Assembly (NCBI GenBank): GCA_910583735.1
Contig: CAJTXS010000003.1
Coordinates: 35,457-99,456 of the forward strand
From: an uncultured Christensenella sp.
Lineage (GTDB): Bacteria; Bacillota; Clostridia; Christensenellales; UBA3700
DNA length: 64,000 bases
Direction: 5' to 3'
Of this stretch, positions 1-64,000 are shown one piece after another; position 1 is the first letter of the stretch, and each line of letters starts with the position of its first letter. The translations under genes were made by a program, and so were the position numbers. The notes under the pieces are model-generated. The model saw only the letters and a list, made by a program, of their open reading frames with translations, was not told the origin of the DNA and did not search any database.

Positions 1-21
1 ACTAATCGGCTGTAAGAAGTG

Positions 22-52
22 GGAGCGCGACCAAAGTGTCGCGCTCTTTACT
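22..52 (+). terminator. Rho-independent terminator-like hairpin, presumably ending a gene outside the window
   Basis: GC-rich inverted repeat GGAGCGCGAC / GTCGCGCTC with a 6-nt loop, followed by TTTACTT. Confidence 0.5.
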
Positions 53-561
53 TATAAATAAAAACCGCGCAACGGTATCACGATAGAATAATGTCAAACG
101 GAGAAAATCAATAGTCATCGCATTTTGCTTTACAGAGTAAAGAAATAACCGTACCTCGAAGAAAAACAAACGGAGCAAATGACAGACTTTTGTAAATATA
201 GACTAATTGTAATTAATCTACAGCTATACCTGCGGATAGATATTCTTTGATGTGCGAATCGGCGCTTTGCAGCGTTGCATTTCTTTTTTATCTGCCTTGC
301 CGCGCTCATATGCAGTCCGTTATCGACTTGAAACAAATTATATAATGTAAATAGAACAACACTGATAACTTTATATAAAATGTTTATACGGCAAAAGAAA
401 ATACTCAAGAATAAGGAATCAGATAAATTATCGTTTAGATGTATCAAGTGAATTTAATATCAATATTCCTTTGCCCTGTTTAACAGACTTACAGGCGGAA
501 CTGCGAAGCGGCGACTCATATTGCCTTGCTTAACGCAACATATATTTAGCAATAATTGAGA

Positions 562-1269
562 CTACTCGCCGCTTCTGTCCCTTAGCTGTCTGCGGCGCAT
601 GCGCCGCCAATTGATAAAGCCGTAAATATCGTTGAGCAAGAATGCGGAAAAGCATACTGTCATACATATAGCATTGCGGTCTATTCCCGCCTGTATCGAC
701 CACAAGACTATCAAGACAATATCGTTGACTGCGTATGCAGGCGCGTACAGCGGCGAGCGGCGCATAGACATAAATACCGCTATGAAACTCGTAGCTACAG
801 ACACGGTGCTCCATATAAGACTTGCCGTGCCGAGCGCGCGCAGGATAAAGTAAAAAGACGTAGTCACGCACGCGGCGAGCAACGTACACAATGCATAGTC
901 TTTTATCTTAAGCGAATTGACCTCGACCTCTCTGCGCTTGCCCTTGTGAGGATGGCGCAGCCAGGCGATTGCCGATATTATCGCCATGGGCGCGGTCATG
1001 CCGAGATAGGTAATCATCTCTCCGTAATATCCCGCGAAGTATGATACAGTCCCGTAGAGAACGGAGAATATGACTGTAAAAAGATGTCCCAAGACATCGC
1101 CTTTAGATACGAGGATAAGCGAAAATATGCCTATTAGGGACGCTGTCAACGATAAATAGTCTGTATTGCCGCACAGGAAGAAAGACAGAAGTACAGATAG
1201 CGTCGAGACTATTAATAACAGATACTCGACGATTGTGAATCCCTTGAAGAAATCTTTTATTGCGCGCAT
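562..1269 (-). CDS. pnuC: PnuC-family nicotinamide riboside/NMN transporter
   Basis: 235-aa multi-pass membrane ORF. C-terminal half has the PnuC-like pattern (AVNDIVLIVLW ... LLNDIYGFINW). RBS GGAGAT lies upstream of the ATG. Confidence 0.75.
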   Translation of the reverse strand: MRAIKDFFKGFTIVEYLLLIVSTLSVLLSFFLCGNTDYLSLTASLIGIFSLILVSKGDVLGHLFTVIFSVLYGTVSYFAGYYGEMITYLGMTAPMAIISAIAWLRHPHKGKRREVEVNSLKIKDYALCTLLAACVTTSFYFILRALGTASLIWSTVSVATSFIAVFMSMRRSPLYAPAYAVNDIVLIVLWSIQAGIDRNAICMTVCFSAFLLNDIYGFINWRRMRRRQLRDRSGE

Positions 1270-1281
1270 ATCTCCTCTACG

Positions 1282-1335
1282 AAAAAAGGTACCCGCTCTT
1301 GTGTCTGCAAAGATCTAACGACGCAAGCGAGTACC
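1282..1335 (-). terminator. Leader (attenuator-type) terminator between the pnuC promoter and the pnuC RBS
   Basis: On the minus strand, GGTACTCGCTTG pairs with CAAGAGCGGGTACC (about 12 bp with a 2-nt bulge and 22-nt loop), followed by TTTTTT about 13 nt before the ATG. An alternative 5-bp hairpin GUGCC-AUCG-GGUAC (1331-1344) sequesters the 5' arm. Confidence 0.55.
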
Positions 1336-1360
1336 CGATGGCACGATTATATTTTTAATT

Positions 1361-1389
1361 ATTATAAATCAAAGCGCAGCGTATGTCAA
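1361..1389 (-). promoter_or_regulatory. Sigma-70/SigA-type promoter for pnuC
   Basis: Minus strand reads TTGACA, a 17-nt spacer, then TATAAT. Both hexamers match the consensus exactly. Confidence 0.65.
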
Positions 1390-1399
1390 CGCCTTAAAC

Positions 1400-2839
1400 T
1401 TATTTCACGGCGGTAAAATATTGCGCCTCGGCAGTGAATTGCAGCGTTATGCTCTCGCCGCCGCGCTCGACGGTGACCGCTACGATATCGCCCTCTCTTA
1501 CATTAAGCAATGCGTCGCTAAGGGTGAAGACGCGATCTATAGTCACGACGTCCTCGTCAAGCGAGACGCTTAGCAGTATATCCCCTTCCGTCAGTTTGCC
1601 GTCCGCAGCGCCCGAGGCAGTCACACTTTTTACGGCTACGGTTTCTTTAATGCGTACGGTCTTAGAACTTTCGTCGTATACCGCTTTGGATTGAGACAGG
1701 GCGGTCTCTATGCCGAGTCTGAATACGGACGGAGCGGTCTCGGAAGTCCCGTCGCACGTATCTATTATGTTGTCCGCTACGCCTATAGCGATGTTGCTGG
1801 GGATAGCGTAGCCTATATTCTCTATTTCTTCGGAATTATATTTTGCATTGACGATGCCGATTAGCTCGCCCGAGGAGTCGAACAGTCCGCCGCCGCTGTT
1901 GCCCGAGTTGATTGCGGCGTCTACGCGCATCACGCGATAAGATTGTACGATATCGTCGTCCTTTACGCTTATGATCTCGCTATCGACGGACAGTATTCCC
2001 TCCGTAACGGATATGCCGCCGCCTGCGGCGTTGCCGATTGCGTTGACGCGCTCGCCTACCGTGATAGTCTGCGAATTTCGCACATTAACGGCGGCAGCAT
2101 CGCTGCCTTTCAATACCTCGCTGCCCTCTACCTTAAGCACGGCTATGTCGTAGGCGGAAGAACTGCCGATATACGTTGCTTCAATCGCGTAATCGGAATA
2201 CTCCTTTCCGTACAGATAGACCTTGATATTGGCGCTGATGCCGTCCGGCTCGTCGGCGGCGGAGTAATGTATCACGTGGTGATTGGTGATTATATATGCA
2301 TTGCCGAGGCTCTTGTCCAGCTTATATATTACGCCCGAGCCGTTAGATACAGCCGTCTTGACCGTCGGACCGTAGTAGCCCTGCGTCGTCACTTGGAATT
2401 GAGCGGATATGCTTACCGACGACATAAGCCCTTGGGACACGCCGTAGCAATCACTTTTTACTTGATTATTGAGGAATTCTTTAATAAATGTAAGGAAGTC
2501 GCCTTGATATCCGTTCTCTACGGCGGTGTCATAGACGTCTTGAATGCTGAGCGATGCGCCGTCTCTGCCGCGCTCGCCCTTGAGCGAAGCGAGCCACTCG
2601 TTGAGCGTGCCCTCGTATCCTTGGCTCACCGCCAGCTTATACGCGGACAGCCCATCCTCTCCCGACATGCCGTTAAGACTGTCAAGCCAATCGGACATCG
2701 AGCCCTCGAAGCCCTCTTGCAGGGCAAGCTCGTAAGCGGACAGCCCGTCGTCGCCTGACAAGTTGCATGCGAATAGGCATGTTGACATAATTGCAACGAC
2801 GGCGAGTATAAGAAGTATTAATAGTCCTTTCTTTTTCAT
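1400..2839 (-). CDS. HtrA/DegP-like S1C trypsin-fold serine protease lipoprotein with PDZ-like C-terminus
   Basis: 479 aa. Signal peptide with lipobox-like LFAC. Catalytic motifs ITNHHVI (His), DIAVLKV (Asp) and GNSGGGLF (Ser). N-terminal tandem DGLSAY(E/K)LA...EG...WL.SL.G repeats. Confidence 0.85.
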   Translation of the reverse strand: MKKKGLLILLILAVVAIMSTCLFACNLSGDDGLSAYELALQEGFEGSMSDWLDSLNGMSGEDGLSAYKLAVSQGYEGTLNEWLASLKGERGRDGASLSIQDVYDTAVENGYQGDFLTFIKEFLNNQVKSDCYGVSQGLMSSVSISAQFQVTTQGYYGPTVKTAVSNGSGVIYKLDKSLGNAYIITNHHVIHYSAADEPDGISANIKVYLYGKEYSDYAIEATYIGSSSAYDIAVLKVEGSEVLKGSDAAAVNVRNSQTITVGERVNAIGNAAGGGISVTEGILSVDSEIISVKDDDIVQSYRVMRVDAAINSGNSGGGLFDSSGELIGIVNAKYNSEEIENIGYAIPSNIAIGVADNIIDTCDGTSETAPSVFRLGIETALSQSKAVYDESSKTVRIKETVAVKSVTASGAADGKLTEGDILLSVSLDEDVVTIDRVFTLSDALLNVREGDIVAVTVERGGESITLQFTAEAQYFTAVK

Positions 2840-3516
2840 GGCGCTCTCACAGATTAAAGTTATTATTAGTTAAATTATAATATATAATCGGTCTATTCTA
2901 ATTCAAAATAAGGTAAAATTTGGATTTATTTAATGAAAAATAGTCGCGCACCGACTTTTATCCGGAAGCGGAAAGGTTTCAGAGCTACAGCGAGGAGCAA
3001 ATAACTATCTGCTCGGAACATGTAATAGTCATGGAAAATAATAAAATATAGCGGTAAGCGAAGATGCTAAATCTATCAAAAATGTACATGCAGACAAAAT
3101 AATATCAACTTAGGCAATTAGTATAATCCCGTTGTAATAATAGCAAAGCTATAGGATAGATATGACTGTTAGAACATTGCAGAATAAAATCAATGTCATA
3201 ATCGGCTTAATTTGCGCTTCGATAAAGTATGAACCGTGATTACAAGTCGGCTTATACCCGCAATAGCGATATACAACATAATCCGGCACGTAGACTGCAA
3301 TTACAGCCAATGGGCGACTTGTACTATATAGATAGAGGCGCTAACGTGGCGGCGCCGTCAATAATATGATAAATTTGCAAGAAAGTATGCTCCGCACTGA
3401 CGATGTCGTTGCGTTATTGCATGTCAATACATTCGACGGCGGTCTTGATCGAAAATATGCGCTAAGCATGCCGCGACAAGATTAGGCGACATGCCCTGCG
3501 CTGTTGATATCGAGCT

Positions 3517-3828
3517 TCAGCACTCTTCCCAATGCTTGACTAAGCTGATAATTCTGCGCCTGTCGTGTCCGTCGAGATTGTGCAGAAAGCTGTCGATTTC
3601 TCGGCGGTGAATGACGCTCTTCTCTACGCAGTCGTTATAGCCGAACAGGTAAGATACGGGGACTTCGAGGAAGTCGCTTATCTTTTTGAGCGTGGCGCCG
3701 TCGGGAGTGCACTGACCGGATTCCCACTTAGACAGTGCGCTTTGAGATACATTTGCAAGCGCGACGATATCGGGCTGCGAATACCCGAGCGCGCGTCTAT
3801 ATTCGTAAAGGGGATTTAAGAATTTCAT
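3517..3828 (-). CDS. XRE-family helix-turn-helix transcriptional regulator
   Basis: 103 aa. The N-terminal segment LGYSQPDIVALANVSQSALSKWESGQCTPDGATLKKISDFLEVPVSYLFG is a typical HTH_3/XRE pattern. Confidence 0.8.
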   Translation of the reverse strand: MKFLNPLYEYRRALGYSQPDIVALANVSQSALSKWESGQCTPDGATLKKISDFLEVPVSYLFGYNDCVEKSVIHRREIDSFLHNLDGHDRRRIISLVKHWEEC

Positions 3829-4447
3829 TTACTAAATTATAGCAAAAATAGTGCTAAAACGCAACTGATTTTATAAATTAATTTTGAATTTTATTCAAAA
3901 TTAAAATTTTAATATATAATATAATAATTATGGATTAATTTGCACTTAAATTGTGCCCATCGAAAATATTGAAAGTAAAAATCCGGACGGGAAATGATTA
4001 TATTTGCAGTGTCAATCTAACCCCTCGACAGCTATTGCGAAAGTTATCGATAAGTTATTGTTATTAAAAATCAGCTGTGTACACATACTTTTTTTGCGCC
4101 GTCTGCGCGGCGGTAAAACGTATCGCCTGTCTAAGCCGTTTTTACAAATGCGCTTGCGCCGTATTGCTATCGCTTTTACACTCGATAGCGATAAGGATAA
4201 TCAACCTTACAATCATTTTCGCTTTTTACATTATTTTTCTCTATTTAATCAAATATCGGTCGCTCTCGCCTTTCCTACGGCAAGCAAGATTACGAAAATA
4301 CGCGCCGAAACAGAGCGTATACGGCATGTCGATTAAGACAGATTGTTTATTAATACGCAATCTATCGCGGCTATAGCAAATAAATGGCAATTAATGTAGT
4401 GGTATTATGGTTGAAATTTATCCGATTATCTCTTATAATTAAGAGGT
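3829..4447. other. AT-rich region upstream of dnaA; candidate oriC half/DUE (weak)
   Basis: Nearly pure A/T tract around 3870-3935, including a perfect 10-bp inverted repeat AATTTTGAAT-TTT-ATTCAAAATT (3880-3902). Its position directly upstream of dnaA fits an origin. No clear TTATCCACA DnaA boxes are seen; best matches have 1-2 mismatches. Confidence 0.3.
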
Positions 4448-5809
4448 ATGGAAAACAGAGACGTCAATCTCCTGTGGGAGTCCGTCAAGGCAGACTTAGC
4501 GCCCAAGATATCCACGATAGCGTATCAGGTATGGGTGTCGGGGGCTACGCCTTTACGAATCTACAATAATAAGCTGGTGCTCAGCGTGGAGCTGCGCAAG
4601 ACAAAGATCCAGCTCGATACTGTATTCAGGGATAAGATAGTCGACTGTATACGCAAGAACAGCGATTTTGTAGACGACTTCATCGTCATTACGCCCGACG
4701 ACGCGGCGGAATACGGCGAAGAGACCAAGAGCAACTTGCTCGCAGACATCGACACGGCGGCGGAAGAAGATACCAGCACGAAGTTTAAGGCGGGATTTAC
4801 TTTCGACAATTTCGTCGTAGGCGACAGCAATCAGCTCGTGTTTGCCGCGGCTAAAGCGGTGGCGGAGGCTCCCGGCAAGAGACACAATCCTCTCTTTATC
4901 TACGGCGGCGTGGGTCTGGGCAAGACGCATATTATGCACGCTATCGGCAATTACATAACCGCCGAGCGTCCCAATCTCAAGGTGAGATACGCGGCGGCGG
5001 AGACGTTTACCAACGACTATATAGACAGTATCCGCACCAATAAAGATTCCGAACTCAACAGGAAGTTCCGCGACAACTATCGCAACGTCGACGTGCTCAT
5101 GCTCGACGATATTCAATTCATCGCCAACAAGCCGGGCACGCAGGAAGCGCTCTTCCACACATTCAACTACCTAATTCAGAACGAGAAACAGATAGTATTC
5201 TCCAGCGACCGTCCGCCCTCAATGCTCAACAATATCGAGGAGAGACTGACGTCGCGCTTTGCCTCGGGCATTACGGTGGATATAGCGGCTCCCGGTCTGG
5301 AGACGAGGATAGCCATCGTGCAGAAAAAGGCTTATTCCAAGCGTTTCCATATCTCCGCAGAGTGCATGTACTACCTCGCGGAGAAGATTGACTCCAATAT
5401 CAGAGAGCTGGAAGGCGCGCTGTATAAGGTGATATTCTATTGCGAGCTTAAGCGCGTCACCGCAGACAGCATAGAAGTAATCAGAGAGGCTCTGCACGAC
5501 GAGATTAACGAGGTCAAGGCGCTCAATTACAGCGACATCCTCAATGCTTGCGCGGAGTATTACGGCGTGGGAAGAGCGGAGATAGTGGGCTCTAAGAAGA
5601 ACAAGCAGATAGTTACCGCAAGACAGATGGCGATATATCTGATATACGATATCCTCGGACTGCCGCTGGCAACTATCGGCACCTACATAGGCGGCAGAGA
5701 CCATACCACAATCATACACGCAAGAGACAAGATAGAAAAGCAGCGTAAAGACGATCCCATCGTCGACAGGCAGATACAAGATATCAGAGCCAAGCTGGGC
5801 AAGGCATAA
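4448..5809 (+). CDS. dnaA: Chromosomal replication initiator protein DnaA
   Basis: 453 aa. Walker A GGVGLGKTHIMHAIGN, AAA+ core (VLMLDDIQF) and a C-terminal DNA-binding domain (ARQMAIYL...GGRDHTTIIHARDKI). Confidence 0.97.
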   Translation: MENRDVNLLWESVKADLAPKISTIAYQVWVSGATPLRIYNNKLVLSVELRKTKIQLDTVFRDKIVDCIRKNSDFVDDFIVITPDDAAEYGEETKSNLLADIDTAAEEDTSTKFKAGFTFDNFVVGDSNQLVFAAAKAVAEAPGKRHNPLFIYGGVGLGKTHIMHAIGNYITAERPNLKVRYAAAETFTNDYIDSIRTNKDSELNRKFRDNYRNVDVLMLDDIQFIANKPGTQEALFHTFNYLIQNEKQIVFSSDRPPSMLNNIEERLTSRFASGITVDIAAPGLETRIAIVQKKAYSKRFHISAECMYYLAEKIDSNIRELEGALYKVIFYCELKRVTADSIEVIREALHDEINEVKALNYSDILNACAEYYGVGRAEIVGSKKNKQIVTARQMAIYLIYDILGLPLATIGTYIGGRDHTTIIHARDKIEKQRKDDPIVDRQIQDIRAKLGKA

Positions 5810-5904
5810 CGCGGCGTTAAGCGTAAACGGAACTACCCTATAGAGGTAGCAAGATTAAGAATAACAGGCCCCGATAATCGATTGCGGGCTTAAGGAGATA
5901 TGAA

Positions 5905-6765
5905 ATGGCCAACAACTCAAGCGATGTGTTCAAGCTTAAAGACGCCAAATCTTACGACGAGAGCGGAGCGCTTAATGCGGGCGTGGAAGAGATAGAGACA
6001 GCTCTTATCGACACCAATCCCAATCAGCCGCGTAAGAATTTCGATAAAGACGCGTTGGCGGAGCTGGCCAAGTCAATATCGCAACACGGAGTAATTCAGC
6101 CTATAATAGTGGCGCCCAAGGGCGGCAGATACGAGATAATCGCGGGCGAGCGCAGATACAGAGCGACGCAACAGGCGGGACTCGGCAAGATTCCCGCGAT
6201 AGTGCGCGATTATAACGATATGGAGCGCAAAGAGATAGCCCTTATCGAGAACTTGCAGAGAGAGGACCTCAACCCCATAGAAGAGGCTATGGCGTACAAG
6301 ACGCTGATGGGACAGTACAACCTCACGCAGGAAGAGCTTGCCAACAAGCTGGGCAAAGGCAGACCTACCGTTGCCAACAGCTTGAGACTGCTCCACCTTG
6401 CCCCCGCGGTACAGGAGATGCTGGTGAGCGGAAGACTTACGGCGGGACATGCCCGCGCGCTTGTTATTATCAAGGACCCCGCGGTGCAAGTGAGCTACGC
6501 CATGGCGGCGAAGGACAAGCAGCTGAGCGTGAGACAGCTGGAGTTCATGGTCCAGAAGTACGTCAATCCCGAGAAGAAAAAGAAGGCGCCCCGCACTCCC
6601 CTTGCAGCCGAGCTGAAAGGACTGGTCAACGATATGCAAAGAGTGTTCGCAACTAAGGTCAAGGCTGTAGGCAGCAACGACAAGGGCAGAATATTCATCG
6701 ATTATTATACCAAGGACGACTTGCAGAGGATATTCGAGCTCATAGAAGTGCTTAAAGAGAGATAA
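5905..6765 (+). CDS. parB: ParB/Spo0J-family partition protein (Noc cannot be excluded)
   Basis: 286 aa. ParB box motifs NPNQPRKNF and IIAGERRYRA plus an HTH segment (LTQEELANKLGKGRPTVANSLRLL). Good RBS AAGGAGA. Confidence 0.85.
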   Translation: MANNSSDVFKLKDAKSYDESGALNAGVEEIETALIDTNPNQPRKNFDKDALAELAKSISQHGVIQPIIVAPKGGRYEIIAGERRYRATQQAGLGKIPAIVRDYNDMERKEIALIENLQREDLNPIEEAMAYKTLMGQYNLTQEELANKLGKGRPTVANSLRLLHLAPAVQEMLVSGRLTAGHARALVIIKDPAVQVSYAMAAKDKQLSVRQLEFMVQKYVNPEKKKKAPRTPLAAELKGLVNDMQRVFATKVKAVGSNDKGRIFIDYYTKDDLQRIFELIEVLKER

Positions 6766-6935
6766 TTTAATTCGGACGCAATCGCTCTCCCCGCGCATCA
6801 AGATATCCGTCGGCATACTGAGGATATACATAATCGGGCGATAGCAAATAACTGCGCCGAGCGAGACGGCGGCATTAATGTCGACGGAAGTAAAGGGGCT
6901 CGGCAACATAATTGTCTTATTAAAGGTAATATAGA

Positions 6936-8291
6936 TTGAGTAAGATAGAAGCATGGCAAAGGCTGGATAATTCCGCCATAATATTCCCGGTGATGGTCAC
7001 CAAGCGGAGACAGAACAACTTCCGCATGCAGATTACGCTGGAAGAGAATGTGGACAAGGCTGTGCTTAGCGGCGCGGTGTCCACGGCGCTTGCGCGCTAT
7101 CCTCAGTTCAACGTATCGCTTGTAAGCGGCGCAATATGGCATTACTTTATCCGCAATGACCGTCCCGTGACGGTCACCGACGCGGAGGATACTCTCATGG
7201 CTCCTCTGCCCATATTCGGCAAGGACAGGCGCCCTTTCCGCTTCAGCGTGTCGGGCAACAAGATATATGCGGATTTCTTCCATGCGCTGGGCGACGGCAC
7301 GGGAATAATGGAATTCCTTAAGACGGTACTTTACGCATACATCACCGCGACAGGCAAGGACCTCGGAGACGTAAGCGACAAGGTGTTGCTGCCATCGTCC
7401 CAAGTCGACCCCGAGGAGTACGAGGACGGCTTTGTCAAGTACTATAAGCCGACTAAGCTAAAGGACCTTGCCATATCGCAGATGAAGGGACACAAGGCGT
7501 TTCTTATAGAGGGCGAGGCGATTGAGGATAACGGCAAGGGATATTCGCAATACGTGTTGGACTCTAAGTCTGTAATAGATCTGTGCCACGCCAAGGGCTG
7601 CACCGTTACGGAGTATCTCGGCGGCGTATTCGCAATGGCGATATACGATGCGTATATCAGAGGCAAGGGGCTTAAGCGCAGACAGCTTAAGGACATTCAG
7701 CTCTTCTTGCCTATCAATCTGCGTAGGCAGTTCCCCTCGCGCACGCTCAAGAATTTCTCGCTCTTCTCGCGAGTAGGCTTCGGCACTAAAGAGGAGCTTA
7801 CGCTCGACAAGTGCATAAGCATCATTCACGAGTCGCTGATAAGAGACACGCAAAAGGACTTGCTGCATAAGAAGATAATCACCATCTCCCGCGCGCAGAA
7901 CCTTAAGGTAATGAAGATTATACCGCTGTGCCTTAAGAAGGCTATAATAAGATTCAGCAATATATTCTTCGGCAGAGCCAAGAAGACGGCGACATTCTCC
8001 AACGTGGGAATTACGAAACTGCCCGAGAGCATGCGTCCTTACGTGAGGAATATGCAGTACAGCATATGGCCGAGCGGCACGGCTACTTACAGTATGGTCG
8101 CCAATTCCGTATGGGACGTACTCAATGTATCGCTGGTAAAATCAATACAGGATAGCAAGATAGAAGAGCAATTCGAGAAGCAGCTGGAGAAGGACGGGCT
8201 GTCCTTTACCGTAAGCCGTTCCGTATGGGCGGGCGCGGAGAGAAAGGCGGTCAAGGCGCGCTCTGCTGCGGTGAGCGAAAGCAATATTTAA
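6936..8291 (+). CDS. HxxxD-motif acyltransferase (condensation-domain / alcohol-acetyltransferase-like)
   Basis: 451 aa. The motif FFHALGDGTG (HxxxDG) sits at the usual position of condensation/WS-DGAT-type acyltransferases. Predicted start is TTG, so the start is uncertain. Confidence 0.6.
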   Translation: MSKIEAWQRLDNSAIIFPVMVTKRRQNNFRMQITLEENVDKAVLSGAVSTALARYPQFNVSLVSGAIWHYFIRNDRPVTVTDAEDTLMAPLPIFGKDRRPFRFSVSGNKIYADFFHALGDGTGIMEFLKTVLYAYITATGKDLGDVSDKVLLPSSQVDPEEYEDGFVKYYKPTKLKDLAISQMKGHKAFLIEGEAIEDNGKGYSQYVLDSKSVIDLCHAKGCTVTEYLGGVFAMAIYDAYIRGKGLKRRQLKDIQLFLPINLRRQFPSRTLKNFSLFSRVGFGTKEELTLDKCISIIHESLIRDTQKDLLHKKIITISRAQNLKVMKIIPLCLKKAIIRFSNIFFGRAKKTATFSNVGITKLPESMRPYVRNMQYSIWPSGTATYSMVANSVWDVLNVSLVKSIQDSKIEEQFEKQLEKDGLSFTVSRSVWAGAERKAVKARSAAVSESNI

Positions 8292-8313
8292 TCATATTAT
8301 CGGAGGATAGTAT

Positions 8314-9276
8314 ATGTATTACATAGGCATAGATGTGGGCGGCATGAGCATTAAAGGCGGTCTCACGGACGGAGACGGCAAGCTGCTGTATACCGACACG
8401 GTAGTCACTGCGGGAGCATATACCGAGGAGCACACCATAAGCGAAGATATTCATAAACTTACCGCAAAACTCATAGAGGGCGCGGGTATCGATGAGAAGG
8501 AGCTGAAAGGCATAGGTATAGGACAGGCGGGCTCGATAGACTCCGAGCGCGGCATAATAAGATACTGGAACAATATCCCTATGGAGAACGTACATGTGCG
8601 CGAAGAGATGGCTAAGTATCACAAGGCGCCTGTATTCATCGACAACGACGCCAATGTCGCGGCGCTCGGAGAATATCGCTTCGGCAGCGGCAAGGGCTAT
8701 GACAATCTGATATTCGTCACTCTCGGCACGGGCGTGGGCAGCGGCATAATAATCGACGGCAAGATATTCAGAGGCGTAGAGGGCGCGGGCGCTGAAGCGG
8801 GCCATATGGTTATCATGGCGGGCGGCGAGCGCTGCAACTGCGGCAGGAGAGGCTGCTGGGAAGCATACGCATCCGCAAGCGCGCTTATAAGGCAGACTAA
8901 GGCTGCGATAGCAGCGCATCCCGAGTCGGCGATGGCTCGCATTGCCGAGGAAGCGGGCGAGGTCAACGGCATTACCGCGTTTAAGGCGGCTAAAGAAGGC
9001 GACGAGGCGGCTAAAGCAGTGGTGGATAAATACATAGATTACGTGGGCGAAGGCTTGGTAAGCCTTGCCAACATATTCCGTCCCAGAGCCTTTCTCATAG
9101 GAGGCGGCATATCCAAAGAGGGCGAGTATCTTACCGCTCCTCTTCAGCATAAACTCGACACGGAGAACTTCGGGAGCAAATTCAATCCCGAGGTCGTCGT
9201 AAAGCCCGCAATATTGCGCAACGATGCGGGAATACTCGGCGCGGTTGCATTGGCAATGCAAGGCACCGACAATTAA
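8314..9276 (+). CDS. glcK: ROK-family glucokinase
   Basis: 320 aa. N-terminal IGIDVGGMSIKGG ATP-binding motif. ROK zinc motif GHMVIMAGGERCNCGRRGCWEAYAS. RBS GGAGGA. Confidence 0.85.
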   Translation: MYYIGIDVGGMSIKGGLTDGDGKLLYTDTVVTAGAYTEEHTISEDIHKLTAKLIEGAGIDEKELKGIGIGQAGSIDSERGIIRYWNNIPMENVHVREEMAKYHKAPVFIDNDANVAALGEYRFGSGKGYDNLIFVTLGTGVGSGIIIDGKIFRGVEGAGAEAGHMVIMAGGERCNCGRRGCWEAYASASALIRQTKAAIAAHPESAMARIAEEAGEVNGITAFKAAKEGDEAAKAVVDKYIDYVGEGLVSLANIFRPRAFLIGGGISKEGEYLTAPLQHKLDTENFGSKFNPEVVVKPAILRNDAGILGAVALAMQGTDN

Positions 9277-9322
9277 CGGCTATAAATAGTATGGGAGTTA
9301 TTATATATACTATTTCAGCGTA

Positions 9323-9347
9323 GGGGGAGTCATATGACTCCCCCTTT
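9323..9347 (+). terminator. Rho-independent terminator after the glucokinase gene
   Basis: GGGGGAGTCA-TA-TGACTCCCCC perfect stem followed by TTT. Confidence 0.6.
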
Positions 9348-9745
9348 GGGTAAGATAATCTTTACGCGCAATCTTACGTTAAGAGAAACATAATAAAATT
9401 ATTATAGGCATATGCGTTAAACGTTTTGACTTAGCCGTACCCTAATTAATACTCGGCGTAATGATTCTACGTCTTACTCTTTTTTATATAATTAAATTAT
9501 TTCAGATGCTCGGGAAAAAACTATTAAATAATCGTTATCTGTATGTAAGTAAAACTAAATCGATGCGGAATGCGAAACTTTCTCATATAAATCTATCTAT
9601 CGATACGCGCTTAAATTGCGCTGCTCCAACCCTTCCGCTATAATATCTTTATCTAAGTTTTATTTAAGAATTTAATATATTTTTATTTTGTTATAGGCAA
9701 TTATATATAAGACATTTCGCTGCGATGCTCGGCATATAATTTACT

Positions 9746-10639
9746 ATGTCAGACGTAATCAGAATAGAAAATTGTCGCGTAATGCAAGAAGTCAACTCGC
9801 CGTCCACATACAGAGGCGGCGGCGTCATAGAGACCGTAATATATCCGCTGCATGTGGCGGGAGCGGCAAGGGCAAGCGTTGCGCTCAAGCAAAACGGCTG
9901 GGAGCTTATAGGCGGATGTAGCAATACTTTGATTGCAGACGGCGTGCTTAATACGCCTGTGGTGTCCACCAAGCGATTGAAGGGCGTGCTGAACTGCGTA
10001 AACAATCTGTATGTCTATGCTGGCGAGAAGTTGCCCAAGGTATGCTCTATTGCCGCCGAATACGCGCTCAGCGGACTGGAAGAGCTAAGCGGTATACCTG
10101 GCAGCATAGGCGGCGGCGTTATTATGAATTGCGGCTGTTTCGGGCGCGACATGTCGCAGGTAGTGGAATATGTGGATATAGCAATCGACGGCGTAGTAGA
10201 GCGGCTGTACTCTTGCGACATCGATTGGGGATACCGTCACAGCGGGCTGGAAAAGCGCGGAATAGTAGTGGGTGTAATGCTCAAGCTGTCGCACTCCTCG
10301 ACCGACCAAATTAAGAAAGTAATGGCCGTGTATAAGGCAAGGCGAGCGCATCAGCCCAAGCGCCCCTCGCTCGGCAGCACATTTAAGCAAGTGGACGGCG
10401 TGTCCGCGGGATATTATATAGAGCAAGCAGGTCTTAAAGGCTTGGCATTGGGCGGCGCGCAGATTTCGCCCCAGCACGCAGGCTTTATCATCAATACGGG
10501 CGGCGGAACCGCAAGCGATTACCTGGGGCTCGTGTCTAAGGCAAAGAAAGCCGTTAAGGATAAGTTCGGAGTGGAGTTGGAGGAGGAAATAAAGTTTATT
10601 TCTAACCGCCAAACGAAATACTCGACGCAGCAAGCATAA
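9746..10639 (+). CDS. murB: UDP-N-acetylenolpyruvoylglucosamine reductase
   Basis: 297 aa. FAD-binding N-terminal part (GGCSNTLIADGV) and MurB C-terminal motifs (PSLGSTFKQ, ISPQHAGFIINTGGGTASD). Confidence 0.9.
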   Translation: MSDVIRIENCRVMQEVNSPSTYRGGGVIETVIYPLHVAGAARASVALKQNGWELIGGCSNTLIADGVLNTPVVSTKRLKGVLNCVNNLYVYAGEKLPKVCSIAAEYALSGLEELSGIPGSIGGGVIMNCGCFGRDMSQVVEYVDIAIDGVVERLYSCDIDWGYRHSGLEKRGIVVGVMLKLSHSSTDQIKKVMAVYKARRAHQPKRPSLGSTFKQVDGVSAGYYIEQAGLKGLALGGAQISPQHAGFIINTGGGTASDYLGLVSKAKKAVKDKFGVELEEEIKFISNRQTKYSTQQA

Positions 10640-10865
10640 TTTGGAAGTGATTGTGTAGTGCGTCTCGTATTTGCGGTTACTTGGAAGAGACAACTATCCA
10701 TTACAAGGACAGTTTTCTCTCTTTTACGCGCATAGATTGGCATAAGACTAATTATCATAGCGCGTAAAATTCACTCTTTCCAAAATAAAAATACTTTGCT
10801 CGCACCGCTCGTATTTTTCGCGGTGACGCTTGCAAAAAGCGTGGTTTTTGCGCGCTTTGGAATTT
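10604..10865. repeat. Tandem structured repeat, unit A (overlaps the murB 3' end and terminator)
   Basis: Shares order and motifs with unit B 262 bp downstream: AACCGC(C) helix, GACGCA, hairpin with ATTAYAA loop plus T-run, TTAYGCGC/GCGCRTAA stem, ACGCTTGCAAAAA..TTTTTGCGCGC. Confidence 0.6.
10684..10725 (+). terminator. murB terminator hairpin (first copy of the duplicated hairpin)
   Basis: GAAGAGACAACTATCC - loop ATTACAA - GGACAGTTTTCTCTC followed by TTTT, about 45 nt after the murB stop. Confidence 0.65.
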
Positions 10866-11127
10866 AACCGCCGGGCGCAACACAAGACGGACGCAACTTA
10901 TCTATAAGCGTAGTTAAATTACTTGCTTGTGTTGGCGGTTACCGGGAGGGGACACCACACATTATAAGTGTGGTTTCCCCTCTTTTTATGCGCGTAATAA
11001 GTGATAGGACTAATAAGAGTAGCGCATAAAAATTCACCCCTTCCATATAAAAATGCGCTCGCGCATTTTAGATGTTACGCTTGCAAAAAATGTGATTTTT
11101 GCGCGCTCTATCACAACTTCAACAGAT
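10866..11127. repeat. Tandem structured repeat, unit B (noncoding)
   Basis: Diverged copy of unit A. Its hairpin GAGGGGACACCACAC-ATTATAA-GTGTGGTTTCCCCTC plus TTTTT lies at 10946-10987. Stems differ from unit A but remain complementary. Confidence 0.6.
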
Positions 11128-11219
11128 AACATTTAATGCCCCGCAGGGATAGCGAGCGAAAACGACGCTTTTTGTGAGCGATACATTGAAAATGCGGAAG
11201 CATTTTACGGAGGGGTGCC

Positions 11220-11294
11220 AACGAGGGGAAACGCGTAGCAAATAAGCACGGATATTCCGTGCTTATTGTCTGCGTTTAAGCGGTGCCCCTCGTT
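11220..11294 (-). terminator. Long nested hairpin just downstream of the rubrerythrin stop (probable terminator)
   Basis: Nested inverted repeats AACGAGGGG/CCCCTCGTT, AAACGC/GCGTTT and AATAAGCACGG/CCGTGCTTATT. There is no clean U-tract. Confidence 0.45.
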
Positions 11295-11299
11295 ACAAT

Positions 11300-11884
11300 T
11301 TAATCTTCTATATTAATCAGCACCGCGCCCTGTACTGCCTGACACAGCGGGCACTGCTGCCATGCCTCTTTGGATGTGGACTCGTAACCGCAATCGCCGC
11401 ACTTCCACTTGACGGGTGTATCGCTCTTGTACATGGTATCGTTCTTGAGTTGATTATACAGCTGTGTGAAGAGCTTCTGATGGCAGGACTCTACCTGCTG
11501 CAAATTCTCGAACAGTCCCGCTATATCGCGGAAACCTTCGTCGTGAGCGACCTTGGCGAAGCTGCCGTACACCTCTACTTCCGCTTCCTCGTCGTCGGCT
11601 GCGAACTTGAGATTGTCGAGCAAATTCCACTTCTCCTTGAAGGGGAAGCCCGAATGAATGTCTATATTGTTAATGGTGCCTTTATCCGCCGACTGAATGA
11701 AAGTATACAGCATGCGAGCGTGCTGGAACTCGTTGTAAATTACGTCGTTGATAAGGTTGGACATCGCCTTATAGCCCTCTGTCTGCGCGCCGTAAGATAC
11801 GAACTTGTATCTGGTGAGCGCCATGCACTCGCCCGCGTAAGCCTTGGCTAAATTGATATAGGTGTTACTGTCTTTAAGTTGCAT
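11300..11884 (-). CDS. rbr: Rubrerythrin
   Basis: Ferritin-like diiron domain (E..H motifs, e.g. YNEFQHARML) plus a C-terminal rubredoxin-type CxxC...CxxC (KCGDCGY...CPLCQA). Start moved to the ATG at 11884 (MQLKD), which is preceded by GGAGG. Confidence 0.9.
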   Translation of the reverse strand: MQLKDSNTYINLAKAYAGECMALTRYKFVSYGAQTEGYKAMSNLINDVIYNEFQHARMLYTFIQSADKGTINNIDIHSGFPFKEKWNLLDNLKFAADDEEAEVEVYGSFAKVAHDEGFRDIAGLFENLQQVESCHQKLFTQLYNQLKNDTMYKSDTPVKWKCGDCGYESTSKEAWQQCPLCQAVQGAVLINIED

Positions 11885-12005
11885 AAATAACCTCCGCAAT
11901 AAATAATGACGTCTTGAGTATTGACGGCGCCTAAGCAAAATATACAAAAAAAAAGAGACGGCTGTCTCGTCCGTCTCCCTGATATCCGTTAAGCCGATAA
12001 TCCGC

Positions 12006-13319
12006 TCAGCACTTAAACGCTTTATAGATAGCGTTGATTGCCTTGCCGTAGTCGCGGCTGTCTACGGCGACAATGATGTTGAGCTCGCTGCTGCCCTGAT
12101 CTATCATGCGCAGATTGACGCCTGCGCCCGAGAGCGCGCCGCATAGCTTAGCCGCCGTGCCGAGGTTGGATTTCATGCCGTGTCCGACGGTTGCGATAAG
12201 GCATATACCGCTCTTAATCTTAATGTGGTCGGGCGCGACCGCCTTGGTAATCCTATCGAGCAGCACGCTCTCTCTGCCTGCGATGCTGCTGTCGGACACG
12301 ACTATGCTGAGCGTATCGATGCCGCTGGGCATGTGCTCGAAAGATATGTTATACTGCTCGAGCACGGACAGTATCTTGCGCACGAAGCCGTACTCGTTGT
12401 TCATCATTGACTTCTCGATATAGATGATGCTGTATCCCGTCTTGCCCGCGATACCCGTTACGGTATCGGTGACCTCGCTGTCCTTAACTTCGGGCACGAT
12501 TAGCGTGCCGCTCTCCTCGGGCGCGAATGTGTTGCGGATATTGATGGGTATACCGCTCGAGCGCACGGGGAATATGGACTCGTGATGCAAGACGTTGGCG
12601 CCCATGTAGGCAAGCTCTCTAAGCTCCTTATAAGACAGCTTGGATATGAGCTTGGGATTGTCTACCACACGCGGATCTGCGCTGAGAAAGCCGTTGACAT
12701 CCGTCCAGTTTTCATACATATCGGCTTTGACCGCCTCTGCAATGAGCGCGCCCGTGATGTCCGAGCCGCCTCTGCTGAAGGTGTGCACGGTGCCGTGTTC
12801 GTCCGCTCCGTAGAAGCCCGGTATTACCGCGCGGGGCGTATCTGCAAGTTTTGCCTGTAGAGCGGAGCGCGTGGACGCCGCGTCAAACTCTCCGTCGCAG
12901 GTGAATACCACCACGTCAGCCGCGTCAACGAACTCGTATCCCAATGCCGCCGCCATAATTACGCCGCTGAGATACTCTCCGCGAGACGCGCAATACGATG
13001 TGCTGCGATATTTATATATGCCCTCTTTAACCTTGTCGAGGTAAGGGGTAATGTCCAAGCTGAGTCCGAGGTCGGCGCATATGCCGATAAAGCGCTCGCG
13101 AATCTTGGCAAAAGTGTCCTCGCAAGTTCCGTCCAACTCCAGCTCATGACAGCAGGCATATAACATATCGGTGACCTTGGTGTCTTGAGAAAAGCGCTTG
13201 CCGGGCGCGGAAACTACTACGTAGCGACGACTTTCTTCCGCCTTGATGATATTGGCAGAACGCGTGATTGCGGAAGCGTCCGCCATTGACGTGCCGCCGA
13301 ATTTAGCGACTTTAATCAT
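12006..13319 (-). CDS. Aspartate kinase
   Basis: 437 aa. N-terminal VAKFGGTSMADA kinase motif and C-terminal ACT-like region. The start overlaps the upstream stop (ATGA). Confidence 0.9.
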   Translation of the reverse strand: MIKVAKFGGTSMADASAITRSANIIKAEESRRYVVVSAPGKRFSQDTKVTDMLYACCHELELDGTCEDTFAKIRERFIGICADLGLSLDITPYLDKVKEGIYKYRSTSYCASRGEYLSGVIMAAALGYEFVDAADVVVFTCDGEFDAASTRSALQAKLADTPRAVIPGFYGADEHGTVHTFSRGGSDITGALIAEAVKADMYENWTDVNGFLSADPRVVDNPKLISKLSYKELRELAYMGANVLHHESIFPVRSSGIPINIRNTFAPEESGTLIVPEVKDSEVTDTVTGIAGKTGYSIIYIEKSMMNNEYGFVRKILSVLEQYNISFEHMPSGIDTLSIVVSDSSIAGRESVLLDRITKAVAPDHIKIKSGICLIATVGHGMKSNLGTAAKLCGALSGAGVNLRMIDQGSSELNIIVAVDSRDYGKAINAIYKAFKC

Positions 13320-14566
13320 AAATCTATCTCCTCGGCGCGCAACGAAACGCTGTCGTCTATGAGGCGCGCCTCCATGTAATATCTTTTATCTTTGCCCTCT
13401 CCCATGGAGAAAGACTTGCGCGGCAGTACGCCGCGAGTTATGACCGAGCGGAACAAGTCGTCCTTGGATATGAGCGGCATAATAATTGCCGTGCCGCCGC
13501 AACTTGCCGCGATGTCCATAGTATCTCTTGCGCCGTGAATATAGTCGGTGGCGCAGCCCGATATAGAGCAATAGTCGTCTATCACGCGCTGTATCGCATC
13601 TATCGCGGCAGCTGCGTCGCTCGGTACGGAAAGGGGCAATACCCTGCCGCAGGCGTAAGCCTTGACGCTGCTCTCTCCGCCGAGACGCGAGCGCGCGTAT
13701 TCGGCGAACTCGCCCGCCTTATCGAATACCACTCTGTGTATGGGCTCGAACTCCAGCGAAGCGTCGTGCAACGATACCAGCTCGCACAGGGCGTATCTTG
13801 CGGGATGTCCCTTAAGCCTGTCGGAGGGGAGCTCGCGCTTTAGCTTGTCCCAACACACCTTGGCTGTGGCAAGCGAATGATTGCCGTCTCCTACGGCGAA
13901 AGCGATGCCGTCCTCTGTGCCGTACTTAGCCGTAAAGGCGGATGGCATAGAGAGGGACGAAAGGTATGCGTCTATCTTGGCGTCGCAGCTTAGCGCGTAA
14001 CCTGTAAGATGTCCGCCGTCCATGTTCAACTCGGTGTCGTACAGGACATCGCCGCGTAGCAAGTCAAGCTCTCTCATGAAGTCCTTGCCGCCGTCCATGA
14101 GCAGCATTATATGAGGCAACTCGAGCGCCGCGCCGTCTCTGATATCCACTCTTACGGGCAGACGCTCGGTAACGGTCTTTTCCGTAGCGCGGATAAGCGA
14201 GGTCGAAGATGGGGAAAAGTCGTATTCCTCGAGGTCGACTTCGCACATAAGCCCCAGCCTTTCCTTGCCGCTGCGAGTGACGCGTCTTACAAGGATGTAG
14301 CCGTCATGCCTTACGAGTGCGCCATTGTCTATGTACTCGCGCATAGTGGCGCGTATGGACACGGCGCGCTGCTGCTTGTCGCGCTTGTCGAGATAAACCT
14401 CGGGAAATGTAAGAGAAAGAGTGGACGGAGCGTCCCCAACTATCTGCTCGAGCCGCTCCCAATACTCGGGTTGAGAGGTGAACTGGTCGCAGGCGATGAC
14501 GCTCCACTTAAACAGATCCGTTCCCTTAGCAGGAAGCAGACAGGACGGTCTGCGAATTAAACTCAT
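13316..14566 (-). CDS. DUF1015-family protein (unknown function)
   Basis: 416 aa. The family call comes from remembered patterns (WSVIACDQFTSQPEYWE near the N-terminus, GDGNHSLATAK mid-protein). It is translationally coupled on both sides by ATGA overlaps. Confidence 0.6.
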   Translation of the reverse strand: MSLIRRPSCLLPAKGTDLFKWSVIACDQFTSQPEYWERLEQIVGDAPSTLSLTFPEVYLDKRDKQQRAVSIRATMREYIDNGALVRHDGYILVRRVTRSGKERLGLMCEVDLEEYDFSPSSTSLIRATEKTVTERLPVRVDIRDGAALELPHIMLLMDGGKDFMRELDLLRGDVLYDTELNMDGGHLTGYALSCDAKIDAYLSSLSMPSAFTAKYGTEDGIAFAVGDGNHSLATAKVCWDKLKRELPSDRLKGHPARYALCELVSLHDASLEFEPIHRVVFDKAGEFAEYARSRLGGESSVKAYACGRVLPLSVPSDAAAAIDAIQRVIDDYCSISGCATDYIHGARDTMDIAASCGGTAIIMPLISKDDLFRSVITRGVLPRKSFSMGEGKDKRYYMEARLIDDSVSLRAEEIDL

Positions 14567-15420
14567 AAGAATTTGTGCTCCTTGACGCGCTCCTTGCGAG
14601 GGCGGGCGGATATGCCGAACGCCTGCTCTATCTGTTCGGACAGCGAGTCGGGAGTCATGTATCTCTTGATTTTACCGCTCATTACGGTGGATATTACGCC
14701 CGTCTCTTCGCTTACGACGATGGCGAAAATATCGTTGTTCTCCTCGGTGATGCCGATAGCCGCGCGGTGACGCGTGCCCAGCTCTTTAGCGATATTGACC
14801 TCTTGCGACAGGGGCAGGAAGCAGCCTGCGGCAAGTATCTTATTGCCCTTGACCACTACCGCGCCGTCGTGCAAAGGCGCGCGAGTGTTGAATATGCTCT
14901 CGAGCAGTCCGCACGATATGCCGGCATTGAGCATCGTGCCCGTCTCGAGAATGTGCGAAGGCACCGAATCCTTGCAGATGATGATGATTGCGCCGACGTT
15001 GTTCTTAGCCATGTTCTGACATGCGCGCACTATCTCGTCGGAGCCTGCCTTCATCTCCTCGTAGGTGGTGTCCACCTCGCTGCTCTTGCTGCCGCGCTCG
15101 CCCAAATGCGCGAGCTTGCTAAAGCTGACCTTGAGGTCTGTCTGATACACTACGATAAACGAGCCGACCATGAACATTCCCACGACCGACAGTATTATCT
15201 TAGTGACATACAGATAGCCGAACAGACCGTTGACTACCCACACTACGCAATACAGCAGTAAAAATGCGGAAAAGATGAGAGCGAGCTTAATACTGTTGCG
15301 ACGCTTAAAGAATATGAGCACAAGCACCGCGACCGCGAGCAAGACCAAAATGTCTATTGCCATGGTCCAGTTGAGATTGAGCAAATATTCGTGCGCCGAA
15401 TTGGCTGCCGCTAAAATCAT
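14563..15420 (-). CDS. cdaA: Diadenylate cyclase CdaA (c-di-AMP synthase)
   Basis: 285 aa. Three N-terminal TM helices followed by a DAC domain with motifs PLHDGAVVV and GTRHRAAIGITE. Confidence 0.9.
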   Translation of the reverse strand: MILAAANSAHEYLLNLNWTMAIDILVLLAVAVLVLIFFKRRNSIKLALIFSAFLLLYCVVWVVNGLFGYLYVTKIILSVVGMFMVGSFIVVYQTDLKVSFSKLAHLGERGSKSSEVDTTYEEMKAGSDEIVRACQNMAKNNVGAIIIICKDSVPSHILETGTMLNAGISCGLLESIFNTRAPLHDGAVVVKGNKILAAGCFLPLSQEVNIAKELGTRHRAAIGITEENNDIFAIVVSEETGVISTVMSGKIKRYMTPDSLSEQIEQAFGISARPRKERVKEHKFL

Positions 15421-15615
15421 TATTTATTCACCTCGGACGTAAATATTATATGCATTAAGATGACTTATGGCACATTCGTATATAATATTTTAGCCTAAAA
15501 CTATAATAAAAATAAAGTAAATTGCGCTATAAATTACATAAAGCCGACATATAACGCCGACTTTATACTTAAATTGCGCTTATACGCTATCACGCCGAGC
15601 GGCGGAGAGGCTGCG

Positions 15616-17067
15616 TCAATCGAAATCTTCGAAAATTTTGCCGTTGTCCTCGTATTCCTCGAAAGGCGAAGCGCCGCCAGGTGTATTGCCGTTACCGGGA
15701 GAAGGGGGCGTCTTGCTTGCCGCCGCGGCAAGCCTCTCCGCATTCTTGCGATTGGCTACAAAGTAAGCTATCACGAGCGACACGATAGAGGCAATCAAGA
15801 TGCCCAGTCCCGTATAGTATAGCGCGGTAGCTGCGGAAGAGAGGGATTTGAGCTCCTTGTCCGCGAGCGCGAGCGCGTCGCCGAGCAGTCGTCCGTTATC
15901 TCCGGTAAGCGTGCTTGTAATGCTCGCCACCACTGCGCCGAGCTTGCCCGCTATTGCCTGCTTGCCCTTATCTCCGCCGCCCGAGACCAACACCATATTT
16001 TCAAGCGTGTCGCCGTCGGTGAGCGCGCAGTTGGAGAATCCCTCGTATTCGGTATAGCCGGGATTGCTTACGTCGCTCCAGTCGAGCGAGAGATATGTGA
16101 GCGTGGGCACGCCCTTATTCATCGATACGAGCGAGTCGTTGAGCATGCCTATATGCAACGTCCCCGTAGGAGAGCCCAACCTGCCGCTTACCGTGACGGC
16201 ATAGTCCGCGGAGAATGCTCGCTTATATTCGGGCACGTCCTTAAAGTCCAAGCCGTTGACCTCGGCTGCTTCATAGAAGAGATTGTTATAAGAAGTGGCC
16301 TTGTCGTACGAGTACATATAGTTGTTTTTGCCGCCGCCGAGGCGCCACAGATTAATCGCAAGACTTATATTGTTCGCCATGCCCAGGCGCTCGAGCGTGG
16401 CGTACATTCTGCTCGCTCCGTACCAGCCGTAATATACCGCTCCGTCCGCAACAACGGTAGAGGCGGACAGCAGAGAGAATATCACGTTGTACTCGCAAGT
16501 CATGCCGCTCATCTCCTGCGCCGTGCGGAGCAAGACGGCTACAGCCGCAGCATTGTCGTAAGCGCCCGTAGCCGATACGATGTGCCTGCCCAAATCGCTG
16601 CCGAAAAGGTTGTCGTAATGCGCGCTGATTATTACCGTGCCGAGCGGTCTGTCCGTGTCTGCGGGACGGCGGAAGTAGAGATTGAGAGAATCTGTCTTCT
16701 GCTTCTCGGCAACGATATCGGTGTCCGCCTTAAAGGCGTCCGCGCCGATTATCGCATCGCCTTCGCCTGCGGGCATATATTTCATATCGCCGCCGTTGAC
16801 CTTAAGCGGCTGCAGTCCGTAAGATAAGAGCTTGCGCGACAGATACTGCGCCGCGGGATACGAGCCTGCGGACGCGTAGTTGCGGTCGGTGTAGGCGCAG
16901 AACTCTTCGAGCAACTCAAACGTAGTCATATCGGATACGATATCTTGAGCGTTATCCGACTTGGTCGCGCCGAAGTCTTTACGGGCGTAAGAGCACGCCG
17001 ACAGTCCGACAAGCGCGGATACGGAAAGGAGAGCTATTAAAATCAAAAGAAAATTCTTCTTGCGCAT
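15616..17067 (-). CDS. Lipoprotein with M28-like peptidase domain and C-terminal membrane anchor
   Basis: 483 aa. Lipobox LSAC, ISAHYDN motif reminiscent of M28 aminopeptidases, C-terminal TM helix and a Pro/Gly-rich tail. The family call is tentative. Confidence 0.5.
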   Translation of the reverse strand: MRKKNFLLILIALLSVSALVGLSACSYARKDFGATKSDNAQDIVSDMTTFELLEEFCAYTDRNYASAGSYPAAQYLSRKLLSYGLQPLKVNGGDMKYMPAGEGDAIIGADAFKADTDIVAEKQKTDSLNLYFRRPADTDRPLGTVIISAHYDNLFGSDLGRHIVSATGAYDNAAAVAVLLRTAQEMSGMTCEYNVIFSLLSASTVVADGAVYYGWYGASRMYATLERLGMANNISLAINLWRLGGGKNNYMYSYDKATSYNNLFYEAAEVNGLDFKDVPEYKRAFSADYAVTVSGRLGSPTGTLHIGMLNDSLVSMNKGVPTLTYLSLDWSDVSNPGYTEYEGFSNCALTDGDTLENMVLVSGGGDKGKQAIAGKLGAVVASITSTLTGDNGRLLGDALALADKELKSLSSAATALYYTGLGILIASIVSLVIAYFVANRKNAERLAAAASKTPPSPGNGNTPGGASPFEEYEDNGKIFEDFD

Positions 17068-17074
17068 ACTCCCC

Positions 17075-17632
17075 TCACAGCACCATGATTATCACGTTGA
17101 GCAACGTGACGGATGAGATACAGAACCATAAGTTGTCCTTGCCGCATTTGCGTACGAGAAGCGCCGTAGCAATCAATATCGCCGCCAGCGAGAACAGCAC
17201 GCTTAACAGATAAGACGAGCCGACGAGCACCGCGGGATAGAATACGTTGAGCAGCTCGAATATACCGCCGAGCAATCCCGCCGCTATCACAGGCCAGTCG
17301 TAAAAAGTGCGGAACGAGTTGTAATCGACGCCCGTCTCGCCCACAAACAGCAACTTACGCTGCAAGGCGATGTAGGCAAAGCGCGCTGCCGCAGAATAAA
17401 TCGCGTACATGATGAAGCCCATCGCAATGCCCGAGAAAATCACGGACAGCAGCGCTACTTTTGCGGAAAAGCCGAGCGCGCCGAATGCGGATAGATAAAA
17501 TGAATCGTACGTCTGTTGCAGTCTCGACATATTGCCGAATACGAAAGTGAGCACGAGCATAATTCTGCCCGCCCACAGCGAAACGGTGGGCTTAAGCCTG
17601 GTATTGACGGGTATGAACTTATTGATATACAT
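17075..17632 (-). CDS. Hypothetical integral membrane protein
   Basis: 185-aa ORF with several hydrophobic helices and tight spacing to its neighbours. No recognisable motif. Confidence 0.6.
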   Translation of the reverse strand: MYINKFIPVNTRLKPTVSLWAGRIMLVLTFVFGNMSRLQQTYDSFYLSAFGALGFSAKVALLSVIFSGIAMGFIMYAIYSAAARFAYIALQRKLLFVGETGVDYNSFRTFYDWPVIAAGLLGGIFELLNVFYPAVLVGSSYLLSVLFSLAAILIATALLVRKCGKDNLWFCISSVTLLNVIIMVL

Positions 17633-17635
17633 ATG

Positions 17636-18601
17636 CTAAGTTGTGGCCTCCATGAGGCGACCTATTGCGAGGTCGAGCGCGCTGTCTGCACTTAGCTTAC
17701 CGCTCTTGAAGTGGAATTCCAAGTCGTTAAGACTGTCGGACAGCGCCTTGAGCCGAGTGGCGGAATAGCCCGCGGCTACTCTCTTAAGCCTGCGCACGGC
17801 ATACGCGCCTATTCCTAAGGCGGCTGCCAAAGCGGACTCGTCGAGCGAAGATATGCGCACGTGCAAAAGATTGCGATATGCGCCCGACAGCACTCGCAGA
17901 AGGTACGCGGGGGCTGCGCCCGACGCATAGAGCTGCGCAAGTATGTCGGCTGCCGCGTCTTTTCTGCCCGAAGAGAGCGCGTCGGTCAGCTCGTACGCCT
18001 TGGCGTGGGCGTCGGGGGCGACCATCAGCGAAATCAAGTTGCCGTCTACGGCATTGCCTGCGGGGGCGTAAGCTGCGAGTTTATCTATCTCGCGGCATAT
18101 GCGACCCAAGTCGCCCGAGCAATAGCTTATTAGCTTAGTCACGGCGGAGCTGTCCGCGTTAAGTCCCGCGGCTGCAAATTTATCGCGCGCTATCTGCGTC
18201 ACTCTCGCTTCCGAAACCGCGGCGCAAGACACGGTAACCGCGTACTCGGATATAAAGCCGAATATGCCCGCGGTATCGCATATGATGAGGCGGTTGCCTT
18301 CGGCAGGCGCGTCGCAGTACAGGCAAAGCGCCTTGGCGTCCGCTGCGACAACTTTTGTCTTGCGGTTGCGCACTATAGCGACATTGCCGTCGCCCGTGAA
18401 AGAATAACAGTTGAGATAAGATATTAGTTCGGAAATATTGTCGCAGGGGTCGAATACGCGTATGCGGTATTCCCTCTCTGCCACGGGGATATCGGAAGTG
18501 AGCGCGCTCAGCGAGTGCGCTATCCAGTACGCGTCGTCCCCGGTAAGCAACGTAACAGGCGCTATAGCGCTGTCTGCATTGAGCTCATAAGCATCTATCA
18601 C
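17636..18601 (-). CDS. holA: DNA polymerase III subunit delta
   Basis: 321 aa. The position after comEC matches the usual Firmicute comEC-holA synteny. Delta-like length and helical C-terminal domain. Confidence 0.7.
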   Translation of the reverse strand: MIDAYELNADSAIAPVTLLTGDDAYWIAHSLSALTSDIPVAEREYRIRVFDPCDNISELISYLNCYSFTGDGNVAIVRNRKTKVVAADAKALCLYCDAPAEGNRLIICDTAGIFGFISEYAVTVSCAAVSEARVTQIARDKFAAAGLNADSSAVTKLISYCSGDLGRICREIDKLAAYAPAGNAVDGNLISLMVAPDAHAKAYELTDALSSGRKDAAADILAQLYASGAAPAYLLRVLSGAYRNLLHVRISSLDESALAAALGIGAYAVRRLKRVAAGYSATRLKALSDSLNDLEFHFKSGKLSADSALDLAIGRLMEATT

Positions 18602-18652
18602 CGACGCATCCCCCTTAATGTTAATCGCTGCGCATTTCGCACGCGGACGGAC

Positions 18653-20701
18653 TTACCATACAATCGCCTCGTAGCCGTTAAACCATGTCGGGATTGTCGC
18701 GCCTTTATCCGCAACTACGACTCTTACGCCTTTAGACGCTATGGCGACGACGCCCGCTGCGGGATATGTCACCGAAAAGTCGCTCGAGATATAGTCTCCT
18801 ATTACTACGTTCGATAATATATTATCATAGTAAGTATACCCTTTAGCAATGTAAATCTTGTTACAACGCAACATTTTACTATAATTTTGCACTGAATTGA
18901 GCTGTTCGGGACTAAAATCGTACAAAATGAGCGCATCGATTGAACTCATGCCTCTATCGCTTAAGAATGCTCGGCAGTCGTCGAGATAATAGTCGTCGAC
19001 TGCGCCGCTTATAACGAGATAGTTGCCGCCCGAGGAAGATATCGCAGTATATTGAGTGTCGCCGAGGTCGCTGCAAGCGAAGCCGTCCTTAATAGGACGA
19101 TAAGATATAAACGCCGCAGTCAATACGATTATCGTTACCGCGCAGGCTGCGACAGACAGCGCTCGTTTAATCAGCCCGCGATTAAAGTACGGCGACAGCA
19201 TTAGCAGCGCGATAAAGTACAGCGCGCAGACCGCTTTAGAGATGCTTGCTCTTAAAGACAGCAGGGGCAGGCTCGCAGTAGAGGCAACGACTGATATGAT
19301 GATATTAAACGGCGCGCAGATATATGGCAGTATTACTCCCGCAGCGGGAAATATCACACATAGGGCGGCTGCCAATAGATATACAGGGTATATCACAGAC
19401 ACGAGCGGCACTACGAGGAAGTTGGCGAGCGTAGACGATAGGGACAGACCTTCGAAGTATAAAAGCATAAAGGGAAAAGTCCCCGCGCTTGCCGACAGCG
19501 AGATGGCAAGGACTGACGCAATGCGCGCGGGCATTACTTTGGAAAGCGCGCCGCGTATCTTGTCCGAGCACAGTATTATGCCGAATACGGCTGCGAAACT
19601 CAGCAGAAAGCCGATATCGCCGAGCGCATACGGACATGCCGTAAGTAAGATTACTCCCGCTAAGGAAGCCGATGAAAGCGCGTCGCGGCGCAGTCCGAGA
19701 GCGGAAGCGGACAACGCTATTGTTATCATGATAGCAGCCCGAGTTACAGACGGGGTAAAGGAACAGAGGAAGCAGTATATTGCGAGCAGCGCGGTATTGA
19801 CTGCAAGTATTATCGGAGCGCGCAGCCTAAGTCGCTTAAGCAAGAATATTACGGCGGCAGACAGTATACCCACATGCAGTCCCGATACCGCAAGCAGGTG
19901 CGCGGTGCCCGTAAGGCGAAACGTCGCTTTGACGCCGCTGTCGAGATACTTTGCGTCGCCGAAAGTCATCGCGTAGAGGAAGTCCGCGGTGTCGCCCTTG
20001 CAGTTGCTCTCGAGTACGAGACGCAATCGCAGCCTTAATCTCTCCGTCAATTTCGGTTTGCCGCTTTGAGACGAGAAAGTCTCTTTAATACCCAACGCCT
20101 CGTTGTCGGAGAGGATGTACGCGCGGTGATAGACGCGGTTGCGCGTTGAACGAACGCTCGCGCTGTCCGTAAAGTCGAATTCGGCAGAGCGAATACCGCC
20201 TATAAAAGCTATCTTATCGCCCACTTTAAGACCGGACGCGAGCCTTTCGGGCAGATAAATCTCGCACTTACCCGCTATACGTTTGCCGTCTGCGTATATG
20301 TCGCTAAGATATATGGCCGCGCCGTCCGAAGAGATAATCGAGCCGTCGGGCGAGCACAGCGAGTAATCGGTTATTCTGCCCTCGATATATGCGCTATCGA
20401 TGTCTACGACGCGACTTGCGTAAATGAGCGTATGCGCGGCAGAACTTGTACAGGCGACGGTCATGCCGAGCAAAAGGCACAGCAATACCTTAAAGAATGT
20501 CTTGCGCCTCAAGAAGACGCATAAGAATACTATGCCGAGAAAGAATACGCCCGCAAGCAGAGCGGCGCATATGGGCGGGAGCGCGTAACACAGCGGAATG
20601 GTAATAAGCATACCCGCGAACAGGACGGGTATGAGTCGTAGATTAAACAGGCGTTTCCGGCGCCGAGCGGCGGTATCAGACGTAACGAGCTCTGTTGCCA
20701 A
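18653..20701 (-). CDS. comEC: ComEC/Rec2-family DNA internalisation channel protein
   Basis: 682 aa. N-terminal OB/DUF4131-like region, then a polytopic competence domain (GTAHLLAVSGLHVG). The C-terminal ~200 aa lack the HxHxDH metallo-beta-lactamase motif. Confidence 0.8.
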   Translation of the reverse strand: MATELVTSDTAARRRKRLFNLRLIPVLFAGMLITIPLCYALPPICAALLAGVFFLGIVFLCVFLRRKTFFKVLLCLLLGMTVACTSSAAHTLIYASRVVDIDSAYIEGRITDYSLCSPDGSIISSDGAAIYLSDIYADGKRIAGKCEIYLPERLASGLKVGDKIAFIGGIRSAEFDFTDSASVRSTRNRVYHRAYILSDNEALGIKETFSSQSGKPKLTERLRLRLRLVLESNCKGDTADFLYAMTFGDAKYLDSGVKATFRLTGTAHLLAVSGLHVGILSAAVIFLLKRLRLRAPIILAVNTALLAIYCFLCSFTPSVTRAAIMITIALSASALGLRRDALSSASLAGVILLTACPYALGDIGFLLSFAAVFGIILCSDKIRGALSKVMPARIASVLAISLSASAGTFPFMLLYFEGLSLSSTLANFLVVPLVSVIYPVYLLAAALCVIFPAAGVILPYICAPFNIIISVVASTASLPLLSLRASISKAVCALYFIALLMLSPYFNRGLIKRALSVAACAVTIIVLTAAFISYRPIKDGFACSDLGDTQYTAISSSGGNYLVISGAVDDYYLDDCRAFLSDRGMSSIDALILYDFSPEQLNSVQNYSKMLRCNKIYIAKGYTYYDNILSNVVIGDYISSDFSVTYPAAGVVAIASKGVRVVVADKGATIPTWFNGYEAIVW

Positions 20702-21221
20702 AACGCTTTCCGTATTCCGCGATAGCCTTATCGATTACGGTAAGAGCGTCGCTCCTGCCGTACAGCTCGAGCACCGTCATGGTCTTGCCCTCGAGTTGCT
20801 TATATACTCCGAAGAAATGCTTGATTTCGCTCACTATATGCGGAGGGAGCTGAGAGACGTCCGTATAACAGTTGACATTGGGGTCTTTTAGCGGCACGGC
20901 GAGTATCTTGATGTCTTCCGCGCCCTCGTCAATCATGGCGATGTGTCCTATAGGGCAGCACTCTACCAGCGCGAGCGGCACTATCTGCTCGCTGCATAGC
21001 ACGAGGACGTCGAGCGGGTCGCCGTCGTCGGCATAGGTGCGGGGGATAAATCCATAGTCTGCGGGATAATGCGTGGAGGTATGTAGAATACGGTCGAGGA
21101 TAAGCATGCCTGTATCTTTATCCACCTCGTACTTATTCTTACAGCCCTTAGGAATCTCTATGCATGCGATGAATCTCTCGGGAGTAATGCGCTCGGGAGC
21201 GATGTCGTGCCATATATTCAT
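20676..21221 (-). CDS. ppa: Inorganic pyrophosphatase (family I)
   Basis: 181 aa. EIPKGCKNKYEV and YPADYGFIPRTYADDGDPLDVLVL are classic family I PPase motifs. Confidence 0.92.
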   Translation of the reverse strand: MNIWHDIAPERITPERFIACIEIPKGCKNKYEVDKDTGMLILDRILHTSTHYPADYGFIPRTYADDGDPLDVLVLCSEQIVPLALVECCPIGHIAMIDEGAEDIKILAVPLKDPNVNCYTDVSQLPPHIVSEIKHFFGVYKQLEGKTMTVLELYGRSDALTVIDKAIAEYGKRFGNRARYV

Positions 21222-21405
21222 TATACAACCTCCGTATAAGTGATTGACGGTAGCGCAAGCTACAGTCGCCTGCCGAAGTCGGTTAGCTTTATATCCGCGA
21301 GGCTCATGCCAATTTAAGCAAGAGCCTATCCCTCATATACGCAACCGTAAGCGCGCGAAGAGATACTTGCTCATTAACTTCATCTAAGTCAAAAGCGCTG
21401 AATAT

Positions 21406-22434
21406 TTACCATGCGTTGAATACCTTTTCGGCAAAGCCGCGCTGACCGTCGAATGTAATCTTCGTCCCGTCGTCGCATACAGCTACGCCGTAAAATCTGC
21501 CGAATACCTGATGCTGGTCGGTAGTGATTACTCCGAGGCTTACCCTGTCCCTGCGGTCGATGTCGGGCTTAAAGATGAGGTCGAGCCTGCCCTCGTCGTC
21601 GGTAAAGTGCCACTCGGAAGTATATTCGGGCTTGCCTTCCGCATCGCCTGTGATGCCGAAGTCTACTCTGCCCAGCTTATGCGCCTTGCCAAGTGCAAAA
21701 AGCATATTCTCGCTTGCAGCCGACGTATCGCCGAAGCCGTAGCCCAAGTTGAACCCCACGCGTTCTCCGTCGATGACGCAGCTGAGCGAGCTCCAGTACC
21801 AGGTATTGCTGTATGTCCATACGCCGCGCCCCCAGTCCAGTCCCGCGGTAGCGCTGTCGGGAGTAAAGCTATAAGAGCTGTCTCCGTATGTAAAGCTCCC
21901 TTCCGCCCTCATGCAATTCAGCTTAGCGTTATAATAGAACCTGCCTCGCTTGTCGAATGGCGTGGCGATGACCATATTCTCCTTAAGAGGAGAGGTCAAG
22001 AGGATATCCGCAGTAAGGGTCTTGCCGTCGTGGAAAGACGGATAATTGCAGATAATGCGTCTGCACTGTCCGTCGTTGATTATCTTAATATCGCGTTTGC
22101 CGACCTTAATAGCCGCGTCGCCGCGCTCGTAAGTAGAGGGAAGATTAATCTTGCCCAGCGGCAGCAAGCCTATTGCCGACGCAGTCTTGAAAATCTTACG
22201 CTCGCAGTCCACTACCGAGACGCTCGCCATGGATATGTAGCCGATATCCGCTACAGTGACGCAGAAGAATACCTTGCCGTCGCTTACGTAATAGTAATCC
22301 CACTCCTTAATCCTCAGCTTGGACGCCTTGATTGCCGAGCGGTCGTAGACGCGCACGAGCGAGTTGGCATAGCCCGCCTCTATAAGGTTGCCGTGCTTGT
22401 CGAGCAGATTGCCCTCAGATAATATGTGCTGCAT
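21406..22434 (-). CDS. DUF2804-like protein (unknown function)
   Basis: 342 aa from the ATG at 22434 (MQHIL), preceded by GGAGG. The KEWDYYYV pattern resembles DUF2804. Function unknown. Confidence 0.55.
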   Translation of the reverse strand: MQHILSEGNLLDKHGNLIEAGYANSLVRVYDRSAIKASKLRIKEWDYYYVSDGKVFFCVTVADIGYISMASVSVVDCERKIFKTASAIGLLPLGKINLPSTYERGDAAIKVGKRDIKIINDGQCRRIICNYPSFHDGKTLTADILLTSPLKENMVIATPFDKRGRFYYNAKLNCMRAEGSFTYGDSSYSFTPDSATAGLDWGRGVWTYSNTWYWSSLSCVIDGERVGFNLGYGFGDTSAASENMLFALGKAHKLGRVDFGITGDAEGKPEYTSEWHFTDDEGRLDLIFKPDIDRRDRVSLGVITTDQHQVFGRFYGVAVCDDGTKITFDGQRGFAEKVFNAW

Positions 22435-22555
22435 AATCGTCCTCCCTCTTAAGTATAACACCGCAATGCTCGGGTGTAAATACCGACGCGAAAAAGATTA
22501 TGAAAAAAAGCGGGAGAAGTCTCCCTCTCCCGCATAGGCGAATCAATATCGCGTA

Positions 22556-23395
22556 TTACATTACATCACGCGCAACTATATAATATCCCCAGCGCGTATC
22601 GGAAATCTGCTCTATTACCGCATGGTCGGACGCCGTATGCAGTATGTAATTTTCCCCAAGATACAATGCTACGTGTCCTATGCGCTCGACGCCCGTCTTG
22701 TTGTATCGCGACGCGTTGGTGAAGAACATCAGGTCGCCTCTCTTGAGGTCGGCGCGCTTTACTTCGCTGCCCTGCAATACTTGGGTGCGGGTATTGAGGT
22801 CGAGATTGACCCCCGCTCCCTTGTAGAATATGTATTGCATGAGCGCCGAGCAATCGAACTCTCCCGCCTTAAACGCGGTATTGAGTTTCCCGTTGCCCCA
22901 GTGATATCGCTGGCTGCCCCATACGTAGGGATGACCGAGCAGCTTCTTGCCCTCTTCCACTACTCTCTCCGTCCTTTCGTCGCCCATGGCAAAGCTCATC
23001 TCGCGTACGTAAGAGGCGGACACATAAGCGGTGCGCTCTCTGTATACCGTAGGATACCAGCCGTCCTCGGGCTCTCCGAGTTTGGCAACGCCGTCTCCCT
23101 TATCGAGCGTGCCCAAACTGGAGTACTTAGAACCTTTGCCGCTGCGCACGTTGAGCGAGTTTACAGTAGCAATGAGCACCGTATCGTAGCGCGTAGACAG
23201 CGCGGGTCTGTCGGCATCGGGGTCACCCGCGACGGGCTTGTCCGATTGGTCGGGCGCGGAAGGTCCGTCGGGCTCGGGGGACGGAGCAGGCGTATAGTCG
23301 GGTTCTGCGGGCGGATTGTAAGTGTGTCCGCAAGCCGCCACAGTCGTAATAAGTATGGCAATCAATGCTGCCGCAATAATTATCTTAGTCTTCAT
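22556..23395 (-). CDS. NlpC/P60 (C40) cell-wall hydrolase lipoprotein with SH3-like domain
   Basis: 279 aa. Lipobox VAAC, Pro-rich linker, SH3b-like segment (LNVRSGKGSKY). Catalytic Cys FDCSALMQYIF and His GHVALYLG. Confidence 0.85.
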   Translation of the reverse strand: MKTKIIIAAALIAILITTVAACGHTYNPPAEPDYTPAPSPEPDGPSAPDQSDKPVAGDPDADRPALSTRYDTVLIATVNSLNVRSGKGSKYSSLGTLDKGDGVAKLGEPEDGWYPTVYRERTAYVSASYVREMSFAMGDERTERVVEEGKKLLGHPYVWGSQRYHWGNGKLNTAFKAGEFDCSALMQYIFYKGAGVNLDLNTRTQVLQGSEVKRADLKRGDLMFFTNASRYNKTGVERIGHVALYLGENYILHTASDHAVIEQISDTRWGYYIVARDVM

Positions 23396-24025
23396 ATACT
23401 CTCCTCATCGCGGGGCTTAACCGCCCTGCATGTGAAAGTATATAACACTCTTGTCGCGCTTTCAATATGAAAAAATTTCCATTAATCTATCGGGCGACTT
23501 AAATTGCGACGCGATTAATAAGCCTCGCGGTCGGATATCCGATTAAACGACTGCGATTATAGCGACGAAATGTTGCGTATATGAAAATGTAATTATATTA
23601 ATCTAAATAAGTACGCGTGTTGATTTTTGCTGCAACCGAAACTGCCTAACACAGCAGATGATTTTGTGTAAGTCGCGGCATAATGCGCGCACGGACATCT
23701 AAATAAAAAGCATTATATTGACAAGGCGCAACGAAAAGGGAGATTGATTAGTCCGTCTTTAATTTGAATAATGCAAAGCTGTTATTGCTAATTTGTACAT
23801 TGTTATAGCGCAGAAGGTATTTATATATATCGCTATTAATTAGGCGCGGTCGAATGAACAAATAGATTTAATGTTATATAGGCAAAACGCTGCGTATACG
23901 GCTTAAAATAAATTTATGTAAGTCCTAATAAGCAATGGCATAATGTTTTACTCGCAGATAATTTTACCGCGACAGGAGTAAAAGCGCATATAAGCCGCTT
24001 CGACAGAGATTGACGGCTACGGGGT

Positions 24026-24054
24026 AAAAAAAAGAGAGCCGTTCGGGCTCTCTT
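24026..24054 (-). terminator. Rho-independent terminator after the protease pair
   Basis: Minus strand reads AAGAGAGCCCGAACGGCTCTCTT followed by TTTTTTT. Confidence 0.8.
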
Positions 24055-24064
24055 GTAAGGCTGT

Positions 24065-24871
24065 TTATTCCGTAGGCGCTTGATAGGGCGGCGTCGTGGC
24101 GTAAGCTACGCCGTGCTCGCCGAGGAACGCCATTACCGCTGTAGAAGGCACCGCGCATGCAAGTCCGTAGATGTCGTTGCTCTGCGCGCCCGTAGCGGAC
24201 GAGCTCTCGAAACGCGCGTATATCAGTCCTACGACGGCTCCCTTGGCGTTGATCATGGGACCGCCGCTGTTGCCGTGGTTGATAGAAGCGTTGATAATGA
24301 TAGAGTTAAAGGAATAGTTGCGGTCGTCCGAACCCGAGTACACGGAGAGATTGGACACTATACCCGTGCCTACGATTATGCCGAGGTCTGCGGGATTGCC
24401 GATGATATATACCGTGTCGCCCACGTAGAGGTTTTCTTTGCTTCCGCTGCTGGCAAAGTAGAGATAATCTTTACCTTGAGTGTCTGCCTTGAGCAGGGCT
24501 ACGTCGCGCTTGGGGTCGGATGCGACAAGCGTCGCCTTGAGGGTCTGACCGTTGCCGTCTCGCACGGAGCACTCGCCTTTGTTAGATACGACGTGATGGT
24601 TGGTTACAATGTATCCGTCTGCCGTGACGAAAAAGCCGCTGCCTGCGGAATTGCCCGAGTATACCTGCAACGCCGCGCCGAGACAGTTGTTGGCGACGAT
24701 GTTGCCTACGGTGGCGTTGCCCACATTGTCGAGATACTGTACCTTGTTGTTGACTTGGGTATCTCCGCCGAGCAGAGAGTCGAACAGAGAGCAACCGCAC
24801 AGCGCTACGGCGATGCAGACGCAAATAATCGTTATGACGACGGATAGCCGTCTTAATCTACGGTCGGTCAA
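24065..24871 (-). CDS. Membrane-anchored trypsin-fold (S1) serine protease
   Basis: 268 aa. N-terminal TM/lipobox-like LCGC. Motifs IVTNHHVV (His), RDVALLKA (Asp) and HGNSGGPMI (Ser). Confidence 0.85.
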   Translation of the reverse strand: MTDRRLRRLSVVITIICVCIAVALCGCSLFDSLLGGDTQVNNKVQYLDNVGNATVGNIVANNCLGAALQVYSGNSAGSGFFVTADGYIVTNHHVVSNKGECSVRDGNGQTLKATLVASDPKRDVALLKADTQGKDYLYFASSGSKENLYVGDTVYIIGNPADLGIIVGTGIVSNLSVYSGSDDRNYSFNSIIINASINHGNSGGPMINAKGAVVGLIYARFESSSATGAQSNDIYGLACAVPSTAVMAFLGEHGVAYATTPPYQAPTE

Positions 24872-24874
24872 TAT

Positions 24875-25771
24875 TTATACTCCTTTTTTATCGAGGTAGG
24901 GCGAGCACAGATTGTAAAGCGTATGCGCGGGGATTGCCGCCGCCAGTCCGTAAATATCCTGCTCTTGCGAGTTGTGTTTATCTTGGGACAGCAGTCTGGT
25001 AAAGTTCATGCCCGTAACCTTACCGTCGGAGCCCACGATGATACCGCCTACGCTGCATGCGGGATACTCGCCTGCGACGACGTCTATCTTGAATTTACGC
25101 GGTACGTAATCGATGGGCATGGCGGATAGGTATTTGACGCTGTCCTCGCCCGTTGCTCCCACTGCGGCGGACGCCATGATGGGACATGCCTTAATCGAGC
25201 CGCGATTGTCGTAGCAATACATCATATATGCGCTGTCGCCTACGGTAGCGTCCGAAAAATCGGATAAATCTGCATAATTGAGCGACTTTGCTCCGCGCAA
25301 TTTAAGCAGCGCTACATCGCTGTTATTCCACCCCTCGATATAGTCCGCTTCGTATTCCTCGACCGCAGTTGAGTCGTACGACTCGGAGCGTGATAGGTAT
25401 ACTTTATAGGTATATTTCTCGCTGGATAATACGCTGTTTTCGTTGCCGCCGCGCACGCCGTGATAAGTCGTCACGACATATCCGTCCGCAGATATAATCG
25501 CGCCGCTGACCGGATGATAGTCTCTCGAGCTGCCGGTGCCGAGCGGAGCGCCGTATGTGGTGTACTTGCAGTTGGCTTTGATTGTGACGGCTACGCCCTT
25601 GTACTGCTCGGCTATGTTTCGTCCCGTGTCGGATGCAAGGTCGTAATCGTAAAGGTAATAGTACTTGTCTATTACGGTAGTCTTCTTGCAGGCGCACAGA
25701 CAAACGGCGGCAATACATATTGCCGCTACTGTCAATATAGTAAGTGAAATGCGCCTGAGGCGATGCCGCAT
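24875..25771 (-). CDS. Trypsin-fold protease paralog with a non-canonical Ser motif
   Basis: 298 aa from the ATG at 25771 (MRHRLRR). Has VVTTYHGV (His) and SDVALLKL (Asp), but GxSGG is replaced by ACSVGG. Lies 3 nt upstream of the canonical paralog. Confidence 0.7.
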   Translation of the reverse strand: MRHRLRRISLTILTVAAICIAAVCLCACKKTTVIDKYYYLYDYDLASDTGRNIAEQYKGVAVTIKANCKYTTYGAPLGTGSSRDYHPVSGAIISADGYVVTTYHGVRGGNENSVLSSEKYTYKVYLSRSESYDSTAVEEYEADYIEGWNNSDVALLKLRGAKSLNYADLSDFSDATVGDSAYMMYCYDNRGSIKACPIMASAAVGATGEDSVKYLSAMPIDYVPRKFKIDVVAGEYPACSVGGIIVGSDGKVTGMNFTRLLSQDKHNSQEQDIYGLAAAIPAHTLYNLCSPYLDKKGV

Positions 25772-25799
25772 AAGCCGCTCCTTAAATATAATCGAAATA

Positions 25800-26657
25800 T
25801 TACTCTTTGCTAAGCGTCCATACTTCGGTATGTACCGCGCACTCGCCCGCGTCAAGCGCCTTTAAGGGAGAGAGCGTCTCCATCTCCGTGAACAGGTGAG
25901 AGGAATATATCTCCGTATTGCAAGAGAAGTCGGGATAGTCGCCCTGCTCCGCTTGCCAGCTCTTGGTGAATACCAAGCCGTGATTATAGGCTCGCACTAC
26001 GCCGAGAGTATTCATCAGACCTATCTTCATGGGCGACGCGCTGCTGTCGAATGTCACGGTCACGCAGTCGTCGTCTACGGTAAGACGGGGGTCTTTGATG
26101 CTGTTGTAGCTCCACAGCACTAAATTGCGGTTGGGCAACAGTCCCGTATCGGATGTGTCGAGAGGAGCCTTGACTACCGCTCCGCCCGCGAGCACGGTAA
26201 GCGCCCAAAGGCTGACGGGAGGAAGCGGAGCCGACGTGCCGTTAAGGAAGCGGTGCTCTATCCTGAAAGCTCCGTCGTCGGACGCGGTGATATACATGCT
26301 TTTGACAAGACCCGTCGAGGGCTCGAAAGCCGAAGAAAAACGCACGCCGTCACCCTCGCGCTCCACCTTGACGGGCGCGTTGTCGGGGAAATAAGAAGCG
26401 ATATCCTCGGGAGACTTCCACAGTCTGTGACCGCCGTATATGTGCCAATCGCCCATACCTTTGAGCGAAGGGTCCATGAGCGAGTTGCTCTTGTTGACCT
26501 CGTCCTCGGTATCGGTAAAGAACATATTGGGCGAGCCGTCGTAAGTGAGCGAAGCTATACGCGGACCGTAGTCGAGCGTGACAAGCAGGGTAACTTTGCC
26601 TGCGGTAAGCGACATACATCTGCCGTAGTTTTGCGTATCTGTTTCTTTGACGAGCAT
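25800..26657 (-). CDS. Hypothetical beta-rich protein, possibly carbohydrate-related
   Basis: 285-aa ORF downstream of a GPH sugar transporter. No motif recognised with certainty; a mutarotase-like fold is only a guess. Confidence 0.5.
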   Translation of the reverse strand: MLVKETDTQNYGRCMSLTAGKVTLLVTLDYGPRIASLTYDGSPNMFFTDTEDEVNKSNSLMDPSLKGMGDWHIYGGHRLWKSPEDIASYFPDNAPVKVEREGDGVRFSSAFEPSTGLVKSMYITASDDGAFRIEHRFLNGTSAPLPPVSLWALTVLAGGAVVKAPLDTSDTGLLPNRNLVLWSYNSIKDPRLTVDDDCVTVTFDSSASPMKIGLMNTLGVVRAYNHGLVFTKSWQAEQGDYPDFSCNTEIYSSHLFTEMETLSPLKALDAGECAVHTEVWTLSKE

Positions 26658-26768
26658 GTGCTCTACCTCCGTTATGTAGAAACTATACTATTATTATAAC
26701 AAACAATAGTCGTAAATAACATAAAATTATTGTAATAACGCGCTTTTTGCGATAAATTCGACTTTAAT

Positions 26769-28328
26769 TTATTCGCCGTCCGCTCCGTCGTTACCTTGAG
26801 CGGGCGTGCTCTTGCGCTCTTTCTTGACTTTGGAAGCTCCCGCAAGCTCATTGAGAAGCGCCTCGCGCTCCGCCTGCTCCCCGTCCGTCAATGTATCGTT
26901 GTTGCCCGCGCGCTGCACGTCGAGGTAATACCTTACCCGAACGAGCTTCTTATCGGTAATCTTGTATAGCATAGAGAATAGGAAACCGAGCGAAATGAGC
27001 ACGGTGACAGACGCGCCGAGCAGCACTCTTATCGCAATCAGCGCGGACTTGGGCTGCACTTGATTGACGCCGCTGATGTAGTGCGCTCCCGACAGCACCC
27101 AGCCCACTATGAGAATGGCGAGCGCGGTGCATATCTTGCGGCTGAATGTCATAAGACCGGAGAAAGACCCCGTGTCGCGCTTGCCCAATTTGAGCTCGGC
27201 TACGTCCACGGTATCGGGGAAGATGAGCCAAGGCATCATCTGCGTGCCGCCGAAACCCAATCCCAGTATTACGGCGAAGAGGGGCACAAGCCAGGTAGGC
27301 CAGCTCGGCTGATACACGGCGAGCAAGATGGCGCCCGCAATATAGAGGGGCATGCCCACGCGGAAAGCGAACTGCTTGCTCTTAATCTTCATGAAATAAT
27401 AGCACAGAGGTACTACGCATGCCGCGAGCACCATCATAGGACCTATCACGAACAGAGAACTCATATTCATGCCGAACAGCTTAAGTCCGCTTAAGATATT
27501 GTCGCAGTAATAGATTGCGAGCGCGGATATAAGGTCCATAGTGAGGAATGACGTGATGTACATGCCCAGATGCAGTCTAAAAGACTTAATCTTGAGCGGC
27601 TCGCTGTAAGACTTGAAAGAAAAGCGTTGCTTGCTCTCGGGCAGCGGCGTGCGCTCCTTTACGGTGAGCGCGCACAGTATCAGCGTAAGCGCGAATACCG
27701 AGCCGAAGCCGAGCGATATTATCAGCCAAAATTGAGTGAGAGTGATGTTGCTCTCCTTAAACGCCTGCCATATCAGCGACGGTATGAGATAGCACAGACC
27801 CGCAGCCGCCATGTCGGTGACCAGCTTGAAAGTATTGGCGGCGTTACGCTGCCTGTAGTCGGAAGATATGTCGGATGAGAGCGAGCAATAAGGCACCTGC
27901 GATACGGTGGATACAGTGCAGTACACTAGGTAGGCGATAGCCACTACTACGACCTTGCCGTAATATTGACCGCTGCCCTCTACCGCGCCCCAAGTCCAAG
28001 GCGCAAACAGGAATAACATGGCAGGGACGATAAGCAGTCCGCCGAGGAAGATAAAGGGCTTACGCCTGCCCAGCTTGCTGCGGAAATTGTCGGACAGATT
28101 GCCCATAAAGGGGTCGGACACCGCGTCCCAGAACTTGGCGAGCGTGATGATAGTGCCCGCTATGCCCGCTCCTATGCCCAGACCGTCCGTCATGAACACG
28201 AGCAGAATGAGCGAAATCATCGTGGCTTGTCCGCCGCCGAAGAAGTCGCCTATTCCGTAACTTATCTTTTCGCGCAGCGGTATGTAGTCCTCTGCGGCGC
28301 AGGGCAACGGTCTGTCGGATTTCTTCAT
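26769..28328 (-). CDS. MFS transporter of the glycoside-pentoside-hexuronide (GPH) type
   Basis: 519 aa with about 12 TM helices. N-terminal KISYGIGDFFGG...DAVSDPFMGNLSD is typical of GPH/MelB-like sugar:cation symporters. Confidence 0.8.
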   Translation of the reverse strand: MKKSDRPLPCAAEDYIPLREKISYGIGDFFGGGQATMISLILLVFMTDGLGIGAGIAGTIITLAKFWDAVSDPFMGNLSDNFRSKLGRRKPFIFLGGLLIVPAMLFLFAPWTWGAVEGSGQYYGKVVVVAIAYLVYCTVSTVSQVPYCSLSSDISSDYRQRNAANTFKLVTDMAAAGLCYLIPSLIWQAFKESNITLTQFWLIISLGFGSVFALTLILCALTVKERTPLPESKQRFSFKSYSEPLKIKSFRLHLGMYITSFLTMDLISALAIYYCDNILSGLKLFGMNMSSLFVIGPMMVLAACVVPLCYYFMKIKSKQFAFRVGMPLYIAGAILLAVYQPSWPTWLVPLFAVILGLGFGGTQMMPWLIFPDTVDVAELKLGKRDTGSFSGLMTFSRKICTALAILIVGWVLSGAHYISGVNQVQPKSALIAIRVLLGASVTVLISLGFLFSMLYKITDKKLVRVRYYLDVQRAGNNDTLTDGEQAEREALLNELAGASKVKKERKSTPAQGNDGADGE

Positions 28329-28919
28329 TTATTCACCTCGTATAGCCGACTGAGGGCATCGGCGCGGTAGTAATTATATAAATTGCGGACTGCTATTATT
28401 AATAGACATGCCCGCTCTTCAATCTAAGACTGCACGCGCGAGGGACTTATATCGCGCTATGTATTAATTATAAGGTAGAGGGCGCTTCGGTGTCAATGCC
28501 GCAGATGTAAGGTCCCGTCAAGATTTTTCCTCGCAAATAAATAATAAATTTTATTCGTTTTACAACCTTACTATTGTGTATTATATAAAAAATTACCGTG
28601 CGATTTGACGTATGTATATCGGATAGATAATATAAAATGACGGCCGCTCATAGCGCGACCGTCGGGTGAGGAGGGATAGATATGTTAGCTCGGACGGCAA
28701 AATGAATAAAACCGTCCGTCATATCTCGATTGTCAAGTCGGACATACGGCTTGTCCGCGGCTGTCCGAGAAAGGAAGATATTACGCTTCCTATACAGTCA
28801 CATCATAACACGGCTAAGCGATTAATTCTACGCCTAATCGCATATTTTACAATTAACTTATCCACCTTTTACATTCAAGTAACGAATATTAACATTCGTC
28901 AGTAAAATTTTACCTTTTG

Positions 28920-28948
28920 TTGACATATTGATATAACAATCGTATAAT
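28920..28948 (+). promoter_or_regulatory. Consensus SigA-type promoter for the 28991 gene
   Basis: TTGACA, a 17-nt spacer, then TATAAT, both exact. RBS AAGGAGA lies downstream. Confidence 0.7.
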
Positions 28949-28990
28949 ATATCCGTAATTTAGCCATAGAGGCTTAAAAAGGAGAAATAA

Positions 28991-29800
28991 ATGGGATTTT
29001 TGTGTTCAGGTATTTTCGCCGATCTCGCAAACGAATTCGGTGAAGACGTAGTCGTACTTGCAATGGCGATAGTTGTCGTGACTATCCTGATTGCGATTAT
29101 GACCGTAGCGGCGCTCATAGCGCGTATAAGAGTGATATATCTGTATTGGTTCGCCAACAGACATACGTCTTCGGGCGGTTACACTGGCGAGAGCGCGGCA
29201 AGGAAAGCGCTCGACGAGCTGGGATTTACCGACATACAGGTACGTAAGGCGGGCATATTCAGGACTATGATATTCGGCAACCACTACAACAGGTTCACCA
29301 AGACGATATGGCTGCGTCGCTCTACCATGTACGGCGACAACCTCACTTCCGTAGGTCTTGCCGTTCAGAAAGTAGGTCTTGTCATGCAGGACAAGAGAGA
29401 GGAAAAGGCTTTCCGCACTCGCAGTCTGTTGCAGATGATAGGCGTATTCGGACCTATCTTGTTTATTCCGCTCGTAATCGTGGGCGTGATAATCGATATC
29501 GCGACAGGCTTTACCAAGATACCTTCGCTTGCTCTGCTCGGCGTAGGACTTGCCTTCTTTATCTGCTCTTTCGTATTCACAATGCTCAATATACCCGTTG
29601 AGAAGAAGGCAAATAAGGAAGCGCTCGAGTTCCTGCAAGGCAGCGACATGCTCACCGAGGACGAGCAGCACGAAGTCGCCAAGGTACTCAGAGGTTACCT
29701 AATAGCGTACGTAATCGACTTCATAATCAACGTGCTCAAGCTCATACAGCTCATACTCAAGATTGTACTTCAAGTCGCATTGAGTAAGAAGAATAACTGA
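28991..29800 (+). CDS. Zn_peptidase_2 (YpjO/PF04298-like) membrane protein lacking the HExxH motif
   Basis: 269 aa. TGESAARKALDELGF...GNHYNRFTKTIWLRRSTMYGDNLTSVGLAVQKVGLVMQ follows the family layout. The position of AAHEvGHAiQ reads AVQKVGLVMQ. Confidence 0.6.
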   Translation: MGFLCSGIFADLANEFGEDVVVLAMAIVVVTILIAIMTVAALIARIRVIYLYWFANRHTSSGGYTGESAARKALDELGFTDIQVRKAGIFRTMIFGNHYNRFTKTIWLRRSTMYGDNLTSVGLAVQKVGLVMQDKREEKAFRTRSLLQMIGVFGPILFIPLVIVGVIIDIATGFTKIPSLALLGVGLAFFICSFVFTMLNIPVEKKANKEALEFLQGSDMLTEDEQHEVAKVLRGYLIAYVIDFIINVLKLIQLILKIVLQVALSKKNN

Positions 29801-29833
29801 TAGCTTTAAGACGGCTTTTCGGATAATAATGCG

Positions 29834-29866
29834 AGCCCGACCGATAGCGGTCGGGCTTGTTGTTTG
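29834..29866 (+). terminator. Rho-independent terminator
   Basis: AGCCCGACCG-ATAG-CGGTCGGGCT followed by TGTTGTTTG. Confidence 0.75.
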
Positions 29867-30187
29867 CAACGGCTGATTACCCTATTATATATAAGGTAAT
29901 TTCTCAAAAATAATTTCAAAGACTGATAAAATATGCGTTCGTTTAACGCAGGACATTACAAAAAGTAGGCGCATATAATCCTTGGCTTTTCCTATATAAT
30001 GCAGCGCACTGTACGGCTGTCAACCGAAGTCTGTCGGTATTATCGCGCGCAGGCTGCCGCGATATTGCATTGCTTTATGTCTATACCGTCATCGGGTCAA
30101 TATAACCGACGGCTCTGTTCGACCGATATTTCAAGGTAAAATATTTATATTAAGCAATATTAATGTCTGCGCGCACATAATAGCGGT

Positions 30188-31093
30188 ATGGCACTCAAGT
30201 TAAGACGCTTAAGTATATTTACGGCGATATTCGTTCTGCTCTGCGCCGCCTTTGTACCGCAGTTATATTTTGCATGCGCGCATACCCGAGCGAGCGCATT
30301 ATCCGAGGACTGCGTCGCCGCGGCGTTTAACTCGCAGCTTGCGGGCGAGAGCGTTAAGATTACCGCCGTGATGTATCACAGCGTACTTAAGAGCAAGTCG
30401 GGCAAGTACATCGTATCTCCCGATACGTTCGAGAACGATTTGCGAATCTATCGCGACAGGGGTTACGTATCCGTGCTGCCGTCGGAGATAGCGGCGTACG
30501 TGAGGGGCGAGGGAGATTTGCCTGTTAAGCCGCTGCTCATTACATTCGACGACGGACACTACAATAATCTGTATTATGCTCACGCTCTGCTGGAGAAGTA
30601 CGGCATGCGCGCGCTCATCTCGCCGATAGGAGCCTTCAGCGAGCACTCCGACTCCTCGGGCGACGACAGCAATCCCAACTACTCTCACCTCACCTGGGCG
30701 CAGATAGGCAAGATGGCAAGCAGCGGCGTGTGGGAAGTGGGCAATCACACTTACAATATGCACGCCTACAAGCCTCGCTTCGGCATAGCGCGCAAGGCGG
30801 GCGAGAGCGACGCGCAGTACATGCAGGCGCTCAGAGACGACATCGGCAGAATGCACGAGATGCTTAAGGTCAAGAGCGGAGTGAGCGTTAAGACATTCGC
30901 TTATCCCTTCGGCAGATACACGCCGCAGTCGGAGAAGGCGCTGAAAGAGATGGGCTACGAAATAACCCTGACCTGTAACGAGGGCAAGACGGAAGTGAGG
31001 CGAGGCAGTCCGGACAGCGCCTTCTATATCAAGAGATACAACAGAGACGGAGACAGGAGCGCGGATTGGCTGATAAAAAAATTGGCACTGTAA
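30188..31093 (+). CDS. Polysaccharide deacetylase (NodB homology domain), membrane anchored
   Basis: 301 aa. N-terminal TM helix. LITFDDGHYNN (the TFDDG motif) and later His motifs. Confidence 0.8.
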   Translation: MALKLRRLSIFTAIFVLLCAAFVPQLYFACAHTRASALSEDCVAAAFNSQLAGESVKITAVMYHSVLKSKSGKYIVSPDTFENDLRIYRDRGYVSVLPSEIAAYVRGEGDLPVKPLLITFDDGHYNNLYYAHALLEKYGMRALISPIGAFSEHSDSSGDDSNPNYSHLTWAQIGKMASSGVWEVGNHTYNMHAYKPRFGIARKAGESDAQYMQALRDDIGRMHEMLKVKSGVSVKTFAYPFGRYTPQSEKALKEMGYEITLTCNEGKTEVRRGSPDSAFYIKRYNRDGDRSADWLIKKLAL

Positions 31094-31130
31094 CTTGCAG
31101 TCGGCTATTGCGAGATGTTAAAATATAGAC

Positions 31131-32465
31131 ATGGATACAATAGCTGCGATATCCACGCCGCTCGGCAGCGGAGCGGTGGGGATAGTGAGATTGAGCGGAG
31201 ACGACGCTCTAAAGATAGCAGACGAGCTCTTTAGACCGTACAGGGCGGCGCGTCTTACGGATGTTGCGCCTAACGTAATGTGTCTCGGACAGCTCGATTG
31301 CGCGGGTATATCGGACAGATGTCTCGCGGTATATTTTGCCGCGCCCAATTCCTACACGGGCGAAGACGTGGCGGAGTTCCACTGCCACGGCGGAGTAAGT
31401 CTTATCAAGCGAGTGCTCGGCGGATGTCTCGAGCGCGGCGCAAGAGCCGCCGACAGAGGCGAATTCACAAGGCGCGCTTTCCTTAACGGCAAGCTCGCGC
31501 TCAGCGACGCGGAAGGCGTAGCGGATATGATTAACGCGGATAGCGCGGCGGCTATCAACGCGGGATACAGATTGGTTACAGGCAAGACCTCTGCCGCAAT
31601 CAAGGATATATCCGACAGACTGCTGGACAGCATATCGTATATGGAAGCAAGCCTCGACTATCCCGAGGAGATGGAAGAGGAAAGCCGACAGGACGCGCAA
31701 GATACGCTCGGCGCGTGCGTCGAGGAGCTTACCGCGCTGCTCTCTACCTGCGAGAGAGGCAGATATATCAAAGACGGCATTAAGGTCGCCATCATCGGCG
31801 TGACTAACGTGGGCAAGTCCTCGCTTTTCAACGCGCTCACGCAGTCGGACAGGGCGATAGTAACCGATATCGAAGGCACTACGCGCGACAGTATCGACGA
31901 GGTGATAGAGGCTGACGGTATAGCCTTGCGGCTGATAGACACCGCAGGCATACGCAAGAGCTGCGACAAGGTGGAGACCGCGGGAATAGAGCGCAGTAAA
32001 AAGCTCGCTGCGGGCAGCGACCTCGTACTGTTCGTTACAGACGGTTCCAGAGAGCTTACCGAGGAAGAGGAAGCGCTGCTTGACCGACTTAAAGCCGACG
32101 GCAAGAAGTTGATTATCGCAGTGAATAAGCGCGACCTGCCGCGTAAAAATTCTCTCCGAGGCATAGAGATAAGCGCCAAGACGGGAGAGGGTATCGACGA
32201 GATCAAGTCGGCTGCTGTCAAAGCGGTGCTCGACTGTAAGATAGACGCCGGAGCGGAAGTAATCACTTCCGAGCGGCATAAAGATGCCATGCAACGCGCC
32301 TTGGAGCACGTGGAGAGCGCGCGGCGCAGTCTTCATGACGCGCCCGCGGAGTGCACCCTGCTCGACATGCGCGCGGCGTACAGAGCGCTGGGCGAGATTA
32401 CGGGCGATACCGCGGATGAGAATATAATAGACAATATCTTTAAGAAGTTCTGTCTCGGCAAATAA
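31131..32465 (+). CDS. mnmE: tRNA modification GTPase MnmE
   Basis: 444 aa. N-terminal DTIAAISTP, G-domain GVTNVGKSSLFNAL, DTAGIR, and the C-terminal CLGK tail. Confidence 0.95.
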   Translation: MDTIAAISTPLGSGAVGIVRLSGDDALKIADELFRPYRAARLTDVAPNVMCLGQLDCAGISDRCLAVYFAAPNSYTGEDVAEFHCHGGVSLIKRVLGGCLERGARAADRGEFTRRAFLNGKLALSDAEGVADMINADSAAAINAGYRLVTGKTSAAIKDISDRLLDSISYMEASLDYPEEMEEESRQDAQDTLGACVEELTALLSTCERGRYIKDGIKVAIIGVTNVGKSSLFNALTQSDRAIVTDIEGTTRDSIDEVIEADGIALRLIDTAGIRKSCDKVETAGIERSKKLAAGSDLVLFVTDGSRELTEEEEALLDRLKADGKKLIIAVNKRDLPRKNSLRGIEISAKTGEGIDEIKSAAVKAVLDCKIDAGAEVITSERHKDAMQRALEHVESARRSLHDAPAECTLLDMRAAYRALGEITGDTADENIIDNIFKKFCLGK

Positions 32466-32483
32466 GCGCACGCGCTCCCGCGC

Positions 32484-34421
32484 TTGCCGCGGCGCGATGA
32501 CAAGAAGCTATGGCATATTAATTGTTGCCCGCGGCGGCACGAGTATGTTAAAATTATTACCGTGAGCACTAAGAGTTACGACGCGATTGTTATAGGCGGA
32601 GGACATGCCGGAGTGGAGGCTGCCCTCGCGCTTGCGCGTACGGGACACAAGACTCTTATGATGACGCTTACCCCCGACGCCATCGCGTATATGGCGTGCA
32701 ATCCCGCAATAGGCGGCACGGCTAAGGGGCATCTCGTGCGCGAGGTAGACGCGCTTGGCGGACAGATAGGCATCAATGCCGACGCCACCGCTCTACAGAT
32801 ACGCATGCTCAATACGGGCAAGGGCGAGGCGGTGCAGTCGCTGCGCGCTCAGGCGGATAAAATCGCCTATCATATGAATATGAAGAGGACGCTGGAGACG
32901 CAGCCCAACCTCGACATATTGCAGAGCGAAGCGAGCGAGATATTGACTGAGGGCGGCGCGGTATGCGGCGTAAAGACGGCGCTGGGCGATACATACTTTT
33001 CACCCGTAGCGGTTGTGGCGACGGGAGTGTATCTCAACGCCAACGTCGTAATAGGCGACTGGGTGCGCAAGACGGGACCGTCGGGCTTTTCGGCGGCGAC
33101 AATGCTAACGGACAACCTCATTGGGCTGGGGCTGGAGGTAAGGAGATTCAAGACAGGCACGCCCGCGCGAGTGGACGGCAAGACGCTGGATTACTCCAAG
33201 ATGAGCGTCCAGGAGGGCGAAGAGGGTATATATCCCTTTTCCTTTATGACAGACGGTTATATCGACAACATAAAGCCCTGCTATCTCACCTATACCACGG
33301 CGCAGACCAAGCAGATAATCCTGGACAATATACACCGCTCGCCCCTATACAACGGCTCTATCAAGAGCACGGGTCCGCGGTACTGCCCCTCTATCGAGGA
33401 CAAGATAATGCGCTTTGCCGATAAGGAAAGGCATCAGATATTTATAGAGCCGGAGAGCGCGTATACCGACGAGATGTATGTGCAAGGCATGTCCTCGTCG
33501 CTGCCCTTCGACGTGCAAGAGGCGATGTATCGCAGCGTAGAGGGCATGGAAAGGGCGCGCATAGTACGTTACGCCTACGCTATAGAGTACGATTGCATAG
33601 ACTCCACCGCCTTAACCTCGAGCCTTGCGGTCAAGGGAGTGGGCGGACTGTACGCCTGCGGACAGATTAACGGCTCGAGCGGTTACGAGGAGGCTGCGGC
33701 TCAAGGGCTGATGGCGGGTATCAACGCCGCCAACTATTTAAGAGGTATGCCCGCGCTCGTGCTGGGACGCGACGAAGCGTATGCGGGCGTATTGATAGAC
33801 GACCTCGTGACTAAGGGCACTAACGAGCCCTACCGAATGATGACCGCGAGGGCGGAACACAGACTGCATCTCAGGCAGGAGAACGCGGATATGCGTCTCA
33901 CGCAGAAAGGACGCGACGCGGGCTTGGTAGACGATGCGCGATACGAGAGATATCTCAAGCGCAAGGCGGAACTGGACGAGTACAGGGCGCGCCTTAAGGA
34001 CAGTCTGCCCGGGCAAGAGGCGCAGGCGTGTTGCCTTGCCGCGGGAATGCAGACAAATATGGGCGGCTCTGCGAGCGCCGAGGCTCTGATAAAGAGAGGG
34101 GTGCCTGCCGAGATAATAAGGCAATATACGGCGAGCTTTAAGGACTGCGGCGCGAGGACCATGGCGGAGCTTGCTACCGAGTGTAGATACGAAGGGTATC
34201 TCAAGAAGCAGATTGCCGCCATCGAACAAGAGAAAAAACTTGAACATAGGGCGCTTCCCGACGGAATAGATTATATTAACATGCACGGATTAAGGTTGGA
34301 AGCAAGACAAAAGCTGGACAAAATCAGACCTGCAAATTTAGGACAGGCGTCGAGGATATCGGGTGTATCTCCAGCAGATATAACGGTACTCATGGCATAT
34401 CTGTCCGTAAGGAGTAAATAA
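32484..34421 (+). CDS. mnmG: tRNA uridine 5-carboxymethylaminomethyl modification enzyme MnmG (GidA)
   Basis: FAD motif YDAIVIGGGHAGVEAA and strong GidA-like sequence throughout. The true start may be the GTG at 32562, since the first 26 codons look non-conserved. Confidence 0.93.
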   Translation: MPRRDDKKLWHINCCPRRHEYVKIITVSTKSYDAIVIGGGHAGVEAALALARTGHKTLMMTLTPDAIAYMACNPAIGGTAKGHLVREVDALGGQIGINADATALQIRMLNTGKGEAVQSLRAQADKIAYHMNMKRTLETQPNLDILQSEASEILTEGGAVCGVKTALGDTYFSPVAVVATGVYLNANVVIGDWVRKTGPSGFSAATMLTDNLIGLGLEVRRFKTGTPARVDGKTLDYSKMSVQEGEEGIYPFSFMTDGYIDNIKPCYLTYTTAQTKQIILDNIHRSPLYNGSIKSTGPRYCPSIEDKIMRFADKERHQIFIEPESAYTDEMYVQGMSSSLPFDVQEAMYRSVEGMERARIVRYAYAIEYDCIDSTALTSSLAVKGVGGLYACGQINGSSGYEEAAAQGLMAGINAANYLRGMPALVLGRDEAYAGVLIDDLVTKGTNEPYRMMTARAEHRLHLRQENADMRLTQKGRDAGLVDDARYERYLKRKAELDEYRARLKDSLPGQEAQACCLAAGMQTNMGGSASAEALIKRGVPAEIIRQYTASFKDCGARTMAELATECRYEGYLKKQIAAIEQEKKLEHRALPDGIDYINMHGLRLEARQKLDKIRPANLGQASRISGVSPADITVLMAYLSVRSK

Positions 34422-35107
34422 TGGACATATTGGACAGTTATCTCGAGCGCTACGGCATCGAGGACATCAGGGAAAAGCTCGATATTTTTTACGAAGAATT
34501 GATCGAGTGGAACGAGAAGTTTAATCTCACGTCGATTACGGACAGAGACGCCGTGTACGAGAAGCACTTTATCGACAGTCTCTTTGCCGTGACAAGGCTG
34601 CCCGAAGGCGCAAAGGTATGCGACATCGGCAGCGGAGCGGGACTGCCCGTCATCCCCCTCGCCTTGGCGCGTCCCGACTGCGAGTTTACTTCCGTGGACA
34701 GTCTCAACAAGCGCGTGGGCTTTATGGACCACATCATCGAAGAGCTGGAGATAGACAATTGCTCCGCATATCACGACAGGGCGGAAGATTGGGCTAAGGA
34801 GCACAGAGAGGAGTACGACGTATGCACTGCTCGCGCGGTTGCGCCGCTCAATATCTTGGCGGAGTACTGCATGCCTCTTGTCAAGGTGGGCGGAATTATG
34901 CTCGCCTATAAGGGCGCGGACGGCGCGAAGGAATTAAAGACAGCCGCCAAGGCGCTCACTCTGCTGGGCGCGGGCAACGTCAATACGCTCAGTACTACCC
35001 TGCCTTGCGGCGACCGCAGAATGATTATCATGGTGCAGAAGGTCAAGCCTACCCCCGCATCTTATCCCAGAGGCGGCAACAAGCCGAGACTGTCGCCGCT
35101 GATATAG
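34421..35107 (+). CDS. rsmG: 16S rRNA (guanine527-N7)-methyltransferase RsmG
   Basis: 228 aa. FNLTSITD and the SAM motif DIGSGAGLPVIPLA. Its start overlaps the mnmG stop. Confidence 0.92.
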   Translation: MDILDSYLERYGIEDIREKLDIFYEELIEWNEKFNLTSITDRDAVYEKHFIDSLFAVTRLPEGAKVCDIGSGAGLPVIPLALARPDCEFTSVDSLNKRVGFMDHIIEELEIDNCSAYHDRAEDWAKEHREEYDVCTARAVAPLNILAEYCMPLVKVGGIMLAYKGADGAKELKTAAKALTLLGAGNVNTLSTTLPCGDRRMIIMVQKVKPTPASYPRGGNKPRLSPLI

Positions 35108-35108
35108 G

Positions 35109-36182
35109 ATGTATGTAGAGAGCGTAAAACTTAATAATTTCCGCAACTACGAGGATAAGAAGGTATCCTTTAGCGACGGTTTGAATGCAATCGTGGGTAA
35201 GAACGCTACGGGCAAGACCAATCTGCTCGAGAGCGTATATATCTGCGGGCTGGGCAATTCCGCTCGTGTGAGCAGGGACAAAGACTGCATACGCTGGGGG
35301 TGCGACGGAGCCTATATCGGACTTAAGTTAATCAAGAAGTACCGCTCTCACACCATAGACATATATATCGACTCGAGGGAGAAGAAGAGGATTGCCATAG
35401 ACGGCATACCTATCAGCAGGATATCGCAGCTTATAGGCGTAATGAACGTGGTATTCTTCTCTCCCGACGAGATGAAACTCGTCAAGGACGCCCCGCAGGA
35501 GAGGCGGCGCTTTGCGGACATTTCGCTGTCGCAACAGTCGGCTAATTATCTGTATTCCCTCTCTCGTTACAACGCTGCGCTGATAAGGCGCAACAAGTTG
35601 CTCAAGACCTTGCCTGCGGGCGAGAAATTGCGACAGTCGTTGCAGGTGTGGGACACGCAGATAGCCGCCGAAGGCGCTAAGCTCATAGCGGCAAGATACG
35701 ACTTTGTAGACAAGCTCAAAGACTTTGCGCTCGAAAGGCATCTCAAGCTCACCGCGGGAGCGGAGAAGTTGGAGCTGAGCTACGAGAGCGGAATAGATAT
35801 GGGCGGGGTCAAAGATATCGAGGAGACGCTCATATCCAAGCTGGCAAGCTCGTACGAAAAGGACGCGCACCTGCAATACACGAGCGTGGGACCGCACAGG
35901 GACGACATAAAGATATCGGTAGACGGCATAGACGTACGCAAATACGGCTCGCAGGGACAGCAGCGCACGGCGGCGCTCTCGCTCAAGCTGTCCGAGATAT
36001 CGCTGTTTACTCACGAGACGGGCGAGACGCCTATATTGCTGCTCGACGACGTGCTGTCAGAGCTGGATAGGGATAGGCGCAATATGTTGCTTAGGGAGAC
36101 GTCGCAGTTGCAGACGATAATCACCTGCACGGAGTACGAAGAGAGCCTAGTTGCCAACATAATATCCACGGCGAGAGAGTAA
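35109..36182 (+). CDS. recF: DNA replication and repair protein RecF
   Basis: 357 aa. N-terminal NFRNY, Walker A GKNATGKTNLLE, signature SQGQQRTAALSLKL and Walker B LLLDDVLSELD. Confidence 0.93.
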   Translation: MYVESVKLNNFRNYEDKKVSFSDGLNAIVGKNATGKTNLLESVYICGLGNSARVSRDKDCIRWGCDGAYIGLKLIKKYRSHTIDIYIDSREKKRIAIDGIPISRISQLIGVMNVVFFSPDEMKLVKDAPQERRRFADISLSQQSANYLYSLSRYNAALIRRNKLLKTLPAGEKLRQSLQVWDTQIAAEGAKLIAARYDFVDKLKDFALERHLKLTAGAEKLELSYESGIDMGGVKDIEETLISKLASSYEKDAHLQYTSVGPHRDDIKISVDGIDVRKYGSQGQQRTAALSLKLSEISLFTHETGETPILLLDDVLSELDRDRRNMLLRETSQLQTIITCTEYEESLVANIISTARE

Positions 36183-36639
36183 GGAGCGTTAACGCGTTAT
36201 CCGCAATTGTCATTATTGCGGTAAGCAAATGCGCTAATCGATGCGGCAGCGTAACTCCCAAGCGATAACAACTCGATATCGGCAGTACTGAATTAATAGG
36301 GCGATATATCAATATATAGATTTATTAAAGGCTGAAAGACGTCGGCGCATTGACGGGTATGATATCCGTCGGTGCCTAAAGGCGATGTCGCAGTCTTTTT
36401 TACTGTGGCGAGATAAAGTAATGATTGTCGATAGAGACGCCTAAGTGCATAGTCGCGGTCGGTAGATTAAGAGTATGCGAGGCAAGAAAAAAGGAGAGCG
36501 ATTTGCTGCGGTCATAGCGTGAGCCGCGCCGCCCTCTACTGATTGAAAAGTAACGGTATATCATATATGCGGCGTTGCAATGCGTCTGCCCGCAATTAGG
36601 TATATAGCTAATCAAACGGCGGATATTATGCCCCGTAAG

Positions 36640-38118
36640 TTACTTGGCGACGGTCTGTCGCACGGCTTTCTCCCAGCCCAATATAAACTTGCTGCGCTCG
36701 CCCTTATCCATATCGGGCGTAAATATCTTCTCCGCCTGCTTATTGTCTCGCAACTGCTCGATATTGTCCCACATGCCTATGGTAAGTCCCGCAAGATACG
36801 CCGCGCCCAGCGAGGTGCTCTCCTTGACAACGGGTCGTACTACGCTGATACCCGATATGTCCGCCTGAAACTGCATGACGAAGTCGTTACAGCTAAGTCC
36901 GCCGTCCACATTGAGCGAATCTATCTTGATACCCGTATCCGCCTGAAGCGCGCGCAGTACGTCCATTACCTGATACGCCGCGCTCTCCTGCGCAGCTCTG
37001 ATAATGTGCTCGCGCGTTGTACCGCGCGTGATGCCCACGATAGTGCCCCTTGCCTCGCTGTCCCAGTGCGGAGCGCCTAAACCCACGAATGCGGGAACCA
37101 AGTATACTCCGCCGCTGTCGGAGAGCGACTGCGCGATTGCGGCGCACTCTGCGTCGTCGGTTGCGGCGCGCAGCCCTTCCTTGAGCCAAGTGATTACCGC
37201 GCCGCTGGAGAATACCGAGCCTTCGAGCACATAGTCGGGGCGGCTGTCTACGCATGCGGACAGAGTGGTGACCAGTCCGCGCTTGGATATGATGTTGCGG
37301 TTGCCCGTATTCATGAGCGTGAAGCAGCCCGTGCCGTAAGTGCTCTTAATGTCGCCCGCCCTGGTGCACAGCATGCCGAACAGCGCCGCCTGCTGATCGC
37401 CCGCAATCCCGCATATGGGTATGCGCTTGCCGAACAGCTCGGGCGTGGTATAGCCGTACAGATGTCCCGAGGGGTATACCTTGGGCAATACGGACTTGGG
37501 TATGCGGAATAGAGATAGCAGTCCGCTGTCCCACTTGAGTTCGTGTATATTGAACAGCATCGTGCGCGATGCGTTGGTATAGTCGGTGGCATGTACTCTG
37601 CAGCCTGTGAGCATGTACAACAGATAGCTGTCCATCGTGCCGATAAAGACGTTGCCGCCCGCGACATTGGCGCGGATAGCGGGCACGTTATCCATCAGCC
37701 ATCTGAATTTGGTTGCGGAGAAGTATGGGTCGACCTTAAGCCCCGTCCTGTCATAGATATAGTCCTCAAGCCCCTCTTCCTTAAGGCTGTCGCACATGGG
37801 CGAAGTGCGGCGGCATTGCCACACTACTGCGCCCGCGTAAGGCTGTCCGCCCTTGTCCCATATCACGGCGGTCTCGCGCTGATTGGCTATGCCGATTGCG
37901 AGGATATCGTCTACGGATATGCCGCTGTCAGCGATTACGGAGCGCGCGGCATCGAGCTGGTTGTTCCAGATATCTAAAGCGTCGTGCTCGACCCAGCCTC
38001 TGCGCGGATATATCTGCTTAACGTCGCGTCTTGCGATGGCGACGGGCTTGCCGTCCTCGCCGTACAGTACGGCGCGGCTGCCGGTGGTGCCTTGATCGAG
38101 CGATAGAATATACTTCAT
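36640..38118 (-). CDS. glpK: Glycerol kinase
   Basis: 492 aa. N-terminal YILSLDQGTTGSRAVLY and FGGY-family motifs throughout. Confidence 0.95.
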   Translation of the reverse strand: MKYILSLDQGTTGSRAVLYGEDGKPVAIARRDVKQIYPRRGWVEHDALDIWNNQLDAARSVIADSGISVDDILAIGIANQRETAVIWDKGGQPYAGAVVWQCRRTSPMCDSLKEEGLEDYIYDRTGLKVDPYFSATKFRWLMDNVPAIRANVAGGNVFIGTMDSYLLYMLTGCRVHATDYTNASRTMLFNIHELKWDSGLLSLFRIPKSVLPKVYPSGHLYGYTTPELFGKRIPICGIAGDQQAALFGMLCTRAGDIKSTYGTGCFTLMNTGNRNIISKRGLVTTLSACVDSRPDYVLEGSVFSSGAVITWLKEGLRAATDDAECAAIAQSLSDSGGVYLVPAFVGLGAPHWDSEARGTIVGITRGTTREHIIRAAQESAAYQVMDVLRALQADTGIKIDSLNVDGGLSCNDFVMQFQADISGISVVRPVVKESTSLGAAYLAGLTIGMWDNIEQLRDNKQAEKIFTPDMDKGERSKFILGWEKAVRQTVAK

Positions 38119-38121
38119 ACT

Positions 38122-38475
38122 TTACTCCCTTGAGTTGACTGTCGCGACGGCTATGAGGTCGCCCTCTCCGTCCTCGCCCGCCATAATTATCTCGCCCGCC
38201 TTTATGGGCGCGGAGAGTGCGAGAGAACGCGCCGCCGCTGCAATGTCCGCGATGCGCTCGCGCTTTACCGGCGAAGAGGTCCTTACCGCTATCACGTCCG
38301 CGTCGCCGCCCGTAATCGGCAGCGTCAGCGAGAAGTTGCGCATAGGACAGCTAAGCTCGCTTATGGCGTAGTCTCTGCCCCGCTTGCAGCCGTTGCCGGA
38401 CACGGTATAGCCATCGCCGCTATGGGCGATTTCGACAGTGCATCCTCTCGGACATACAATGCAGGTTACTTCCAT
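38122..38475 (-). CDS. DUF1667 domain protein (glycerol-3-P dehydrogenase accessory subunit)
   Basis: 117 aa. CIVCPRGC...GNGCKRGRDYA Cys pattern typical of DUF1667, in its usual operon context. Confidence 0.8.
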   Translation of the reverse strand: MEVTCIVCPRGCTVEIAHSGDGYTVSGNGCKRGRDYAISELSCPMRNFSLTLPITGGDADVIAVRTSSPVKRERIADIAAAARSLALSAPIKAGEIIMAGEDGEGDLIAVATVNSRE

Positions 38476-38476
38476 A

Positions 38477-39745
38477 TTATTCCCTCACAGATACGCATAT
38501 ACGACTTGCCGAGCGTAATTTGTCCGATTGCGCGGTGTTGAGCGTGAGTCGGAGCATGCAAGCGGGACGTATGCCGAGCTCGCGTTTCGAGTATATCTCC
38601 TCTCCGTCCGCCTCTACGCATATGCGACCCGAAGCGCGCTCCGTGCTCGGGCGCGCGGTAAAGGTAATTGCGCCGCTTGCCGAAGATAAGACTTGCATAG
38701 GCACGGTGTAGCGTATGCCGTCCGAGCACTCCACGGGTACGGATTTTCCTCGCGCCGCAGCGCCTTTTAAGGCGTACAGCGCCGCGTTTCTGCCCGCGAC
38801 TTCGCTCTCCAAGCAGGCGTAATCGGCAAGGTCGTGCACGTGCAGCATGTTGCCCGCGCAGAATATGCCGTCGATGTCGCTCATGAGACTGTCGTCTACT
38901 TTTGCCCCGCCGGTAGTCGCATGCAGTCCTATGCCCGCGTCGCGAGCAAGCTCCGTCTCGGGCACAAGTCCCACGCTGAGCAGCAACGTGTCGCACGGCA
39001 GCAGAAACTCGCTGCCGGCTATCGGGCGCATAGATTCATCCGTCTTAGCCGCTATTACGCCGCTCACTCTGCCGTTGCGAGAGAGTATGTCCACCACCGT
39101 GTGGGACGTCATCAGCGGTATGTTAAAGTCGTCGAGGCATTGCGCCACGTTGCGGGGCAGTCCCGAGGCGCGCGGCATTATCTCGAGCACCGCTCTCACC
39201 TTGGCGCCCTGAAGCGTCATGCGCCTTGCCATGATCAGCCCTATATCGCCCGAGCCGAGTATTACGCACTCTTTGCCAGCCATGTAGCCCATAATATTGA
39301 CGAGCTTCTGCGCGGTGCCCGCCGTGTATACGCCCGCGCAGCGTGCGCCCGCTATACCTATCGCCCCGCGAGGTCTTTCTCTACAGCCGCATGTGAGCAC
39401 TACGGCAGACGCAGCGATGCGGAAAACGCCCTCTCTGCTTACGCATGTTACAGTCTTGTCCGCGTCCACGCGTGTTACGGCGGTATCGAGTCTGTACTCG
39501 ATGCCGCGTTCGGCTGCCATGTCTATCAGACGTGCGGCGTATTCGGGGCCCGTGAGTTCGCTCTTGAAGAGCGTTAGCCCAAATCCTGCATGAATGCACT
39601 GGTTGAGTATGCCGCCCAGTCTGCCGTCTCGCTCGAGTATGAGTACGTCCTTTGCTCCCGCGTCGTAGGCTGCGATTGCCGCCGACAGACCCGCGGGTCC
39701 GCCGCCTATAACTACCACGGAGCGATGCTCTGAATTAATCATCAT
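38477..39745 (-). CDS. NAD(P)/FAD-dependent pyridine nucleotide-disulfide oxidoreductase (glycerol-3-P dehydrogenase complex subunit)
   Basis: Start set to the ATG at 39745 (MMINSEHR), which forms an ATGA overlap with the upstream stop and follows GGAGGA. Contains VVVIGGGPAGLSAA and a second dinucleotide-binding motif, CVILGSGDIG. Confidence 0.8.
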   Translation of the reverse strand: MMINSEHRSVVVIGGGPAGLSAAIAAYDAGAKDVLILERDGRLGGILNQCIHAGFGLTLFKSELTGPEYAARLIDMAAERGIEYRLDTAVTRVDADKTVTCVSREGVFRIAASAVVLTCGCRERPRGAIGIAGARCAGVYTAGTAQKLVNIMGYMAGKECVILGSGDIGLIMARRMTLQGAKVRAVLEIMPRASGLPRNVAQCLDDFNIPLMTSHTVVDILSRNGRVSGVIAAKTDESMRPIAGSEFLLPCDTLLLSVGLVPETELARDAGIGLHATTGGAKVDDSLMSDIDGIFCAGNMLHVHDLADYACLESEVAGRNAALYALKGAAARGKSVPVECSDGIRYTVPMQVLSSASGAITFTARPSTERASGRICVEADGEEIYSKRELGIRPACMLRLTLNTAQSDKLRSASRICVSVRE

Positions 39746-41166
39746 ATCCTCCCCGCGACTACGTACGAGCCTGCGCCGCATTTTGTCACTTCTGTAATGG
39801 GCGCGCCCAATGTGTCCGCAATTAGCCGTATTACTTCGGGCGAACAAAATCCCGCCTGACATCTGCCCATGCCCGCCCTCGTGCGCCGCTTGACGCCGTC
39901 GAGATCTCTTGCGCCTAAAGGACGTTTAATGCTGTCTATAATCTCGCCTTCCGTCACGCACTCGCAGCGACACACGATCTTGCCGTAGCGGCTGTCGGAA
40001 GCAATCAGCTTCGCCCGTTCGTCGTCGGACATTGCGGCAAAGCAAGGTATGCCCTTGCGGATTACGACTAAGTCTTGCTTGCGACTTGCGCCTAAGTATT
40101 GCGCCGCCTCTTTAGCTACGTGCACGGCTATTGCCGGAGCGGACGTGAGCCCGGGAGACTCTATACCCGCCACGTTATAAAAGCCCTCTACGCTCGACAT
40201 ACCGATTATAAAGTCGTCTCTGTCGCTGTGCGCTCTCACTCCCACGAACTGCGTAATTGCGCTCTTCAGCGAAATAGAAGGGACGCTCAGTCTGCCCTTG
40301 TCCGCCGCTTCCGCAAGACCTAAGGCGGTGGCGGATACGTCGTCCTTGTTGTCCGTGTCCAGCGCGGTGGGACCTACGAGCACATTGCCGTGCACCGTGG
40401 GCGCAACCAGCACGCCTTTGCCCAGCGCGGTCGGCAGCTGAAATAGAGTGGCGTCCGTGAGATAAGACTGCGTCTTGTCGAGCAGGTAGTACTCGCCTCT
40501 GCGACCCTTTATGCGGAAGTCGCCCGCTCCCGCCATGGCTGCTATCTCGTCGGCGTGAACGCCCGCGCAGTTGATGACAAGGCGAGCCTCGTAGCAGCTA
40601 TTGTCCGAGCAGGTTACGCGCATGTAATCGCCGTATCTTGTAACGGACGTTACGCATGTATCGAATATAAACCGAGCGCCGCGCATATAAGCTCGCTCAG
40701 CGAACGCTATCGTCATCTCGTACGGAGATACTATGCCCGACGAGGGGCTATACAGCGCCGCAGTTACGGCGGCGGATACGTTGGGATTGAGCTTGCGCAC
40801 GTCGTCGCCGCTCACAATCTTAAGTCCGCTTATTCCGTTGGCTATGCCGCGCTTAAGCAACGCATTAAGACTGCTTATCCTGTCGGTGTCGAAAGCGAGC
40901 ACATACGCGCCGTTGCGACGGAAGGGGAAGTCGAGTTGCTCGGCAAGAGTGTCGAACATGGGATTGCCGAGCGCATTGAACTTGGCTTTAAGAGAGCCTA
41001 TCGGGGCGTCGAAGCCGCCGTGTACTATGCCCGAATTGGCTTTAGAGGCGCCGCATGCGACGTCGCTCGCCCTCTCTATAACCGCTATGTCACAGTCGTA
41101 TTCTCCGAGCGCGTCGGCTATTGCGCAGCCGCATACGCCCGCGCCGATAATGATTACGTCTTTCAT
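39742..41166 (-). CDS. FAD-dependent glycerol-3-phosphate dehydrogenase/oxidase with BFD-like [2Fe-2S] domain
   Basis: 474 aa. N-terminal VIIIGAGVCGCAIA. C-terminal CRCECVTEGEI...GRCQAGFC Cys cluster. Lies in an operon with glpK. Confidence 0.85.
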   Translation of the reverse strand: MKDVIIIGAGVCGCAIADALGEYDCDIAVIERASDVACGASKANSGIVHGGFDAPIGSLKAKFNALGNPMFDTLAEQLDFPFRRNGAYVLAFDTDRISSLNALLKRGIANGISGLKIVSGDDVRKLNPNVSAAVTAALYSPSSGIVSPYEMTIAFAERAYMRGARFIFDTCVTSVTRYGDYMRVTCSDNSCYEARLVINCAGVHADEIAAMAGAGDFRIKGRRGEYYLLDKTQSYLTDATLFQLPTALGKGVLVAPTVHGNVLVGPTALDTDNKDDVSATALGLAEAADKGRLSVPSISLKSAITQFVGVRAHSDRDDFIIGMSSVEGFYNVAGIESPGLTSAPAIAVHVAKEAAQYLGASRKQDLVVIRKGIPCFAAMSDDERAKLIASDSRYGKIVCRCECVTEGEIIDSIKRPLGARDLDGVKRRTRAGMGRCQAGFCSPEVIRLIADTLGAPITEVTKCGAGSYVVAGRI

Positions 41167-41322
41167 ATCTCCTCCGCTATCATTATATCACACCTTATCG
41201 ATTGAGACTACCGATAATAGGCGTTAAGCGACGGAGAAAAACGTGATTTCGCTGCATTACGCGCGCCGTCGCATCTTGACTGAAAATAAAAAGAGTGCTA
41301 AAATATTGTCGGGAAAAGGACT

Positions 41323-42552
41323 ATGAGGAAGTTAATATTCAAAGCTCAAGCGAAAAATATCATTGCGGTATTTCTTATTATGTCGCTGCTTACGGCGATA
41401 CTATTTATCGCGTTAGCGGCGATAGGTGGGGCTATCGGTTACGCTGTCAATCTCAGCTATGCGCGTTCGGCGCCGTCGTACGCGACGGAGGTATCCAAGA
41501 CGTGCGCGCTCGACGGTGAGGGCGATTATACTTTCACTATCCCTAAGGATAAGGAGCTGAAGATCCTTAACCTTACCGACCTGCATATAGGCGGAGGATG
41601 GGGCTCTATTCAGACGGACAGGAACGCGCTTAAGGCGATACATACGCTTGTCAAGTATTCCCGTCCCGACCTCATCACAATTACGGGCGATACTCTCTTT
41701 CCCATAGTGTGGTCGGCAGGCACGCTCAACAACCGCAAGGGAGCCAATCTCCTCACCGCTCTGCTCGACAGTATGGAAGTGCCCTATGCGGTAGTATTCG
41801 GCAATCATGAGACAGAGGGCAACAACACCGTGCTTGACAGAGAGGAACTGGGACGCTATTATGCGAGCAAAGAGTACTGTCTCATGCAGACGGATAAGAC
41901 CTATACCGACGCGAGCGGCAACGAGGTAAAGCCTTACGGCGTAGGCAACTATGTTATAAAGGTGAAAGAAGAGAGCGGCAAGCTCAATACAGCGCTCGTA
42001 TTTATCGACTCCAACGACTACATGCCCGGCGCGGGCGGGCTCGATTGGAGCTACGACAGGATACACGACGATCAAGTCGAGTGGTTTAAGCAGAAAGTGG
42101 ACGCGATAAGCGAGCTAAATAAGGACGCGCGAGTACTGTCCTTCTTCCATATTCCGCTGTGGGAATACGGCGATGCCTGGACCGCCGCTATGAACGGCGA
42201 CGCCGACGCTACGCTGCACTTCGGCTGGGCGGGCGAGACGGGCGGCAAGAGCTACGGCGGCAAGGAGGACAGCCACCTCTTCGACGTAATGCAAGACTTT
42301 AACAACAATCCCGATAAAGCCGACTGCGTAGGCGTATTCTGCGGACACGACCACTACAACAACTACTCTATTACGTATAAAGGTATAAGGCTCACCTACG
42401 GCTTCTCGATAGACTATCTCGCCTACGCCGATATCAAGAATCAGTCTTGGCAGAGAGGCGGACAGCTTATCACCTTGAAGTCGGGCAGCAAGGGACTTGA
42501 CTTCGACGTCAAGCCTATCATATACGAGGGAATAAAACTCATGGAAGGCTAA
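41323..42552 (+). CDS. Membrane-anchored calcineurin-like metallophosphoesterase
   Basis: 409 aa. N-terminal TM helix. Motifs LTDLHIGG, ITGDTLF, GNHE and CGHDH. Confidence 0.8.
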   Translation: MRKLIFKAQAKNIIAVFLIMSLLTAILFIALAAIGGAIGYAVNLSYARSAPSYATEVSKTCALDGEGDYTFTIPKDKELKILNLTDLHIGGGWGSIQTDRNALKAIHTLVKYSRPDLITITGDTLFPIVWSAGTLNNRKGANLLTALLDSMEVPYAVVFGNHETEGNNTVLDREELGRYYASKEYCLMQTDKTYTDASGNEVKPYGVGNYVIKVKEESGKLNTALVFIDSNDYMPGAGGLDWSYDRIHDDQVEWFKQKVDAISELNKDARVLSFFHIPLWEYGDAWTAAMNGDADATLHFGWAGETGGKSYGGKEDSHLFDVMQDFNNNPDKADCVGVFCGHDHYNNYSITYKGIRLTYGFSIDYLAYADIKNQSWQRGGQLITLKSGSKGLDFDVKPIIYEGIKLMEG

Positions 42553-42599
42553 GCCGCCATTACGCAACGGCGATGACGTATATTGACAGATTAGCGATT

Positions 42600-42625
42600 A
42601 GACGCCCGTTACGGGCGTCTATTTC
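42600..42625 (+). terminator. Rho-independent terminator after the phosphoesterase gene
   Basis: AGACGCCCG-TTA-CGGGCGTCT followed by ATTTC. Confidence 0.6.
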
Positions 42626-42933
42626 AATAACGCGTTATATTCTGTCTGTCTGCTTCCTGAACATTTTTGTAGAGTCTATTATTGATTTTAAGCGTAATTC
42701 TGTTGGATGTTGCGACGGTAGCTACAATATTCGAGCCGTCGTCTATAGACGAAGCTAATTGCTTAGGCAAAATTAAAAAATTGAAAATCACGCAAGTATT
42801 CGTACGCAAAATAAAATTCGGCGTAAAAAAATTGATTGCAGCAGGCTTAATGTCTGCGCCGAGATGACATCGATATAAGCGTTGCCTATATTCAGCTACG
42901 GTAAAGCTGCGAGCATACTTGCGGGCTTTTATA

Positions 42934-45099
42934 TTACTCGGGCAGCGGGTCGTCCTCAATACCGCGCTTGAGCTTGATCCTCTGCTCTTCCTGCCTAAAC
43001 AATTCGTTGACGCTTGTAGCGTCCAGCTCGAGACTGTGCTCGGCAAGAGACGACTTGTCGGCAAAGGCGTCGAAGATGTTCTGTTTATCTTCGAGCAGGT
43101 GCGTAATCTTTTCGTCTATGGTGTCGTCGCTGAGCAGTCTGTATACCAGCACGTTGCGCGCCTGTCCCATGCGGTAAGCGCGAGATATCGCTTGATTCTC
43201 CGTCGAGGGCTTAAACTGGGGCTCGCATATAATCACTACGCTCGCCGATTGAATGTTTAAGCCCGTGCCGCCCGCCTGTATCTGCGCAACTAACACGCTG
43301 CCTGCGGGAGCGCTCTCGAATTCGTCTACTATCTGTTGGCGGCGTTGGGGAGATACGGAGCCGTTGATGATAGGCATGCATTTATCGCCGAGGCATGTTA
43401 CTACCTTGTGCAGCGTATCCAAAAAGAATGAGAATACGATTATCTTCCTACCCTCTTTCTCCGCCTTATCCACTATCTCTTTAAGCCTTGCGGCCTTGGA
43501 CGAGCGGGAAATATCGTTAATGTGCCACGACACTCTGCGGGCGAAGGCATACTGCCTATTGAGAATCGCCTGCTCGTATACGCGCTCTTCCTCGGGCAAG
43601 AGGTCGCACCACTCGCGCGTCTCGGTTAGTTCGGGCAACTCCGTGAGTACGTCGTCCCTCTTTCTGCGGTAGTACACGGGGGCTATCTTGTCTCTGAATT
43701 GCTCTGCCGAAGCCATGAACGCCATACCCTTAACCTGCCTAGCTACTTTGGGCTGAAGTATCTGCATGAGGCGTATCATCTCCTCGACGTTGTTCTCCAG
43801 CGCAGTGCCTGTCATGAATAATATATTGTCCGCGTGAGTGCATATCTCCACGGTCTCCAAGGTGCGCTTGGCCTCTGGATTCTTGATATAGTGCGCCTCG
43901 TCCACTATCAGCATGGAAAACTTAAAGGCGGGCTCGAGCACGAAATGCACCGCCGTCTCGTAAGTGGTGACGGCTACGCCGCCCGACTTGAGCCAGGCAG
44001 AGAGCGCCGCCTTCTTGTCGTCGCCGTGGACTTTGATTACGGCAAGGTCGCTGTGCTTTACTATCTCTCGGCACCAATTGGTGAGCACGCTTGCGGGGCA
44101 TATCACGGCGAAGTGCGTCCCGCCGCTGCCGCGCAGCGATACCATTGCGGCTATAGCCTGTACCGTCTTGCCAAGACCCATCTCGTCGCCGAGCAGTACG
44201 CGCTTTTGACGCAAGATGTACTTGACGCCCCACTCTTGATAGCGACGCAGCGTGCACTTGAGCCCGTCGGTGATAATCTGCTGCCCCTTTATTTCGTTAG
44301 CCAGCTCGAGCGGAAGCCCGCCGACGGCTTTTTCCGAGCCGAGCAGCCCCGGCACAGTCTCTTCCAGTACGGTGAAGTATGCGATGCTGTTTTTTGCAAA
44401 GTCCTGCCAGGCGACGTCCGCTCCTATGCTTGCGGTCTGATCGAGCGCGGCTAATGCGCCCTCTGCCGTCGCGCCGTAGAAGTCGCTGTTCATTATCCCC
44501 AGCAGATGTTCGTACGCCGCGTCCGCCTCTTCCTTGACGGTTCTGGAGGAAAATATCCTCTTGAATATCCCCGTCGCGGGCGTCAGCTTGTCGACGAGTA
44601 AAGCCACCTCGGGATTGCGCCTGCTCAAGGAGCGGCACAGCTTGATATAAGTGAGACTGTGAGTGTAGATATATACCGCCTTAACTATCTGCGTAGTTGC
44701 GGGCGTGCGTCTGTCTACGCTCAGGCGCAGCTTGGTAGATTGGCGTATCTTGTCGGAGAATTCGCGTAATAGGTCTTTGATGGCAAGGGCGCCTTCTCTG
44801 CTGATGCCCTGCAAGTCGGCGAGCTCCTCTACGCTCGCGTGCGCAAGGTCTGCCATGTTGACGTATCCGCCGTCCGTGAGCACCTTTACGCGTATGGTGC
44901 GCAATGTCTTGTTAATCTCTTCTACGGGCAGGGACTGAAGTATCTTATATACTTCGGTATTGAGGAATATGTCGGCAGCTTGCCTTATCATGCCCTTGAG
45001 CACAGCGCTCTGTCTGCATGCAATATCGAGCGCGCGCATGAGATTTCGGCTGCGCGCAATCAACTTCTTGGCGTCAAAGGTTGAGTAATTCTTAGCCAT
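42934..45099 (-). CDS. SNF2-family DEAD/H helicase with a ~280-aa non-helicase N-terminal region
   Basis: 721 aa. Motif I LLGDEMGLGKTVQAIA, motif II LIVDEAHYIKN, helicase C motifs (VAQIQAGGTGLNIQ, ENQAISRAYRMGQ). The N-terminal region has an HhH-like segment (ELADLQGISREGALAIKDL). Confidence 0.88.
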   Translation of the reverse strand: MAKNYSTFDAKKLIARSRNLMRALDIACRQSAVLKGMIRQAADIFLNTEVYKILQSLPVEEINKTLRTIRVKVLTDGGYVNMADLAHASVEELADLQGISREGALAIKDLLREFSDKIRQSTKLRLSVDRRTPATTQIVKAVYIYTHSLTYIKLCRSLSRRNPEVALLVDKLTPATGIFKRIFSSRTVKEEADAAYEHLLGIMNSDFYGATAEGALAALDQTASIGADVAWQDFAKNSIAYFTVLEETVPGLLGSEKAVGGLPLELANEIKGQQIITDGLKCTLRRYQEWGVKYILRQKRVLLGDEMGLGKTVQAIAAMVSLRGSGGTHFAVICPASVLTNWCREIVKHSDLAVIKVHGDDKKAALSAWLKSGGVAVTTYETAVHFVLEPAFKFSMLIVDEAHYIKNPEAKRTLETVEICTHADNILFMTGTALENNVEEMIRLMQILQPKVARQVKGMAFMASAEQFRDKIAPVYYRRKRDDVLTELPELTETREWCDLLPEEERVYEQAILNRQYAFARRVSWHINDISRSSKAARLKEIVDKAEKEGRKIIVFSFFLDTLHKVVTCLGDKCMPIINGSVSPQRRQQIVDEFESAPAGSVLVAQIQAGGTGLNIQSASVVIICEPQFKPSTENQAISRAYRMGQARNVLVYRLLSDDTIDEKITHLLEDKQNIFDAFADKSSLAEHSLELDATSVNELFRQEEQRIKLKRGIEDDPLPE

Positions 45100-45263
45100 G
45101 ATATATACCTGCCGTAGATTGATATGTAATTAAGATTATAGCATAAAGTAATGCCTTTTGCTATCTATGAGTAGATAATTTGCCCGCGGCTACGCAACGC
45201 CAGAAAGCCTCGTAGGTTGCCGCTTGCCTTACGCTCGGGCACTGTTGTAAAATCAAGCGATAT

Positions 45264-45815
45264 CTATCGCTTAGCCTCGCCTTTTGCAATTTCGGTGTAG
45301 CGGCGCACGAAGTCGCCTTTAGCCTGCGTATAGGCGTCGCGGTCGTGTCTGTATGCGCGAGCCAACGACAGCTTGAGCGCCTCGTACTGCTCTGCTACGT
45401 CCGCGTGCGCGTTGAGATAGTCGCGAAAGTATATCTCATCGTCGTCGCCCTCGTATCTGATATGCAGATGAAAGACCTTGTCCGCATATCCCTGCTCGGT
45501 ATAGCCTTTATTGAGCGATATGCGTCGCTCGCTCTCGTTCATGATTATGTATCCCGACGATACGGCGTCCCGAGCGTAAGCGCGGATATCGGCAGTATTG
45601 GGTATTACAGCCAGGATATCCACAATCGGCTTAGTCATTATCCCGGCAATAGCGGTGCTGCCGATGTGGCTGAGCTTAGCTCCCTTCAGCCGCTCGCCGA
45701 GCAAAGCCGCCTCCCCGGCGTACTGCTCGGAAAAGCGAGGGTCGTGCTCCGTAAGTATAATGGGAAACAGCTCCCACAACTCGGCAAGAGACATCTCCGA
45801 TAAGGGCTTACCCAT
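45264..45815 (-). CDS. GrpB (UPF0157) family protein
   Basis: 183 aa. HIGSTAIAGIMTKPIVDIL and FHLHIR patterns typical of GrpB. Confidence 0.8.
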   Translation of the reverse strand: MGKPLSEMSLAELWELFPIILTEHDPRFSEQYAGEAALLGERLKGAKLSHIGSTAIAGIMTKPIVDILAVIPNTADIRAYARDAVSSGYIIMNESERRISLNKGYTEQGYADKVFHLHIRYEGDDDEIYFRDYLNAHADVAEQYEALKLSLARAYRHDRDAYTQAKGDFVRRYTEIAKGEAKR

Positions 45816-45819
45816 ACGG

Positions 45820-46332
45820 TTATCCCTCTTGATTATATTCGCTATCCGAGCCTACAGTCATGTCCTCGGAACGCTTACGCCTGCGCTCTTTGAGGTATCT
45901 GATAAGTCTGCTCGACTCGAATACCGTGACTAACAGGCTTGCCGCGCACAGCACGACAAGTATAATCATGAGCAAGGCTCCCGACCTTCCGATGATGTAG
46001 TCGTTGGGGTCGTCGGGATTGTAGTAGACGGTCCTGGTAGAGCCGATGTTGCGAGGCGGATGCTCGGACGTGACAAGATAATCGCTTATTATCGTATACG
46101 TCTGTCCGTCAACGACGTACTCCAGTATGTCTCTGTAGTCGTATACATGCTCCAAGTCCTCATATCTGCCGTTGCTGCGCTTGTGGTCGACGACTACGGC
46201 GTCTACCGCGGTATAGCTGTCCGTCTTTATATATCTCGATGTCGCATAAATCGAGCCGCACAGCGTGCCGATTGTCAATAGTACCAATATTATCAAAGGC
46301 ACTATATTGGGTTTACTCATAGAGCGAGCCAT
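45820..46332 (-). CDS. DUF3592-like membrane protein
   Basis: Start set to the ATG at 46332 (MARSMSK), preceded by GAGGAGG. Layout is an N-terminal TM, a beta-rich middle (TVYYNPDDPNDY) and a C-terminal TM. Confidence 0.65.
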   Translation of the reverse strand: MARSMSKPNIVPLIILVLLTIGTLCGSIYATSRYIKTDSYTAVDAVVVDHKRSNGRYEDLEHVYDYRDILEYVVDGQTYTIISDYLVTSEHPPRNIGSTRTVYYNPDDPNDYIIGRSGALLMIILVVLCAASLLVTVFESSRLIRYLKERRRKRSEDMTVGSDSEYNQEG

Positions 46333-46433
46333 TGCTTGACCTCCTCGAAATGCGGGCTGCACTTTATTGACAGTTTAGCATATCTTAAGCGCTATGTAAA
46401 TAATATATGAAAATTCCTATGCGAGCCTAAGGC

Positions 46434-46874
46434 TTAGGCGTTGCGGCGTCGTATTAATTGCGACTTGATATACGATATCAGCTTTCCTGCCGCCTTGAAA
46501 GCCGCCTGTCGCAGCGCGTCTATTGCCATGCAAGCTATAAACACCGCAAGCACCGCCGCTATCGCAAAGACTATAAAGTAATTGCCGTAAGCGTGGAATT
46601 TGCACTTGAGCAGCTCTTGCCACAGGTAGTAGCGCACGTATATATTGTCGTGTATCAGATAGATGCCGAACGCGGTGCTCGCGGCTGCCGCTATTGCGCG
46701 GCTGCTGCCCATATTGAAATTCTTGAATGTGCAGAAGAGCGAAACCGAACATATCAAACATATGCCTCCCGTAAGAACCCAAAGGTCCTCGTCGGTAAAC
46801 ACGTTGGTAACCGCCATGACGGCAAGCGAAACAATAAAGACGGGTATCATTATAGCATTGCGATTAAGTCGCAT
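46434..46874 (-). pseudogene. C-terminal fragment of an acyltransferase-3 (OatA-like) family membrane protein
   Basis: Only 146 aa of TM-rich sequence (FGIYLIHDNIY...), resembling the last third of acyltransferase_3 proteins. No N-terminal part lies upstream. Confidence 0.5.
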
Positions 46875-46948
46875 TATGTATCGGTTATTTGATTGAATTT
46901 TGCCATGCAGCCGTAAACTCTCGCTGATAACCGTCGGGTATATCAGCG

Positions 46949-47419
46949 CTACTCGGCGTCATTATTAAGCTCTTGCAGTCTGCTTTTAGCGTATTTTACG
47001 GACAAAGAATATTGCCGCTCTATGTCCTCAAGTTCCCTTTGATACTTGCGCAGCGCCTGCGCCGCTTTTTTATCACGCAATTCTTCTTGAGCGGTAATAT
47101 ACTCTTCTATACGCCCTTTGTCGCTCTTGGAAAGAGCTGCCATCTTTATGACGTCCGGTGCGATTGCCTGCGCAAGATTTTTGAACATCTGCCTCTCCCC
47201 TTCTTCAAGCTCTTTGGTACGACGCATAAATATGCCCTTCGTCTCCTCGCCGCTCATAGACCCTACCATGCCAACTTGTATAAAGTTACGGTTAGTAGGC
47301 GGAACGGCTACCTTTTGCATATATAGCGGCGCGCGTGTAAAATAATCTTTTCCGTCCTTGTGCTTAGGCGGCAGTATGTCGGTAGCATCGTAGTAGTTGT
47401 CGTCATCGTCTATAATCAT
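46949..47419 (-). CDS. Hypothetical protein with coiled-coil C-terminus
   Basis: 156-aa ORF with no recognisable motif. Acidic N-terminus and a Lys/Glu-rich helical C-terminus. Confidence 0.55.
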   Translation of the reverse strand: MIIDDDDNYYDATDILPPKHKDGKDYFTRAPLYMQKVAVPPTNRNFIQVGMVGSMSGEETKGIFMRRTKELEEGERQMFKNLAQAIAPDVIKMAALSKSDKGRIEEYITAQEELRDKKAAQALRKYQRELEDIERQYSLSVKYAKSRLQELNNDAE

Positions 47420-47862
47420 TATTAATGCCCCTTATATGGATAGATAACTAAATGATAACGACTTATATATGACATATTATGTCATATTATTATCGACTTG
47501 TAAATATTGCTGCGGTTGAGGCAAATGAGCTATTGCATAATTGCGGCAGTTAATGCCAGTAGAAAGATTTTATTGTATAAATTATAAATTCCTTTGCCCG
47601 TGCGCTGTGATGCTCGTACTGCGCTGTTACGCTTTCTTCTTTGTAGTCGCTCCACCTGTCAGTACCTTTTACCGTAAATGTCAAGCTTTCGGCTATAAGT
47701 TACATTTTACGTCTCTTATACGTTGTTTACCTTGAAAAATAAAAATAGGCTTGTTTTTTATCAAGCCGGTGTAAACTTGCAATTTTGTTTTACTTTTATG
47801 CTTTACATTGACGTAAAATGTGATATAATGCTCTATTAAAATCGAGAGGGAATGTAACGGAA

Positions 47863-48252
47863 TTGCGAAACGAGTTCATAATAGACGATAACGGATGTCT
47901 TATGGAGTATATAGGAACAAGCAAATATGTTAGCTTGCCTTCCGACGTAAAAGAAATTTCTTTTCGCACATTTCTTCGCAGCGATATTTGCTCTATAGAG
48001 ACCCCCAATAGCGTGACTTATATAGACGTACAGGCATTTCTGTGTTGCGACAACTTAAGACATGTAGTAATACCTATAAGCGTTAAGGCAATGGAATATG
48101 CGGTCTTTGAAGATTGCAATAATCTTACCGATATTTACTTGGAGGCGCAACGATGTACGCATCTGGGATACGATTGGGATTACGGCTGCAAGGCAAAGCT
48201 GCACTTTGCGGGAGAGTGGGAATATGTTGACGGCGTGCCTAAGGTAAAATAA
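47863..48252 (+). CDS. BspA-type leucine-rich repeat (LRR_5) domain protein, short
   Basis: 129 aa. Repeats of the IPxSVxxIxxxAFxxCxNL type (SLPSDVKEISFRTF..., TPNSVTYIDVQAFLCCDNL, IPISVKAMEYAVFEDCNNL). Predicted TTG start. Confidence 0.65.
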   Translation: MRNEFIIDDNGCLMEYIGTSKYVSLPSDVKEISFRTFLRSDICSIETPNSVTYIDVQAFLCCDNLRHVVIPISVKAMEYAVFEDCNNLTDIYLEAQRCTHLGYDWDYGCKAKLHFAGEWEYVDGVPKVK

Positions 48253-48355
48253 TTTAATTATTGCGACGTAATACGGTATATGATCCAATATAAAATGCGT
48301 TGCGCTGCAAGATAATATTATAGGTAGTTGTTATCGGTTTGAAAGTCGGAATATG

Positions 48356-48559
48356 TTAATCTTCTACGCCGAGCAGGTAGTCGGTAGATACTGAGAAAAA
48401 TGCCGCTAATGTAATTACGGCGTTGGCATTGGGTACTCGCTGCTCCGTCTCCCAATACACTATTGCGGTGTGGCTTAGCCCGGTAGCATTTGCCAATTGA
48501 GCTTGGGATAGGTCTTTTTCTTTGCGGAGTTCTTTAAGTCTTTCGGCAAATTTATTCAT
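48356..48559 (-). CDS. XRE-family HTH regulator (copy 1)
   Basis: 67 aa: MNKFAERLKELRKEKDLSQAQLANATGLSHTAIVYWETEQRVPN. Roughly half identical by eye to the 48927 product. Confidence 0.85.
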   Translation of the reverse strand: MNKFAERLKELRKEKDLSQAQLANATGLSHTAIVYWETEQRVPNANAVITLAAFFSVSTDYLLGVED

Positions 48560-48658
48560 AAAAAAATACTATCACAAATGTGACTTAAAGTCTTGACTAA
48601 TCACGATTGGGACTGCTATAATAAATGCAGTCACAAAAGAGACTACAGCGTAATGTAA

Positions 48659-48877
48659 ATGGGAATTAGTAGAATGCATCAACATAACAGTTTGAATATA
48701 GAATTAATAAAACATTTTATTTTTTCAAATAACTTGACGATAAAAGACTTTTGTAAGCGATGTGGAATATGCGTTATTACTTATTATAAAATCATAAATA
48801 AAAAAAATTTCAATATGACTGCGCTCTTCAAAATTGCAAAGTTAATCGGTGTGCCTATATACATGCTGTTTAGATAG
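48659..48877 (+). CDS. Small HTH-like protein divergent from XRE copy 1 (Cro-like position)
   Basis: 72 aa (or from the ATG at 48674). LTIKDFCKRCGICVITYYKIINKKNFNMTALFKIAKLIGVPIYMLF resembles an HTH_3/HTH_26 fold. Paralog at 49215. Confidence 0.6.
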   Translation: MGISRMHQHNSLNIELIKHFIFSNNLTIKDFCKRCGICVITYYKIINKKNFNMTALFKIAKLIGVPIYMLFR

Positions 48878-48926
48878 TATATAAAATAATTAATAATAGG
48901 CTATCTATTTATTAAAAAAAATATTA

Positions 48927-49130
48927 TTAATCTTCTAAACCGATTAAATAGTCTGCTGTGCAAGAGAAAAATTTACATAATGCTATTATGCTTTCGATAT
49001 TAGGAATGCGTAAATTATTTTCCCATCTGTTGATACAGGCGACGCTTATATGTAGCTGTCTTGCCAGTTCGCTTTGAGAAAAATTTTTTTCTTCCCTTAA
49101 TTCTTTAAGTCTTTCAGCAAATTTATTCAT
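48927..49130 (-). CDS. XRE-family HTH regulator (copy 2)
   Basis: 67 aa from the ATG at 49130: MNKFAERLKELREEKNFSQSELARQLHISVACINRWENNLRIPN. Confidence 0.85.
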   Translation of the reverse strand: MNKFAERLKELREEKNFSQSELARQLHISVACINRWENNLRIPNIESIIALCKFFSCTADYLIGLED

Positions 49131-49214
49131 TGTCAAACCTACATTTATTGTATACCAATCGGTAATAAAGCGCTTGACTTTTGCCAATTGGTAAGAGCAT
49201 ATTGATATTACCAA

Positions 49215-49403
49215 ATGGCAACGAAGGGCGTTGATATGGATAATTTAATCAGAATTTATTTAATCGATAATTATTTGAAATATAATAATATCTCTAAAAC
49301 AAGTTTTTGCCTAAGATGCGGCATCAGTAATTCAACGCTTAATAAAATTTATTTAAGTAAAAATTTTAATATAAAAGCTTTGTTTAAGATAGCAAAAGAG
49401 TAA
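49215..49403 (+). CDS. Small HTH-like protein divergent from XRE copy 2, truncated by a stop
   Basis: 62 aa ending ...LFKIAKE*. The in-frame continuation after the TAA reads NLPVCRLFF*, which parallels LIGVPIYMLFR* of the 48659 paralog. Confidence 0.5.
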   Translation: MATKGVDMDNLIRIYLIDNYLKYNNISKTSFCLRCGISNSTLNKIYLSKNFNIKALFKIAKE

Positions 49404-49508
49404 AATTTGCCTGTGTGCCGATTATTTTTCTAAATAAAAATTTTGATATAGTTTATTAGATGTTTTATTGACCTTAGGCAAATTTCTTATTGATTTTCTT
49501 GCAGAACG

Positions 49509-50411
49509 TTATGCCGCATAATTCAAAGCTGCCAGTCTGTCTCGCGTATCGGGGTGCGTCTGGAACATAATGTCGAATGCGCTTGTCTTAACGCTTTCGC
49601 CGTCGATGGCGCTGAGGAACATAGCGAGCTGCTCTCCGTAGCCTATCTGATCGGCGAACTTATCTGCGGCGTATTCCGCCTTCCTTGAAGACCAGTTAAT
49701 CAACAGTACGCCAACTAAATTCCACAGCTTAAATAAGCCGATGATGACAATGCTGAATATGAAGTGAAGAATTACGGCGACTATATTGGTAAAAGTACTG
49801 TCGAATGCTTGCAAGATTGTAATGATTGCATAAGTGAAAAAAGTTATTATAGTCAAAAATATTGTGAGTATGCAGTTGGATACGTTAATGCCCAGTTTCA
49901 AATCGCTGTCGCCGTGCGCTATGTGACCGAACTCGTGCGCAAGCACGCCTTTAAGATATTCGGGATGAGCCCCGAGGATGCCCTTAGTAATTACTACTGT
50001 ACGATGTCCCAGAGCGTAGGCGTTGATGTCCTCGGACGAAGAGTAATATAATTTCACTTTGTCGGACACGCTCTTGGACAATCCGCGGGCTTCCGCCTTA
50101 ACCTGCTCGAATACTTCAAGCGCGGTGGACCAGTCCTGTTGCAACTCCTGCGCTGCGGGTTGCCTCTTTATGCCGTTGCGCAGTCTCCAAAACGCTTCTC
50201 CCATGGGCGTTAAGGAAATGAGTATGAATACGAAATTGACGCCCAGCCCTATTAAGCCCAAGTATATTCTGTTCATAGTCTCGTTGGGAGTTATGCTGTA
50301 AGGCAGTATATAGAAGATAAAGAATACGATTGCCGCATTGGCAAAAAAATATATCGTAGGCAATATATTTCTCGGTCTGAATAAGGACTTGAAGAAGCTA
50401 AATATGTACAT
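49509..50411 (-). CDS. HtpX-like M48 family integral-membrane zinc metalloprotease
   Basis: 300 aa. NAYALG...VITKGIL...LAHEFGHIAHGD (HExxH) between TM helices, then EYAADKFA and THPDTRDRL. Confidence 0.85.
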   Translation of the reverse strand: MYIFSFFKSLFRPRNILPTIYFFANAAIVFFIFYILPYSITPNETMNRIYLGLIGLGVNFVFILISLTPMGEAFWRLRNGIKRQPAAQELQQDWSTALEVFEQVKAEARGLSKSVSDKVKLYYSSSEDINAYALGHRTVVITKGILGAHPEYLKGVLAHEFGHIAHGDSDLKLGINVSNCILTIFLTIITFFTYAIITILQAFDSTFTNIVAVILHFIFSIVIIGLFKLWNLVGVLLINWSSRKAEYAADKFADQIGYGEQLAMFLSAIDGESVKTSAFDIMFQTHPDTRDRLAALNYAA

Positions 50412-50690
50412 TTTTAATATTTCCCTCGTGATTTAATTATATAGCGGCGTTGCATGCAAGTCAATTCCAACAAGCGTATTTGTAATAAATGTGTAAAATT
50501 GCAGCTGAAAATATAATTGATGCAATATTGCTTTAAGCTGAAACCATTCAGTTAAAAAAATTAGCTAAATTTATATTTTTTATAAGAATTAAGGCTAAAG
50601 TATTGCGATATGAAGAAGTTTTAATATTAATTAGCGCAAGCAATAGTTATGTAAACTTTATGTGCTGTCTGAGCGGTAGAAATATAAGAC

Positions 50691-50987
50691 CTATTTCTTT
50701 GTAATAGCAATCTTCATTAGATATTGTTCTTTGTCCTCTTCATTCAATAAATCCTTGATATTGCTAACTAAAAGGTGTTTACTCTCTCTTATCATAATAG
50801 ATGTATATTTTTTGCTTTGAGTACTTATAGATATATAACCGAAGCTGTGATAGGACATCTGCGCAGCGACTTCGACAATGTCCTTAAAATCAATGAAAAT
50901 TACTTTATTGTTACGAAAATAGAAATAGATACCGTTAACATCCGCCTGTATTGCGATTTTTGGCTCTGTGATAAATCTAAATAGCAA
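50691..50987 (-). CDS. Small protein, possible bacterial PH-like domain; may be the C-terminal part of a frameshifted gene
   Basis: 98-aa ORF with a TTG start. It overlaps the 3' end of the 50900-51211 ORF in another frame. Beta-rich sequence after two TMs is the DUF304/bPH-type layout. Confidence 0.4.
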   Translation of the reverse strand: MLFRFITEPKIAIQADVNGIYFYFRNNKVIFIDFKDIVEVAAQMSYHSFGYISISTQSKKYTSIMIRESKHLLVSNIKDLLNEEDKEQYLMKIAITKK

Positions 50988-51211
50988 AGCGACAAACAGA
51001 TAAAGGCTACGGTCAGGCAGATTAAAGGGATAAACAGGAAGCGCTTATCTTCTGTAAGACATGCCCAAACTATCATTAAGACGCTAAATGCGCCCGATAC
51101 GACAACGCTTTCCAAATCGGCGGCTTTTGTCGCCAGCGTATATTTTTGTTTTACCTCTTTCACAATCTCAGTTATAATCCTTATAAAGCTATAGATGCAA
51201 CTGTTTTGCAA
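50900..51211 (-). CDS. Small two-TM membrane protein (possible N-terminal part of a frameshifted gene)
   Basis: 103-aa ORF with two hydrophobic helices. Overlaps the 50691-50987 ORF by 88 nt. Confidence 0.45.
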   Translation of the reverse strand: MQNSCIYSFIRIITEIVKEVKQKYTLATKAADLESVVVSGAFSVLMIVWACLTEDKRFLFIPLICLTVAFICLSLCYLDLSQSQKSQYRRMLTVSISIFVTIK

Positions 51212-51236
51212 CTTAATTCAAATAATTACATTGAAT

Positions 51237-51806
51237 CTAAAACTTGCCAAGCCAATTAGCCGTCTCCTGCCGAGTAGTAAAAATCATATACGGCACGTCG
51301 GAGTTCTGCAATCTCTCTAAAACTCCGGGACGGACATTCGTCCTGTATCCTAATATCCACTCGACAAATTCCTCGTCAGCCTGCTCTTCGCATCCATCCG
51401 TCATGTCGGGACGCGAAGTGCCTCTGTATTTTTCTACGCGCTCATGCACGCTTTGTATACATAACCGAGTGTCGTAATCAAGGAATATGCACAAATCAGC
51501 ATACTTAAGTCTAAGCGCGAATGTCCTGTCATAATTCCCGTCGATAATCCATTTATTCTTTTTAAGTTGTTCTTCAAGCAATTTATCAAACTCCTCAGGC
51601 GGACGCGTCTCCCAATTAGGAAGCCAATACAACTTATCCAAATGCACTACAGGCAGCCGAAATTTATTACCCATTTCGACAGCTAAAGTGCTCTTTCCTG
51701 CTCCTCCGCAACCCACAATAAGTATTCTTTCGAAGTCAAATTTCATTTTGTCCTCGATTAATTTATTTGAGCCCATATAACGATTGCCGTTCTTAATAGT
51801 TTTCAT
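51237..51806 (-). CDS. P-loop NTPase, adenylate-kinase/topology-modulation-protein-like
   Basis: 189 aa. Walker A IVGCGGAGKSTLA near the N-terminus. Size and layout resemble AAA_17/18 kinase-like proteins. RBS AAGAGG before the ATG at 51806. Confidence 0.7.
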   Translation of the reverse strand: MKTIKNGNRYMGSNKLIEDKMKFDFERILIVGCGGAGKSTLAVEMGNKFRLPVVHLDKLYWLPNWETRPPEEFDKLLEEQLKKNKWIIDGNYDRTFALRLKYADLCIFLDYDTRLCIQSVHERVEKYRGTSRPDMTDGCEEQADEEFVEWILGYRTNVRPGVLERLQNSDVPYMIFTTRQETANWLGKF

Positions 51807-51948
51807 TTCTTTGCCTCTTTAGGCTGTTGCCGGGTAGCTGTTACGCAATTACGGGTAAACAATATTTAATGCAATTATCTATAGATAAGTCATAGATAAT
51901 AGCAAAATCATATTTCGCGATATAATAAAGATATTATAGATATAAAGT

Positions 51949-51972
51949 AAAAAACGCACAGTAGTGCGTTTT
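51949..51972 (-). terminator. ssrA terminator
   Basis: Minus strand, directly after the CCA end: AAAACGCAC-TACT-GTGCGTTTT followed by further T residues. Confidence 0.85.
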
Positions 51973-51976
51973 ATCA

Positions 51977-52336
51977 TGGTGGACCTGAGGGGAATTGAAC
52001 CCCTGTCCGAGAAACTTTGCACAGCGTTTTCTACATACTTAGCCGATTGTCGATTTCCCGTCAGGCAAGTCAAGCGGCAAACTTAACTGACGGATAGCCC
52101 TGAGTCTTGCGCGGTGCCTCGGGCATAACGCCGCGCCCTGTTCCACTGTCCGATGCCGGTTATGAAGCCGTGGAAACTTCAGCCGACAGCCTCGCTAATT
52201 AAGCTGCGAAGGCAAGAGAGCCGTTGTAGCTCTCGGTTTTATTTTCTGCGTTTAATTTTAATTTCCGTATTTGCGGAGACGAGCCTCCGGTATGCTTACA
52301 CTGCCCTCCCTTCCCCGTCGAAGCCGAGACAGGCCC
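51977..52336 (-). ncRNA. ssrA: tmRNA (SsrA), 360 nt
   Basis: The 5' GGGCCUG pairs with the 3' CAGGUCC-ACCA, including the G3:U wobble. T-arm GGGGUUCAAUUCCCC. 5' GGCUUCGACGGGG box. Tag ORF at 52249-52199 encodes AENKTESYNGSLAFAA then a stop. Confidence 0.95.
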
Positions 52337-52346
52337 ATGCGTATGT

Positions 52347-52375
52347 ATTATATATGCTTTATGCGGTTGTGTCAA
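52347..52375 (-). promoter_or_regulatory. ssrA promoter
   Basis: Minus strand reads TTGACA, a 17-nt spacer, then TATAAT, ending about 10 nt upstream of the mature 5' end. Confidence 0.75.
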
Positions 52376-52655
52376 GTCGGAAAAGTATGGCAATATATGC
52401 GTATATATAATTATATCCTTAATAACAAGCAAAGATAACTGCGATATAATCCGCGCCGAAAGAAGGCGGTCGCGCCTGCAATATGTATCAATACAGTGCA
52501 AGATTATTCTCAACTTAATGACCGGTAGCAAGCAAGTAAGATAATATGCGCATCGCCGCGGAGCATAGACATATGAGCCGTAAAACAAGCGGACCGTCTG
52601 TTGTCCGATTGCAATCGAACAAGAATATAATGAAAAAAAGGTAAAAAATTGGCAC

Positions 52656-52684
52656 TTGAAAAATCTTGCCGTAAGTAGTAAAAT
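52656..52684 (+). promoter_or_regulatory. Promoter placed for a leaderless transcript of the 52691 gene
   Basis: TTGAAA, a 17-nt spacer, then TAAAAT. The -10 element ends 6 nt before the ATG at 52691 and no Shine-Dalgarno is present. Confidence 0.5.
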
Positions 52685-52690
52685 ATAAAT

Positions 52691-53194
52691 ATGGACAAGC
52701 TGATTAAGGCAAAGAAAGCGGCGCAAGCCGTATTGGGAATAAGCATATTTATGCTGATAGTGGGCATACTGGGCTCTTCGCTTGCGATACACTTCGGGCA
52801 GAATGCTTCGGGCTATGCGGTAATAGCGCTGATACCTATAGGACTGCTCGGCGCTGCGTACGGCGCGTATATGATGAAGAACATCATAGCGTGCGTCAAT
52901 GTCGTAAAAGGCGTTGAGGACGGCAGAGCAAGTGTGGACGACCTCTGCTCCGCTAAGACGGACGCGGCAAGGCGCAATACAGAAAAGACGGTCAAGCAGT
53001 GTATAGAAGAGGGCTTCCTCGACGGCTACGTCCTAAACGAAGACGGCGAGATTGCGATTGCCGAGAGCGAGATATGCGAGGATGCAGAGGCCGTGTGCGA
53101 GGAAGTCGCCGCGGAAAGTATCGGAGTGGACGACGGGGCGGCAACCGAAGCAGAAGAGCAAGCCGCTGCGCCGACAGAGGAAGATAAAGAATAA
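52691..53194 (+). CDS. Hypothetical two-TM protein with acidic C-terminal tail
   Basis: 167-aa ORF with two TM helices and a Glu/Ala-rich tail. Followed by a clean terminator. Confidence 0.65.
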   Translation: MDKLIKAKKAAQAVLGISIFMLIVGILGSSLAIHFGQNASGYAVIALIPIGLLGAAYGAYMMKNIIACVNVVKGVEDGRASVDDLCSAKTDAARRNTEKTVKQCIEEGFLDGYVLNEDGEIAIAESEICEDAEAVCEEVAAESIGVDDGAATEAEEQAAAPTEEDKE

Positions 53195-53216
53195 TATTGA
53201 TTAAATAATAATAGCA

Positions 53217-53242
53217 GCGGGCGATAGATTCGCTCGCTTTTT
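53217..53242 (+). terminator. Rho-independent terminator
   Basis: GCGGGCGA-TAGAT-TCGCTCGC followed by TTTTT. Confidence 0.75.
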
Positions 53243-53342
53243 ATTTGCCGATATTTGCATACTGTTCAATCGGTTCGGATTGTTGCGCATAGCATAATAC
53301 TTAGGCATAGCTTACAATCAATAATTAATAGCTGAAAAATAA

Positions 53343-54308
53343 TTAAGAGGGCAGCCTTCTTATACTTACTTCGCCGCTGTTGATCTTGGTAACTGTTCCG
53401 CCGTACAATGTTACATACAGCGCGCCGTCGTCGTCTATGTCGGTAGCGGTGCCGCAATACTCTATGCCGCCACGCTCGTAAGATACTCTCTCTCCCAGTA
53501 TCATTGAGTGTGCGCGGTATTCTTCCATAAAAGTCCTGTCGCCGAGACGGTCCGCAAGGCTCAAGAATTGCGAAATTATTGCGCCGATGAGGCGGTCCCT
53601 ATCTATATCGGGCGGCAGTTCGAAGAGCGCGCCCGCCTTATTCTTGATGTCCTCGGGCAGCGGTACGGCAACGAAGTTGACGCCTATGCCCACTACTATG
53701 CCGCTTATTTTTCCGTCGGTGCCCATGACGCTTTGCGTCAAGATACCGCACACCTTCTTATCGTCCAGATACAGGTCGTTGACCCACTTGATAAGGCATT
53801 GCTTACCGCACACATTATCTATTGCGCGTCTGGTCGCTACAGCCGCCGCAGGCGTGACTGCGAGTAGATTATCCGCCTCTATATTGCGATTGATTATAAT
53901 GCTTAGGTAAATGCCGCTACCTGCGGGCGAAAAGAAAGACCTGCCCGTCCTGCCTCTGCCCTGCGTCTGGCTGTGAGCTACCACCGCCGTGCCGTGACGC
54001 GCGCCGTCTTTGAGCATGTCGAGCGCAATATCGTTGGTAGAGGTTACGGTATCGAATATGAATATATCCGCGTCCTCGCCGTTCATGCCGCTCCTAATGC
54101 TCTTGAGCTTGGGCTTGCCGCCGATAGATATCAAAGCATAGCCGCGGTTGGTGCCGCCGTCTATATTGCAGCCGGATAATCTCAGCGAATTGACCGCCTT
54201 CCATACCGCGTTGCGCGATATGCCGAGCATGGCTGCTATCTCCTGTCCCGAGACGCTTGCGCCGCCGCGTTCTTTAAGCAATTTAAGGACGGAGTCTTTA
54301 GTCTTCAT
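53343..54308 (-). CDS. birA: Bifunctional biotin-[acetyl-CoA-carboxylase] ligase / biotin operon repressor BirA
   Basis: 321 aa. N-terminal wHTH (SGQEIAAMLGISRNAVWKAV) and ligase motif QTQGRGRTGRSFFSPAGSGIYLS. Confidence 0.92.
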   Translation of the reverse strand: MKTKDSVLKLLKERGGASVSGQEIAAMLGISRNAVWKAVNSLRLSGCNIDGGTNRGYALISIGGKPKLKSIRSGMNGEDADIFIFDTVTSTNDIALDMLKDGARHGTAVVAHSQTQGRGRTGRSFFSPAGSGIYLSIIINRNIEADNLLAVTPAAAVATRRAIDNVCGKQCLIKWVNDLYLDDKKVCGILTQSVMGTDGKISGIVVGIGVNFVAVPLPEDIKNKAGALFELPPDIDRDRLIGAIISQFLSLADRLGDRTFMEEYRAHSMILGERVSYERGGIEYCGTATDIDDDGALYVTLYGGTVTKINSGEVSIRRLPS

Positions 54309-55015
54309 AACGCGTCCTCCAATAGAGAATTGAGCCTATAGCTGAAGTATCTTCCGCCGTCTGTCAAGATAAGGTGATCTGCAAGCGTGATGCCGATGGA
54401 GTCGAGCGCGGTATTGAGCCTGCGAGTAAAGTCGTTATCCTCTTTAGACGGCATAGGCGTGCCCGTAGTGTGATTGTGCCCTATATAGACGTGCGAGGCG
54501 TTGATTGCGTCGAGCTTACGCAGGTAATTGCGTATCTCCGTCTTGCAGCTTGCGGCGTCGCCGCTGGCCATAAGATAACCTGCGCGCATAAGGCATGCGT
54601 CGTCTACGCACAGCATGTAAATGACCTCTACGTCAAGTCCGTCCGTCACGGAATGCAAGTATGTCGCGGCGTCGCTTACGTTGCGAATAAACACTTTCTT
54701 GCTGTCGGAATTGACTTGCAGACAGCGCTTGAATACGCCCGAAAGCGAGCTCAAAAAGAGCGCGGCGTCCTTAGTGACGTGTGGCACGTTGAATATAGCG
54801 TCGGCATCCGTATTGATTAAGGTATATAAGTTGCCGAATGTATTGAGCAGGTTGTGAGCGATGGGATTGGTATCTTTAAGCGGAATAAATGGATATAGCA
54901 GATACTCGAGTATCTCGTGATCGTGCAAGACGTCTATGCCGTGCTCGGCAATCTTCTGCTTGACGCGTTGCCTGTGTCCTTTATGAACGTTGACCTTGTT
55001 GTTGCTATCTGCCAT
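54305..55015 (-). CDS. radC: RadC-like JAB/MPN domain protein
   Basis: 236 aa. N-terminal HhH-like region and C-terminal JAMM motif HNHTTGTPMPSKEDNDFT. ATGA overlap with birA. Confidence 0.85.
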   Translation of the reverse strand: MADSNNKVNVHKGHRQRVKQKIAEHGIDVLHDHEILEYLLYPFIPLKDTNPIAHNLLNTFGNLYTLINTDADAIFNVPHVTKDAALFLSSLSGVFKRCLQVNSDSKKVFIRNVSDAATYLHSVTDGLDVEVIYMLCVDDACLMRAGYLMASGDAASCKTEIRNYLRKLDAINASHVYIGHNHTTGTPMPSKEDNDFTRRLNTALDSIGITLADHLILTDGGRYFSYRLNSLLEDAL

Positions 55016-55062
55016 GTTCCGACTGCGTAATGATAAGGCGGCAATAGCTGCCGCCCTCGATA

Positions 55063-55887
55063 TCAGAAAAATCTTTTATTGTTGCCGTACGACTTAGTCT
55101 TGCCGAAGCCCTTCTTCTTGAAGTTGACGCTGCTGGAAGCATCGTACATATCTATATCGGTGTGGTACTCGATGTTGCTCTTGGACACGGCGGGAGCGGA
55201 GCTATCGCTCCTGCGAGGTCTGTCCTCTCTTCTCCTGTCGGGGCGTCTATCGCCGTCTCTTCTGCCTGTCCTGCCCTCGCCTCTCTTCTTGCTGGGCGCG
55301 ATTACCACATAGCGGGAAGGCTCGTCGCCCTCGCTGTGGGTGGTGACATAGCTGTCGTCCGCAAGCGCGGCATGTATCACTCTGCGCTCAAAGGGGTTCA
55401 TAGGCTCCAACGATACCGCTTCGCCCGATTTCGCTGCCTTGAACGCCAGCCTGCGGGCGAGCTTGGTGAGCACTTGGACGCGCTTCTCGCGGTAATTCTC
55501 TCCGTCGACTATAACTCTGCCGTCAAATCCGCCCGTAGAGTTAGCTATGAGCAGGGCAAGATATTGCAGGCTATCCAGCACGTCGCCGCGGTAGCCGATG
55601 ATATGAGCTACGTCGGGACCGCCGATGTTGTAAAGATATCCTTCTTCCGTCTCGGTCATCTCGACTTCGCAGTCAAAGCCCATGCGCTTAATGGCGCCCT
55701 GTATGAACTCCAGCGCCGCGAGCTGACCTGTAAGTTTCTGCGTGACCTTAACCGTGACTTTCTTCTTAATAAGTCCGCTCTCCTTTACTATAGCGGTGTC
55801 TACTTCGCTCTCGTCAAGTCCCAACTGCTCGAGCGCGTTTCTTAACGCTTCGTCGTAAGATGATGCGGTGACTTCTATACTCTTCAT
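55063..55887 (-). CDS. jag: Jag/KhpB RNA-binding protein (Jag_N-KH-R3H) with Arg-rich C-terminal tail
   Basis: 274 aa. KH and R3H regions (MNPFERRVIHAAL). Lies downstream of yidC in the conserved order. Confidence 0.88.
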   Translation of the reverse strand: MKSIEVTASSYDEALRNALEQLGLDESEVDTAIVKESGLIKKKVTVKVTQKLTGQLAALEFIQGAIKRMGFDCEVEMTETEEGYLYNIGGPDVAHIIGYRGDVLDSLQYLALLIANSTGGFDGRVIVDGENYREKRVQVLTKLARRLAFKAAKSGEAVSLEPMNPFERRVIHAALADDSYVTTHSEGDEPSRYVVIAPSKKRGEGRTGRRDGDRRPDRRREDRPRRSDSSAPAVSKSNIEYHTDIDMYDASSSVNFKKKGFGKTKSYGNNKRFF

Positions 55888-55900
55888 AATCTTTCTCCCA

Positions 55901-57163
55901 TTACTTGGCGGATATGAGGCTCCTCGCTGCCTCCCGTCTGTCGAGTTGCTTAGTGATAATTATATAAGCGATGTTGAACAGCGTGCTGACCGCATTACTC
56001 ATGAAATAATAGAGTGCGAACGCCGCGCTGTATACTATTGCGAATATGCCCATTATTAACGGCATTGTATAAGTTACAATTTTCATGGTCCTCTGCTGGG
56101 ACTTTTGCTGCTCTGCGCCGCCTGCCATCATGTTCTGCGGCGACATCTTCTGCGTAAACCATGTGGTCAATACCGAAAGCACCACCGATATGATAGGCAG
56201 TACGAAATATCCGTTCCAGTTCTTTACGTCCCAGAATGACTTCTTATTAAGACGTTCCTGCGCAGGACCTGCGAGTGTGTCGTACGATACGCCCGATACG
56301 TCCCAGTGCGCCTGTATCTTGCCGCCCACGAACTGCTGCGCGGTAGGCACTACGTTGGTGCCCGTATCCGACATAAATACGTTCTTAATCCAAAGGAAGC
56401 TCTCCATGTGCTCTTCGTAGGCGTCGGCAAGACGCTCGTTGAGCCTGCTCTGATATGCGCCGGCTACGCCGCGCACGATAGCTTTTTGCTCTAAAGGCAG
56501 CTTGTTGATATAGCCGTTCTTCTCGGAGCTGTCCATATAGTCGCCGTACAGCGTGCGCGCCGCCGAGTATTTCTCCCAGCCCGCGCCTGACTGCGCGTCT
56601 ATCTGAGCGGAAAATTCGTTAAGAGAGTTATTTAACGCTTCATCGCCTATTTCCGCATTGCTGTCTAAGATAGCCTTCTTCTCGGCAGATACGACGTAAT
56701 CCTTTACCGCGGCGTCTACGTTGTCTGCATTGTCGTTGAATTCCAGATACGCGCCGTATACATTCTCCATTATAACTTCGTTCTGATATGCAACCAGCTG
56801 TCTGAAGCCCGCAAAGACTACGAAGAATATGACCATGGTGACGATAAGCGGCAGGCAGGAAGCAAGAGGGTGTAACTTCTCTTCCTTCTGCAATTCCGCT
56901 TGTTTCTGTCTCAGAAGTTGGGGTTGATTGGCGTATTGCTTTTGGAGCTTGGCAAGTTTAGGCTGAAGACGCGCCATAGCCTTGCTCTGCTTGCGCTGAG
57001 ATATCTTCTGCCAGATATCAAGCGGAGACGTAATTAACTTGAGTATTATGGTGAATACGATGACCGTGACACCGAACGACGGCAAAAGCTCGGACAACTG
57101 AACGAGCCACTTGCCAATCAGGTTGCTCGGCAGAGACACCGCCAACGTAGTTAAAATATCCAT
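55901..57163 (-). CDS. yidC: Membrane protein insertase YidC/Oxa1 family, unusually long
   Basis: 420 aa. TM1 IVFTIILKLITSPL, coiled-coil C1 loop, FLWIKNVFMSD, C-terminal TMs. About 120-150 extra residues lie between TM2 and the FLWI helix. Confidence 0.88.
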   Translation of the reverse strand: MDILTTLAVSLPSNLIGKWLVQLSELLPSFGVTVIVFTIILKLITSPLDIWQKISQRKQSKAMARLQPKLAKLQKQYANQPQLLRQKQAELQKEEKLHPLASCLPLIVTMVIFFVVFAGFRQLVAYQNEVIMENVYGAYLEFNDNADNVDAAVKDYVVSAEKKAILDSNAEIGDEALNNSLNEFSAQIDAQSGAGWEKYSAARTLYGDYMDSSEKNGYINKLPLEQKAIVRGVAGAYQSRLNERLADAYEEHMESFLWIKNVFMSDTGTNVVPTAQQFVGGKIQAHWDVSGVSYDTLAGPAQERLNKKSFWDVKNWNGYFVLPIISVVLSVLTTWFTQKMSPQNMMAGGAEQQKSQQRTMKIVTYTMPLIMGIFAIVYSAAFALYYFMSNAVSTLFNIAYIIITKQLDRREAARSLISAK

Positions 57164-57372
57164 TTAGCAACTCCTCGGTAATTATCCTTAACGGGATCGT
57201 GTCCGCCCTCTTTCCAAGGCACGCATCTAAGCAGTCGCATGATGCCCATGATTATCCCCAAAGGTCCCCATTTGATTACAGCTTGTCCCATATAAGCCGA
57301 ACAGGACGGCGTATAGATACACCTGTCCTTCATCAATGGATTATAATACCTCTTATATATGCGTATCAGCAT
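57151..57372 (-). CDS. yidD: Membrane protein insertion efficiency factor YidD
   Basis: 73 aa. CIYTPSCSAY...RLLRCVPW is the classic YidD pattern. Confidence 0.9.
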   Translation of the reverse strand: MLIRIYKRYYNPLMKDRCIYTPSCSAYMGQAVIKWGPLGIIMGIMRLLRCVPWKEGGHDPVKDNYRGVAKWIF

Positions 57373-57787
57373 ACGCCGCCTTATTGTCGGATGCGGTATC
57401 GGCCCCTATGCTATCCTCAATAGATTGAGAAAACAGCCTGAGTGCGCCCGCCTTATCCTTTAGCAATCCTGCCTTGTTAAGAGTCGATATTAAATCTTGA
57501 GCCAGTTTTGCATAAGGCGCGTCGGCTGAACCCGACTTTGCCACTATTACGTAATTATATCCGCCTTGGAGATATCCTATCAATCGCATAGCGATATCTT
57601 TTATGCGCCGCTTGACCTTGTTGCGAACTACGCTCTTGCCCACGCGCTTACCGGAGACGACCCCTACGCGCAGAGCGTATCTTGTAGGGCAATAGGTGAT
57701 AGACGTATATGTTCCGCCGCACCTGCTGCCCTTGCGGTAGATATATGAAAAAGTGCGTCTGCCTCCCAGACGGTACTTCTTCTGCAT
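57353..57787 (-). CDS. rnpA: Ribonuclease P protein component
   Basis: 144 aa. RNR-like basic motif (KSVVRNKVKRRIKD). Lies directly downstream of rpmH. Has a C-terminal extension overlapping yidD. Confidence 0.88.
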   Translation of the reverse strand: MQKKYRLGGRRTFSYIYRKGSRCGGTYTSITYCPTRYALRVGVVSGKRVGKSVVRNKVKRRIKDIAMRLIGYLQGGYNYVIVAKSGSADAPYAKLAQDLISTLNKAGLLKDKAGALRLFSQSIEDSIGADTASDNKAAYADTHI

Positions 57788-57799
57788 ATCGAATGTCGA

Positions 57800-57934
57800 T
57801 TACGCGCTAAGTTGCTTTCTGCCCTTGTTGCGGCGACGAGCGATTACGTTCCTGCCGCCCTTAGTGGACATCCTCTTACGGAAGCCGTGGACCTTGCTGC
57901 GCTGTCTCTTTTTGGGTTGATAAGTTCTCTTCAT
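57800..57934 (-). CDS. rpmH: 50S ribosomal protein L34 (below the ORF-track length cut-off)
   Basis: Manual translation of the minus strand gives [44 protein letters not shown] followed by a stop. Confidence 0.95.
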
Positions 57935-57969
57935 ATCGTTAAGCCCTCTCTTTTAATAATAGCTAAACC

Positions 57970-57999
57970 AGTATAATATAAGGCTTCCCTCGCTGTCAA
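57970..57999 (-). promoter_or_regulatory. Probable rpmH promoter
   Basis: Minus strand reads TTGACA, an 18-nt spacer, then TATACT, about 35 nt upstream of the rpmH ATG. Confidence 0.5.
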
Positions 58000-58214
58000 G
58001 TAAATAATCTTTTATATTATTATATAAAGGCGGCGCTTTCAGTCAACCGATTGACCGATTGAAATAGGCGATAGCCTCCGCTGTATATCGACGAAAAGTA
58101 TATTATATCTGTCGAATAAAGTATAATTGAATACTTGACCGCGGCAAATTAGAAGTAGACAACGATAAAAATCGAAGGTTGTTAAGCATCGCACTCGAGT
58201 AACCTATATTAAAA

Positions 58215-58243
58215 TTGACCGCTCCAAGTAAAATAAATATAAT
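58215..58243 (+). promoter_or_regulatory. Near-consensus promoter inside the ORF-free region
   Basis: TTGACC, a 17-nt spacer, then TATAAT on the plus strand, with no ORF downstream. Confidence 0.45.
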
Positions 58244-58290
58244 CAGTCGGATATCGAAATAAAACGGTAAAACATGTTATAAACAAAAGT

Positions 58291-58322
58291 TATATTGATA
58301 ATAATAAATTATTATCAATATA
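58291..58322. repeat. Perfect 15-bp inverted repeat
   Basis: TATATTGATAATAAT-AA-ATTATTATCAATATA. Confidence 0.9.
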
Positions 58323-58586
58323 AAATTAATAATAATATAAGTCAAAGTATATAATGTCGGAATATAATTTCTTTTGTAAAATAACGTATGCGCTCGAAAA
58401 CAGTAATCTGATAGTTGCAGCCGTAGGGGGGGGGATTATAACAAGATAATAGATATCTGTAAATGCAGGCGCAAACAAATTACAGGATTAAACTTGCATG
58501 TCAATATGTGCGACATATAAATATCTATAAGATATTACGTTGAATGCAAAGTATTAAATAACATGCGCTGCTATAACCGTCAAGAA

Positions 58587-58602
58587 TGTTTAACGTGAAA
58601 CA
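58587..58602. promoter_or_regulatory. parS: parS-like centromere site (15/16 match)
   Basis: TGTTTAACGTGAAACA compared with the Firmicute consensus TGTTNCACGTGAAACA, with one mismatch at position 6. Confidence 0.65.
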
Positions 58603-58885
58603 TGAGGGTAAAATACCGAAATCATAATATATAATCCTTTATTATACCTGATCGACTGCATATCCCTATTTTAACTTTAATAATATTTTTTATGCCTAAG
58701 CGCGCCATCTCAAGTAAAGTAACGACAGATAATCGATTCAAGACTATTCTTGAGCATTAAATTATAAAGCAAATAGTAAAACAGTCTGCGCGGCTGCGTA
58801 CATCGATATACAACATGCGCTCAACCGCAATTATATCTACAGAAACAACGTAAATTCTTTTTAATCTATTACAGGTGTATATGGC

Positions 58886-58908
58886 GCGTTTGAGCGCAAA
58901 CGCTTTTT
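58886..58908 (+). terminator. Rho-independent terminator inside the ORF-free region
   Basis: GCGTTTG-AGCG-CAAACGC followed by TTTTT. Confidence 0.6.
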
Positions 58909-60152
58909 CAGAGTAAATATCGGGATAAAAATTAATGTTCTATGATTTTAGATGATTTTTTTTGCGCAGTAAAAGCATTTTACAGCGCGCCGATAATAAA
59001 TATTTTAATATTTAATAAAAATGCGGAGGTTTATGCTGTTTGAGTTTTAATATCGATTGCATAAATAGATGCGGATCCTTAGATGTCGGTTACGCATCTA
59101 TTCGGATATTATTGATATCTACCGTGCTTAGATATCAATTGATATATAAATTGTAAGCCGAATAATATCGATTTTCTCATCTGCCGCTGTATCTCGAGCT
59201 ATAGCCGCAGTAGTATTGCTTTTATCAAGTGCGACACGTATATGCTGTACGTGTAGTGCTCGGACTGATTTGTAAGCGGCAGTAGCTTTATCTTGCCAAA
59301 ATAATATGGTTTGCTCGCGGTAATAAGCGGTTAAGAGATGTTTCGGATGCTATTTTTATAATAAATCGCTGTAATCCCTATACATATCGCGCTCAAATGA
59401 TTGCGAATATATCAAGTAATAAATTCAAATTACTGTATTGATACATATTATAAATCAGTATCGGATACTTACCTATTTATATAAATAAATGCGTTGACGC
59501 TCGAGCTTAACGGTAATAACTGCAATGCCGCATAAATGATTTGAATTAATAATTACATCATAAAGCGGATAGCGCAACAAATTTGCAGCGGTATAGACTG
59601 TAGATAATTATCGCAAAAAAAAGCGATAAGCAAAAAAATCCGACCGATATAAAATTTAATCTTTGATGCTGCCGAGCTTTGGCAGCATTATAAAAACCGT
59701 CTTGCTTAAGCTGTGCTCTTGCTTGTCAACACAATACCGGCAAAGCCTCGCTTGTGTAATAGGATTTATCTCGTGTAAAACAAGCGTTTTTAGCAAAAAC
59801 GGGCGATATTGAGTATAAAATCCGTGTAATACGGGCAAAATCTACATTAAAAGGATATTTATATCGGAGAGGCATGTCGGCGAGCGGGAACGGTCGTATG
59901 GATATATCGTGCGGCTCAAAGATAAATAGCGCGCAAGTTTGCTCTAGTTATTTGCGCTATTATATATTATCTCGACTGAATATATATATTTACGCAGTTA
60001 ATGAGGCGGCTGCGCTTGCAGTTGATTTTTATATGATTGCCGCGCTTCTTTGCCTGGGCGCCTCTGCCGTCGATTATGCGTCAATTATTTTTTTTAATTA
60101 AATTGCAAACACTGCGTATCGATAATTTATAATTTTAACAACTTTAAGCTAA

Positions 60153-60168
60153 TGTTTTACGTGAAACA
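60153..60168. promoter_or_regulatory. parS: parS-like centromere site (15/16 match)
   Basis: TGTTTTACGTGAAACA compared with TGTTNCACGTGAAACA, with one mismatch at position 6. Confidence 0.65.
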
Positions 60169-60777
60169 TAGCTAAATGTTATACGAGTAATTTATCTTTG
60201 ATTATGTGCCAAACCGCTTGAAAAGGCGCGATATTTGCCATGTATTACCTTTTGTTATATTTATAAATTATTGATAAAGTGATTATTAAGCTAATGGCGT
60301 GGGATTAAATAAATCGCTTGATGCTGTATTCTTAATTATATTCACAGTTGTTGCAAGATAGATGAAGTAGGTGCGCTGTATTGGACGAACCGATACATTC
60401 GGATTTATTATCATATAATCAATACATGTTTTTATTTGTTGCGATATCTTTCCGATTGTTAAGGCATAGCGCAATTCCCTTGCATTGCCGTAGATTAAGC
60501 GCCGAGCCGGGGAAAGTCGATTAAGTCCGTAGTCGGGATTATGCGCTTTTGCAATGTTTCAGGGACAAAAGCATCATTTTTACAACTTGTCCCGGACAAG
60601 CATTTTATAATGTTCCTCGTGTAACAAAAATCGACTAATTTAAGAATATATATTTCTAAAACTGGCAAATAATAGAATTATTACTTCTTATATATAACTA
60701 ATAGTTGAGTGCAGACTTGTTATTTTTAACATGATTTTTGTGTATTTTCGGCTATAAAAGGGTAATTTTTCAGACAA

Positions 60778-60800
60778 AGTTTCACGGCGTTTGTGAAACA
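60778..60800. repeat. Split parS-like inverted repeat
   Basis: AGTTTCAC-GGCGTTT-GTGAAACA. The two parS half-sites are separated by 7 nt. Confidence 0.5.
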
Positions 60801-60861
60801 AATTAAGCATATTTATCATGACGGATTATTGAGCGATTAATACGTGGTTTTTAGTTAAATT

Positions 60862-61230
60862 TTAGGCGTTGATGCCTTGTTTTTTAATGCAATCGAAGGT
60901 CTCCGCGCTGATTATATGCTCGATTTTGCAAGCGTCTTCCTCAGCGGTCTCCGCGCTTACGCCTAAAGATTGGAGAAAACGTGTCAAGACGATGTGTCTT
61001 TCGTATATTCTGTCCGCGATTTCTCTGCCCGAGTCGGTAAGCGAGATGTTGCCGTCGCCGTCTACAGTAACGTGCCCGCTCTCTCTGAGATGCTTTAAGG
61101 CGATGCTGACGCTGGGCTTGGAAAATCCAAGCTCCTGCGCGATTTCTATTGCGCGGACGCTTCCTTTAGTGCTCTTGAGCATCAATATCGTCTCGAGGTA
61201 GTTCTCCGAAGAGGCGTTGATATTGGGCAT
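60862..61230 (-). CDS. DtxR/MntR-family metal-dependent transcriptional regulator
   Basis: 122 aa. SENYLETILML...VRAIEIAQELGFSKPSVSIALKHLRESGHV and DRIYERHIVLTRFL are typical of DtxR/MntR N-terminal and dimerisation domains. Confidence 0.85.
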   Translation of the reverse strand: MPNINASSENYLETILMLKSTKGSVRAIEIAQELGFSKPSVSIALKHLRESGHVTVDGDGNISLTDSGREIADRIYERHIVLTRFLQSLGVSAETAEEDACKIEHIISAETFDCIKKQGINA

Positions 61231-61854
61231 ATAATCCTCCGAATAAGTCCGAAATACAATCGAACTGCATTAATTGTAGCATAAAATCGCTCTTTTTTCA
61301 ACTTGTAACAGGCGGAGATTAAGCCGTGAGCGCTTAATCGGAGGGAGTCGAAGCTGACGGGATATATATTCGGCATTGATTTTTTACTTAATTGTCGGTA
61401 AAATATTTTGATTAAGTCTTTTTCGGTAGGAATAGCTAAGATAAATATATTTCTACGTTAAATTTTGTTTTAATCGACGATTGGGGGCAATAAATATACG
61501 TCAATTAATCTTTGAAGCGGTTAAGCGTAAAAATCTACGACGGTCGTCGGCAAAACCATGCGTAACGGAATGTCCGGCGGCGTATTTTGATTTATGCGGA
61601 CTGTAAGAATTGCGACATTATAGCGCAACTATGGGATATTAGGCGCTAATTAACAGTCGCGTATATTCGGCGAGGTAAAAGCCGATATTTCGACTAATCG
61701 GGGAGATAAACGCAGTTGCTTATTGCTGCGGCAAGTCTCAGCGAACATATTTTAATAATAACGCGTAAAAATATTTATTGATAAGTGATATCCGATATGC
61801 TAAAATAATATTATATCGGCTTGAGCCTAACCTAAGTAATAAGGAGATAAAGTA

Positions 61855-62886
61855 ATGACAACTTTAATGCAGCAGGAGATATTTTCCGAACCCGAAATGA
61901 TTAAGCGTACGATAGCGTCTTGCCGTCCCGTGGCGGCTGAGATTGCCGAAGCCTTCAAGACAAAGGGGATAACCAAGGTAGTCACATTGGCAAGAGGCAC
62001 ATCGGACAATGCCGCTACCGTATTTTCTTTCGTGTTCCCCCTTACTGCGGGAATCAACGTAGGACGCTTTCATCCCTCGGTGTATACCGTATACGATAAA
62101 AAGGTGGATATGAGCGATACGTGTATGATAATCGTATCGCAGAGCGGTATGTCCAAGGACACGGTAGACGTGTTCAATAAGGCTAAGGCCGCGGGCGCCA
62201 TGGTAGTTGCGGTGACGGACAACGCTCAATCTCCCGTTGCTAAGGGCAGCGATTATCACCTGTTTATAGACGTTGAGGAAGAAAAGAGCGTAGCCGCGAC
62301 CAAGACTTATATAGGCGAGGTAGTGGCGCTGCTTATCTTGGCGGAGGCATTCGGGGCGAATATAACCGACGGTATTGACAGCGTATGCGGTAAGATAGCC
62401 GATATTCTCGGCAAGAACGACGAAATAGCCGAGGTCGCAAAGGCTATCAAGGACAGAAAGAGCAATATTATTCTCTCCCGCGGCACTATGCTCGGCACGG
62501 GCGACGAGTGCGCGCTCAAGCTCACCGAGTGCTGCTACATGTTCAATCGCTCCTTCTCTACAGCCAACTTTATGCACGGTCCCTTCTCCCTCATAGACGA
62601 GGACGCGCACGTAATAATGCTGGCTCCTTCGGGCGTATTCACCAAGGAGTACACCGAGCTTGCAAGGCGCATCGTTTCTTTGGGCGGAAAGCTCACCGCA
62701 TTCAGCGATATCCCCGAGGTGCTCGAAGTGGCGAACAACAAGATAGTCATGCCGAAAGAGGACGATATCATAGCTCCCGTCACCTACGGCGTAGCCGTAT
62801 CGCTGCTCGCGCTCAACGTGGGACTTGCCAAGGGGCTGAGCGTAGATACGCCCCGCAACCTCAATAAGGTAACGGTTACTTTATAA
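61855..62886 (+). CDS. SIS-domain sugar phosphate isomerase/aminotransferase-like protein (GlmS C-terminal / FrlB / AgaS type)
   Basis: 343 aa. Two SIS repeats (LARGTSDNAA, IVSQSGMSKDTV, AVTDNAQSPVA). RBS AAGGAGA. Confidence 0.8.
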   Translation: MTTLMQQEIFSEPEMIKRTIASCRPVAAEIAEAFKTKGITKVVTLARGTSDNAATVFSFVFPLTAGINVGRFHPSVYTVYDKKVDMSDTCMIIVSQSGMSKDTVDVFNKAKAAGAMVVAVTDNAQSPVAKGSDYHLFIDVEEEKSVAATKTYIGEVVALLILAEAFGANITDGIDSVCGKIADILGKNDEIAEVAKAIKDRKSNIILSRGTMLGTGDECALKLTECCYMFNRSFSTANFMHGPFSLIDEDAHVIMLAPSGVFTKEYTELARRIVSLGGKLTAFSDIPEVLEVANNKIVMPKEDDIIAPVTYGVAVSLLALNVGLAKGLSVDTPRNLNKVTVTL

Positions 62887-62889
62887 TCT

Positions 62890-63840
62890 ATGAAGATAGC
62901 AATACTCGATAAAGATACGCTTACGCGCGGCGATATTGACTTCGGCGAGCTGGAAGCTATAGGCGATGTAATATATTGCGACATTAAGAGCGAGGAGGAT
63001 ATTGTATCCTCCTGCGCCGATTGCGATGCGATACTGTGCAATAAGATTGTAATATCGGGCTCCGTCATGGCAAGACTGCCGCAGCTTAAATATATCGGAT
63101 TGTTCGCTACAGGATACAACAATGTCGATATAGAGGCGGCTAAAGCCGCGGGCATAACCGTGACCAACGCGCCCGATTACTCGACGTATGCGGTGGCGCA
63201 GCATGTATTTGCCATGATTATGCGGTTTGCTTCCCGTATAGACGAGTACGACTGCTCCGTAAAGCGCGGCGATTGGAGCAAGAGCAATACGTTCAGTTAC
63301 TTCCCCTATCCGACCGACGAGTTGCAGGGCAAGACGCTGGGCATATACGGCTACGGCAATATCGGCTCGAAAGTAGCGGAGATAGGCAATGCCATGGGCA
63401 TGAGAGTGGTGGTGACCAGCAGGACCATGCACGTTGATTGCCCTTATCCCTATGTGGGAGACGATATATTCGCAGTGTCGGATTATCTCACGCTGCACTG
63501 TCCGCTCACGCAAGAGACGGAGAAGCTGATAGACAAAGACAAGCTGTCCGCGATGAAACCTACCGCCGTGCTGATTAATACGGCAAGGGGCGGATTGATA
63601 GACGAGCGGGCTCTCGCCTCTGCGCTCAATAAGGGCGTAATCGCAGGCGCGGCGCTTGATACTCTGTCTTGCGAGCCGCCTAAGGAGGACAATCCGCTGC
63701 TCGGCGCTAAGAACTGCGTAATTACTCCGCATATAGCTTGGGCGCCTACGCAGACGAGGAGCAGGCTGCTCGGCATAGTCGCGGACAATCTGCGCGCATT
63801 TATGGACGGACAACCCGTCAATGTCGTCGGCTGCGACTGA
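62890..63840 (+). CDS. D-isomer-specific 2-hydroxyacid dehydrogenase (glycerate/hydroxypyruvate reductase-like)
   Basis: 316 aa. NAD motif GIYGYGNIGSKVA, catalytic region LINTARGGLID, and ITPHIAW. Confidence 0.88.
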   Translation: MKIAILDKDTLTRGDIDFGELEAIGDVIYCDIKSEEDIVSSCADCDAILCNKIVISGSVMARLPQLKYIGLFATGYNNVDIEAAKAAGITVTNAPDYSTYAVAQHVFAMIMRFASRIDEYDCSVKRGDWSKSNTFSYFPYPTDELQGKTLGIYGYGNIGSKVAEIGNAMGMRVVVTSRTMHVDCPYPYVGDDIFAVSDYLTLHCPLTQETEKLIDKDKLSAMKPTAVLINTARGGLIDERALASALNKGVIAGAALDTLSCEPPKEDNPLLGAKNCVITPHIAWAPTQTRSRLLGIVADNLRAFMDGQPVNVVGCD

Positions 63841-63862
63841 TGGGCGGAATATAGGTGAAATT

Positions 63863-64000
63863 ATGCTAAGAATATTCAGACAACCGAGAAGGCAACTCGC
63901 GCTTACCGCGGTAATATTACTTTGCGCCGTCATAGCTTTCGGGCTCTTTTTCGCCGACGCGGTTACGGACCCCGGCGGAGACGGTATTCAAGCGTATAAG
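63863..64000 (+). CDS. 5' part of a membrane-anchored protein (runs off the window)
   Basis: ATG at 63863 opens MLRIFRQPRRQLALTAVILLCAVIAFGLFFADAV..., which is still open at the window end. Confidence 0.4.
   Translation, partial: MLRIFRQPRRQLALTAVILLCAVIAFGLFFADAVTDPGGDGIQAYK

Follow-up and report, generated by a model that had tools for sequence, protein, structure and literature searches.

Gene content and composition of the locus

The window analysed here is the whole 64-kb stretch of DNA (64,000 nucleotides). The locus under study within it is an ORF-free tract of 2.9 kb (57935-60861), which adjoins rpmH on one side and a gene encoding a DtxR/MntR-type regulator (60862-61230, called MntR below) on the other. 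The tract lies 24-55 kb from dnaA, parB, mnmE/mnmG/rsmG and recF, all of which are in the same window. dnaA is located 52 kb from rpmH and immediately upstream of parB. The ParB of the window is a canonical, CTP-type protein and is the predicted reader of parS-type sites. No ParA/Soj-type ATPase was detected among the 56 larger ORFs of the window scanned against Pfam; the locus L028, from another member of the Christensenellales, does encode parA. The features discussed below are listed in Table 1.

Table 1. Features of the rpmH-proximal tract and of the dnaA-parB region, with positions in the window
Feature	Position	Strand	Basis and remarks
dnaA	4448..5809	+	Pfam Bac_DnaA and Bac_DnaA_C; domain IV motif GGRDHTTIIHA
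parB (spo0J)	5905..6765	+	Pfam ParB_N and HTH_ParB; motifs GERRYRA, ENLQRED
rpmH promoter and leader	57935..58046	-	promoter scan; TTGACA-18-TATACT at 57999-57970, second promoter-like site at 58046-58019
Fast-evolving AT-rich spacer	58101..60100	.	no coding or RNA signals detected
34-bp palindrome, 16-nt arms	58290..58323	.	contains two inverted TTATCAATA motifs
parS1 TGTTTAACGTGAAACA	58587..58602	.	one mismatch to parS consensus; within a 19-nt repeat common to parS2
Constrained right-hand block	60101..60861	.	holds parS2, parS3, split parS and palindrome CTTGTCCCGGACAAG
parS2 TGTTTTACGTGAAACA	60153..60168	.	one mismatch to parS consensus
parS3, degenerate parS TGTTACACGAGGAACA	60611..60626	-	two mismatches; orthologous to TGTTACACGGGAAACA in relatives
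Split parS, TGTTTCAC-N7-GTGAAACA	60778..60800	-	two 8-bp parS half-sites with a 7-bp A-rich spacer between

The initial annotation had placed the tract at a minus-to-plus switch of gene orientation. The MntR gene, however, is on the minus strand like rpmH, and the true switch was found at 61.2-61.8 kb. To the left of the tract, the minus strand carries 70% of the coding bases, and to the right of MntR the genes are on the plus strand; a divergent orientation around the tract is broadly present, interrupted by the minus-strand MntR gene. The neighbours of the tract vary between related species: relatives have MntR in the opposite orientation, with uvrD and spo0A in between. Tract length may, for that reason, reflect the history of rearrangements and not selection.

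The GC content of the tract is 34%, as compared with about 52% in coding DNA, and the AT-rich stretch that it forms (57934-60886, 2953 bp) is the longest of the window, in line with its earlier description as an AT-rich outlier. The runners-up (48509-49525 and 50256-51288) are about 1.0 kb each and so exceed the maximum of 600-700 bp that had been given for the other gaps. The absence of genes was also upheld: the longest stop-free frame is 112 codons, gene callers annotate just 30-75 aa ORFs in the tract in identical public contigs, and the 75-aa ORF at 59874-60101 is frameshifted in conspecific strains. Alternative genetic codes, with TGA, TAG or TAA read through, were considered and rejected, as they opened no credible ORF in the tract.

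ParB-type sites in the tract

The 16-bp palindrome TGTTNCACGTGAAACA was used as the parS consensus for scoring. Three sites (6 strand-hits) were detected in the 64 kb as compared with 0.06 expected, and no parS-like site was found in the remainder of the window outside the tract. The two parS-like sites first noticed in the tract, parS1 and parS2, are both real and statistically unexpected, and their single mismatches fall at central positions (TTAACG and TTTACG). parS1, parS2 and parS3 are invariant across conspecific strains. In the related loci, the same 20-mer as that of parS1 is found in L014-L016, a site identical to parS2 is present just downstream of uvrD in L010-L013 and, for parS3, the pattern TTGTTACACG.G.AACATT is kept in three species (alignment A1). 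The heptamer GTTTCAC is the most enriched 7-mer of the tract (4 versus 0.06), with all 4 of its occurrences in the window located there.

The split parS-like repeat mentioned in the initial annotation was located in the right-hand part of the tract and proved to be conserved across the order. On the minus strand it reads T-GTTTCAC-AAACGCC-GTGAAAC-T, and the order-wide consensus is T-GTTTCAC-AAAANNC-GTGAAAC-A. It was found in the loci of about 25 Christensenellales species, in single copy and always upstream of rnpA/rpmH; its 7-nt arms are nearly invariant, and its flanks show no conservation. Viral sequences gave 0 matches, and no mention of such a site was found in the literature. An RNA hairpin was considered at this position and rejected because both arms hardly change in 22 species, with flanks that are free to vary, because the A-tract of the spacer is conserved, and because the element can face either way with respect to rpmH; a consensus structure computed for the conserved block is also weak in energy (-4.6 kcal/mol). 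The split parS, in which the half-sites stand 7 bp further apart than a normal parS allows, is most simply read as a distinct protein site. It may be a pair of half-sites to which ParB binds without closing its clamp, or another protein may bind there.

Conserved blocks and a fast-evolving spacer

We compared the parts of the tract between conspecific strains and with relatives whose RnpA is about 60% identical. The promoter and leader of rpmH are the sole rpmH-adjacent part conserved in these relatives, with about 78% identity across 80-105 nt for the leader, and they differ by 0.6-1.2% among strains. Beyond this promoter, only parS1/parS2, parS3 and the split parS are conserved at that distance; they recur in L010-L016. 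All four ParB-type sites are invariant in strains whose surrounding spacer differs by 5-8%. The right-hand block diverges by 2.9-3.4% between strains, that is 0.6 times the four-fold-site value for L002 (5.7%) and 1.8 times that for L001 (1.6%). This is about half as much as the central spacer in both strain comparisons, and the block is collinear with the conserved block of L010-L014. The central spacer, for its part, diverges by 5.3-8.1% between conspecific strains as compared with 1.6-5.7% at four-fold sites. A neutral spacer of 2 kb is also what decaying DNA is expected to look like. No cross-species similarity to the central 2 kb was detected in relatives.

It was of interest whether the tract is decaying DNA with no function of its own, left behind by gene deletions or rearrangements or by an old insertion, in which a few parS sites happen to have survived. 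The central 2 kb, changing 1.4-3.3 times faster than four-fold sites, is consistent with such decay, as is the loss, even within the species, of most palindromes and of the promoter/terminator pair described below. The region is also rearrangement-prone, as in relatives the interval from MntR to rpmH is occupied by uvrD, spo0A and small ORFs, and the window contains a second gene-poor AT-rich zone, at 47.4-52 kb. However, these syntenic genes have left no detectable trace here: a tblastn comparison of UvrD, Spo0A and the small ORFs of L010, L011 and L014 with the gap gave nothing significant, the best match covering 10 residues with an E-value of 1.6, which corresponds to chance. The earlier view that the tract is not just decayed DNA agrees with this lack of remnants. 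In addition, Pfam gave no signal on the ten longest frames of the tract, blastn in distant mode gave no match of the tract to phage and plasmid collections, and tract length is stable among conspecific strains, which differ by small indels only. Multi-kb ORF-free tracts were moreover found at exactly the same position elsewhere in the order. The ORF-free length upstream of rnpA has a median of 1.77 kb and reaches at least 2 kb in 13 of 28 Christensenellales loci, as against a median of 0.42 kb and 0 of 28 loci downstream of rnpA. In compact bacterial genomes, deletion bias should purge useless DNA, and this recurrence at one position is hard to square with it unless something retains the tracts. 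We consider decay without function to be very unlikely.

Palindromes and transcription signals

The tract is dense in palindromes, as first described. Those with arms of at least 7 number 23, as compared with 8.3 +/- 2.9 in 200 shuffles, and those with arms of at least 10 number 3 versus 0.23, with 0 of the 200 shuffles reaching either observed count. The 34-bp palindrome at 58290..58323 is possibly the binding site of a dimeric protein; in strain L002 two of its bases are substituted, A>T at position 14 and T>A at position 21, and its symmetry is kept. No counterpart of it was detected in other species by whole-region BLAST and nhmmer comparison. The palindrome CTTGTCCCGGACAAG, at 60586-60600, is invariant in strains, and most palindromes of the tract decay in other strains of the species. 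The repeat TTATCGC-A8-GCGATAA, listed before at 59589-59610, lies in fact at 59608-59629.

A near-consensus promoter at 58215 followed by a clean terminator had also been proposed. Both elements are present: TTGACC-17-TATAAT at 58215-58243 agrees with the consensus at 11 of 12 positions, and 58886-58908 holds a stem followed by a T-run. Their significance did not survive comparison, however, since promoter-like sites (21 versus 14.8 +/- 4.0 in shuffles) and terminator-like sites (6 versus 3.3 +/- 1.7) are at chance numbers, and in L001 and L002 the terminator stem (58886-58903) has two uncompensated changes and the T-run is broken. This pair of elements, together with the enrichment in palindromes, is what would favour a long non-coding or structured RNA, or several, in the tract, for instance a transcript that starts at the 58215 promoter and ends at the 58886 terminator. 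We hold this to be extremely unlikely. Besides the state of the terminator, no Rfam match was obtained on the tract at E<=5, and the tracts of relatives were likewise empty; at gathering thresholds, the window and 11 related loci contained tmRNA and tRNAs only, all outside the tracts. The z-score of the minimum free energy of folding is -1.22, and the central 2 kb lacks cross-species conservation and diverges at a neutral rate or faster. The long non-coding RNAs suggested in the initial annotation are not supported by these results.

Origin signals and equivalent tracts in the Christensenellales

No DnaA-box cluster was detected in the tract by one- and two-mismatch scans or with the relaxed motif TTWTNCACA, as had been noted from the start. 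The tract contains a single one-mismatch box, TTATCTACA at 59599, and allowing up to two mismatches revealed no enrichment of boxes. De novo enrichment of 7-9-mers and of degenerate 9-mers, in the tract and upstream of dnaA, returned parS-related words only. The raw GC skew follows the gene strand, and stays positive within the tract and rightward. After correction for gene strand, the intercept was +0.034 (CI 0.020-0.049) and the GC3 value +0.057, and the skew was positive left of the gap. The corrected skew thus shows no switch at the gap, most non-coding tracts being also positive over these 64 kb, which is short for such an analysis, and the top strand looks like a leading strand on either side of the gap.

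In more distant Christensenellales, clusters of perfect TTATCCACA DnaA boxes were found in the equivalent ORF-free tracts upstream of rpmH, in L047 (6241-6428), L051 (5782-5950) and L053 (4537-4775), and also in L045, L038, L020-22, L104, L105, L109, L127 and L136. They are absent from the nearest relatives, L010-L019. Arrays of parS sites are present in the equivalent tracts, with 6 sites in 2.8 kb in L028, 4 in L047, 4 in L051 and 3 in L053; the 3-4 sites in 2.9 kb of the present tract are sparse next to L028. By position, the tract is the predicted counterpart of the tract that combines oriC and parS sites in other Christensenellales.

The adjacency of rpmH and oriC is the ancestral bacterial arrangement. 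The tract could accordingly be, or contain, an oriC left by rpmH after dnaA moved, with degenerate boxes and with parS sites as mere passengers. The perfect DnaA-box clusters of the homologous tracts point in this direction, as do the AT-richness of the tract, the highest of any long stretch in the window, and the predominance of minus-strand coding bases to its left and of plus-strand genes past MntR to its right. Yet the mismatch scans and word enrichments described above recovered only one imperfect box and parS-related words, the nearest relatives are also without a cluster, and the skew does not switch at the gap once gene strand is removed. Canonical boxes are moreover expected somewhere because DnaA keeps its canonical GGRDHTTIIHA motif. 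This origin reading appears rather doubtful to us. Since neither this species nor its nearest relatives have a recognisable DnaA-box cluster, an origin function of the tract is only putative. The origin part of the proposal made in the initial annotation is not supported here, in view of the lack of boxes, the distance to dnaA and the skew, though the box clusters of more distant Christensenellales keep it from being far-fetched. A literature search on the oriC of Christensenellaceae returned nothing.

A candidate centromere-like domain

Clusters of parS sites near the origin are textbook knowledge in bacteria. The centromere part of the earlier proposal fared better than its origin part, in view of the unexpected and conserved parS sites, the ParB encoded in the window and the homologous tracts upstream of rpmH. 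We put at roughly 60% the probability that, in the origin-proximal part of a Christensenellales chromosome, the tract serves as a non-coding, centromere-like domain for the loading of ParB, an estimate based on sequence evidence. In such a domain, parS1, parS2 and perhaps parS3 would be the places where ParB dimers load; the dimers would close into CTP clamps and slide across the flanking untranscribed AT-rich DNA. This would build up a complex for partition and SMC loading, by which the origin region is organised. The spacer would be relevant, if at all, through its length, its AT-richness or its untranscribed state, and not through its sequence.

The tract resembles the ParABS centromeres of B. 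subtilis, C. crescentus and P. aeruginosa (parS1-4) in its 16-bp TGTTNCACGTGAAACA-type palindromes and in their clustering near rpmH/dnaA/parB; here too, the gene for a canonical CTP-type ParB is close by, and the sites have been kept between species. It differs in that the sites are in a dedicated multi-kb ORF-free AT-rich tract and not in or between ordinary genes, the spacer is neutral, one parS is split by a 7-bp insertion and parA was not found in the window. The ParB of P. aeruginosa binds half-parS heptamers, GTTCCAC/GTTTCAC, present as hundreds of scattered single copies (PMC5961200, PMC10419367). The split site is built of two such heptamers, GTTTCAC and GTGAAAC, and the GTTCCAC variant is also carried by L010-L013. 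Contrary to the scattered heptamers, those of the split site form a unique pair in inverted orientation, with an A-rich spacer between them that is always 7 bp long; the position of the pair is kept order-wide, and GTTTCAC is missing from the rest of this window. With the rpmH-side oriC (a DnaA-box cluster and an AT-rich unwinding element) of L047, L051, L053, L104 and L105, the tract shares its position, its AT-rich ORF-free character, the parS array and the split parS; it lacks a DnaA-box cluster, however, with dnaA at a distance of 52 kb and no detectable switch of the skew.

We also considered a more far-reaching form of the centromere-like reading. Upstream of rpmH, the Christensenellales would maintain a regional centromere, a gene-free and kb-scale tract set aside for this role, whose sequence drifts except at the parS-type sites. 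The split parS (TGTTTCAC-AAAANNC-GTGAAACA) would be a new functional class, either a ParB anchor unable to make the clamp close or the target of a separate protein that organises the origin, and in this family the tract would still fire as an origin without a canonical DnaA-box cluster. This combination seems quite unlikely. A multi-kb gene-free tract recurring at one position across an order of gut Clostridia is unusual for compact genomes. If such a tract persists because ParB loads and slides on it, because it recruits SMC or because it acts as an origin, this would bear on the amount of free track that a partition complex requires. The split parS, sharply defined and easily testable, could reveal a second mode of ParB binding or a new protein of the origin region. 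It could also be a practical marker of the origin region in Christensenellales metagenome-assembled genomes in which dnaA is away from rpmH. In metagenomes, it gave 39 matches, many of them beside rpmH, parS arrays or DnaA boxes, and the order on the contigs carrying it is DnaA boxes, three to four parS sites, split parS and rpmH.

A gene-free tract upstream of rpmH

The gap between rpmH and the MntR gene has a GC content of 34%, versus ~52% for coding DNA. Its longest stop-free frame counts 112 codons, and alternative readings of the stop codons opened no gene. When the AT-rich tracts of the whole window were ranked by length, it came first with 2953 bp, the next ones being ~1.0 kb long. Nine independent assemblies of the species in public databases, among them the metagenome-assembled genome GCA_948973615.1, show this gap at 96-100% identity, so it is no assembly artefact.

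Features of the tract and its borders (window coordinates)
Feature	Position	Strand	Remarks
Tract	57935-60861		between rpmH and DtxR/MntR-family repressor gene
rpmH	57800-57934	minus	first gene of the operon rpmH-rnpA-yidD-yidC-jag, then radC, birA
parS1	58587-58602		TGTTTAACGTGAAACA
parS2	60153-60168		TGTTTTACGTGAAACA
parS3	60611-60626		two mismatches to parS
Split parS	60778-60800	minus	two parS half-sites, 7-bp spacer
DtxR/MntR-family repressor gene (MntR)	60862-61230	minus	
SIS-domain protein gene	61855-62886	plus	next after repressor gene

ParB-type sites in drifting DNA

The parS-like sites and the palindrome density reported in the initial annotation both exceed chance. Beyond the three sites of the tract, the 64 kb window holds no further parS match, with 0.06 expected, and the half-site heptamer GTTTCAC, the tract's most enriched 7-mer, has all four of its window copies there. 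Palindromes with arms of at least 7 number 23 (8.3 +/- 2.9 by chance), and those with arms of at least 10 number three (0.23 by chance). Promoter-like (21 versus 14.8 +/- 4.0) and terminator-like sites (6 versus 3.3 +/- 1.7) stay at shuffle level, and the proposed pairing of a promoter at 58215 with a "clean" terminator (58886-58903) did not hold, the T-run being broken and two stem changes uncompensated in other strains. The long non-coding RNA suggested for the tract is not supported either: this terminator is not kept, Rfam gave no match at E<=5, and the fold of the proposed 58250-58910 transcript is no more stable than that of shuffled sequences (z = -1.22).

For the comparison within the species, the window was aligned to three other haplotypes. 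Against the conspecific strains L001 and L002, respectively, four-fold degenerate sites of the flanking genes diverge by 1.6% and 5.7%, the central 2 kb (58101-60100) by 5.3% and 8.1%, the right-hand 760 bp (60101-60861) by 2.9% and 3.4%, and the rpmH-proximal 166 bp by 0.6% and 1.2%. Compared with the four-fold sites, the central 2 kb thus evolves at a neutral rate or faster. A 75-codon ORF occasionally output by gene callers (59874-60101) is frameshifted in other strains, and the palindromes at 59064, 59111 and 59666 decay. By contrast, no strain differs at parS1, parS2, parS3, the split repeat or the 60586-60600 palindrome, and the 34-bp palindrome at 58290-58323 retained its symmetry in one strain via a double substitution.

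RnpA homologues led to contigs of two related species (L010-L017, RnpA identity ~60%), in which only three parts of the tract are conserved: the first ~100 nt upstream of rpmH, the 19-20-nt parS units and the block 60560-60830, whose counterpart contains the parS3 orthologue TGTTACACGGGAAACA and, ~165 nt from it, the split parS-like repeat. In these relatives uvrD, spo0A and small ORFs are interposed between MntR and rpmH. The tract showed no remnant of these genes, no Pfam match in its ten longest frames and no phage or plasmid similarity. The relatives' spo0A (L013 4761-5953, L010 4590-5351) lies within a gene-poor stretch between MntR and uvrD-rpmH, and is absent from the window.

The best-supported reading of the sequence is that of a centromere-like ParB-loading tract: AT-rich DNA that drifts neutrally and looks untranscribed, with a small number of constrained ParB-type sites that include the new split variant. 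Two motifs expected of a CTP-dependent sliding clamp, GERRYRA and ENLQRED, are present in the ParB encoded in the window. Candidate reasons for the persistence of 2 kb of neutral DNA are a free track for ParB/SMC, a residual origin function or mere history.

The split parS

The motif GTTYCAC-N7-GTGAAAC was found in 32 of 97 loci (~25 species), exactly once in each and always upstream of rnpA. Its motif-aligned consensus, aaAAaT-GTTTCAC-AAAA-NN-C-GTGAAAC-A, comprises both complete 8-bp parS halves with a 7-bp A-rich spacer between them. Since the arms are nearly invariant, the flanks unconserved except for a short A-rich stretch to one side, and the orientation relative to rpmH reversed in one clade, the repeat fits a protein-binding DNA site and not an RNA hairpin. 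None of 2.9 million viral contigs contains the motif. A metagenome collection gave 39 matches, at least 15 of them with rpmH 0.3-5 kb away; in five, a DnaA-box cluster comes first, followed by three or four parS, the split parS and rpmH. P. aeruginosa ParB binds the single half-parS heptamers GTTCCAC and GTTTCAC (PMC10419367). No account of a split parS turned up in the literature, and we regard it as a new variant.

One metagenomic clade (L106 934/994, L125 1244/1304, L129 859/919) has a perfect DnaA box upstream of the split parS, at a distance of exactly 60 nt. The split parS is ~355 nt upstream of rpmH in L106 and L125; the short L129 contig does not carry rpmH.

Equivalent tracts across Christensenellales

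A scan with one genome per species placed the organism in Christensenellales, its nearest named relative being Candidatus Caccalectryoclostridium excrementigallinarum (RnpA identity 56%). We compared the longest ORF-free stretch on either side of rnpA in 28 Christensenellales-like loci. Upstream, the median is 1.77 kb and the maximum 5.7 kb, with at least 2 kb in 13/28; downstream, the values are 0.42 kb, 1.1 kb and 0/28. The upstream tracts had no Rfam family match. They include parS arrays: L028 has six sites, five of which are perfect, within 2.8 kb, L047 and L051 have four each and L053 has three. Clear DnaA-box clusters, with 4-5 perfect TTATCCACA per ~250 bp, are present in the tracts of L047, L051 and L053, and clusters also occur in L045, L038 and L020-22. 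In several clades the upstream tract is therefore a combined oriC-parS region, and the window's tract is its positional homologue. Between related species of the DnaA-box clade, only the boxes, the parS units and the rpmH-near block are conserved, and the intervening 2 kb is not.

Directly upstream of rpmH, a ~450-nt block (L051 9306-9749, L047 9495-9919, L053 6676-7114) is ~75-80% conserved across three species; because this is coding-level conservation with neither a long ORF nor an Rfam match, the block is a candidate conserved non-coding element of that clade. A perfect TTATCCACA box lies within yidC of L010/L013/L019 (11413), L014 (11416), L047 (11200) and L053 (8453); yidC of the window species has none at up to one mismatch. 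In Ca. Caccalectryoclostridium excrementigallinarum, GC skew is extreme (+0.23 to +0.33) and AT skew swings strongly in L018 5000-7000, upstream of uvrD and rpmH. The only ORFs there overlap and start with TTG, and the stretch resembles non-coding DNA with an unusual composition.

The origin question

The initial overall interpretation is supported in part: the centromere-like reading is supported, the long non-coding RNA is not, and a replication origin in the tract is unproven. Positional homology to the DnaA-box-bearing tracts of other Christensenellales and the AT-richness speak for it, as does gene orientation: 70% of the coding bases left of the gap are on the minus strand and the genes right of MntR on the plus strand, MntR itself being on the minus strand. 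However, the tract has a single DnaA box at one mismatch and no enrichment at up to two, in agreement with the earlier remark that a cluster is missing. Neither the tract nor the region upstream of dnaA has another repeated 9-mer, the nearest relatives also lack a DnaA-box cluster, and DnaA keeps its canonical GGRDHTTIIHA motif intact. Moreover, dnaA (4448-5809), neighbour of parB (5905-6765), lies 52 kb away and mnmE-mnmG-rsmG-recF at 31-36 kb; the classical origin gene cluster is therefore dispersed. Raw GC skew tracks gene strand. With gene strand regressed out, the top strand is leading-like left of the gap too (intercept +0.034, CI 0.020-0.049), GC3 skew there is +0.057 (CI 0.022-0.093) and skew is clearly positive in 7/9 non-coding tracts, so that no skew switch is seen at the gap, although the window is too short for finality.

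The classical origin-region genes are spread across 55 kb (4448-6765, 31131-36182 and 55063-57934). parB directly follows dnaA, with neither dnaN nor parA, and mnmE-mnmG-rsmG-recF form a separate plus-strand block. Just downstream of dnaA-parB, three one-mismatch DnaA boxes (TTGTCCACA, TTATCCGCA, TTATCCTCA) in 480 bp (7049-7531) make up the window's densest such group, inside a 451-aa ORF without Pfam family (6936-8291); another lies at 6005.

A second gene-poor AT-rich zone (47378-52000, GC 0.28-0.37) adjoins the tmRNA gene (51977-52336, minus strand) and contains a 129-aa BspA-type LRR fragment, an M48 peptidase and ORFs without family. Since its content differs between conspecific strains, the zone may represent either an island or a remnant at this locus.
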